A stretch of 64,000 nucleotides of DNA, taken from contig OZ024740.1 in the NCBI GenBank assembly GCA_964016885.1, positions 283,898,001 through 283,962,000 of the forward strand, in the 5' to 3' direction. Source of the stretch: Eledone cirrhosa. Lineage: Eukaryota. The notes beneath the pieces were generated by a model. It was not told the origin of the DNA and made no database searches. It was given only the letters and a program-made list of their open reading frames with translations. Below, one piece after another: positions 1 to 64,000 of this stretch. How positions within the stretch are numbered: position 1 is the first letter of the stretch; each line of letters opens with the position of its first letter. Made by a program: the position numbers and the translations under genes.

Positions 1-16140: not shown

Positions 16141-16915
16141 CTGGTTGTTCAGCAATTAATGTAGGTTGTTAAACATTAATGTTAAAATGACATGTTTTAG
16201 TTTAGATTAAACTTTATTGATCAAAACCACGAGAATCTATACATTTTCACTAACAAGATACAAGTTTATTTATTCTGGTAAAACATAAAATTCTGAAGGC
16301 AATGAATTCTTTGAAGGAATTTTTTGCAGCTGTTTGGTTATTGAAAACTTTAGCTTGAAAAAAGGTATTTGGTTGGGCAAAGATCCAGTGAGTTTGCTGG
16401 ATAAGGTAGTTTTGTAGCCAACTTCAAAAACGTTGGTTGTGTGATTTGTGGTTGAGCATTGTCATTCACAACAGGGACCTCATACCCATCAACAAAAGTC
16501 GGAATGATGTATTGATAAATGTAACTGACCATGGTCATTGGAGCACTTTGGCTGCCTCATGCACCTCAGGTCGTAGGATTGTCAATGTCTAAGTAATTGT
16601 TATTCAAGAGAATTTAAATTTTCTATTGACCAATGCTGGACAAATATGCTACAATTTTTTAATGTATTTTATTGATTTCATGACAATACTTCTCTGCTCT
16701 GATTGTTTCGCCAGGATTCAGAAAGTGGATTAATCTAACTGTGGACCACCAAACAGTCACCAAAATCTTCTTTTGGTGCAGCTTTGTGGCTTTAGGAAGT
16801 GTTTAGATGTTTCATCTCAGTCCAAATACTGCACTGAACAGTGCTAGTTATTGTATACATCCACTTTTCATTATACTTCACAATGTGATCGAGAAATGTG
16901 TTGTTTTTGTTATGT
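16140..16915 (-). mobile_element. Old mariner transposase fossil (Hsmar1/cecropia-like)
   Basis: Degenerate FLDHIV..NEKW, KKILVTVWWST, FLNPGETI, NDNAQPQ and PYPANSLDLCPT (HPPYSPDL equivalent). Bounds approximate. Confidence 0.7.
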
Positions 16916-19900
16916 AAAAGAAGAAAAGATCAGACTACATATTAGTAATTTTTTCTGGTTGAAGATGTGCCAGAAGTTCCCAGTTGAGGAAAACCAAGGA
17001 AGACTTGGGTAGAAGTGATGAGAGCTGATCTCAAATCGCTGAAGCTCACCAAGAAGACAAAGGAATACAAGAGGTGGAAGGGAGCTGTGCTGGAAAAGTC
17101 CTGTCCAACCCATGCAAGCTTAGAAAACAGCATTTAAAAGGATGATGATATGATGTTTGGCGTTAATCTGTAATTTATGTATCTTCAATTTTTTTCTTTT
17201 GTTTAGAATTTCAAGATTAGTATTACTCTACAAATGCCATCAGATATATATATATATATACACACGCACATACATACATATATATATATCTTCAAAATAG
17301 GACAAAGACAATGGAAAAAACAGTGGAAAGATCACCTCAGTTAACTTCTGGACGTCATCTCAGTTAACTTCTGGAAGTCACTATGGTTTTGGTGCATTAA
17401 GGTTGACACTGTTCATTCCAGTGCACACTGGGATATAACAAAAGACAAGTTATGACTTTAATCAAATTACACAAATATAGAGTGTATAAGGGCTTAGTCA
17501 AAGGAGAAAATATATAGAAAGGAGGGAAGTAATAAAACAAGAGAATAATAAGGACTGTAGTCCCACACGCAGACAAAGAAGAAAGACACTGAGGTGTAGA
17601 AAAGGTAATATATATATATATCAGAAAGGGTGTGGTAAAATACCAGATGGACTATAACCCACCAGAGTACTCAATTGGGGTAGTAGAGTGGGTAATATGA
17701 AAAGATTCAGGATCCCGACGGCTGAGCTCCAGCCGTTTCGACAGCTAGCCATTAGGGTTCTGATTTTTCATATATATATATATATATATGTATATATATT
17801 TATAAATATGTATATATATATGTATATATATTTATAAATATGTATATATATATATATATGTGTATATATATATTTATATATATATATATTACTTTTATAA
17901 ATATAATTATGAGTTTGATTAAATACAAGAATATAAATACTGATTGATCTCTGTAAAAATGTACATCACCTGATTGTCATTGTTTCCCATGCAAACCAGA
18001 TTGGTAGCAATAAGCCTTAGTTTCAATTAATCTTATTGATGAATTGACTTTTATCTTCATTCTTCACCACCCACTGGAACTGTAATATTTTTCCAATTGG
18101 CTAAACCTAATTTTTTTTTTTTTAATCTAAAAGCTACTATTAACTCTTAACAATTGGTATGGACTACATGAAATAATAGTAGCGAGATGTTCTTGAAGAA
18201 AAGCACAAAACCACACTATCACTGCATTACATGAAAAATTCAATGCTTTACTTTGATATTGCACACTTTCACAATGATCTGCCCACTGGTAAAGATACTT
18301 TTAGCATTTTAGTTAACCCGTTTTAAGACATTTTCTGCTAAATCATTGCATGTAATTAACAGCAATACTTTTTGGCATTGCCTCACAGCCAAAGAGATGT
18401 TAACGGATTCCTTATTGATGCTCAGTCTCTTCACTTTGATATGTAAGAGACTTAAAGAATACTTGAGAAATACTCAGCGTTACCCTGGAAATAAAGCACT
18501 AAGTTGATGGCTAATTTGTTGAATGAGAATCATGGTAATTTTGCCTGAATTTATCTTATTAGTTTATATTATTTTGTGCATTTCTACATGCCATTTCAGT
18601 TGCAGTAGAAATGTGAGCCAGAGGTTAGCGCGTGTCTGTCAGTGACTTCATGCCAATCAGACGAGTGATTGTTCTTCTGGATATGGTGTAGGATGTGTGT
18701 AGCAGCATCACCGTCCCAGATGTGGGAGCACTAGTCCATTGTGAGTTTTACCCCCTTGCTAGCTAGGAAAGCGGACATTAAAACGATGATGATGATTATT
18801 TTTCTGACTCTGAAGAAAAGGGCGAATCTGTTAGGTGCAATTCTAGCTATGATTAGGACATGTGGTTAACCTTTGGAAGAGTGAGTCATTTTCTTCCTGA
18901 GCAATACCTGTTAATCTACTATAAAAGGAAATAATGCATGCACACACACACATATATATATGCAAAAGGCAAACAAATAACAAAGCAAAAGACTCAGTAC
19001 AATGAGGAAATATATTAATTTTTCTTCATTATACTGTAATACTGTGTCGTTTGCTTTATTATTTCTGTTTGCCTCTTGCATACATATATATATGTGTATG
19101 TGTATGATTTTCCTTTTATTGTAGATTAGCAGTGGTAACTGACGTTGCTCAGGGAAAAACATGAATAAGAATGAGGTATAAAAATGTTTATTCATGTGTG
19201 ACACACGTTTCGTGATCGGCCAGCTCAAGGTACAATGAGTAACGATCATGCTTGATCTGATAACTCTCTCTCTGTCTTATATATATATATATATATACAC
19301 ACACACATAAAGTAAGCAGGCACGAATTCTCAAGGTTGCATCATATACAAACTTTATTCACATATGAAAATACAATATTGATTAAACCGCCTGTAACTAT
19401 CGTTACACACCTACCTACTATTTATATGATAACTGTCACTTCTTTACAGAAGACGCCCATCTCTTCAATAAATTCTCTATTATAAATCACCGCCAACTGC
19501 AGGCTAGTTTGATGACTGAACAGGCTTTGTTTAGATCACCTTTTCTAGACCCTACCCATGTAGTATGGGTGAGCAGTGCGTTCTCAAAAAGGGCTGCTCA
19601 GATACTCAAGACTCCGTCAAAGCATGTTGATGTTCAGGTTAACAGTGCAGTGACATTAGGGTTAAGACTTGAGCTGCTCACGTATGAGTCTGCACACATT
19701 GCCACTCCACCACCACTGTGGGACTTGTGAAGAAATATAGATGGCAATGTTACATGCTTGTGCTATAGACATAGCACCCACTCCTTCCTTGCAGCTATGT
19801 GTCCAGTGACAAGCCAAAGCAAGATAACAGGACAGCTACGAGGATCGCATGTGTTATTGTCAAGGAGTTGAACTTCTCCAGTGGGTGCAGCCATACTAAT

Positions 19901-21179
19901 CATGCTTGGCCAATTGCAGGTTGGTGAGGCTATTTAACCCATAGTTGGAGTGGATGGCTGTTGACTCTGTGAAGTTCATTCATCTTTTGATAGCTTGTTT
20001 TTGTACTGCTGGGTTTCCACTTACTCTCTTCGCCAGACCAGGGTCTGGTGGAGAAGTTGGTTTAGTCACTGACCACCTGAGCATGAAACGGGTTGTACTG
20101 GGCTACATGGTACCAGCAGCAGGTAGAGACAATAATATATATGACAATAATATATATAATATATATGAGTATTATTGACGGATGGGAAAAAAAAGTACTC
20201 AATACCGAAGTAGAGTTTAAATATTCATTTAATATGGGCAAGCAGTGAGCCTTGTTACTCTGGAGTTTCACCTATGCATTCGCAGGGTGCAGAACTTGAA
20301 AGCTGAAACTGCTTGGCACTGCCGTCGGGACTTTACATATCTCTATACCCACTCTGCATCTCCCCATGCATTGAGTATTCCCATTATTAGTGGTCTCTTT
20401 GGTCTCAGCATTGCTGACTCTTTTTCTCTCTCTTTCTCTCTCAAATGGCCACGTAGATTCTTTTCCGACAAATCCCTAATTTCCCTCGGAACCCCCGATA
20501 ATAGGTGTGAAATTCAAAATATAAGGACTAATAAATCAAGGTAACTAATAAAACCAAGGTAACTTGATCTCTGGTTTTCGTTTCTTTTTACATTTCTCTT
20601 CCTCTTCATACTGCCATCTGATTTTCTTACCCGGGATTTATCCATCTGCATTGTAAAGGCTTCCAAATTTACCATTTTCTATATATAATATTGAAATATA
20701 TTCCTAACCCTTTGGCAACGAACAATTTCCATGCATACACACTCACAAAATGGTAAATTTTAAAAACTAAGATAACGAAAGGTTACTTGGGCTCGCTCAT
20801 GTACATTCTGTGTACTCACGGTTCCAAATAATAGGTCGTCACCATTGAATTTTTTAAAGACCAGAATTAGTCGAGACCCCAACCCATCCTATTTATTTTA
20901 TAACGTATGGGATTTCTAGTAATGTACTTTTTTTGTCATGTATAATGTTTTTTAATGTATAAAGAAAATTAATTATCGCAGGAATGCTACCACTTTAAAT
21001 AAAATTTCGCTGGAGATAGATTAGTAAAATTATATAAGCAGAGAAATGGGGTGGAAAAAATCTGAAAAATTTATAAGCGTGGAGGGACATTTATTCAAGA
21101 CCTGAGAGTACGTGTTAGAGTATGGACGTCTTTAAAGTTACGTTGAATTGTTTTCCTTTGTTCACACTCTTCTGTTAAT

Positions 21180-21518
21180 AATTGTTTCTACTTTTGGTAC
21201 AAGGCCAGCAATTATCCCAGTGTATTACTGGTACTTTATTTTATCGACCCCCGTAAGGATGAAAGGCAAAGTTAACCTCGGTGGGATTTGAACTCAGACC
21301 ATAAAGGGCCGTAACTCTTTTCTGCAAAGCATGGCGTCCGATCCTCTACCGATACTGCCAATCCACCACTTTTCTGTTAATAATTGTTTCTACTTTAGGC
21401 ACAAGGCCAGCAATTACCCAGTGCATTACTGGTACTTTATTTTATCGACCCCGTAAGGATGAAAGGCAAAGTTAACCTCGGCGGGATTTGAACTCAGATC
21501 GTAAAGGGACGTAACTAT
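21180..21518 (-). mobile_element. Two tandem copies of the same tRNA-derived SINE
   Basis: Reverse complements of 32914-33100; the second copy is 5'-truncated. Further copies at 22772-22946 (-), 58016-58238 (+), 1-85 (+, partial) and about 53650-53890 (-, old). Confidence 0.88.
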
Positions 21519-23228
21519 GGTAGAAAGTGTTAATAATGTGTAGCAAGACAAACCAGAAGTAAACAAAACGAAATTGAAAGTGAATATTTTTCTTTCTGTT
21601 TATTACTTCGTTCAATCCATACATTTTCATATATGCATTCATTATTATTGATAATTTGTGTTGTATTGATTTTAAAGTGGATTCTTTGAGTGTAGACTAT
21701 TGATTAAGATTTTGGAACGAATTGACCCTAAATACATTTAATTGATGTAACTCATTTTTTGTGGTAACGAATGAGGTTCTGGAATGAATTAAATTTGTTA
21801 TCAAAGGATCGATCGTTTATTTATGTGTGTGTGTGTGTGAAAAATATGTGTTATCCTTCAAAAATGCGGAGAGGAATCGATAAAATGATATTAGTCAAAT
21901 GCCGGATTCCATTAAATTGACTACAAACCTCCCATGTGTAACCTTACTATTTTCATTAACAAAAATCACGAAATACACTATCTGTTATGCAAGAACGAAT
22001 TAAAAAAAATACATATAAAATATATTTTGACCTTCATATTAATTATATGTTATGATAATGTCTTATTGATATAATGAGATCGAAGATATTAAATATATGC
22101 ACGATCAAATCAATAAGATAAATTTCAAACCTGATTGCTCAGACCTATTATCATAAGCGTTCTAGCTTTGATCATCCTGTGTATATGTTTGTATGCAATG
22201 TGCCTGCTTTTGTATGTATTTGTCCATACAAATGTGCTTGTTGCTACATGTTTGTTTGTTTCATATTATGTATGTATTGTTTAGATGTGTGTATATGTGT
22301 GTTTTATTGTCGTCATATGTTTTGAATATATGTTTGTGGGCGTTCATACTTTGGTGTGTGTTTTTGTTATGTATCTTTGTGCATGCAGGCATTTCTCTCT
22401 ATTGTCTCTATTCCATTAAAGGCTTGCAAATGACTTCTGAATGATTTACAAGAATAAATAATCTTTGCTTTTCAGGGTCCTAGTCCCACAAATGCTGAAA
22501 GTTGTTTAAGAAACATTTTTGTGGTACAGTAGAATGTTTTTACTAAAAATAAAGAACACAAAAACAAATACAAGCATACAATGTTAGTATTGTATAGATA
22601 TAGTGATGTTTTGTTTGCCTACTTTCTTATTTTTATTCAATATAATAAATGGTGTAGTCATGTCAGTCACTCTTCTACTGGTGACAAGCAGGCATTTAAC
22701 CCATTACCCCATGGACAATGTAACCTTACTAAACTCAAACGCCCTCTCCGCCAAAAAAAAACACAAAACAAATGTTTCTATTTTAGGAACAAGGCCAGCA
22801 ATCATCCAGTACATTACTGGTACTTTATTTTATCGACCCCGTAAGGATGAAAGGCAAAGTTAACCTCGGCAGGATTTGAACTCAGATCGTAAAGGGACGT
22901 AACTATGCTGGAAAGCATGTCCGACCCTCTACCGATACTGCCAATTCAAATAATGATATGGTGGCTAACGTCAAGAGCTGCTGCAAGAGCAAAAACCATT
23001 TGAATCTACCATTAATTTACAAACATCTTGAAAAGGTTGATACATTTACATATCTAGGTAAGCTTATATTACTCTACACGAGGGTGATGTTGCTGAAGAA
23101 TTAACTGCAACAATTGAAATTGCTGTCACATTGCTGAAGGTGACAATATATTAATTTGATGATTTAAGCCATTAAGTTTAATGAAGCAGTATACCCTATA
23201 TTGTTTGCTATGCTTCTGAGTTAGAACA

Positions 23229-24115
23229 TCTATATATATAAAACTGAGGATGTCTGTCTGTGTGTGTGTGTGAGTTCGAATCCCTAAAACTCGAGAACCA
23301 CCCAACCGACTCTTTTCAAACTTTGCACGTGTAATATTTATGTTTCAGTGAGTGTTCTGAGCAAAGAAAATTTCAAATTTTCTATGCCCCAGGGACCACA
23401 TTAGGCGATTTAGCGATCTCGCTCTATAATTCTTAGTCTTTCTCTTTTTAGATAGATACATACTTATAACGTCGCGCCCTTATAATATCTGTCTGTAAGA
23501 CTGACTGTCTGCATTACGTCACTTCCTTGAGGAAAACTGAGGATGTCTGTCTGTGTGTGTGTTTGAATCCCTAAAACTCGAGAAGTACCCAACCGATTTT
23601 TTTCAAACTTTACATGTGTATTACTTGTTTCTATGCACATTAAAAAAATCAACTTTTTTTTATCTCCTACAACTGCGTTGTATAACACTTTTAGGGGTTT
23701 TTGGAGGCGTTACGTCAGACCGATTTCCTTGAAAATGTAACTATGTATTAGTCAGTCTCTTCATACCGTGAGCAAAGAAAATCCAACTTTCTTATGGCCT
23801 AGGCATTAGGTGAAAAACTTAATTTTTTCAGCTTCTTAGGGCTTTTTGGAGGCGTTACGTCTAGCCGATTTCCCCCGAAATTTCAAGGCATATTATGCAC
23901 ATTAAAAAAATTCATTTTTTTTATCCCCTAGGGCCCGCGTTAGGTGAAAACCTGCATTTTTCCTGCTTCATCGAGGAAAATCTTAAAGATTATCCAGCCA
24001 TCAGAGTATTCGGTTTATTTTCTTTACATATTGTCCAGGCATGCAGTTTTTAGGTCTATAGGCGGCCCGCGTTCCAAAATACCTTATCCCGTGCAACGGC
24101 GGGTACCACTGCTAG
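23229..24115 (+). mobile_element. Non-autonomous Helitron
   Basis: 5' TCTATATATATAAAA with (TG)n. 3' hairpin CCCGTGCAACGGCGGG followed by ..CTAG. Internal duplication of the 5' block at about 23533-23620. Confidence 0.82.
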
Positions 24116-25650
24116 ATGCTTATATATGTGACAGAAACACTAAGTGAGCCTTTTTGTAATTGGAAAGAGAACTATTGCGTTAGCTGAACCATAAGCTCCA
24201 TATTATTGCTGACCTGAGGTATCATTTGTAATTACAGCTTCTAATTTGAAGAAATAATAATAATAAAATAAAATAACACCATGGTAGTCAAGCAATAACT
24301 GCTAGACTTGTTCATCTTTTATCATGTTGCCTCTCATGGTTTATTCTAATAGTCAACTGTACACCTTCCTTGCGCTAATATTCTTTTTTGTTTTCTCCTT
24401 CCTTCCTTGAAATATTACCATAATAGAAAGAATAATTGCATACTCTCATCTTTGAATAATCGTCCTCCCCACCTGCTAGCATTCCTGCAGCAATTAATTT
24501 TCTGTAGACAATAAAAAAACATTATACATGACAAAAAAGTACATTACAAGAAATCCCATACATTATAAAATGACTAATTCTGCTTTTTGAAAAAAATCAA
24601 CGGAGACAACCTAGAGAAATGACCGATTTCCTCGTTTATTCCACCCCACTCCCATTATTTTCCCGAGAGTAATCAACTTTATCAAATGTGATATTCATCT
24701 ACAAAATTAAATGGTTCGCTCTTCTATTGTCTTTGATGATCTTTGTGTATCTCAGGCTACTCTTACTTGGTTTGTGACATCTCTACCTCTATTTTTATGT
24801 ATTCACACTTACACCTGGTTTAGATGCTGCTAACTCTACATGCAGGGCTGAGTTAACCATTAAGCACCTGCTCAGAACATCAAAGGAAGGGGGTTGCCAT
24901 TTTATTCATTCCCCCAAAACTATTTTGCAGACTTTATATATAGGGTGCAACATAATCATTTAAGTGCTTAGGGCTGAAAAGGATTTAACCTGCCTTTGTC
25001 TACATATATTCATGCATATTCCTATTATCCATGCCGAGCTCTAAAACCTGAAGTATACAGAGCAATGGCATCAAGAAAGATATACACATGTGTACCTGTA
25101 TTATACAGAAAAATTATATCGAAATATATGTACATATGTATGATTACAACTCTCTTGACATTTTAGATAAAATGTGTGTATATATATATATTTATTTATG
25201 TATGTGTGTGTATGTTTGTACATATCCATACACGCCATTTATCAGTTATGAACAATTATGCATATATAGACATGCATTTATCTCTATTACCCACTTCTTA
25301 AACAAACTATATGAAAGAACATAAAATAAAATAAAAAAAAGAAGATATGTATGTGTATGTAACATATAAACTTTGTGCAGACAGGTAGGAGGTGGTGTTT
25401 AGTTATGTATGTATACATGTTAGAAAAAGTTGCATACAAATATGGAAATGTGTATTTGTGTTTATATATGTATGTGGGCACATCTACATTTATGCAAATA
25501 GGTTACAGGGTATGTGAATTTTTAGAATATAGTAATACAATATATACAAGGAGGGGTGTATGTACACATACCTGTGCAAGTCTAGTTGTATGTATGTGTA
25601 TGAGGATACGTGTGTATGAGTTCATCATTACATACCTGTCTGTACACCTA

Positions 25651-26587
25651 CAAGGTGGTATCAAAACGTTCCCAAACTAGTTATGTTTAAAGAAAAACTA
25701 ATATATTTACCTAAGTTTTAACATCATCTCCTTCAAAATACTCACCTTTCGCAACAATACGCTGGTCCCAGCATTCCTGCCACTTTTGGAATCTGGCCTG
25801 AATTCTCGATGCACAATACTGCAGTTGTCGAAAAAAGACAACGAGCATGCTCTTGATTGAGCTGCGGCTCTGTCGTGCCTTCTTCGGTTGTGGAGATGAA
25901 GGGCTTTTCCACTGTGTTGACTGCTGCTTTGTCTCGGGGTCATACCCGTAGACCCAACTCTTGTCACCGGAGATAATCCCCAAATGAAGAATGGGTCATC
26001 AGCACCACGCTGACAGAGATCTTGACAGACTTCGATGCGATGTTCTTTCTGCTCAGTGGTCAGTAGGTGGGGCACAAACTTGGCAGCGACATGCCGCATG
26101 TTTAATTCAGACATTAGGATTGCTTGCACAGACATATACGACAGACCAACAACATTAGCAATATGGTTGATTGTCCTCCGACGATTCTCATGCACAAGCT
26201 GATTAATTTTCTCCACATTTCTAGGAGTGTCGCTTGTCATCTTCCAGGGATGTTCTTTTGCTTTCGAAGCACCCATGTCATTTGAAACACTGCGTACAAC
26301 CCATTGCCGAAGTATGTTCAATATCTCTGTAGCAGACTTCCCAAGTTGGATGCAAAATTTCATGTTGGCTCTTTATTCCAACTTCCTGTTCATGACAAAT
26401 TCGCAGACTACAGCATTCACGTGATCACAAACACACAAATTTCACAACTTGCAAAGTGAACACAGTAATGTAACTTGGCACACTGGTGCATGAAGGTCAC
26501 TGCTAGCTCTCACTGAGCACGCAACCATGTGTTGCCATCTTTTGGCGCACTACAGAACTAGTCCGGAAACTTTTTGATACCACCTCG
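25651..26587 (-). mobile_element. Mariner (DD34D-type) element, internally deleted
   Basis: TIR-like ends CAAGGTGGTATCAAAA / TTTTTGATACCACCTCG. Motifs MKFCIQLGKSATE, KFVPHLLT, GDKSWVYGYDPETKQQS and C-terminal FQKWQECWDQRIVAKGEYFEGD. Catalytic middle missing. Confidence 0.88.
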
Positions 26588-27116
26588 GTTGCGTTGGTAT
26601 GGACATGTGATGCATATGAAGGATGACAGCTGCATAAAAAGGTGCAGAGCACTAGAAGTCATTGGAAACCGCGGAGTGAGGAGACCCAAGAAGACCTGGG
26701 ATGAGGTGATAAAAGCCGACCTTACTCAATTACACCTCTCAAAGGCGATGACACACGACCGTGACCTCTGGCGTCACGCAGTAATACAGAGTACCCGATC
26801 TCCCATGGGTACAAGCTGAAGCATATAGACAATATGCTCCCACACCCTCCCACTGCAAAGTGGTCGTGGAGGTGCCACGGCAAAAAAGCACCCAGCCCAC
26901 ACTGTAAAGTGGACGTGTAGGCACCACGGAAAAAAGCACCCAGCACTCACTGTAAATGAGGTTGGTGTTAGGAAGTGTATCCAGCTGTAGAAATCAAGCC
27001 AAAATCAGTTCCTCTATGAGCAAGGCATGGTCAGCCGACCAGACACTGCCCACAACAGGACAACCCATCTAACCCATGCTAGCATGGAAGAACGGACGTA
27101 AAACAGTGATGATGAT
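26586..27116 (+). mobile_element. 5'-truncated RTE LINE, same family as 58803-62608
   Basis: Near-identical to 62067-62608 (RLRWYGHVM...RPKKTW, 3' UTR, GAT tail). Fused directly to the mariner TIR with CG(G) microhomology. Confidence 0.9.
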
Positions 27117-27210
27117 ATATATGTAGAAGGTGAGTAATATTGTAGAACAATAAAACTATGCATATATCAGATAAGTAGCACTCAACAGTTGGTAAAACTG
27201 GAGTATATAT

Positions 27211-27520
27211 TAAAGAATAAATTAAAAGATGGTTAAAAAGTTCCATATATTTTACTATGCGCATTTTGAAAACATCATCCTGGGACAAAAATTGTGTTCT
27301 CATCAGATAAAATAAGGTGACATGATATGAGGCCTAAAAACACTTGTCAACAAGAAAGTGTAGACTGGACACTTTCTTGGTGACAAGTATTTTTAGGCCT
27401 CATATGTTACCTTATTTTATCTGATGAGAACACAATTTTTGTCCCAGGATTATGTTGTTTTCGAAATGCGCATAATAAAATATATGAAACTTTTTTAACC
27501 ATCTTTTAATTTCTTCTTTA
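27211..27520. mobile_element. About 310-bp palindrome, inverted Penelope-like pseudo-LTR pair
   Basis: Arms of about 150 bp fold about AAGAAAGTGT-agactgg-ACACTTTCTT, each arm contains the hammerhead fold, and the ends abut (TA)n. Confidence 0.7.
27413..27482 (+). ncRNA. Type I hammerhead ribozyme motif (Penelope-type, minimal palindromic stem III)
   Basis: TATTTTAT-CTGATGA-G...C-GAAA-TGCGCA-TA-ATAAAATA: perfect 8-bp stem I, intact core, self-complementary ATGCGCAT helix III, predicted cleavage after 27474. Stem II is imperfect. Confidence 0.8.
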
Positions 27521-27539
27521 TATATATATATATATACAA

Positions 27540-27995
27540 ATGTCACTGGACCGAGACCTTTGGCGGTACTCAGTAACAGAGAAGACCCGCCTTACCTAAA
27601 TATATAGTAAAACCTACTCCAGCCAGTAGGCATCTCTAACAAAATACACCCCGTCCCACCACCACCACCCCCACCCCATCCACACCACCCCGTTCTATGT
27701 AAAGTTATGTTGGTGCCGCGCCATCGAGGCCGAAACAAATGAGATCGTGTAGGTGTCACGACAAAAAAACACACAGTCCACGCTGTAATGTGGCCGTGTA
27801 GGCAACACGGTAAAAACCTCCCAGACCCACACTGTAAATGTGGTTGGTGTTAGGAAGGGCATCCAACTGTAGAAAACCTGCCAGACAGTCCTATGCGAGC
27901 AAGACAATCACTCTTGCCTCAAGTGGGACTACCCCCGTCCAAACCCATGCAAGCGTGGAACACGGACGTTAAACGTTGATGATGATGATGATGAT
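27540..27995 (+). mobile_element. RTE ORF end plus 3' UTR (young family)
   Basis: Encodes DRDLWRYSVTEKTRLT* followed by the same UTR as 9597-9999 and a (GAT)n tail. Confidence 0.85.
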
Positions 27996-28001
27996 GACAT
28001 A

Positions 28002-28892
28002 CAGGGTGCGGACGATATTTGTTCACAATTTTCAACTGCTAATTTTATGCAAATTTTTTTTACTTCCGTTGTCACTCTTGTCTCCCTAAAAACAGTGACT
28101 ATATTTCCATTATTTATTTTCAGAATAATTGATTATTAATAATTTTGAACCTCCAAATTTGTGGAAGAGACATGGAGTTCTTCTTGGAATCCGCGCGAGG
28201 AGAACAAATAAGACCAGAAGATCAACTCCCAGAACAACAGATGGCTCGCTGTCTCATCCAAAGACGTGCCCAGAGTCATGCAGACAAAGTTTCCAGCGAC
28301 AACATTGGTCTTAGGTGTCGTCAGCAGTCAAGTTGACGTCATGCCACTTCACTGCTTCCCTGAGGGCCTCAAAATGAACACCGATGGCTACATCCGCGTT
28401 CTGAGTAAGGTAGTAAAGCCCTGGATCGACCAGGTAGCTGCAGGTAGGCCGTACGTGTGGCAGCAAGACTCAGCGCCCTGCCATACCAGTCAAAAGACCC
28501 AAGCCTGGCTGTCAGAGAACTTCGTCGACCACACTTCACCTGACATCTGGCCTCCCAGCTCGCCTGACTGCAAACCCTCGACTTCTTTGTATGGGGCGCA
28601 GTGGAATGAGACACCAACAGATCTAGCTGCAATACGAAAGATGATCTGAAGGCCAGAATCACAAGTGCCTTTAGGGGCCTAAGTCGGGGGACAGTGACGA
28701 AGGCCTGTAGCCGGTTCCGAGGCCGCCTTGAGGCCGTCATCAAAGCCAATGACGGGTTTATTGAGTGAGATCGAAAGAACAAGTCATGAAGACAAACTGA
28801 CCCAAATTTGATAAATATATCTTAAAAAATAAAACTACAGTGTTATTTTTTCCCAGACAGTAATCTTGCGAACAAATACCGTCCGCACCCTG
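28002..28892 (+). mobile_element. Tc1/mariner DD37D (maT-type) transposon, internally deleted copy 2
   Basis: Same TIRs and TA flanks as 1092-2308. QQD-SAPCH...WPPSSPDCKP(L)D gives 37 residues between D2 and D3 after repairing a 1-nt frameshift. About 0.4 kb deleted near 28213. Confidence 0.92.
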
Positions 28893-30210
28893 TATATATG
28901 CATGAGGAAATGTATATATGAACATACATGTGTAGGCATGTGTATGTAAGTGCATATGTATGTTCTATTAATTTATTATTGATTTACTATTGACCCTGTG
29001 CCATCAATAATGATGGCAATAGTTGTGAACATATTGAATCTTTGGAGACCATAATTGGTATATCATATACACCAAGATTACCAGAAAGGTGTGGAAAAAA
29101 TAGCAGGTGTCAGATTGGAGGAGACTGAAGTTCTGTAGAATGGTACATTGAAGAGGAAGATGAGTGGACAGTAGGTGAGGGAGTAGGGAAGACAATTAGT
29201 GGTGAAGGGGAGGCATCACCAGTATAATAACAGGTAGTGTCAACAGCTATGTAAAATATTCTATATAAGATAATTAGTTCCTTTTAACAAGATTCAGTTG
29301 AAGCCTGATGGACAACTAAATTTTCAATATCATTTTATATATGTGATGATAGCTTTGTGAGAAAGGTGTCAAACTATACTGTCCACCAAACCTTGGCCAT
29401 GACATTACTCACCTTTTATTTTGTCTAAATCAACTTTATTTTGGTTTTATGATTGTTTAATCAGGGAGAAAGAGCTGCAACTATAACCTATTATATTTAT
29501 CTTTTTACTTGATTTAGTTAAAGTTTCACAACACATTATCTACTATGTGATTGTATTATTATTTTTTTTGCTTATGTAAAGACTTTTTGATTTTTCTGTC
29601 ACACATAATTAATTAATTTACAAAGTAGTAAAACAGTAAGAAGCTCATTTTTACTGACATGGCGATGTGTTACAGGATCAGTAGGGCATCGAAGTAAACA
29701 CTTTGTGCTATTTAGTTACATACTTTTACATTCATCATCATTGTTTTATGTCTATTTTTCCATGCTTGCATGGGTTGGACAGGTCCTTTTAAGCACAGCA
29801 TCTTTCCACTCAGTGTTCCTTCATCTCCTCTGTGAGTCTCAGCAATTTGAGATCAGTTCTCACCACCTCTTCCCAAGTCTTCCATCCACTGGCACTTCTT
29901 CACTCAGCAATCATCATCCATGTGCATCCTGACCAAGATCCTCACTGCCCTTTGTCCTTTTGAGGTTGATAAAATAAGTACCAGGTTTCAATGTAATTGA
30001 CTATACTTTTAAGTACAATTTTTTAAAATTTCTTTGGAGATAGTGTTACTGTTGAATGTTCAATTTGATTTTAACCACTTAACTGTATTTACTTGAATAT
30101 TAGCCAAATATTAGCCAGCATATATTTGAGTATACACGGTATATAAAAAGCTAGCACTAAAGAAATTGTTATACTATGCTCAGAGTATACCTTGCCTTTG
30201 ATAGGTTTAA

Positions 30211-30412
30211 TTAACCCTTTGGCATTTACATTACTCTATATTTACTATTATATTTTCATGGTGAATAATATCAAATCTATGAAATTTTGATATTATTTAT
30301 TTTGAAAACAATACCTTAACATCAGTATGAACAGCCAGTTAAGACTGGTTTGAACAGAAAGAGGTGAGAGAATTCTGTCTGGATATGGCTGGTTTAAATG
30401 CTAAAGGGTTAA
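30211..30412. mobile_element. piggyBac-type MITE (TTAA-flanked)
   Basis: TTAACCCTTTGGCATTTA...TAAATGCTAAAGGGTTAA. Other copies at 53316-53546, 57704-57920 and 116-190 (partial), plus the split copy 58783-58802/62608-62803. Confidence 0.85.
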
Positions 30413-32349
30413 GCATTAGTTTTATTCTAGAGAAACCTCTCTTTCCTTAATGAGTTATATTCATCTCTCTTGTGGGAAATGACTATCCTTTGTATTACAA
30501 AATTGAATATTTACAAATTCTATATCATGTATGTAGTCTGTACAACCAATTGGTATGCCTGAAAATACAGTTGAACTTAGAAGATAGGTTATCAGTAAAA
30601 CTGGAACATTAAGTTTCCCAAATAAACAAACAATTTGGTGGAATGCAGGAATAATTCTCTGGAAATAGTAAATAAGTTATGTTGCTTAGGTGACCTAAAA
30701 AAGCACTGAGGTGTAATTTAGGAGCCTACATCTATTGATAATATTAGTATTATTTTTGTACTAATGTCAGTTGGACTTGGTCTGCAATATAGTATCTCTC
30801 TAGTCTAATTTATTCTTTACAGATGCCTCCATCAATCACCTAAACTTTAAAACAATCACTAAAGATATAGCACATTCACTGGTTTCCTTTTACTTCAGCC
30901 ACCATCAACAACCTCATCATAGCATATTGTCATAAAACAAACGGCATCCATTTTTATCATGTCAAAATTTCATCATCAAAATTGAAAGTTTTACCTAATT
31001 TGATGCAGTTTTTAAATTGCTGGATATTGATTGGTAGTCTAAGAGAATGTATATACTTCCGGCTCCACTAAAGTAGAATGAGACTCATCTAGGTCGAAAT
31101 AGTGAGCTTTCACTTGTGAGACCTGTATATTTTCTTTATCATTTTAGACTATTCAGTCACCTAATGCCATATCTTTGTTGACTTCCTTTTACGTTAGCTA
31201 CCATTAATTGTCTTTTGGCACTCAAGCATCATCCATTTTCATCATATGTCAAAACTGTTACAATCACTCAGTACTTCTGATACTCAGTGTCTCATTTGTC
31301 TTATCCACACTAATGCTATCTTTCTGATTTATGAAATGCTTTCAACAGATCATACAAAATATTTTCCCTCCTCCAGTTTCTAGAAGATAGTTTAGACTTC
31401 CCAACTAACCAGCATTACTCTTCTGATAAAGGTATCAAAAACCAAATAATCATATTATTTATTTGTTATCGCCTACATGTTAAGAGTATTCTCATTAAAG
31501 TTGAATACCTATTGCATGTGAAGGTGTTTGGCTTACTGGTTAGAGTGTCTAGCTCACTCATAAAGTCATAAGTTTGATTCCTTGAACATGAAACTTTATT
31601 TCACATTGCTCTAGTTCACTCAGCTGAAAAAATTAGTTGTATTTGTGATTCAAAGGGCCAGCCTTACCACATGCTGTCATGCTGAAGCTCTCTCAGAATT
31701 CCATTAGAGGTACATGTGTCTTTGGAATGCTTAGTCATTTGATATTAATTTCACAATTACCTGGATGTTGTCTGTAAGAGAGAAGACAGTTCTCATATAT
31801 GATGCATATGGCACTGCCATACCTTGAATAAGGCACTCCTCCAAAACAACATCTATAATTACTCATACTAATACTGCATTTTAAGTTAATCACTTTATAT
31901 TTTTCTGTAGGCCAACAAAGTATAAATATTCCATTATTTTTAACCAATTAATTTTACTGCAATCATTTCCTCGGCAATATGTCATCTATGGTTCCCTTGA
32001 TTAAAATTCAAACTGCACAGAGGCTATCCTTATAACTTTCTGATTATATCCAGTTTGGAGATAAATGTGTAACCGTATTAGAGAATATGAATCAATTCTC
32101 TCTCTCTTCCTTCTGCATTTTCCACACACACATTTAACCTTACTTTTTTAATAATTTGGGGTTTATAATCCTCAAGGAAAATATATAGGTCTGATAACTA
32201 AAAGATCCAAATTCTAATTAAATTAGTTCTCATTTAGCTTTGGTGTAATCAAAACTCTCTGAGAGAGAAAATATATATATCAGTCAATCATCATCATCCT
32301 TTTATATTTGTAATAAATCTTGGGAAGGCCTATAGAAGTGATTAATAGT

Positions 32350-32898
32350 TTTAATTGCCTAGGAGCAGAAGAGGTTGTTCTGAAAGTATAGAACATAGAA
32401 TACAAACAGGATGAGAAAAAAAGTTTAGGGAGCTACTACTCTTATTGACAACAAAAGGCTTCTCTTTGTGAACGTAGGGCAGCTGGCTGTATGATGCCTG
32501 TGTGTAAATTGCAATGCAGCATGGTAGTGAGATGTGGGCAGTGAGTGCACATGATATGCGCAGGCTGGACAGAAATTAAGTGAGAATGCCCCAATGTATG
32601 CGTAATGCTAGTCTGCACGAAAAGCATAAAAGGAATCAGATGTTGCAGGAGAGATGTCTGTGTTGGTATGTGCATGTAATGACAATTGTTGGGCGAAGAA
32701 GTGCTAAAAGATCTGTGGGAGGAAGCTACAGAAAAGGAAAACTGAGGAAAACCTAGGCTGAAGCAGTGGGTGCTTATCTTAAATTGCTGAACCTCACATA
32801 TGAATGTAGAAGGAATGCAGTCTGTGCTGGGGAAGACCTCTCCAATCCATGCAAGTATGAACAGATAGATGTAAAGTGGTGGTGATGATGATGATGAT
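32350..32898 (+). mobile_element. Degraded RTE 3' fragment
   Basis: Homologous to 523-1083 with (GAT)n tail. Similar fragments at about 8870-9330, 16960-17150, 33240-33760, 34130-34330 and 45965-46215 (+), and 29735-29935 (-). Confidence 0.75.
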
Positions 32899-32913
32899 CT
32901 ATTATTGTATTAA

Positions 32914-33100
32914 GCTGGATTGGCAGTATCGGTAGAGGGTCGGACGCCATGCTTTCCAGCATAGTTACGTCCCTTTACGATCTGAGTTCAAATCCCGCCG
33001 AGGTTGACTTTGCCTTTCATCCTTACGGGGTCGATAAAATAAAGTACCAGTAATGCACTGGGTAATTGCTGGCCTTGTGCCAAAAGTAGAAACAATTATT
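32914..33100 (+). mobile_element. tRNA-derived SINE
   Basis: A box TGGCAGTATCGG, B box GAGTTCAAATCC, central GCCTTTCATCC..GGGGTCGATAAAATAAAGTACC, and a 14-bp target duplication ATTATTGTATTAAG (32901-32914, 33095-33108). Confidence 0.9.
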
Positions 33101-33918
33101 GTATTAAGAATTAGTTTATGTGAAAGATTATATGAGCACATGAGTTAATTCTATATAAAAATATATCTAAAGGTTTGTTTTATGATAATTATTTATAGTT
33201 AGTAGTAGGAGCATCAGTGAAATAAACCTTTTCCATCCGAGGCAAGATCCGTAGAGGTAGTTGATAGAAAAAGGTTAGAGAGCTGCTACTTCTGTTGATA
33301 ACAAAAGGTTTCTCTCCACAAACGAAAGGCTTGCTGTATGATGCCTGTGTGCAATGCTGCATGGTTGAGAGTCATGGGCAGTGAATGCAGAGGATATGCA
33401 AAGGCTGGAAAGAAATGAAGCAAGCATGCTTTCATGGATTTGCAATGTTAATATGCATAAAAGACAAAGCTTAGATGTGCTGAGAGAAAAGCTGTGTATA
33501 AGAGGAATGAGATGTAGTGCAGGAAAGAAGACTACAGTGGTGTGGATATGTGATGCGTATTGATGATGATTGTTGGGTGAAGAAGTGTGAAAAAATGTTA
33601 GTGGAAGGAAGCTGCAGCAGTGCTAAAATGGGCAGAAGTTGTGAGAGCTGATCTCAAATCACTTTAAAATTCCCAGAGTAGTTGAAAAAGGCATGTAATG
33701 AGTGGAAATATGCTATGCTGGAAAAGACTCATTGGCAGTCATGGAGAGAAAGAAACAGATAAAGAAAGCGAAGAAATTGAGCAATACTCATTCAAATATC
33801 CCTCCCTCTCTCCTGTGTTCAATCAACATATTAGCCATCCTCTCCTCTATCAGCTGCAGAATGTGTGGTCATACATTCTTTTGTATGTCTTTGTGGTCAT
33901 ATCTACTTCATATTTAGC

Positions 33919-33951
<33 letters not shown>

Positions 33952-33965
33952 CACACATATGATGA

Positions 33966-34015
<50 letters not shown>

Positions 34016-34451
34016 TCATCATCATCATCATCACTGTTTTACGTCCGTTCTTCCACGCTAGCATGGGTTAGACGGGTGATAAAAGCCGACCTTACCCAAT
34101 TACACCTCTCAAAGGTGATGACACACGACCTACTTCCACTGTTGATCAGAAAAGGGTTTCTCTCTAGGTACAAAAGGACACCTGTATGATGCTTGTGTGT
34201 GAAGTGCGATGCATGGTAATGAAACATGAGCTGTGACTGCAGAGGAAATGCTTAGACTGGAGAGAAATGAAACAACCATGCTTCATTGGATGTGCATTGT
34301 AAATGTAAGAGAAAGCAGAGTTTGGATGAGCTGAGGGACACGCTGGGTTTAAGAAGACTCTGAAGCAGTGTGCAGAAAAAATATCGAGTTTTGAATGAAA
34401 TTTCATTATTTTCTTTAACCTGGGCAATGCCAGGTACTTCTACTAGTATAC

Positions 34452-34498
34452 AGATGTGTGTGTGTATGTATGTATATATATGTGTGTGTGTGTATATA

Positions 34499-34555
<57 letters not shown>

Positions 34556-34790
34556 GTGTGTGTGTGTGTATATATGTGTGTGTGTATATATGTGTGTGTA
34601 TATGTGTGTGTGTGTATATATGTGTGTGTGTATATATGTGTGTGTGTATATATATGTGTGTATATATGTGTGTGTGTGTATATATATATGTGTATATATA
34701 TATGTGTGTGTGTATATATATATATGTGTATGTGTATATATATATGTGTGTGTATATTTATATATGTGTGTATGTATATATATATATATA
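34452..34790. repeat. Compound (TA)/(TG) microsatellite
   Basis: Alternating TA and TG runs directly after a Helitron 3' end. Confidence 0.95.
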
Positions 34791-37700
34791 ATCATTTTAC
34801 AACTGATTTCCAAACTTGTATGGGTTGGATGGGCTGTTGTGGTCTGAGGTAAAGCAGACCAGGGGTAGAGGGGATGGAAACCAACCTTTTTCATCTATTT
34901 TTGGCATGATTTCTATAACTAGATGCCCTTCTTAACACCATTACAGAGTAAACTAAGTGCATTTTATCATATCACCGCATGTCTACTAAAGATGTTATTG
35001 GTGGGTGGGGGTAGGGGGGGGGGGATATACAAATCTGACAACTTATGGATCCTCATTTTACTTTAGTTATATGTGTGCTATTCAGCCTCGATGCAGTTTC
35101 TACACTACTGGATGTTTTATTCTGGATATTGACTGGTGTATAAACAGTGTAAGAGAACATGCATACTTCTGACTTCACTGAAGCTGAATGAGACCCAACT
35201 AAGTTGAAATAGCAATCATTCTGTTGTCAGACCTGTATGTTCTTTCAAGGGGTTATAATGCCAAAATTATTTTAGTACAAAGCTAAATATATTTCTGTTA
35301 CCATTTATATACTATGTTATTTGAGAATCCTGCAACCTCTCAATGTTGTTCTTTCACTTCGACTTCTGTTCTTACATATATGGTTGACACTTAGGTTAAT
35401 TTTAATTAAAGGTATTTGCAGTTGTGTTATTCTATATTTTAGTATTTACACATTTATTACATAAATAGACATACTAGAGTATTGATATTCAATGACAGTC
35501 TAGATTATTTTCACAAACATACACCACATTAGGAAATGCTTTAAGGTTTTTCTTTTTATATAAATGTAGTTAGTTCCTATTTTCTATGTTCTATTTCCCA
35601 TATTTTATCCCTTTTTTAAACATAGTACTTGTTCATTTTAATGATCTACACATGTCTGTTGTCTAGCAAGACTTCTACTTCATATGCAGGTATGAACTCA
35701 ATTGGTTGAATGTCTATTTGTGATTTTTTTTTCTGTAAGAAATGTTACAGATAACTAAATGATGTTGCATTCCAAAATTGTATCTAAATCTATTTTTTAT
35801 ATTTTAGAATTAATTTTATATATATGGATGAAACTGCCCCCACACATACACCTACCATGACTCCCCAGACATTAAAATATTAATGATAACTTCTATTCTT
35901 ATCAAAATATGTACATTCATTGGTTTCAATATCTGAAAATACCTTATTTTTGTGTATTATAAAATGTATTTTCCTCTTCATCTGCAATTCCACTCAGGTA
36001 TATATAACAATAGTCTGTTTAGTTATTTGTCTATAATAATTATTTACCTCTTTCCTTAAAATAAACATTTAAAAAGTTTTTGAATATTTTTGTATAATTC
36101 AGGTGGTTCTGAAAATTTAGGCACTCCCCTAAATTGTTTTACAGTTAATTTCTATCAATGTTAGCAGTATACAGTAAAATGTGGATGTTATCTCTGTTTT
36201 TAAACCAGGCAAGAAAATGCAAATTGACAACACATGTTTGCAGCAGGATTTGAATGTATTTCTTCAAATTTTTATTTAACAGTTTCATAGTAATTTGGAC
36301 ATTAAATTTAATTATAAATTGTTTTGCTGCTTTTAAATACATTTTCTTTACTTAACATTCTTCAGTTAAACTTACTTCCCCAAATACTGATGATTATGCT
36401 CTTGTATTCAGTTGCCTAACAAAGAGGCAAAAAGAGGTTAACATTAAAAAAAAAAAAAACTTTCATCTTTCAACTAAAATTACATTTTATAATACAGAGC
36501 AATTTTTTTTAATTAATGACTTCTCAATTATCTCCTCCTGATTGGAAGGCTTCTAAATATTGCTCAGCAAAAATTGTATAATATGCATGTGTAACTAAAG
36601 TACTGGACTGGGAACCTTAGAATTCTTAAATGTGTTAGTTATCTACTGAATTATTACCTAGAGAATTTTAGTTGTTGGGTTTTCTAACTTTCATTTGCAA
36701 ACATCAGTCTCTCTTTCTATTTCCAACAATATTTACCAAATGGTAGGCCCTTTAGTTACCATCTGGTATTTCACTCACAAGTGTTAAAGTGGTGGGAAAG
36801 AAAATTTTCTTCCAACAAATTGTTTTCCCTTCAAATATGTAATAAGTCCCTGCTGTTTTAAACATTGAAAAGAATGACATTAGTAAAACATTTACCAAAA
36901 GTTGTCATACTATTATATTGTAATGGGAGTCAGTTAGTGTGGAAGGTCTGTCATTAGCTACTAACTTCTGAACCAATTTCCATAATTTCTTGATTCTCTC
37001 TCTCTAATTGAAAATCTTTATAATAATTTGATGGAACAAACAACCAATCTTTCTCTTTGCCCTTCAGTCATTGCTCTGAAAAAAGGAACATTTAACATTT
37101 ATATCTGCCAATCAACAATCATAGCTACTACATTATTAAACAACAAACAGACAGCCAAGTAACATTTAATGATTAGAAAAAATGGAGATGTAATTTATTT
37201 CAAAGAAAAAGAATTGACATTGTCTTTTGCCTCCTAGGAACATCATCATCATTATCATCATTTAACATCTGTCCTTCCAAGCTGACATAGATTGGACTCA
37301 TCTAGCATAAATTCCCCAGATAAACATGCTAGTGTTAATCATTTCCAATTAACTATTTTAGAAAGCTTGAATTCTCAACATATCTTCTAGGACTGTTGAA
37401 ATATTTATTGTTTGACTCATCAAGAATTGTTTTAATAGTGTTTTTGATTAATGTCAGAATTACAGAGCTAACTTTTTTGTTTTTATTTTAAGACTAATTT
37501 AACATATTTAGTTCTTAAATACTAACCCAGCATCATTTACAATTGAAAATTGTGAACTCAATGCTAACAGTTAAAAATGTTGATAAATCACTGATAGCAA
37601 TCATTAAATTATCTACTGCTATAGATCTAACACCTTCTATTATGCTTTAAATAAAATGCAGCATGTCTTCTTACATAAATTATCTTTGTTCTTCAAAATA

Positions 37701-40700
37701 AACAGCATTCTGTAGCTTGCTAGAAGTTGAGATAATCTTATCTTAATATATAAAAGTGAATGCATGTATGTATGATCCAAGTTATAGGCCACAGCTATGC
37801 ATCTAGGATGGTGAATTTTGCATAGGGGCATATTGTTTCTAAGGGAAGGTCAAAAGCAATGTGACTTTTTCTGAAATTTATTCTTTTTAGCTTCAGACAG
37901 AAAAAATATATAAGAATATATTACACCCACAAATGCTACTATTTGCATTGGGAAAAGTTATGCATTTTAAAAATAATTAATTCTGAAAAAAAGTGCATGT
38001 TTTCTGAGAAAATAGAAAACTGGAAGAGCAAAATTTTAATTTAGATTCTATATTTGATTTTTGTTTTTTACACATTTTTGTGAAGCTCAACTCAAACCAT
38101 TTGCCTGTTGTCCTTCTGAAATTCTTAAAATAAAGTATGCATCAAGTACTGGAGTAAATGTAATTGACTTTCTACTCTCCCCAAGTTGCTGGCCTTGTCT
38201 TGTATCTATATTAAAAACTAGTATATCCTCTCAATCTTTACTGATATTATAACATACTTCAGAACTTTCTGCATTAATTCCACTTTCTCTCAAACTGACT
38301 CTTTGTGTGCATCTTTCAGCTACTCACAACTTTTCTGCTTTTTATTTTTCCTGAATTCTATATGAAACATTGCAAGCTATCTTTTGTTCTAAAGTCTGAT
38401 GTGTTATGAACTACCCCCACCATCATATTCCCACTTCACATTAACCACCAGTTTAACAATCTTCAAATTAACCAAACCTATTTTAGTCATCTCTTTCCAT
38501 ATTTCTGGTTTTTTTTCCAAGGGTACTCTGCCATAGGCTGTGTACACAAAATTACAAATATATTTAGCTTATGACTTGAAATAAATAAAAACATGGTTAT
38601 TTATAAGGGTGAAAGAGGGTCTGATACACTTGAGTTGGAAGACACCGTTCATACTTACTGCAGGTATGAATTTGTTAATTGTTATGAATACTTCACAAGA
38701 GTAGCTATAGATTTGTCATTTAGCCAAAGCTGGTATGTGTTGAATTGATTTTGGTGTTTGTTATATTGAAATTAATTAAAATTCATGATTGTATCATTTT
38801 GGTTCAGATATCCAAATTAGTTTTTTGTAAGATGATTATTAGTTCTTTTATAAACTATTATTAAATTTAGAACATTGTGCTTAAAACAGTAGACTACAAG
38901 GGACTGAATTAACAGACCACATAATAAATGTATTAGACAGTTGTTATGAAGGTAGTTTAGTATTTAGTTTTGTATTGAAGTATGACACTGAAAAGGTAAT
39001 GCTTGTTGTAGTATAATCAGCATATTTAACACAGCGGAAATGCTTGCAGGATTTTGTTTGTCATGACATCATAAGCAGTGCTTAGCTTAGATTAAGGTGT
39101 TAAGACATATATCAAAATAGGGAGATATTTGATTGAGACAATTATTTAATGATGAATTTGTGGTAGCCCTAAGCATTCATAAAAGTTTTCTTTTGAGCCT
39201 ATTAATTATCAAATTAAAAGACCTCATTCTAGAACAGATGTGCAATTCTGTTGTTCAACTAACTTCATCATCATTGAAGAATACATGAGAAAATTGTGGA
39301 AAACAATTTGTTGTACAGAAACAAAACTGCAGACTAAAATAATCAAGTAAATATGACACAGGCTGGCGTTTTAGTGACTTCCAGAGATCAAGCATATCAA
39401 GGAACATGTTTCTTTATACTGTAGAAAATTATATATATGAGCTTTCTGTTGTATAAACAATGCCATCAATGTGTTCCTATAAAGTACAGTAATATTTTTA
39501 GCAGATTGCCAAAATAGTTGCACTCTAAATGTTCACAATACATTATGCAGTAAGTAGTGAATTCAACCCATTTGTAAAGGCCATGAATTGCAATAATGCA
39601 GCTCTTTCAAGAGAATATTGTTTTTTTGTTATGCTCTTTATTTTATTCAATGCAACAGTTGAACGTAGTAGTTAAGATATATAGTAAGTGAAATATGTTT
39701 TTGAGTAATTTTTGTGTTCTTGTGATAAAGAGACATATTTTATGTAGAAAAGATAGAATATGTGAAGCTTAGACTAATAGTCTTGTATAATAGCAAAAAT
39801 ATTAAGTGAAAAAACAAAAAGGAAAATGCCTGCAGATTATGATGAACACTTTAGGAGTAGAGAAACTTTTTAATACTAGGGGGTGAATTGCATGTGCATA
39901 AAACCCTGTGACAAAGAATAATAACAATTTAAAAAATTTTATAGATTCATTGGTATGCAACTTATATTAAATTATTGTTTTAGTTGGCTTAAATGGTTTA
40001 TTTTTCATATGGATTTTTGAAAGCTTTGTCAGCAAGTAATTTCAAATGTGAATACAGGCAAAATTTTGCCTGTGTGAGGGGTTCTCCAGGCATTGTCTAC
40101 AAGTATATAAACCTAAAAGATGATAAGAAAATTATTAGTATCAGTATCACTCATTCAATTGCAATATAATGTTTAATATTATATGTGAATTTGTGTTACA
40201 CTTCTGGCAGGTGGCATTTTTGGAGAGGAAAGATTGAGAAAAGTGTTTTGTGTAAGATCAATGGAGTCAAGGGAAGGTGAACGACAAGAATGAGGAGATG
40301 AGGAGACACAGGTCTGGGTGTAAAGAGTATGCAGGTAATTACCTTTTTAGGAACAGAGATCTTTGTAGTAGTCGTAAAATAGGCAGAGAGAAGAAACAGT
40401 ATCTTCGAACTTGAGGCTGTAGCATGTTGATGAGTGAATCTTTTCCAATCAGTTGATTTACCCAGCACTGATATTTTAGCCTACATAAACAACTACTTTC
40501 CTGATAGCATCAAGTAGTATCACTTTCAGTTCAAATGATATTAAAATTCCCCTGCAAGTGTTAAATATCTTAAATACTACTAATTTTTGTAATATGATTC
40601 AGCAGCTGTTATAAAGTCCTAGCACAGACTTTCCTTGCAGTTTTTTTTAAAAGGTATATGGATAAAAGTAGTTGTTGTTTGAAAATATTAGTTTAGGCCA

Positions 40701-42956
40701 TAATTTTATATACAAATATGCTTCCATACTATTTGATCTAACTCAACATTTCACTGCAATAGTGTTCATTGTGTAGATAAATCTTTGCTCCACTAAGACA
40801 TCTCATTTATTGCTTAAATTAAATATTGCTTATGTTTAGACAATCTACTATAAAAGAGCTAATTTGTCTTAGTTCTTGTTGATGATATTAATTCAGACAT
40901 GGTCATTGACATTACTGGCTAAAGCTTTTCTAAGATAATAAAGTTAGGATGAGTATTACTAAGTTGTAAATAACTAGTAGATCAACTTGTTTTCTGAAAG
41001 TCGTGACATATATTACTTAACTAGTTGAAAAACAAAAACCCAAAAGTCCATTGTGCTTTATATTTATTGTGCTAGTTTTTCTACTCCTACACTAAAATAG
41101 CTTTCAGGATGCTCAAGATCTACTACTATGATAGTGTTATCATTTCATTTATTTTTAAAATGGCCATCTCTGGTCTATCAAGAAATAGGATTTGCTTTAG
41201 ATGAACTTTAGATCTCCATGTATACAATACACTACCATAGCCTGTATGTCTACTAGTTGAATGTCAAATGTTTTCTATTTGAATTACTTTCACTTTGTTT
41301 TCAATCTTTTTAAAACAAATCTTAGTTATGTTCTTTTCAATAATGTTTTTTGAGGTTTCTTCACACACCACATCATTGCAGCATATATTGACAAACTATT
41401 TCCGACCCATATTCTATCAACTCTAGTGTATACCAAACATCTTAGTGTACATTAATGACCTAAAAGCTATCAGTGGTTAACATGACATACCTCTGTAGCA
41501 AAATGAAAAATGTAGTGAAGTTCATTGTTTTTAACCTTTTGCATACAACTGTCATTCACATACACCATAACCATTTCTTGCCAAACAAGAACTACTTCCA
41601 TGAACAGTTGCCATGAAAAAAATATCCTTCAGTTGGGACATAAAAACTCTTGCCTACTTCAACAGCACAAAGACATGATTGTTACACATGTTAAGGAAGC
41701 AGTTTTGTAGATCACTTTCTCTATACATAAGAACACACAAATAAACCTCTCAAAGTCACTTTAAATACTAAGTTTTACAGTTTGTGTTGATTTCTCATGA
41801 TTTCACACATTGCCAAAACTACAGCTTAAAGGTTAGCTTTCCTCTTTAGAGACAGTAAAGGCTTCTACCCTGATCAATTGCTGATAAAGTATAAGCATAT
41901 TGGAGTACTGTTCATATATTTGAGAGAGTGTTCTTGCTGTAAACACACACACACTCATAAGCATCCAGAAGGTTATCCAGCTGCTTTGCAAATATTCACC
42001 CATCAATATGCTGCAACCACTATCTCATGCTGTTTCTTCTCTCTACCACTTCTATTCCCCCTCCCCTGTCTCTTCTCACCTGTCTCTTCTCACTCCTACT
42101 GTTCCCCCCACCCATCTAACCCCCACCAGATCTTAAACTAAAACATTTTCTCAGTCCTCCTTTCCTACCCACATTTTTCCTGTAGACATGTTGAAATGGA
42201 ACATCAACCACATTGATTTCACCGGTACGGGAGGCTTTTCCTCTTCCTGCAAGTTAGATCTAAGACAGTGTGGAGATAGAGAGACTACACTAACCAAAGG
42301 AAGTTAGATTCTACAAAAACAAATATCAAATATATATTATATAAATGGAACAGAATATTGAACATAAATAATGTTGCTAGTAGATGCTAGCAAGGAAAAT
42401 GGACGTTAAATGATGATATTATATATATATATATATATATATATACACAAGTACATCCACACCATCTTGAAGATTTGCAATGGAAACTGTAGCATGCTGT
42501 GGTGCCTGATTTGGTGTGGTAATTAAATAGAAGACCCTGCCATCTATTGTATGTTTACACACTTCTAATAGATTATAATTTATTTATGTATTTATGTCTG
42601 AGGATGTGAAAGCTGAAATATTAGTTATAACTCCTAATATTAGATCTTCATTTAACACACTCATCACTAAACAGTTCATTAATCTCAGCAGGTTAATGGA
42701 GAATGGGTAGTAGTAACACCTGTCCATTACATGACAACTTGAATGGAGGATTTTTCAGAGAGGTCTAAAAGAATTACCTGAATGCACCACATTTAGCACA
42801 TTTCTCATCCATCCTTTTTTAAAATTGCTAATCACCTGATGTTTGAAAAATGTCTGGACAACCATGTTTAGTAGTTTTGAAGCAGCTATTGATCTTTGTT
42901 CTGAAATATATATATATATATATCTATATATATATCCATATGTGGCTGATGACTGA

Positions 42957-43149
42957 GAGAAAGGAGTACTCAATACCGAAGTAGAGTTTTAATATTCATT
43001 TTATTAAGGCTAAATAGTGAGTCTTGTTACTCTGGAGTTTCGCCTGTTTATCACAGGGTCATCAAACAGTTCTTGTCTGATGACCCTGTGATAAACAGGC
43101 GAAGCTCCAGAGTAACAAGACTCATTATTTAGCCTTAATAAAATTAACA
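42957..43149. mobile_element. Inverted Penelope-like pseudo-LTR pair (family 2)
   Basis: Arms of about 67 bp (42998-43064 / 43078-43144) with hammerheads. Related copies at about 20190-20290 (-) and 43887-43952 (-). Confidence 0.7.
43071..43120 (+). ncRNA. Type I hammerhead ribozyme motif, variant core (GAAG)
   Basis: TCTTGT-CTGATGA-cCCTG tgataaa CAGGc-GAAG-CTCcaGAG-TA-ACAAGA: 6-bp stem I, 4-bp stem II, short stem III. The mirror copy on - (43022-43068) has canonical GAAA but TTGATGA. Confidence 0.72.
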
Positions 43150-43156
43150 CATATAT

Positions 43157-43365
43157 CATCATCATCATCATCATCATACGTCCGCTTTTCCCTGTTTGCA
43201 AGGGTGGGACGGGACCTATTCAGCACAGCATCTCTCCATTTATCACGGTCCTTTGTCATCTCCACTGTGAGCTTCAGCGATCTGAGGTCTGCTCTTACCA
43301 CCTCCACCCATGTTTTTCGTGGTCTACCTCTACCACGTCTTCCTTCAACTGGCACTTCTTCACCC
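43157..43365 (-). mobile_element. Short 5'-truncated RTE, same family as 523-1083
   Basis: EVPVEGRRGRGRPRKTWVEVVRADLRSLKLT plus (TCA)n tail, lying between two hammerhead palindromes. Confidence 0.88.
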
Positions 43366-43377
43366 ATATATATATAT

Positions 43378-43834
43378 GTGTGGGATGCTTAAAGCATCCA
43401 TATGCAGTAAGCCATTTGAGCATTCGATGCTCTTACAGAGCAGAGTATAATATCACATAAGAAACGGAGAATCAGTGGTGCGACGAATTAAAATTTATTA
43501 GACATATTACAATCCTTTCTCTGGCGACCAGCTCGAGGGGCGATTGATGTGATGATCGAACCTGACTCTGAAATCGCAAGATCCTCAGATACGTTTCCAA
43601 ATTTGGAAACTCTGCTTCGAAAAGCCGAGACGTATCTGAGGATCTTGCAATTTCAGAGTCAGGTTCGATCGTGCCTCGAGCTGGTCGCCAGAGAAACGAT
43701 TGTAATATGTCTAATAAATTTTAATTCGTCGCACCACTGATTCTCCGTTTCTTATGTGATATTGTACTCTGCTCTGTAAGAGCATCGAGTGCTCAAATGG
43801 CCTAGCGCATACCGATGCTTTAAGCATCCCACAC
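43378..43834. mobile_element. About 457-bp palindrome, inverted Penelope-like pseudo-LTR pair (family 3)
   Basis: GTGTGGGATGCTTAAAGCATC...GATGCTTTAAGCATCCCACAC with near-identical arms of about 210 bp, a hammerhead in each arm, and (TA)n on both sides. Confidence 0.72.
43629..43711 (+). ncRNA. Type I hammerhead ribozyme motif with extended stem II
   Basis: GACGTAT-CTGAGGA-TCTTGC...GCCAGA-GAAA-CGATTG-TA-ATATGTC: 7-bp stem I (one G.U), intact core, near-palindromic helix III, followed by AATAAA. Mirror copy on - at about 43501-43595. Confidence 0.8.
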
Positions 43835-43835
43835 C

Positions 43836-43887
<52 letters not shown>

Positions 43888-44363
43888 GTTAATTTTATTA
43901 AGGCTAAATAATGAGTCTTGTTACTCTGGAGCTTCACCTGTTTATCACAGGGCAAGGGGTCAGAGGATTGGGATTATAAGCCATTGTCAATGGTGTAGGA
44001 CCAAAATATTGAAGAAATATGGCCAAATATTTTCTTACTAATAACAGTTACTGTTGATATATATTTTTCATTGAACATGTGATGATCAAAGACAACTAAA
44101 TGAACATGAACAGTAACCAAAACTCATCTTTATAAATTAATGTCACTATGTATGGTAGAAGTCAGTTGTATGATGCAATCATTGTCCATGTTGCATGGCC
44201 AGCTAAGATGTTGCATCACCAAGTGTTTTAAAGTAGTATAATGCAATAATGTTTTCATATTTAATCACCCTAATCATTTACTCTTCATAAATCAAATCTT
44301 ACAGTCTTTCAGAACTATCCATTATTTATCGGCGCAAGTTTTACTATTACAACCTGAGTCATC

Positions 44364-45700
44364 ATGTCTCGTATTTGTGTAAACAATCTGGACAATTTTT
44401 ATTACATTTGTGGCAAAATATATTTTACTGCACAAAAGAGAACAATGACAAATATTGTTAGAAGAGTCTATCACCTTTATTTTGGGTGCAAAGTGGGTAA
44501 GCAATACAGGAGTTGGGTCCCGCATGCATCCTGTCACACTTGAACAACAAACCTTTGCCAGTGGTTGCAAAGAAAAAGAAAATCTATGATTTTGCATTAT
44601 CAAAAGTTTGGCATGAGCTAACTAATCACATTGGTGATTGTTACATTTGTATTGTACAACCAGCTCAGAAAGGACTTAAAGGAAAGAGGAAAGGAAATGT
44701 TGATTATGCTAATATCCCTTGTGTCAGATGCATAGTACAGCACAACAAAGAACTACCTACACCTGTGCCTCCAGAAATAATCCCCGAATTGAATGATGAA
44801 AAAGAAGACTTTGAAATACAGTTTGAAACTTCAACATCGAACAATCCAAACTTTGCTTCAAGATATCCAACAAAAATACCACACATGATAAGAAGTGAAC
44901 TAAATAATCTCATCAGAGATTTAGAGCTGCCAAAAATAAAGTAATAAAATAAGGTTACAGCAATGGAATTTGCTGGCTGATGATGCTAGAGTATACTTAT
45001 TTAGAAATTGTGATAAAGATTTTCTGACTTTTTTTTTACAAAGAATGGTAACCTTATAGGATGTTGATGGCCTTATGATGACTTTATGCCTTGACCACCA
45101 TCCAGAACAGTGGAAATTATTCATTGACTCATCAAAAGTCAGCCTTATAAGTGGTTTATTGCACATAAGCAATGAGCTACCATGAATTCTGATTGGACAT
45201 GCTGTTAATATGAAGGAAACATACAGGAACTTCGGGGAATGTCTGGTCTGTATAAATTATAATAAATACCAGTGGCACATCTGTGGTGACTTAAAAGTGG
45301 TTGCTTTGTTGAGAGTACTACAATCAGGCTACATGAAATACTGTTGTTTTTGTGTAAATGGGGCAGTCATGCAAAAGATTCTCATTACACAAGGAAAGAT
45401 TGGCCATGTCAAAAGACACTAGAACCTGGGGTAAAAAATGTTCAAAATCTGCCATCTTGTAGATGGCGAGAAAATTTTGCTGCCACCATTGCATATAAAG
45501 CCGGGGTTGATGAAAAATTTCATAAAAGCTCTAGATAAGATAGAAGAGGCTTTTCAGTATCTTGGAAGAAAGTATCCAAAACTAAGTGAAGCAAAAATAA
45601 ATGAGGTGTGATTATCAGTCCCCAAATTCATGAAATCTTAAAGGATAATGAATTTGACTGAATTCTTTTGGAAAAAGAAAAGGTAACTTGGAACAATTTT
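44364..45700 (+). pseudogene. Chapaev(3)-type (CMC superfamily) transposase pseudogene
   Basis: Frameshifted MSRICVNN..YICG, VWHELTNHIGDCYIC, WKLFIDSSKVSL, ICGDLKVVALL, ILLPPLHIK.GLMKNFIKALDK, which are motifs of this transposase family. The element probably spans about 44.0-45.97 kb. Family assignment is from motif recognition only. Confidence 0.72.
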
Positions 45701-46504
45701 TTACTAGATATGTTAGCAGACTGTTGTTCAGTTACAAGAGATGCACCTGAACGTGAATACAAGAGGCAGGCTAGGAAATCTAATATTTATGACGTATCAT
45801 TTTTGTATCGTTATCTCATCTATAAATCATAAAATATCAAATATCTAAAACAGTAGTCCTAAACCCTCAATTATTTTGTCATTTTCAAGTTCAGTGGCTC
45901 CAAAATGCATAAAGAATGTGATATTGGAGTTCCAAAGCACAAAGTTTTTGAAATTTTGTAGATCTATATAAGAGGAAGAAATGTATGGAGGTGAATATCA
46001 GAAAGACAAAGGTGATGGCAAATAGTAAAGCATTTGGTGAGATGAAAAGAACAGGAAGGTGGCCATGTGTAGTGAGCAGGAAGGGTGTTGTAGTGAACTC
46101 TATTAAATGTGTGATATGCACTGGATGGGTTCATTGGAAATGTAGTGGTCTGAAAGGATTATTAAGTGGGACATCTCGTCTAACCCATGGAAAGTAGACC
46201 TTAAACACAAATGATGCTGATATATATAAATTTATTAACAAAGCCAGTGGAATAGGGATCCATATAGCCCGGTAGTGGTAAATTGCATACCAAAATGCCC
46301 CAAGCTAAATTTAGTTTCTGCAAGTATAGCTTGATCACACATGTGCAGCTGCACCTGTCATTCACAGTGGTTATGTCATGCATATATTGTACAACAATCT
46401 CCACATTGCTTTATCAGTGGGAAAGTCCTTCTGAACATCCAGAGGCTCTCATATATCCGCCTCATAGTTCACATCTCACTTGCACACTTTGGATTCCTCT
46501 TAAA

Positions 46505-48312
46505 CCCTGTTTCTCCCTCAGTTCATCCTAGCTCTCCCTCATTTCTTTCCAGTCAATGCATGTCCTCTGCAGTCATTACTCATGTTTCTCTACCATGCAG
46601 TATTGCACTTTGCACACGGGCATCATACAGTTGTCCTTTTCTATGCAAGGAAAAAGCTTTTGTTGTCAACAGTGGTAGTAGCTCTCTAAACTTTTTTTCA
46701 TCCTATCTTTATTCTGACTATTATGCTCTCAGAGCACCCGCCTCTGCTGCTAATTAAGTCACCTAGATAGAAGCTATCAACCATTTCTGTGAGTCCTTCA
46801 TGTGATTGGAAAAGGTTTGTATCACTGACCTCTTCCCCTTGATTACCCCTGTGCATCTTTTACATACAAAGTCTTCCCTTCCTATTAGTCTACCTAATAT
46901 CCCACTACATCTCTTGTGTATCCACAATTTACATTGTGTACATCATATAGAGTTTATGCCTACTCCTTTTCTACATATTGAGCAGGGCCACTCCCCTGAG
47001 GGAATCCGGGCCTATCTTCTTTCCTACTTACTAGCACTTTAGTTTACGGTAAGTTTACGCTCAGACTTTTTTGATTTAAAATATTGTTTCCATAGTCGGA
47101 ACTTATTATCTAGTTCTTTTATGGATTCAGCTATAAGAATCAGATCATCCGTATAGAGAATTTCCCATGGACAGCCAGTCTTAAACTCCTCTGTTATAGC
47201 CTGGAGAACTATAATGAAAAGCAGTGGGCTAAGAACCGAACTAATGAACTCCTAACTGCACCTTGCATTTCTCACTAAACTCATTTCCTACACTCTCTTT
47301 ACTGACAGCTCCTCTGTACATGGTTTGCACTGCTCTCACAAGTCATCCTTCTGCACCTAATTTCCTTAAGGACAACCATACATATAACAGATCAAGGTAT
47401 TCTGTCAAAGGCATTTTCTAGATCAACAAGTTTAAAATAGCAGCTTATTTTTGGCTAGGAACTTTTCTTGAAGTTGCCTTACTAAAAAGAGAGCATCTAT
47501 ATTATTTTTACCAGGCATGAAACCAAACTGCATCTTGTCTAATTAGCTATGCTATAATTAGCTATGCTATAATTCTTCCTGTCACTTTCATAACTTGGTC
47601 CATTAGTTTTATTCCTCTACAGTTGCTCCTTTCACGAGCGTCACCTTTACCCTTTTAGCAATATATGATTGTACTGCAGTGCCAGTCATTGGGTAGGACT
47701 CTGTCATGTATTACCTGATTAACTATACCGATTACTAGTTTGACTCCTACTTCTGATGCTTTTAGCATCTCAGCAACTATTTCTGAAGGTCCTGCAGTTT
47801 TACCATTCTTCATCCCCTTGATTGTCTTTTTTACCCAATAACTGTCAACTTCAATAGCTGGTCCTTCTGTTGGGTAAGTTAGAGGTAGTCACTCCCCCTT
47901 CCGTTCATTCTCTACATTCATCAGCCTCTTATAGTAACATTTCCAGGCCTCTTTTTTTTTTTTTTTTTTTTTTTTTTATTATTTTTATTATGAGTGTACC
48001 AATGTTATTTCCAACACACATTTCCCCAACAACATCCCAATTCACACTGTCACACTGCCTTGGAATGCGGAACACTTCATATCTCTGATCCTCACATCTC
48101 AAGGCTTTGGCAAACTTTGTTTTTTCAGCCTCTCTCTAAACAGTGTATACTTGTTGAACTAGCTTCTTTCTTAGCCACCTGGTACCAGTCTTTGCTATCC
48201 CCATTTTTCCAGTCTTTCCACGCCTGTCTCTTGGCTTTAATGGCTCTATCCACTGTGCTATTCCACCACTAGGTTACCCTCTTTCTGGCTGGTGCTTTAC
48301 TCCAGTCACAAG
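46505..48312 (-). mobile_element. Degraded RTE LINE (RT region), antisense to host gene
   Basis: The reverse strand shows MQFGFMPG, DLENAFDR, LYTDDL, WPCSICRKGVG and CVQSAILHG remnants. Confidence 0.87.
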
Positions 48313-49253
48313 TTTAATATATATATTATTTCCTTTCTGTACTTTTTAGTCAATTTGTAGCATGGAGGTATATGTTCAAATATTTTAAAACAGCTCATAA
48401 ATTCAGCACTTTTCTCAGAGGCTCTAATTTGACTTAGGACCACACCATATTCTCCATAATCAGTGTATTTTGCTACCTGATTTAGTTCTTTCTTATATTA
48501 CTGAAGATCCCAATTGATTCATCACTGCACCACCATTGTTTTGTGTGTGTGTGTGTGTGCACATGCGTGTTCTCAGGTTAGCCCTGATAGAGCAGATAAA
48601 CCTATGATCGATCTGCTTGACATCAGTCATGACCATCCCATATTGTATTCAGATAGTATATCCAGGACTATCTAATGTATTTTTCCTTTTTTAAGACTGA
48701 TGGGTGTGATATTAGAGATATTTGACTATTATTTCTAGCAGGTCAATTGATTGCATAGAGAGTGCAGTCAATATAGGTTGTTTATGTGATTGTAATGGTT
48801 GTTGACATGGTAACTTTTAATGGTTGATAAAGAATGTCATTGCCAATAATGGATTGAAATATTATAGCCTGGAATTGTTTGTATTTCAAGTGAATAGAAT
48901 GTGGAATTCAGATGAAAAGGTCATGGAAGAGGGTTGTATTGTGTTGTTAGATGACCATCAGGTATTGATATTTTAAATGTGATCCATAACTGAATATTAG
49001 AAAGGAAACAAAACAAAACTTTATTGTTTCTAATAATCTTTTAGATATCTATGCTCATTGTATTCTTATTTTGCATTCCAATATCAACAAAGTCATCTGA
49101 AACAATTATGTTTGATAGCATGAATGTATTATCAAAAATATGTTTCTATATTCTTTTATTTTCTATTTCTTTCTCTGACTTTTTTTTATTTAGTTTTTGC
49201 TGTTTTGTTTTTAACTATGGTTTTTTTTTTTTGTTTTTTTTTTTCTATTTCAG

Positions 49254-49326
49254 AGGTGTCTGAAGGAAGAGAAACCTTAACTGAAGGAAGGCATGAGTTC
49301 AATTTTGCTTTTGATCTCCCAATGGG
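49254..49326 (+). CDS. ARRDC3: Alpha-arrestin coding exon 2 (73 nt)
   Basis: Long poly-T tract plus TTTCAG acceptor ending 49253. Reads (E)VSEGRETLTEGRHEFNFAFDLPM(G), the G.HEF.F.F.LP arrestin motif. Donor GTAAAT at 49327. Phases 1/2 fit exons 1 and 3. Confidence 0.92.
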
Positions 49327-50000
49327 GTAAATGTTTTGTAAATTATTATGTTAATATAAATAAAACAAACAATTTATGTAAGATTTCTTTTCATTATATC
49401 TTTTATTAGAACATTAGAAAAATATGTCCAATTCTAATACAGTCTTAGGTAAACTGCAGCCCAAAGCCACATGCAACCCATTTGGCTTTCTGAATGGCAT
49501 GCCTAATTTCAAAATTGCATTGAATTTTTTAGTAGTGCAGTCCACCTTATGATGAGCCACTGCTTGGAAAAGGTTGTGTATTTTTGGCAAGTGACTTGAT
49601 CTCAGATCATGTGTTAAAACTAGAACCATTTACACTGTGGAGGAATAATTTTGTCTTTCTAGATGTCTAAAATGAGTCTTCTATGAGAGCTTCAAGTTTT
49701 CTATTAACTCTTTGTCTAATTATGTAGTTTTTCTTCTCCAGTGATCAGTTGTTAATATTGGCAATAATTCAGTCAGTTATTTCTACAAGTTGAAAAACTA
49801 TATAGTACAAAAGATACATATTTCCAAAAACTTAGCCATATCTGCACCCATTAAAAGAAAAAGACTATGTGGACAAGGAGGTTGCTTCACATCCATGTGG
49901 TTTTTGGTTCACTCATACTGTATGACACTTTGAACAAGTGTTTTCTTGTGATGTATGTCTAGTATATAAAATTCAGTGTAACTAGTATATGGTGTGTGTG

Positions 50001-51515
50001 TCATCATCATCGTTAACATTTAATGTCTGTTTTTCCATGCTTGCATGGGTTAGACAAGTCTTTTCCAGCACAACTTCCCACCACTTGCTGCATTCCTTCA
50101 TCATCATCTCTTTGAGCTTCAGCAATTTAAGATTAGCTCTCACAACTTCTGCCTAGGTTTTCCTTGGTCTTTCTCTACTGCAGCTTCCTTTCACTAGGAT
50201 TTCTTAGCACTTCTTCAACCAAGAGTCATCATTCAAATGCATCACATATGCAGGCCAGTGCAGTCTTCTCTCTTGCACATTACAGTTAATTCCTTTTATA
50301 CATATTTTCTCTCTCTGCTCATCCATTCATCACCGTTCATGCACATTAACATTGCATATCCATTGAAGCATGCTTGCTTCATTTTACTCCAGCTTTTGCA
50401 TATCCTCTGTATTTACTGCTCATGTTTCACTACCATGCAGCATCACACATCACATACAGGCATCATACAATCAACCTTTCTTTTGTAGAGAAAATCTATT
50501 TGTTGTCAACAGGGGTAGTAGTCCCCTGAACTTTTTTCAACCTATTCTTATTCCAGCTACTATGCTCTCAGAGCAACTTCCTCCATTAGTAATTAGGTCA
50601 CCTAGGTAACAGAAGCTACTACTTCTATGGAGCCTTCTTAAGATTTGAAAAAGTTTATTTCACCAATGTACTTACTACTAACTATCACTGTATATCTGCC
50701 ACATACAAACTCTACTTTTTCTGTTAGTCTGCCTGCTATCCCACTATACCTTGCATATGCAGGATTTATATTCTGTACATTTGAACACGGCTACTACCCT
50801 GAAGGCATCAGGATCCTGTCTTCTTTCCTACTTAGTAAAACTTTTTTTGCCACGTTTACTCTAATCCTTTTTTTCACTCTTAAGATCTTTTCCTCAACTG
50901 GAATTTCTTCTCTAGCTCTTCCACAGATTTCACTATAAGAACCAAGTTGTCAGCATGCAGAAGTTCCCAATGACAGCCAGACTTAAAGTCCTTTTTTTTT
51001 TGTGGCTTAGAGAGCTATTATTAATAAGAGTGGGTCAAGAACTGAGCCCTGATGAACACCTACCTGCATATTGAATTCCACAGTAAACTCATTACCTACT
51101 CACACTTCACTGACAGCTACTCCGTACATTGCTTGCATCATTCTCACAAGCCACACTTCTACCCCTGTGTCCTTAAGGACCACCAGATCACTGTGTTCTG
51201 TCAAAGCCCTTCTTCAGATCAATAAAAGCTAGATATAACGATTTTAGCTAAGAACTTCTTGTATCTATCTCACTAAAGAGAGCACATCTGTAGTGCTGTT
51301 TCTGAGCACAAAAACAAAGTGCATCTCATCTAATTTGACTCTTTTCCTATTTAGTTGGGCTAAAACTTTTTGTTTCTTTCATATTTTAGCCAATCAGTTT
51401 CATGCCTTTGTAGTTGCTCCTTTCTAAAGTATCACCTTTACCCTTGCAACAGTTAATGAGTATATTTATATACCAGTCATTGAGTATGATCCTATCCTGT
51501 ATTACCTGATTGACT
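50001..51515 (-). mobile_element. 5'-truncated degraded RTE LINE, antisense
   Basis: (TCA)n tail at 50001, aacccatgcaagcatggaa 3' end on the - strand, RT and C-terminal remnants. Confidence 0.87.
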
Positions 51516-52275
51516 CTGCAGGTTAAGGCACATTGCTTAGCAGTTTAGATGTTAAGTTCATGATCATAATTTGATACCTGGATTGAGTGTTGCATTGTGT
51601 CCTTGAGCAAGACACTTTATTGCATGTTGCTCTAGTCCACTCAACTAAAAACAAATGAGTTGCAATGAAATCAATTCCCTTGGACAACATGAGTTGCATG
51701 GAGAGGGGTGACTGGCATGCATGTGTGTCTACAGGTCTTCTATAAAACATCTTGCCCTGGTTTGTGCTTTGGAGATGAACTCTCCTGGAGTAGACTCATG
51801 GGAAGTCATTACCAATGAAGACCTTCATATTATGGTTAAGATTGCTAAGCTTGATGTTTTATTATATCTAATTTTAATTAATATATCTTATTTAGTTCTG
51901 AGTTTTAATTCTATTATACATTAGTTTTTCCTGAGGTTTGAATTCATAACATTTAGATCAATAGTTTATAATCACTACAGGTTATGCAAATTCTGAATTT
52001 ATGGTGTGTTGTCAGAAAATGTCAGGACTGTTCACGCTGTGTGTGCAGCTGATACTCATTATTGGTAGTCAACCTGCTGAATCAGTCTATCAATTTCTAC
52101 ACAGTTTTGTAATGTTGTGTTAGAATAGCTTTGCAATTTTTATGACTAGAATTTTTTCAACATGCTGACGCTTATGTGTTTATATGTGTGTGCATGTGTG
52201 TATATATGTGTGTGCATGTGTGTATAGATTGTATACACAAGTGTAGTGACTGTTAGACGTTATTTGTTGTAGTTT

Positions 52276-52558
52276 GTCATCACCTCTTCTTTCCTCAGTC
52301 ATCTCTAGTGTGTGACGTCATCACCCCTTCCTTCCTCAGTCATTTCTAGTGCATGATGTCATCACCTCTTCCTTCCTCAGTCATCTAGTGTGTGATGTCA
52401 TCACCCCTTCCTTCCTCAGTCATCTAGTGTGTGATGTCATCACCCCTTCCTTCCTCAATCATTTCTAGTACGTGACATTGTCACCTCTTCCTTCTTCAGT
52501 CATCTCTAGTACGTGATGTCATCACCTCTTCCTTCTTCCTCAGTCACCTCTAGTGTGT
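52276..52558. repeat. Minisatellite, 7 units of 39-41 bp
   Basis: Unit GTCATCACCYCTTCCTTCCTCAGTCAT(YT)CTAGTRYGTGAY starting at 52276, 52317, 52358, 52397, 52436, 52477 and 52518. Confidence 0.93.
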
Positions 52559-52599
52559 AATGGAAGGATAGACGGATAGAAATCGCTCAAATTTATATA

Positions 52600-52935
52600 T
52601 AGGTGGCTAACAAATTTGAGTATTAATGCTTGTATGAAATTTTGCGTGAAGTTCAGCAAATCTGTTACTGAAACCTTTAAAATGTTTTGTCAGGTTTTTG
52701 ACAAATATTCATTAAATCAATAAGAAAACCTGATCAGGTATTGTGTTGCTGCGAAATTTTTGAGTCATTCTACACTTTCTATACTTGCCTGACCTAGTCC
52801 TGCTTCACCGAAAATGAAACTGAAGTCGATGGAGTACTGGTGAACTGTATATGAAATTTAAATAGGTTTGCAGGAGGCACATGACAGTTTCTTGGTGCTT
52901 TTCGAGTGTGGAGAATGTGCTGGGATCACTGTTTA
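52600..52935 (+). mobile_element. Highly degraded mariner fragment
   Basis: CMKFCVKFSKSVTETFKM N-terminus plus Y(L)PDL.P..PKMKLK-like remnant. Bounds approximate. Confidence 0.55.
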
Positions 52936-53315
52936 AAGTCTATTTTCCATGCTTGCATGGGTTAGATGGGTTGTCATGCTATGAGTCAAGTCAGGTCAAC
53001 TGACCATGTCTTGCTCATACATAACTATGAATAATATATAAACTACATTATTTACTGTAGTACTAATGTCCTTTTCATTTAGATTTGGTTCATAAATTTC
53101 CTGGTATTATCTTATATGTTAGTTTACAATAAAATAAAACTGGAAATTATTATAAAGGGTTGTGTAGAATTTCAAGTTTAGAAAAAAAATTGGTTGTAAA
53201 AATCTCATTCTATTGGTCTAAGAAAAACACTATAACAATTCAGTTCTTATGCTAGATAACATTTTGACAGCCCAATAGTGGAATTCTTGGTAATTCTTGG
53301 GAATCATTGATAAAT

Positions 53316-53546
53316 TTAATCATTTAGCATTTACATTACTCTATATATAAACTATTGTATTTTTGTGATAAAGCCTTTATCTTACATAATTATCTCACAT
53401 TATATCGAATCTATGAGATTTTGATGTTATTTATTTTGAGAACAATACCTTAACATCAGTATGAACAGCCAGTTATGGCCAGTTTGAAAAGAAAGAGGTG
53501 AGAGAATTCTGGTCGAATACGGCTAGTTTAAATGCTAAAGGGTTAA
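53316..53546. mobile_element. piggyBac-type MITE copy
   Basis: Colinear with 30211-30412 and ends in AAATGCTAAAGGGTTAA. Confidence 0.82.
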
Positions 53547-55678
53547 GTTGTTGAGAAGTGGACAATTCTGGAATAGAACCTGTATATTTGTCATCAGCAT
53601 TTCCTATTGTTGTGAGTGTTTCCAAGGTTTCTAAAATCCTGGGGCCATTCACCACTAGTGAATTTGGCCGAATGTGAACTTAAGATGCAGGTGATCAGAA
53701 CAGATACTCTAAGGTATCTTGTCCAACAATCTAACGATTCTGTTCATCCACTTCCCTGGACTCATACTTTATCAATATTGAAAGGATGAAAGGCAAAGTT
53801 TCCCTCAGTAAGATTTAACCTCAATGCAGAAAGCGAGAACAAATACTGCAAGGTACTCTATCCAATATTCTAATGATTCTGCCAATTTGCCATGTATTAC
53901 AATGGGATCATATAACTTAACTAATATCTCATCTCAGTATTTTCTGTTAATATAGAACCCTATTTTCATATTTTCATATGGTTATTCTAGGAATAGATTT
54001 TTATATGAACATGTTAGAAAACATTCTTGTTGATTTCTAAAAATCTTTATATAGCATAAAAAAGTTACATAGTTGAAAAAAATGATAATGGAATTCACAA
54101 AAAATGTTTGAGATATACCACTGAAAAACATTTTATTGTCATACACCAAGCCGTTTATTATTATCAGTTAATTCAAGGCCACATTCTGTCCAGCTTTGCT
54201 ATGATAAGAATACAGCAACTGTTTACTGAATTTTTTTTTTTTAAATTGAAGTTTTGTCTAAATAGTTTTAAGATATTTTAATATTCAAAAATATTAACAA
54301 AATACAAAATGTAAGACTTCTTAAAGTTGATAACTTGTGATGACAGAGTAAAAGTAAACATTTGTGCCAGTATATTATGTTAGCACGTATATTGGGAAGA
54401 TGGTAGATAGTTTTTGATAATTTGTTATGGTTGTAATATAGCTTTACTTTAAAAAAACATTCTTTACAACTTTGTTTCTGAATTTGACAGATATGTTATA
54501 TGAGTAAACTGCTATATTCCCATGTTCTTCATATTCTATTCCCCACTCTCAGTCTACTTGGTTAGAACATAAGTATGCCTTCTAGTTTACAGTTGTGGTA
54601 TTAGTACTAGATATAGGGTAAAAATATTGCAAATATAAAACATTTGCTTTGAGAACACATGGACATTTTTAGATTTTGTCAGCTCATCTATGCCTATTAA
54701 GATAACAAATAAATATTTAAAATAAAATAGCATGATTAAGAAGCTCATTTTACATTTTACATTTGATCTCAATGTATACCACCTTTGGCAAGTGTCTTCT
54801 ACTACAGCCATGGGTTGACTAATTACTTTGATAGACATAAACTTTTCAGAAGCCTGTTATATATTTACACACACACACACAATCATCGTTTTACATCTGC
54901 CTTCCATACTGGGATGGATGGATCTAAGTAAGCTTGTATTTTGGTGTAATTACCTTCTTAGATAAGTAGACCACCTCTCATTCATATATTTCATTTTTCT
55001 TATAGTTTCTACAGCTGGATGTCCTTTTTAACACCAGTTACTTAACAGAATATACTGAGTTCAATTAATCATGATACAAACGTGAGAGAGATTGTAATAT
55101 CTTGAATGTGGCTAAGTCCTCTCTACATTGTGTTGTTTCCGTTCTATTGCTAGCCATATTAGAAAGTGAACTGGGTACATTTCATTGACACCAACCCTAT
55201 AGAAGTTCTTTGCACCACCCACCTTTTATTTGTTAGGTATGGAGGAAGGACTACTGTTCATGACTGTTACAGGCCTTCTGAGACCAGTAAGATTGATGAC
55301 ATTGATGTTTCGTTTAAACTGTTACATGTTGGCAACTCTAGGAAAGATACAATCAAGGCGAGTGGTTCCAAAGGACTAATGTTGTTGGCAAAAATGACTG
55401 GCCACAGTCATAAACAATCATAAATTAGTGGGTCATAAACAAAGAAAAGACAAGCTAGTTGAGAGTACCCGAGTGAAGCCAGTACAAGACCAGGCAGCTC
55501 CAGAGATCAGATGCCACTGTAGAAAAAGCAGATGCTGGGGCATATTTGAAAATATCTCATTATGCCAGTTAGCTAAGTGGCTTTTTTTAATGTAGTCTAG
55601 AATGTCTGTGTGCAGCCATGTGGTCTATAATGTCTAAAAGACTAAAGAGTTGTCTCTACTCTAGATAGTGTCTGTTCC

Positions 55679-55918
55679 TTAACCCTTTTGTTACCAGCCC
55701 AGTTGATACTGACTCTGATTCCATGACATAAAATCACCCATTTTAAATGTTTCCATTTTAAATTAAAACCTTCCAACATAATTTAATATAAGAACCTTGC
55801 ATTAAGTTATAATCTTAGTAATAAAATAATTGATAATTTTAGTAAATCCCTAAAACTTCTTCATTAACTAATTGAAATAGACTGTATTTCATTAGAAATT
55901 TTGTCATGAAAGAGTTAA
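55679..55918. mobile_element. Second TTAA-flanked MITE family
   Basis: TTAACCCTTTTGTTAC...CATGAAAGAGTTAA, with a diverged inverted copy at about 56710-56935. Confidence 0.65.
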
Positions 55919-58802
55919 ACGTCATTAGGTGTGGGAATAGAAGGGGGTGATAAGCAAGAGGAGAAAGTATAAGTTTGATGGAGGGAAACAGTAATTACTA
56001 AAGCTTTTAGAAGTTATTTCAATATTGGCTTGAGATATGGAAGCATTTCATTCTCATTAACAATTTCACTTTACTTTTTTTAATCATGATCTTTATAAAC
56101 CTTTCTACCTCCCAATTAGCCCACTTGCTTTTATTAATTTGCATGGCTATGTGATTAAGAAGTTTACTTTGTAACCATGATTCCAGGTTTAATCCCGCTG
56201 CATGATATTGTCTGCCTTCTGTTGCTGTCTACAATTATCCAATATCCTGTGGGAGTGAAGCAGTGCAGAATCCTGTCGTATATATGATTATGTGTTTGTG
56301 TTTTAGTTTACATCAGTCTAAATATCACTGTTGTCTATGTTGTGTCTCTTTGTGTCTTCGAACTTAGCGATTCAATGAATAAAGCAAATATCAGATTGAA
56401 ATAAGTACTGGGGTTGATATGATTGAAGGCAGTGCACAGAAATGAAAAAGGCTTGCATCTCTTCGGAGGTTTCTTGGGTGTTGTAATAGTGTTTCCAGTC
56501 TTATCATGAAAAGCAACTTGAAAGAAGGTGTCATGTTGAAGAACACAATGCACTGCCATATGGCCATTGCCCAATGACTGAAATAAGTAAAAGAATATAG
56601 ATGGTATAATTTTATATCATGATATTAGAAATAGAAACCTTTCAACCATTTAGTTCTATTTCAGCTTTTCTTATCAAAGATTTAAAGAAGTGAAGTCGAT
56701 TTATCTTTTTTTTTACCTTTTCATGACCACATTTCTAATGAAATATACTCTCTTTTAATTAATTAATGAAGAATTTTGAGGGATTTACTCAAATTATTTC
56801 ATTACTAAGATAGTAACTTAATGTAAGGTTATTATATAAAATTATGTTTGAAGATTTTAATTTAAATTGGAAACCTTTGAAAGGGATGGTTTTATTTCAT
56901 AGAAACAGAGCCAGTTTTGGCTGGGGTCGTAAGCTAGGTGGAAAGCTAATAACAGTTATAAGTTAATTTAGATGGTACTTCTGCTACCATTTCTGATGCT
57001 CCTTATGGTAATTGACCTGTATGCTTTTTCTATCATAATGAATTGGGAAATTGTTCAAATTTGCTTTGCTTTTTATCTCTTTTTCATCATATTTTCCATC
57101 TCTCTTTAGCCAATTCTAAATGTCATTTTATATTTTCTTTGCTTTGTTCGCATTTTATCTGCATCATCATCATCTTTTCTTCTTTCAATGTAAAATTGCT
57201 GCTGATATATAGGCCAACTTACGTATTTCTCACATCAAAATATTAAAATGTCCTCTTGGACATTATCATCTACAAATGAAGCATTTATTATTATCATCAT
57301 AACATAGACTTTTCCATGCTAGTATGGATTTGATGGGACTTTTTGAGACAGTGTTTTACAGCCAGATGCTCTTCTTGACACTAACCTTGTAACATGCAGG
57401 CATATGGCGTACCTGTTCTAAAACCCATAAGACACAGAATTTATATATGTGATATTTATCTACATTTCTACTATTTCAATTATCAATAAAATTATGTTTA
57501 TAGTTGAGAAAATTTTTCATTGTTAATGAATTTTGTTTATCTTTCATCAGTATACAAAATTCCTGTCAAATTAGATAACTTATGTTGAATTAATGAAGCA
57601 TTGACTAAGGGCATAATTATTGTTAATTTGTTTAGCCACTTCTTGCTTACTTATAAGTTTCATTTATAGCTTTAATTTCCTTTGGGAATTATGCTTTCAA
57701 GCCTTAACCCTTTAGCATTTACATTACTCTATATTTACTATTGTATTTTCACAGTAAATGCTTTATCTTACATAATTATCTTGCATAATATTGAATCTAT
57801 GATATTTTGATGTTATTTATTTTGAGAACAATACCTTAACATCAGTATAAGTAGTCAACTATGGCTGGTTTAAACAGAAAGAGGTGAAAGAATTCTGGCC
57901 AGATATGGCTGGGTTAAATGAGAAATAAATACAACATATATTAATTATGTGAACATTGCAACAACCATTCATATTGTAACAATATGATTCCCATCATCAT
58001 CATCATATTATTATTGGGCGGTGGATTGGCAGTTTCTGTAGAGCGTCGCATATAGTTACAGTTCTTTACGTTCTGAGTTCAAATTCCACAGAGGTTAGCT
58101 TTGACTTTCATCCTTATGGGAGTGGGGGGTGGGGGGAAATAAAATAAAGCAGCAGTAATGTACTGCGGTCGATTTAATCTACCTTCCCTTCCCCTTCAAA
58201 TTGTTGACCTTGTGTCAAAAGTAGAAATAATTATTATTAAATATCAGTTTCAACTCTTATAAATTTTAAATTACATTTGAGATATTTAATGAGAAACATG
58301 ATTTATAAAGCACTTACATTAGCTGGCGTTTTAGTTATAATAGAATTAAATTACATGCTTTCTTTTTTTTTATAGTGGTATTTGATTGAAATAAATGATA
58401 TGCCTCATGTAGAAAATGTTAAGTAGCAAAACAAGATAGTTGATCTTTGTTTCTTTTTCTCCTTTCCATTTTCTTTTTTTTTTTCACCCTTTTCTGTTCT
58501 CTGTGGTAGTGTGTTTTGTTTTTATAAGATACTGCTCAATTATTTTATATAATGTCAATGACCTTTCATGGCATTGTCAGATTTTGTATATTGAATAAAT
58601 TGTTATGTTTGTCATAAATGGTTTAGATTAATAACTTCAGACACTGATTCCATATCTTATCTAAACCATACTATATTTGCTACAGTTTATTATCTTCAAC
58701 TGTCACAAAAACCAGATTATGTTGGCTCATTTAATTTTAATTACTCTTCAAGTTAGAGTAAAAGAAATTATAAATAATTGATTCAACCTTTTAGCATTTA
58801 CA

Positions 58803-61800
58803 CAAAGTCATCTACTCCCTTCGAAATCCTAACATTTCGCCTAGGTACTCATATCGGTTTATTTTGCCCTGAGATGCTATAGGCCATGATGGCTACATAT
58901 CTCACAATTTCCCTCCCGCCCACCATAGCCTATTCGACCAATCAAACCTCAGCATGTCCCCCCCCCCTCCCACTCATTACCAACCCCAACAAACTCTGCC
59001 ATTACTACTACTACCTACCTCTCTCCTCACCCGTCCCAGCCCCAATAAACCCTGCCATTATTACCACCACCACTGTTCTTCTAGCCCTGAATTCTCCTAC
59101 AGTTATGTATGGATGAGCTGAGAATAAATGGAGCAACCATGAATTAATAAATGAATATGAATCCACGAGCTACCAAGCACCTATGCGAAGCTTCAATTCA
59201 GAGACAGGAAGCATACACACACCCCTGCAAAAATCTACCCTTTCCCACAAATGTTGCCAAATGCCCAAATCTCCGAGTTGGAACCATCAAAGTAAGCACA
59301 ATGAAAGGAAGAGCAGGAGAAATCATAGAGATGCTAGAGCGAAAGGAAATTGATGTATGCTGTGTGCAAGAGACTAGATGGAGAGGAGAGTCTGCTAGAG
59401 TCCTTGTAGGAAAAAGTCAGTGCTACAAATTTTTCTGGGTGGGAAATGACGATGAGATGGGTGGTGTAGGTATCCTACTAGCTGACAAGTGGGTAGATAA
59501 GGTGATCTCAGTGAACAGGGTGAATGCAAGAATCATTACACTCAGACTAGTCATGAATAAAACAATTACCACAGTAATATCAGCTTACGCACCCCAATCG
59601 GGTTTGCCAGACGAACTTAAGGATAGGTTTTACGAGTCCCTAATGCACACTACTGCTCTTACAAACGACAATGTCTTCCTAATCATTGCAGGAGATTTTA
59701 ACGGACATGTAGGTAAACGCCGTGACGGCTTCTATAGAGTCCATGGAGGTCATGGGGTTGGCACAAGAAATGAAGAAGGCATCAGGCTTCTAGAATTCTG
59801 CGATGCCAATGACATGTCGATATGTAACACAAACTTCAAAAAACCCGACAACCATCTGATCACCTATAGATGAGGGGAGCATTCTAGTCAGATAGATTTT
59901 ATCCTCATCAGAGGACGTGACAGATGGATGGTCGTAAACACAAAAGCCTTCCCTAGTGAGGAATGTACCTCCCAACATAGCTTAGTCAGCAACCACACGG
60001 TCAGAACTAGACGAACTTGGAAACAGAAGCCAATCTGGAGAAGAAAGATCTGGGAGCTGAAAGACCCCTCAGCCAGTAACAGATTTAAAGATTTTTACTC
60101 AATGCCTATGACAGTAAAGAAGAACAGATAGAGGCATTCAATGTAGAAGAGCACTGGGAGTTCCTAAAAAATAACTTGCTAAAGGCGACGGATGAGATCT
60201 GTGGCTGGAGTAAGACCACAGGCAGGAGGAGAGTGACATGGTGGTGGAACAATAAGGTAGATGAGGCAGTTAAAGCCAAGAGACAGGCATGGAAAGAATG
60301 GAAGAACATGGGAAGCAGGGTACATTACATAGAGGCTAGGAGGGAAGCTAGGCGACAAGTATACTTAGCTAGGAGGGAAGCAGAGGATAGAAAATTCAAG
60401 CATGTTTTGCAACGTGAGGACCAGAAACAGGAGGTGTTCAAGATTGCGAGGCAGTGTGTCAGAGAGAATTGTGATGTCATTGGAGAGAAGTGTATCTAGA
60501 ATGATAAAGGTGAGCTTGCCCTCACAAGTGCTGAGAAGAAAGATGCGTGGAAGAGCCATTATAATAGATTACTAATTGAGGAGAATGCATGGGAAGAAGA
60601 GACCCTACCCCAAGTAGACTATATAGAGGGGCCAGCAGTACAAGTCAGCAGCAGCGTAGTAAGTAAGGCAATCAAAGATATAAAGACGGGGAAGGCAACC
60701 GGTCCATCGGGTATAGCTGCCGAGATGCTGAAGGCATCTGGGTTGGTAGGTCACACCATAACCACAGGTATTGTTAACCAGGTAATACTAGGTGTCATAC
60801 CAAAGGATTGGTGCAGTAGCATCATTGTCAACTGCTACAAAGGTAAAGGTGATGCACTCGATAGAGGAAACTATAGAGGTATAAAGCTGATGGACCAGGT
60901 CATGAAAGTAACAGAAAGAGTTATAGCACAGTTGATTAGGGACCAGGTGAAACTAGATGTGAGATGCAATTTGGGTTTGTGCCAGGAAGAGGCACCACTG
61001 ATGCCCTCTTCCTTGTCAGGCAGTTACAGGAAAAGTACCTAGCTAAAAGTAAGTCGCTCTACCTGGCATTTGTCGATCTCGAGAAAGCCTTTGACAGAGT
61101 TCCCTGTGCTATAATCTGGTGGGCTCTTAGAAAACTAGGAGTAGATGAATGGCTTGTGAAAGCTGTACAAGCCATGTATAGGGGAGCAGTCAGCAAAGTT
61201 AGGATTAGCAATGACTATAGCGAGGAATTTAGCGTACAGGTTGGTGTCCACCAGGACTCTGTTCTTAGCCCTCTCCTGTTCATCATAGTTCTGCAGGCAA
61301 TAACGGAGGAGTTTAAGACCGGATGCCCATGGGAACTCCTGTATGCAGCTGACCTCGCTCTTATAGCTGAATCTATGGTAGAACTAGAGAAGAAATTCCA
61401 AACTTGGAAGCAGGGACTAGAAAGAAAGGGTCTCAAAGTCAACCTGACAAAGACTAAGGTCCTTGTAAGTAGACGAGAAAACAGAACCCAGATCCCCTCA
61501 GGGAAATGGCCTTGCTCAGTATGTAGGAAAGATGTAGGTAGGAACTCCATTCTCTGACCCAAATGCAAACAATGGGTAGACAAGAGATGTAGCGGGATCT
61601 CAGGAAGCTTAACTAAGAATGTAGGCTTCACATGTAGCAGCTATGCTGGGACAGCAAGCAGCAAACAGCCACAGGAAACAAGTACCACCAAACTGTGGGA
61701 GGGCTCTGTAGAAACAGTAGACAGCTTCTGCTACCTAGGTGACCGAATTAGAAGCGGAGGTGGGTGTTCAGAAAGTACAATAACTAGGGTAAGAACGGGA

Positions 61801-62608
61801 TGGAAGAAGTTCAAGGAGCTACTGCTAGCTGCAAAAGGCTTTTCCCTCAAAATGAAAGGCAGACTGTATGATGTATGTATACGAACAGCAGTGTTACATG
61901 GTAGTGAGACCTGGGCGCTGTCTGTGGAAGACTTGTGTAGATTAGAAAGAAACAAAGCCTGCATGCTTCGATGGATGTGTAATAGTATATACGCGAACGG
62001 CAAAGCATAAATGAATTGAGAGAGAGACTGAGCATAAGAGGAATCAAATGCTGTGTGCAGGAGAGGCGGTTGCATTGGTATGGACATGTGATGCGTATGA
62101 AGGATGACAGCTGCATAAAAAGGTGCAGAGCACTAGAAGTCGATGGAAACCGCGGAGTGGGGAGACCCAAGAAGACCTGGCATGAGGTGATAAAAGCCGA
62201 CATTACCCAATTACACCTCTCAAAGTCGATGACACGACCGTGCCCTCTGGCGACATGCAGTAATACAGAAGACACCGACACCCATGGGTACAAGCCGAAG
62301 CTGAAGTATATAGACAATATGCCCTCACACCCTCCCATTGCAAAGTGGTCATGGAGGTGCCACAGCAAAAAAAGCACCCAGCCCACACTGTAAAGTGGAC
62401 ATGTAGGCGCCACGGAAAAAAGCACCCAGCACTCACTGTAAATGAGGTTGGTGTTAGGAAGGGCATCCAGCTGTAGAAATCAAGCCAGAATCAGTTCCTG
62501 TATGAGCAAGACAAGGTCAGCCAACCGGACACTACTCACAACAGGACAACCCGTTTAACCCATGCTAGCATGGAAGAACGGACGTAAAACGGTGATGATG
62601 ATGATGAT
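58803..62608 (+). mobile_element. Near full-length RTE-clade LINE (APE endonuclease + RT + PHD-like finger), inactivated
   Basis: IDVCCVQETRW, SAYAPQ, AGDFNGHVG (APE); YRGIKL, QFGFVPGRGTTDA, FVDLEKAFDRV, GVHQDSVLSP, LLYAADL (RT, YADD mutated); RLHWYGHVMR and GRPKKTW C-terminus; 3' UTR ending in (GAT)n. Several stops and frameshifts. Confidence 0.95.
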
Positions 62609-62921
62609 TACTCTATATTTACTATTATATTTTTATGGTAAAAGCTTTACTTCACATAGTATCGAATTTAAAAGATTTTTATATTATTTATTTTGAGAAC
62701 TGTAACTTAACATCAGTATGGGTGGCCAGTTACAGCCAGTTTGATTAGAAAGAGATGAGAGAATTCTGGCCTGATTCTGCCAGTTTAAATGCTAAAGGGT
62801 TAAATAGAATTTCATTAGAAGTTTATAATCTGAATTTATGTATATATTTCATGATGATGCTGTTAAATTTTAAATGATAATGTTTCTAGTTTTAAATATT
62901 AAAATATATATTTATATATAA

Positions 62922-63338
62922 CCAAAATTAAATTAAGGGTGTCATGTCCGAGAGACGTGCGCCATATCCACTGTAGAATATGCTCAAAGATTCCAATGAA
63001 TAAATCCGAGCATTTTATATCAACTAGAAATTGCTTAACATATATATATATCTAAAATAAACATATGAAACAATCACAGCGAATAATTTGTAAAAAAAAC
63101 TAGCAGCACGTGTTGCATTTTTTAAAAATACACACATCGTACCTAGCTGTGTGTGCTTACACACTTTTACAAATTATTCCCTGTGATTGTTTCATATGTT
63201 TATTTTAGATATATATATATGTCAATCAATTTCTAGTTGATATAAAATGCTCGGATCTATTCATTGGAATCTTAGAGCATATTCAACAGTTGATATGGCG
63301 CATGTCTCTCGGACATGACACCCTTAATTTAATTTTGG
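62922..63338. repeat. Fold-back inverted repeat with arms of about 170 bp
   Basis: CCAAAATTAAATTAAGGGTGTCATGTCCGAGAGAC... / ...GTCTCTCGGACATGACACCCTTAATTTAATTTTGG, flanked by TA runs. Confidence 0.88.
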
Positions 63339-63833
63339 ATATATATATATGGCCCCTTAATTGTAGAGCTAACTCAGTTGAAAGGACTCGGCTGCTATTT
63401 CTAGTTGTCGATAATCCTATTCACGCCACTGGGATGAAGCTGGTATGATGTGTGTATTTTAAAAAAATGCAACACGTGCTGCTGCTAGTCATTCACAGAT
63501 TTGCATTTGATGTGTAAACACAGATAGTTAAATCTTCTCCCTTGTTGAAAATCCGGGATTTAGCTACTGTGGTTTACCGATCGATTGATGGTGAAATATA
63601 TTTCTTTAATGAAATATATACAAGGAAGATGAATCATTTTAAAAGATATCTATATTTAAAGTTCTAGTTAAACTTTAATTAGTTACCTACTTAGCTGTGT
63701 GTGCTTACACACTTTTACAAATTATTCCCTGTGATAGTTTCATATGTTTATTTTAGATATATATATATGTCAATCAATTTCTAGTTGATATATATATATA
63801 ACATGATTAATCTATATTTTATTTATATTGCAG

Positions 63834-63981
63834 AGGAATTGCTACATCATTTGAAGGCAAACATGGCAGCATCCGATATTGGCTAAAAGCAGAAATGGAC
63901 AAACCTTGGGCTTTCAATCATAAAACCAAAAAAGCATTTACTGTAATATCTCCAATTGATATAAACAAACCTGAATATCAG
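63834..63981 (+). CDS. ARRDC3: Alpha-arrestin coding exon 3 (148 nt)
   Basis: TTGCAG acceptor ending 63833. Reads GIATSFEGKHGSIRYWLKAEMDKPWAFNHKTKKAFTVISPIDINKPEYQ, with the hallmark SFEGKHGSIRY. Donor GTAGAT at 63982. Not in the ORF track. The gene continues beyond the window. Confidence 0.95.
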
Positions 63982-64000
63982 GTAGATATTTTCAGCTTTG

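Follow-up and report, generated by a model that had tools for sequence, protein, structure and literature searches.

The stretch of Eledone cirrhosa DNA analysed here, a window of 64,000 nucleotides, is repeat-rich eukaryote DNA and carries on its plus strand the coding exons of an arrestin-domain gene. These exons match consecutive parts of Pfam Arrestin_N (positions 1-79, 82-103 and 106-148), have GT/AG ends and form a single open frame of 480 nt. Within the long intron that follows the first exon lies an inverted repeat (27204-27528) with two arms of ~160 nt that are ~90% alike, show 8 mismatches and 8 gap columns in an alignment of 163, and enclose a spacer of 7 nt. Each arm contains a hammerhead motif, intact in the right arm and broken in the left one. 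Judged from the exon model, the plus strand is probably the host sense strand, and since the palindrome lies inside this intron the intact motif would be on the sense strand. The features are as follows:

5500-5758, 49254-49326 and 63834-63981, plus strand: coding exons of the host arrestin-domain gene (Pfam Arrestin_N)
5759-49253, plus strand: intron of 43.5 kb after the first exon, enclosing the palindrome (exon model)
27168-27203, minus strand: putative tail, an extension outside the left arm only (loose ends of public sequencing runs X4 and X7 compared by eye)
27204-27361, minus strand: left arm, an inverted 5'-truncated copy of the same repeat family as the right arm, head-to-head with it (arm alignment)
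27248-27314, minus strand: mirror hammerhead, broken (sequence, no Rfam match)
27369-27528, plus strand: right arm, a 5'-truncated repeat-family copy with a (TA)n run at its end (arm alignment)
27413-27482, plus strand: type I hammerhead, intact (sequence, descriptor, Rfam alignment, fold)
27466-27473, plus strand: self-complementary helix III, ATGCGCAT (sequence, fold)
42995-43147, both strands: a third hammerhead palindrome, smaller and from a different family, in the same intron
43366-43848, both strands: second head-to-head hammerhead palindrome with arms of ~230 nt, in the same intron

Hammerhead motifs and palindromes of the intron

The right arm has the elements of a type I hammerhead (CUGANGA, GAAA, UH and three helices, open at helix I). 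Its stem I of 8 bp is formed by TATTTTAT (27413-27420) and ATAAAATA (27475-27482), and the core consists of CTGATGA (27421-27427) and CGAAA (27462-27466, with GAAA at 27463-27466). Helix II (27428-27462) is closed by a G10.1-C11.1 pair and contains one C/U mismatch; H17 is A27474, 3' of which the cut is predicted. The left-arm motif fails the type I core at G12, the general base of the hammerhead (PMC6155905, excerpt): its minus strand reads CAAAA, i.e. G12 is replaced by A (T at plus-strand position 27267). In addition, its helix II is short by 3 nt and a G.U pair stands at the base of stem I. A palindrome with two mirrored hammerheads, a perfect stem I and CTGATGA...CGAAA in the right arm, CAAAA in the left arm and a perfectly palindromic helix III had all been described in the sequence-only reading, and all these motifs are present.

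Rfam Hammerhead_1 (RF00163) aligns to 27415-27480 with 22.4 bits (E 0.0012, search of 101 bases), which falls below the gathering cut-off of 34 bits, with all 45 model positions covered and the core in register. Helix II with its loop comprises 31 nt in the right arm versus 10 nt in the model, and the sub-cut-off score lowers confidence in the Rfam label alone. A hammerhead descriptor with a stem I of at least 8 bp matched 0.003 times per dinucleotide-shuffled window, and never in 300 shuffles once helix III had to be palindromic as well. On sequence grounds, the hammerhead motif of the right arm is genuine. A search of the left arm gave no Hammerhead_1 match, and a scan of the whole window (E<=1) gave no hammerhead; all it matched were microsatellites and palindromes, by models of the hairpin type. 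Matches to C/D snoRNAs in both arms (E 0.14-0.9) were produced by UGAUGA and were rejected.

TA runs flank both arm ends, the left one of which may be the element's own, and within the TA run at the palindrome a target-site duplication is not readable. The left arm continues beyond the extent of the right one. In one X4 contig, the loose end behind the right arm equals the sequence outside the left arm in 29 of 30 letters (27181-27210), and the loose ends of 1382 X7 reads match that sequence partially, from which it follows that the left arm bears a one-sided extension. At least 23 nt of it (27181-27203) are family sequence; the tail would measure 36 nt if it reaches the next TA run. Read depth over the spacer (27362-27368) indicates that the family sequence probably extends through it.

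An open frame of 84 codons (27082-27333, minus strand) runs through left arm, tail and hammerhead, has an ATG within the core of the latter and may represent the beginning of the parent (Penelope) ORF. Several common family variants fall on its third codon positions. The frame is closed after 25 codons in the right arm and likewise in the family, judging by the absence of left-out letters among the family's variable places. Its 63-residue part from the ATG yielded one candidate among longer proteins and no relative at E<=0.1; two weak protein matches of the frame (E 6e-5 and 3e-4) involve several stretches of long or repetitive proteins and were rejected as spurious.

The same intron holds two further hammerhead palindromes. 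At 43366-43848, flanked by TA runs at both ends, both cores are intact (CTGAGGA...GAAA), helix II is long and helix III has ceased to be a perfect palindrome. At 42995-43147 both cores are altered, the minus arm by a change of C3 to T and the plus arm by a G at 15.1; single partial arms of this family are found at 20228-20288 and 43890-43955, and the palindrome has a one-sided extension of ~30 nt in common with the copy at 20228. The three palindromes share no related sequence (no cross-match with nhmmer) and have arms of unequal length. Intact cores are found on the sense strand in two of the three and on the antisense strand in one of the three, so that there is no consistent strand bias of intact cores in the intron. 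A same-strand partner copy of the right arm is absent from the 64 kb.

Other repeats in the window include a palindrome with arms of 186 nt and a partial direct copy (62910-63350 and 63690-63800) with TA runs and the same layout, in which no hammerhead core was found, and two further short inverted repeats (2648-2758 and 18908-19132) that also lack one. A repeat of at least 300 nt with 99% identity (9597-9896 and 27584-27883), a recent insertion, begins 55 nt to the right of the palindrome. A fragmented LINE-like element (59151-62400, plus strand) comprises an AP endonuclease and a reverse transcriptase (RT), and sequence from its 3' part is found again at 805-973 and 26586-26754. Since it follows an AP-type endonuclease, the long RT at 60940 is regarded as LINE-like. 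A further RT fragment lies at 47042-47251 on the minus strand (Pfam RVT_1, E 2e-5). Tc1/mariner-type transposase remnants occur at 1339-2100, 25710-26372 and 28212-28646, with 95% likeness between the stretches 1358-1688 and 28210-28540.

Repeat family and decay of the arms

Public runs X1, X4, X6 and X7, four of the nine listed, were aligned to 27356-27532 (177 nt) at 80% likeness. Matches to the right arm were found in 1333 of 16.3 million contigs of X1, 22 contigs of X4, 2 contigs of X6 and 2736 of 12.5 million reads of X7; run depth does not equal copy number, and the right arm is part of a many-copy repeat. Exact-pattern searches of metagenome and viral contigs gave no match in either. 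In the literature this specific family was not found, and subscription papers, Repbase/Dfam or supplements may already list it. An octopus repeat annotation mentions, in its excerpted text, Penelope-like elements and not hammerheads (PMC13282606).

The family conserves the ribozyme core. In X1, 13 places carry at least 5% other letters, of which the 12 listed all lie outside the 35 positions of core, stem I and helix III, while the one unlisted place is an A>T change and no G>A place occurs at all. Likewise, every change in X4 lies outside these 35 positions, the 5' half being represented by two contigs only, and among the places listed for X7 one of the 35 varies. Over all runs, the listed places amount to 1/35 variable positions in core, stem I and helix III versus 16/35 in helix II and its loop; this contrast is taken from listed places, and were the 10 unlisted ones, by count the weaker places of X7, all in the core, it would disappear (p=0.33; two of these 10 are G>A places and could include G12). 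In X1 alone, 3 of the 35 helix II places reach 5%. Helix II shows two-sided changes (G>A at 27428 together with C>T at 27462, and T>A at 27436 together with G>T at 27454), the phase of which was inferred from overlapping loose-end strings, and loose ends also reveal a subfamily with A at 10.1. Stems I and III are nearly invariant across the family, hence there is no covariation in them. The 3' flank varies like helix II does, while G12 is kept in the family. At position 11.1, T accounts for 89% of the X1 depth and no matching G>A stands beside it, which marks this T as a lineage variant. CpG decay as the main cause of the family-majority T at 27462 was rejected, the reciprocal G>A at 27463 staying below 5% in X1.

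A comparison with homologues had been proposed in the sequence-only reading, and in the public runs these homologues do keep CTGATGA/GAAA and stem I. The family-wide retention of G12 implies that the motif is real and that the change of G12 in the left arm is private decay. Measured against the family majority, five changes are private to the right arm (27380, 27389, 27451, 27487 and the loss of 3 nt at 27403) and five or six to the left arm (the mirrors of 27408, 27463, 27475 and perhaps 27513, and two deletions). Five random changes miss the 12 core letters with a probability of 0.66 and all 35 positions with a probability of 0.26; exactly one of the two arms is struck in its core with a probability of 0.47. 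No special meaning of an intact core on the sense strand only is supported, since this lies within what neutral decay would give.

The loss of G12 had also been ascribed to CpG decay, and this is a fair account of the change. The window is depleted in CpG (observed/expected 0.37), and between the arms of four palindromes transitions affect 5 of 42 letters in CpG sites versus 14 of 593 elsewhere (p=0.006, in a test that includes the G12 site itself and sites chosen by CG in either arm). The change of G12 to A, private to the left arm, is therefore likely to have arisen by CpG deamination, although this is not provable for one site.

Predicted folding and activity

The following energies are equilibrium predictions for RNA free of proteins and editing. 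In the segment 27405-27490 alone, stem I is predicted with a probability of ~0.25, and the full monomer hammerhead lies 4 kcal/mol above the free fold. As a monomer hairpin (2 bp with a loop of 4 nt) helix III costs +4.7 kcal/mol versus -10.5 kcal/mol for the 8-bp homoduplex, and two right-arm copies are predicted to co-fold via the 8-bp helix III. That a palindromic helix III favours a dimer, as had been suggested, thus agrees for the family ribozyme with the folding and with the published design. The mirror arm, by contrast, cannot be the dimer partner since it is antisense, and published dimers are mostly tandem same-strand copies. Dimer cleavage of the family ribozyme is likely according to these models, and not required, given that excerpts of PMC7229834 report that most hammerheads of invertebrate retrozymes cleave efficiently, and liken a 2-bp helix III to theirs. 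RNA of 27405-27490 would represent the family ribozyme and not the locus in its context.

A different structure is predicted for transcripts that read through the palindrome. Here, the hairpin of both arms reaches -200.5 kcal/mol compared with -109.8 kcal/mol under hammerhead constraint, a cost of 91 kcal/mol, and the probability of stem I falls below 1e-50. A transcript begun at the centre (27362-27528) is likewise predicted to misfold, with a stem I probability of ~5e-6. As the left, antisense arm is transcribed first, it would pair with the right arm while the latter emerges. The hairpin is therefore predicted to remove the ribozyme fold of the right arm, the locus giving double-stranded RNA instead of cleavage; in these models activity of the right-arm hammerhead at the locus finds no support and is unlikely.

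Origin of the palindrome

Known Penelope-like insertions provide a close comparison. Excerpts of PMC8557442 describe for them an adjacent inverted 5'-truncated copy, a one-sided tail of 30-40 bp and a microsatellite bias; head-to-head is the commonest arrangement, for which self-priming has been proposed (PMC3846280, excerpt). Their pseudo-LTRs contain hammerheads with a palindromic helix III and weak, dimer-dependent cleavage, and hammerhead pairs on opposite strands 100-700 bp apart are probably truncated elements (both from excerpts of PMC4209133). Furthermore, AT-rich cleavage and an explanation of the tail by two initiation sites have been described, together with a hammerhead that is protein-assisted and dispensable for insertion in vitro (PMC11167929, excerpts).

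The palindrome resembles endonuclease-positive Penelope-like insertion units in its truncated copies arranged head-to-head, its extension on one side (at least 23 nt, and of tail size if it reaches the next TA run), its many-copy family, a hammerhead close to the 3' end and flanks of (TA)n. Unlike full units it keeps two ends only, without an RT/GIY-YIG frame: no such Penelope frame was found at the locus or among the 194 of 482 frames scanned, an absence at the palindrome that is expected for a truncated remnant. With metazoan Penelope hammerheads, as portrayed in excerpts of PMC4209133 and PMC6765202, the motif shares type I, the full core, G10.1-C11.1, the palindromic helix III, the long helix II and an opposite-strand pair within 100-700 bp. 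It differs from them in its stem I (8 bp versus 4-5) and in that no extra letter is needed between 9 and 10.1. With its 2-bp helix III and tetraloop the right arm, for which a cut is predicted, is nearer to canonical invertebrate hammerheads. Animal non-LTR retrozymes (PMC7229834 and preprint 10.64898/2026.07.22.740005, excerpts of both) are likewise short non-coding repeats with a type I hammerhead. Unlike in retrozymes, the two copies in the window form an inverted pair and head-to-tail tandem units are absent; this locus cannot yield a doubly cut monomer or a circle.

Several other origins were weighed. The palindrome could itself be mobile, a non-autonomous hairpin element (MITE-like or retrozyme-like) that is copied whole, and the occurrence of three hammerhead palindromes in one window, 11 X7 reads that switch strand near the centre and a parent ORF that was not found would suit this. 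Yet the three are unrelated and have arms of different lengths, the joints in the strand-switching reads lead to two places (27404 and 27435), depth drops steeply toward the centre with family sequence passing one arm only, the other family also exists as single partial arms, and the tandem array of retrozymes is missing, so that we consider this origin unlikely. We give very little credence to the repeat being a SINE or retrozyme monomer that carries a hammerhead, is unrelated to Penelope and was duplicated in inverse orientation by DNA repair. Although type I hammerheads are known in animal retrozymes (PMC7229834, excerpt) and a link to an ORF is absent, repair leaves the one-sided tail and the TA flanks unexplained, which recur in an unrelated family, and excerpts of the preprint (10.64898/2026.07.22.740005) derive tandem hammerhead repeats and animal retrozymes from Penelope pseudo-LTRs anyway. 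Practically no credence is given to a chance motif in AT-rich DNA or a fold-back artefact of the assembly: stem I is indeed AT-rich, the Rfam score is below gathering and a weak descriptor match elsewhere (13101, minus strand) looks like chance, but the shuffle rate of 0.003 per window and the family-wide conserved core argue against the former, while the arms match the family majority at different sites, which is unexpected for a fold-back.

Selection could alternatively have kept the sense hammerhead to cut the arrestin-domain pre-mRNA, in analogy to the conserved intronic hammerheads of amniotes (PMC6155905, excerpt). The intact copy is indeed on the host sense strand, none of the five private changes of the right arm lies in core, stem I or helix III, and its helix II is predicted to be more stable than that of the left arm (-5.5 versus -2.5 kcal/mol). 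Against this, chance alone would spare the core or even all 35 positions often enough, the same intron holds one palindrome with both cores intact and one with both altered, the antisense arm is made first and would pair with the right arm letter by letter, and a same-strand partner is lacking in the 64 kb; we regard such selection as very unlikely. Very unlikely, too, is a reading in which the inverted copy acts as an antisense lock and so allows an intact ribozyme to reside in a host pre-mRNA. There, A-to-I editing or a helicase would open the duplex and the sense hammerhead would cut the arrestin-domain transcript, such palindromes being conditional RNA fuses in introns. In a weaker form, intact sense-strand hammerheads would survive in introns mainly inside palindromes.

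The palindrome very probably consists of two copies, 5'-truncated and placed head-to-head, of a many-copy repeat that bears a type I hammerhead motif. It likely derives from one insertion of a Penelope-like retroelement into intronic (TA)n, and its intact hammerhead is predicted to be silenced by base-pairing with the mirror arm. The arms, the motif, the many-copy family with its conserved core, the one-sided extension and the TA flanks are observed. From these we infer that each arm corresponds to a Penelope pseudo-LTR. In the parent element the hammerhead would have cut after an AUA triplet, likely as a dimer via helix III and possibly with the help of protein. An element-encoded GIY-YIG endonuclease and reverse transcriptase would have produced a short cDNA from the end of the pseudo-LTR; by folding back or re-priming, this cDNA would have given an inverted second copy with the tail on one side only. 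Later, five to six private changes per arm accumulated, as shown against the family, one of them probably the CpG deamination at G12 of the left arm. Any transcript across the site is predicted to form a hairpin of ~155 bp, i.e. double-stranded RNA instead of cleavage.

The asymmetry between the arms is thus ordinary decay, and the feature is an ordinary one. It adds one hammerhead-bearing repeat family, and an intron with three palindromes of this kind, to a pattern that has been in print since 2013-2014, and its left arm provides a natural G12A control next to the intact right arm. If true, the reading of the inverted copy as a lock on the ribozyme would tie together transposon debris, RNA editing and intron cleavage.

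Follow-up and report, generated by a model that had tools for sequence, protein, structure and literature searches.

The question raised by this locus is how three long palindromes with hammerhead ribozyme motifs came to lie in the intron of a cellular gene, and whether their shape bears on their persistence there. The stretch analyzed (hereafter the window) comprises 64,000 nt of the Eledone cirrhosa genome (GCA_964016885.1, OZ024740.1:283,898,001-283,962,000, forward strand). The palindromes, 27204-27528 (P1), 42995-43147 (P2) and 43366-43848 (P3), proved to be real, and all of them adjoin TA runs. Their predicted placement in an arrestin gene was borne out by plus-strand coding exons on both sides: P1-P3 share one intron of ~43.5 kb, the first coding intron of an ARRDC3-like gene (Table 1). 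Arms within a palindrome are 87-92% identical to each other, and those of P1 overlap by 3 nt at the junction. The palindromes had been assigned to unrelated families, which holds for DNA, where inter-family alignments stayed within 19 nt and at E 0.2 or worse, but not for protein, as families A and C have RTs with 48% identity across 102 aa.

Table 1. Palindrome arms, hammerhead motifs, related fragments and host exons, in window positions.
Feature	Position	Strand	Basis
ARRDC3-like (alpha-arrestin) coding exon, upstream of palindromes	5500..5757	+	exon matches
Older single family B 3'-end fragment, 80% identity, without first core box	20214..20288	-	
Family A tail extension, left arm only	27122..27203	-	same sequence extends other copies past their common 3' end
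P1 inverted arm, family A 3' end; G12A at 27267 breaks hammerhead core	27204..27361	-	
P1 forward arm, family A 3' end; ends in (TA)n	27359..27519	+	
P1 intact type I hammerhead motif; stem I 8 bp, stem III palindromic 6 nt, predicted cleavage after 27474	27413..27482	+	descriptor
Family B tail extension, left arm only	42946..42988	-	
P2 inverted arm, family B 3' end; C3U (43065), stem I cut	42995..43068	-	
P2 forward arm, family B 3' end	43068..43145	+	
P2 forward-arm hammerhead motif with A15.1G at 43104, likely inactive	43071-43120	+	
P3 inverted arm, family C 3' end and tail; stem III pair broken at 43515	43382..43597	-	
P3 forward arm, family C 3' end and tail; ends in (TA)n 43836-43885	43603..43836	+	
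P3 intact type I hammerhead motif; stem I 8 bp, long stem II, predicted cleavage after 43704	43628..43712	+	descriptor
Single family B 3'-end fragment, cut ahead of first core box	43884..43952	-	
Next ARRDC3-like coding exon	49253..49327	+	exon matches
Third ARRDC3-like coding exon	63817-63990	+	exon matches

According to the original prediction each palindrome hides a complete hammerhead fold, one per strand. A type I descriptor returned exactly two matches in the window, a number reached by none of 60 Markov controls, and both agree with cleavage positions named beforehand (27474 and 43704) and lie on the host sense strand. The remaining arms are damaged by G12A, A15.1G, C3U with a cut stem I, or a broken stem III pair, so that two of six arms are intact (P1 right, P3 right), none of them in P2, and the claim of a complete pair in every palindrome has to be given up. 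Rfam hammerhead models, suggested as a check, matched neither the window (up to E 5) nor three single arms (up to E 10). Among family copies elsewhere the core is intact in 81 of 104, and stem pairing is kept across divergent copies, as anticipated: stem I pairs over 4 bp in 38 of 65 distinct combinations of 5' and 3' flanks, compared with a mean of 6.8 and a maximum of 14 in 1000 shuffles. When the search ignored stem I, 22 of 25 matches in genome samples still paired over at least 4 bp.

Evenly spaced genome samples of 400 kb in total held 25 intact motifs against 0.15 in the control, and this density of ~62 per Mb extrapolates to a load of ~190,000 intact motifs genome-wide. The two motifs in 64 kb of the window fall below that sampled average, and the notion of a special intronic collection was not upheld; taken alone, the locus is ordinary transposon debris. 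In contigs of four public runs (one study), three runs had ~5,800-6,200 matching records apiece and many different joints, and no piece spanned the stretch. A tandem array of ~310-nt hammerhead units also occurs elsewhere in the genome, and a repeat family that lacks the hammerhead is represented in the window at 62910-63350. No paper on cephalopod hammerhead load or intronic strand bias was found in the open literature.

The origin of the arms was sought in their copies elsewhere. High copy numbers were found genome-wide, with 1356 (A), 2106 (B) and 2759 (C) first-look candidates, 40 of which were scored for each family; among the scored copies the closest ones are 93-97% identical to the arms of P1-P3, which are therefore young. 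In the window, tblastn with six PLE protein pieces found nothing, in agreement with the initial reading that no GIY-YIG or RT ORF is present, and the predicted link to Penelope ORFs appeared in longer copies of all three families, which run into RT and/or GIY-YIG coding sequence. In family A, a 647-aa RT-EN frame lies ~820 nt upstream of an arm that is 94% identical (L228), a relative with arms ~80% identical to P1 has the arrangement pLTR-ORF(715 aa)-pLTR (L231), and the 5' pLTR is inverted in L232 and L238. For family C the linkage sample comprised 25 loci with 1.5-kb flanks only, and the endonuclease or 3' UTR continues into a same-strand arm in L097, L101, L105, L107 and L114; a single ORF with RT followed by GIY-YIG and a same-strand hammerhead was found in L091, L097 and L114. 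The link of family B rests on three of the 12 loci fetched: the hammerhead arm shares its strand with the endonuclease in L153 and L154, the coding remains there being endonuclease and RT fragments only, and L159 has the endonuclease plus upstream sequence. The Pfam match to GIY-YIG was weak (E 0.019, below the cut-off), no Hydra-type RT piece had a Pfam match, the endonuclease piece matched none of the longer proteins at 1e-10, and an HMMER search yielded 12,124 relatives, with names on none of the ten clusters looked up.

Family A ORFs possess a CxCX5C linker plus endonuclease CxxC and CxH (replacing CCHH), and the linker is also present in family C (L091) and in family B, where it was read from L154 DNA. 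The DKT motif occurs in L231, L233, L234 and L238, all family A relatives; one copy (L238) extends into the N-terminal RWK region and reads RLRWI there, where unnamed relatives have R[ML]RW[KRQP]. The 3' ends are fixed, and the flanks beyond them in 90 loci are, by inspection, mostly TA runs or tail. The Hydra clade (Craig et al., 2021; PMC8557442) has in common with these families the C-terminal GIY-YIG, CxCX5C, DKT, CxxC/CxH, a 3' type I hammerhead and (TA)n, and the unpaired bases at the foot of stem II in family B follow the pattern of many Hydra motifs in that study. However, the family A unit of ~3.7 kb exceeds the length 'generally <3 kb' given for the clade, and copy number is very high here (one RT piece alone has 40,398 first-look candidates), whereas few families were reported outside cnidarians (PMC8557442).

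Truncation at the 5' end, tandem or inverted pLTRs and a one-ended tail were all found in the families' copies. Derivation from Penelope, an inverted pLTR and targeting of (TA)n, as proposed at the outset, are strongly supported. As the arms are the 3' ends of high-copy families reaching RT/GIY-YIG, they represent 5'-truncated, 5'-inverted Penelope-like insertions in (TA)n. It is thus highly probable that P1, P2 and P3 are dead 5'-truncated Penelope-like insertions of three families with Hydra-clade marks, whose hammerhead-bearing 3' ends stand back to back in (TA)n, likely through one integration event. The arrangement as such is already published, an octopus Hydra family included: Craig et al. 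(2021; PMC8557442) described 5'-truncated copies in inverted orientation, tails at one end and targeting of (TA)n, and their Penelope-13_HM likewise has a 5'-truncated inverted copy with one hammerhead per strand. The elements had been thought possibly uncatalogued in this lineage; octopus Hydra-1_Obim, with hammerhead and (TA)n targeting, was catalogued in the same study, but its hammerhead differs from those of families A, B and C in a by-eye comparison. The type I fold, the short palindromic stem III and mostly truncated copies are also shared with elements in the available text of Cervera and De la Pena (2014; PMC4209133), where opposite-strand hammerhead pairs 100-700 bp apart are given for Schistosoma mansoni. 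Loads of 2,000-9,000 per genome are stated there, obtained with a different descriptor, compared with the estimate of ~190,000 here; tail asymmetry and strand relative to host genes, examined here, do not figure in that available text.

The formation of inverted ends in PLEs was named an open task by Craig et al. (2021; PMC8557442), and the mechanism is constrained by the finding that in 25 of 28 pairs just one of the two arms is tailed (A 12/12; B 13/16, with both arms tailed in 0 and neither in 3; p=1.4e-5 vs 0.5). This one-tail-per-pair pattern points to one coupled double-priming event; P3, tailed on both arms, belongs to a rare class. Non-consensus variants are five-fold more shared within a locus than between loci in families A and C (0/2000 permutations each), for which later gene conversion could be an alternative source, and family B showed no excess sharing between arms of one locus (794/2000 permutations). 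Junctions vary from locus to locus: 26 of 43 contain extra or unaligned bases and 13 of the 17 others overlap by at least 2 nt (chance 16%), the reference being poor for family B. We propose that the element's endonuclease would cut both strands of the self-complementary TA run and that both 3' ends would prime reverse transcription, one at a distal start giving the tail and one at a proximal start, probably on the same RNA, whereupon both cDNAs would end early and be joined, at times via short microhomology. The hammerhead would serve RNA processing of the parent element, and it would cut only with the aid of a protein or of a partner on the same strand. For PAc Poseidon of Anolis, an AT-rich target with both strands cut, a tail delimited by two RT start sites, a predicted dimer and a hammerhead assisted by protein are given in the available sections of Frangieh et al. 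(2024; PMC11167929). PAc belongs to a different clade, with tails of 30-40 nt as opposed to ~45-90 nt here, and the formation of inverted pairs proposed here is not modelled in those sections.

As to the host gene, it had been suggested that the antisense arm clamps the ribozyme in dsRNA and that this explains its tolerance in an intron. Folding favoured the hairpin over the hammerhead by 90.7, 74.5 and 105.8 kcal/mol (P1, P2, P3), so in host pre-mRNA the ribozyme fold is predicted to lose out to the hairpin; the clamp thus stands as a prediction, while for tolerance the evidence is suggestive, not decisive. The clamp is a geometric by-product of integration, experienced by a transcript of either strand, which selection may favour passively inside genes, and the hairpin shape may help such copies persist there. 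A selective filter, which adds to the Penelope-insertion explanation and does not replace it, would go further: unclamped sense-strand hammerheads would cut or stall pre-mRNA and be purged from introns, and back-to-back copies would be spared, their antisense arm being transcribed first and trapping the ribozyme in dsRNA. We regard this as possible but rather unlikely. Strand was assigned from exon matches in 17 myosin-head genes, 7 kinesin genes and the arrestin gene, 755 kb of gene bodies in all, omitting the possibly very long C3 myosin and C1 kinesin because their single-gene status is uncertain, and an intact motif was called clamped if an inverted copy lies at most 1 kb upstream. Clamped were 16 of 19 sense and 12 of 25 antisense intact motifs in gene bodies and 7 of 25 in genome samples (Fisher p=0.025 for sense vs antisense, 0.0003 for sense vs genome samples); unclamped copies with broken motifs lack such a bias (5 sense vs 3 antisense), and in the same genes RTE-like (65 vs 74) and SINE-like (49 vs 55) copies have no strand bias. 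However, tandem copies are not independent and were therefore counted by events, whereby unclamped intact motifs amount to 2 sense vs 6 antisense (p=0.29, not significant) and intact vs broken gives p=0.13. A kinesin replication set (170 kb of ~390 kb planned) held 1 unclamped sense and 0 antisense motifs and brought no added support, the chromosome mix differs between gene and genome samples, and cores are intact in 43 of 57 solo and 38 of 47 palindromic copies (p=0.64), regardless of gene orientation. Moreover, single minimal PLE hammerheads do not cleave alone according to the available text of PMC11167929 and PMC4209133, and masking of another 3'-end signal would yield the same pattern.

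Other origins fare worse. Non-autonomous retrozymes or SINE-like elements moving as a palindromic unit, as had been envisaged alternatively, are very improbable. Copies are short, numerous and locally without ORF, non-LTR (animal) retrozymes are reported to carry type I hammerheads derived from PLE pLTRs (bioRxiv 10.64898/2026.07.22.740005), and the ~310-nt tandem array would suit them; yet junctions are locus-specific and arms unequal, single-arm copies are many (e.g., 17/30 in family A), longer copies continue into an ORF, and one locus (L093) shows the same inversion with kilobase arms including the endonuclease. Retrozymes are head-to-tail tandem units without ORF, reportedly under-represented in introns (same preprint), whereas P1-P3 are head-to-head truncated ends of ORF-bearing families, and retrozyme identity was rejected. 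Hardly any weight can be given to host-domesticated ribozymes regulating the arrestin gene, for although both intact motifs (2/2) are on the sense strand, chance expectation is 0.25 at n=2, motif density is below the genome average, the arms are young, folding predicts that the hairpin blocks the ribozyme, and the window contains no same-family, same-strand partner for a dimer; a regulatory role was rejected. Long inverted repeats with TA on both sides look like MITEs, and Rfam gave no hammerhead match, but MITEs or fold-back DNA transposons with TA target sites and hammerhead-like motifs by chance are next to impossible, as descriptor matches lie far above controls, stem I pairing far exceeds the shuffled mean, polarity, 5' truncation and RT link suit retrotransposition, and ORF linkage refutes such an origin.

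For Penelope-like insertions, the additions to prior knowledge are the one-tail-per-pair rule and the sense-strand clamping pattern in gene bodies. The available sections of Frangieh et al. (2024; PMC11167929) report no RNA ends at the hammerhead site; the ~10^5 copies in this genome permit a direct strand-bias test of PLE hammerhead cleavage in vivo, and the small strand sample leans toward activity. Tentatively, and with more doubt than confidence, the ~190,000 intact PLE hammerheads might be sorted by selection in genes that purges unclamped sense ribozymes, while head-to-head copies, formed by coupled priming from two RT start sites on one RNA, would silence themselves as dsRNA and persist. 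If true, this gene-level sorting would testify at population scale to cutting by PLE hammerheads in vivo, and palindromic hairpins would constitute a large source of intronic dsRNA.

The three intronic palindromes P1, P2 and P3 were all recovered by self-BLAST of the window, mutually without meaningful DNA similarity, as had been described, and lie inside one intron of an ARRDC3-like alpha-arrestin gene, whose coding exons, recognised by exon matches, flank all three on the + strand. Five further exon matches of this gene were found outside the window, and the closest named relatives of its protein are molluscan. The original prediction of a complete hammerhead fold in each palindrome held in two right arms, those of P1 and P3, which gave the only two type I descriptor matches in the 64-kb window, with the cleavage sites predicted before (0 of 60 Markov controls reached two), and failed for the other four arms, including both of P2. 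In the usual numbering of hammerhead positions, changes at G12, A15.1 and C3 are damaging; for C3 this is also stated in PMC11167929. The suggested search with Rfam matched no hammerhead model.

Features of the window, with the state of the hammerhead in each arm
Feature	Position	Strand	State or basis
Host coding exons	5500-5757, 49253-49327, 63817-63990	+	exon matches
P1 palindrome	27204-27528		self-BLAST of window
P1 left arm			hammerhead core broken, G12A; read from sequence
P1 right arm	predicted cleavage after 27474	+	type I match (descriptor)
P2 palindrome	42995-43147		self-BLAST of window
P2 left arm			broken, C3U and cut stem I; read from sequence
P2 right arm			broken, A15.1G; read from sequence
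P3 palindrome	43366-43848		self-BLAST of window
P3 left arm			broken, stem III pair lost; read from sequence
P3 right arm	predicted cleavage after 43704	+	type I match (descriptor)
Fourth palindrome	62910-63350		
Older palindrome	18908-19132		
Transposase remnants, presumably mariner-like	1336-2100, 28212-28649		
LINE, presumably RTE-like	59151-62393		

The arms are 3' ends of three Penelope-like element (PLE) families, A (P1), B (P2) and C (P3), all of high copy number (1356, 2106 and 2759 first-look candidates, respectively). Scoring covered 40 candidates per family, and 30 loci of each were retrieved. The 3' end is fixed from copy to copy and adjoins TA runs, the 5' length varies, and single copies are frequent; longer copies extend upstream into coding sequence, which strongly supports the proposed linkage to Penelope RT/GIY-YIG frames. 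In family A, L228 bears a 94% identical arm with a 647-aa RT-endonuclease frame ~820 nt upstream of it, a relative displays the order pLTR-ORF-pLTR (L231), and two loci carry an inverted 5' pLTR (L232, L238). The same inversion occurs in L093, with arms >1 kb that include the endonuclease. For family C, 5 of 25 loci show endonuclease or 3' UTR passing into the arm on the same strand, the 1.5-kb flanks being too short to reach them in most others; for family B, the endonuclease is co-stranded with the arm or with upstream sequence in 3 of 12 loci. The encoded proteins possess YRDD, DKT, a CxCX5C linker and CxxC/CxH, given as defining marks of the Hydra clade in Craig et al. 2021 (PMC8557442), and by these motifs they probably belong with that clade. 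It is greatly expanded in this genome, where one Hydra-type RT piece found 40,398 first-look candidates, and may have been recently active, several copies being open for 640-730 aa. Another PLE, whose linker is of the CxxxxCxxC type and whose frames are broken, was noted on the minus strand of L095 (6415-8639), with pieces in L094 and L254; we take it to be Neptune-like. The same locus holds a 32-nt satellite array (1991-3368), placed inside a family C copy's 3' UTR, and the array's unit recurs in L104.

The palindromes had been described as an intronic collection of hammerheads, but the window is not enriched: against its 2 motifs in 64 kb, scanning 40 evenly spaced 10-kb pieces of the genome (399,800 called bases) with the same, slightly relaxed descriptor yielded 25 intact motifs, which come from many families and include two that look weak, with an average of 0.15 in third-order Markov controls (n=20). 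Extrapolated to 3.0 Gb, this gives ~190,000 intact motifs (Poisson range 120,000-280,000, wider given clustering). When stem I was omitted from the search, at least 4 pairs still closed in 22 of 25 matches from these pieces, and over the fetched loci 38 of 65 distinct flank combinations pair (shuffled mean 6.8); stem I pairing is kept across divergent copies, and judged from sequence the fold is conserved across the source families.

Each family has an optional extension past the common 3' end, which corresponds to the tail of PLEs. Exactly one arm carries it in 12/12 pairs of family A and 13/16 of family B (25/28 combined, p=1.4e-5 against 0.5) and both arms in none; left out of this count are three loci whose partner is 3'-truncated (one of A, two of B) and four of B in which the arm stops short of the 3' end. 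In family C, where the count is biased because the query contained the tail, 14/17 rows show one tail and 3/17 both, namely P3 and another locus that occupies two rows. Non-consensus variants are shared five-fold more between arms of the same locus than of different loci in families A and C (0/2000 permutations), with no such excess in family B (794/2000). Frangieh et al. 2024 (PMC11167929) report that a PLE protein cuts AT-rich DNA on both strands and begins reverse transcription at two sites bounding the tail. In the simplest model the palindrome would be the product of one integration event, in which both cut DNA ends would prime reverse transcription, each from a different start site, before joining of the two short cDNAs. 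Microhomology of 2-5 nt at 6/10 family A junctions is suggestive, with no clear picture over all junctions together. Alternatively, gene conversion could cause the same-locus sharing. Several palindromes in gene bodies (L266-L294) have 100% identical hammerhead arms, indicating recent insertion or homogenisation by conversion.

It had further been proposed that the antisense arm clamps the ribozyme in dsRNA, which would explain its tolerance in introns. The clamp itself is predicted by folding, where the hairpin is favoured over the hammerhead by 90.7 (P1), 74.5 (P2) and 105.8 (P3) kcal/mol, compared with 1.3 (P1) and 3.6 (P3) for the minimal motifs alone; as the antisense arm comes first in a transcript from either strand, it needs no adaptation. 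That a strand filter favours clamped copies in introns we consider rather doubtful. In 755 kb of gene bodies (strand from exon matches; clamped meaning an inverted copy <=1 kb upstream), 16/19 intact sense motifs were clamped, against 12/25 antisense (p=0.025) and 7/25 in the genome samples (p=0.0003). Broken unclamped copies (5 sense, 3 antisense) lack this bias, and repeats in the same genes that we take to be RTE-like (65 against 74) and SINE-like (49 against 55) have no strand bias. However, counted per insertion event, the difference among unclamped intact motifs is 2 sense to 6 antisense, with p=0.29; kinesin genes, which served for replication, gave 1 and 0 by themselves; the first gene set contains the arrestin gene from which the idea arose; and gene-body and genome samples differ in chromosome mix. 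Core retention is also equal in solo (43/57) and palindromic copies (38/47), and single minimal PLE motifs did not cleave alone in PMC11167929 and PMC4209133.

Other repeats were observed alongside. The fourth palindrome (881 first-look candidates) is built like P1-P3, with a fixed end in TA and a one-sided extension from ~63350, but has no hammerhead core in its arm, nor was a core found on the element strand within the 1.5 kb upstream in five loci checked (none at all in four); it may represent the 3' end of a PLE that lacks a hammerhead, for instance a Naiad, and no ORF link was found for it. The older palindrome (78% arm identity; related copies in 3/40 genome samples) had no descriptor match. 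The two transposase remnants are oppositely oriented and share 95% identity along 331 nt, the LINE is degenerate with several broken frames, and short 3' ends, presumably RTE-like and tailed by (ATG)n, adjoin P1 and sit between P2 and P3. In a myosin gene intron (L290 ~5300-6900, G000:C3), a retrozyme-like array of six head-to-tail units of ~310 nt lies antisense to the host gene; every unit contains an intact hammerhead, and one inverted unit comes after the six.

Counterparts are known: the supplement of Craig et al. 2021 (PMC8557442) lists Hydra-1_Obim, an octopus family with a hammerhead and a (TA)n target, as well as Penelope-13_HM, where the 5' copy is inverted and both strands carry a hammerhead. 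Hammerhead pairs on opposite strands were already noted in Schistosoma (PMC4209133), so the palindromic arrangement is not new; the word ribozyme is absent from the main text of PMC13282606 and PMC8967140. A, B and C are new families; the kind of element and its arrangement are known ones, and the locus itself is ordinary. Leads that deserve a proper count are the genome-wide hammerhead load, the rule of one tail per pair and a possible filter by strand.
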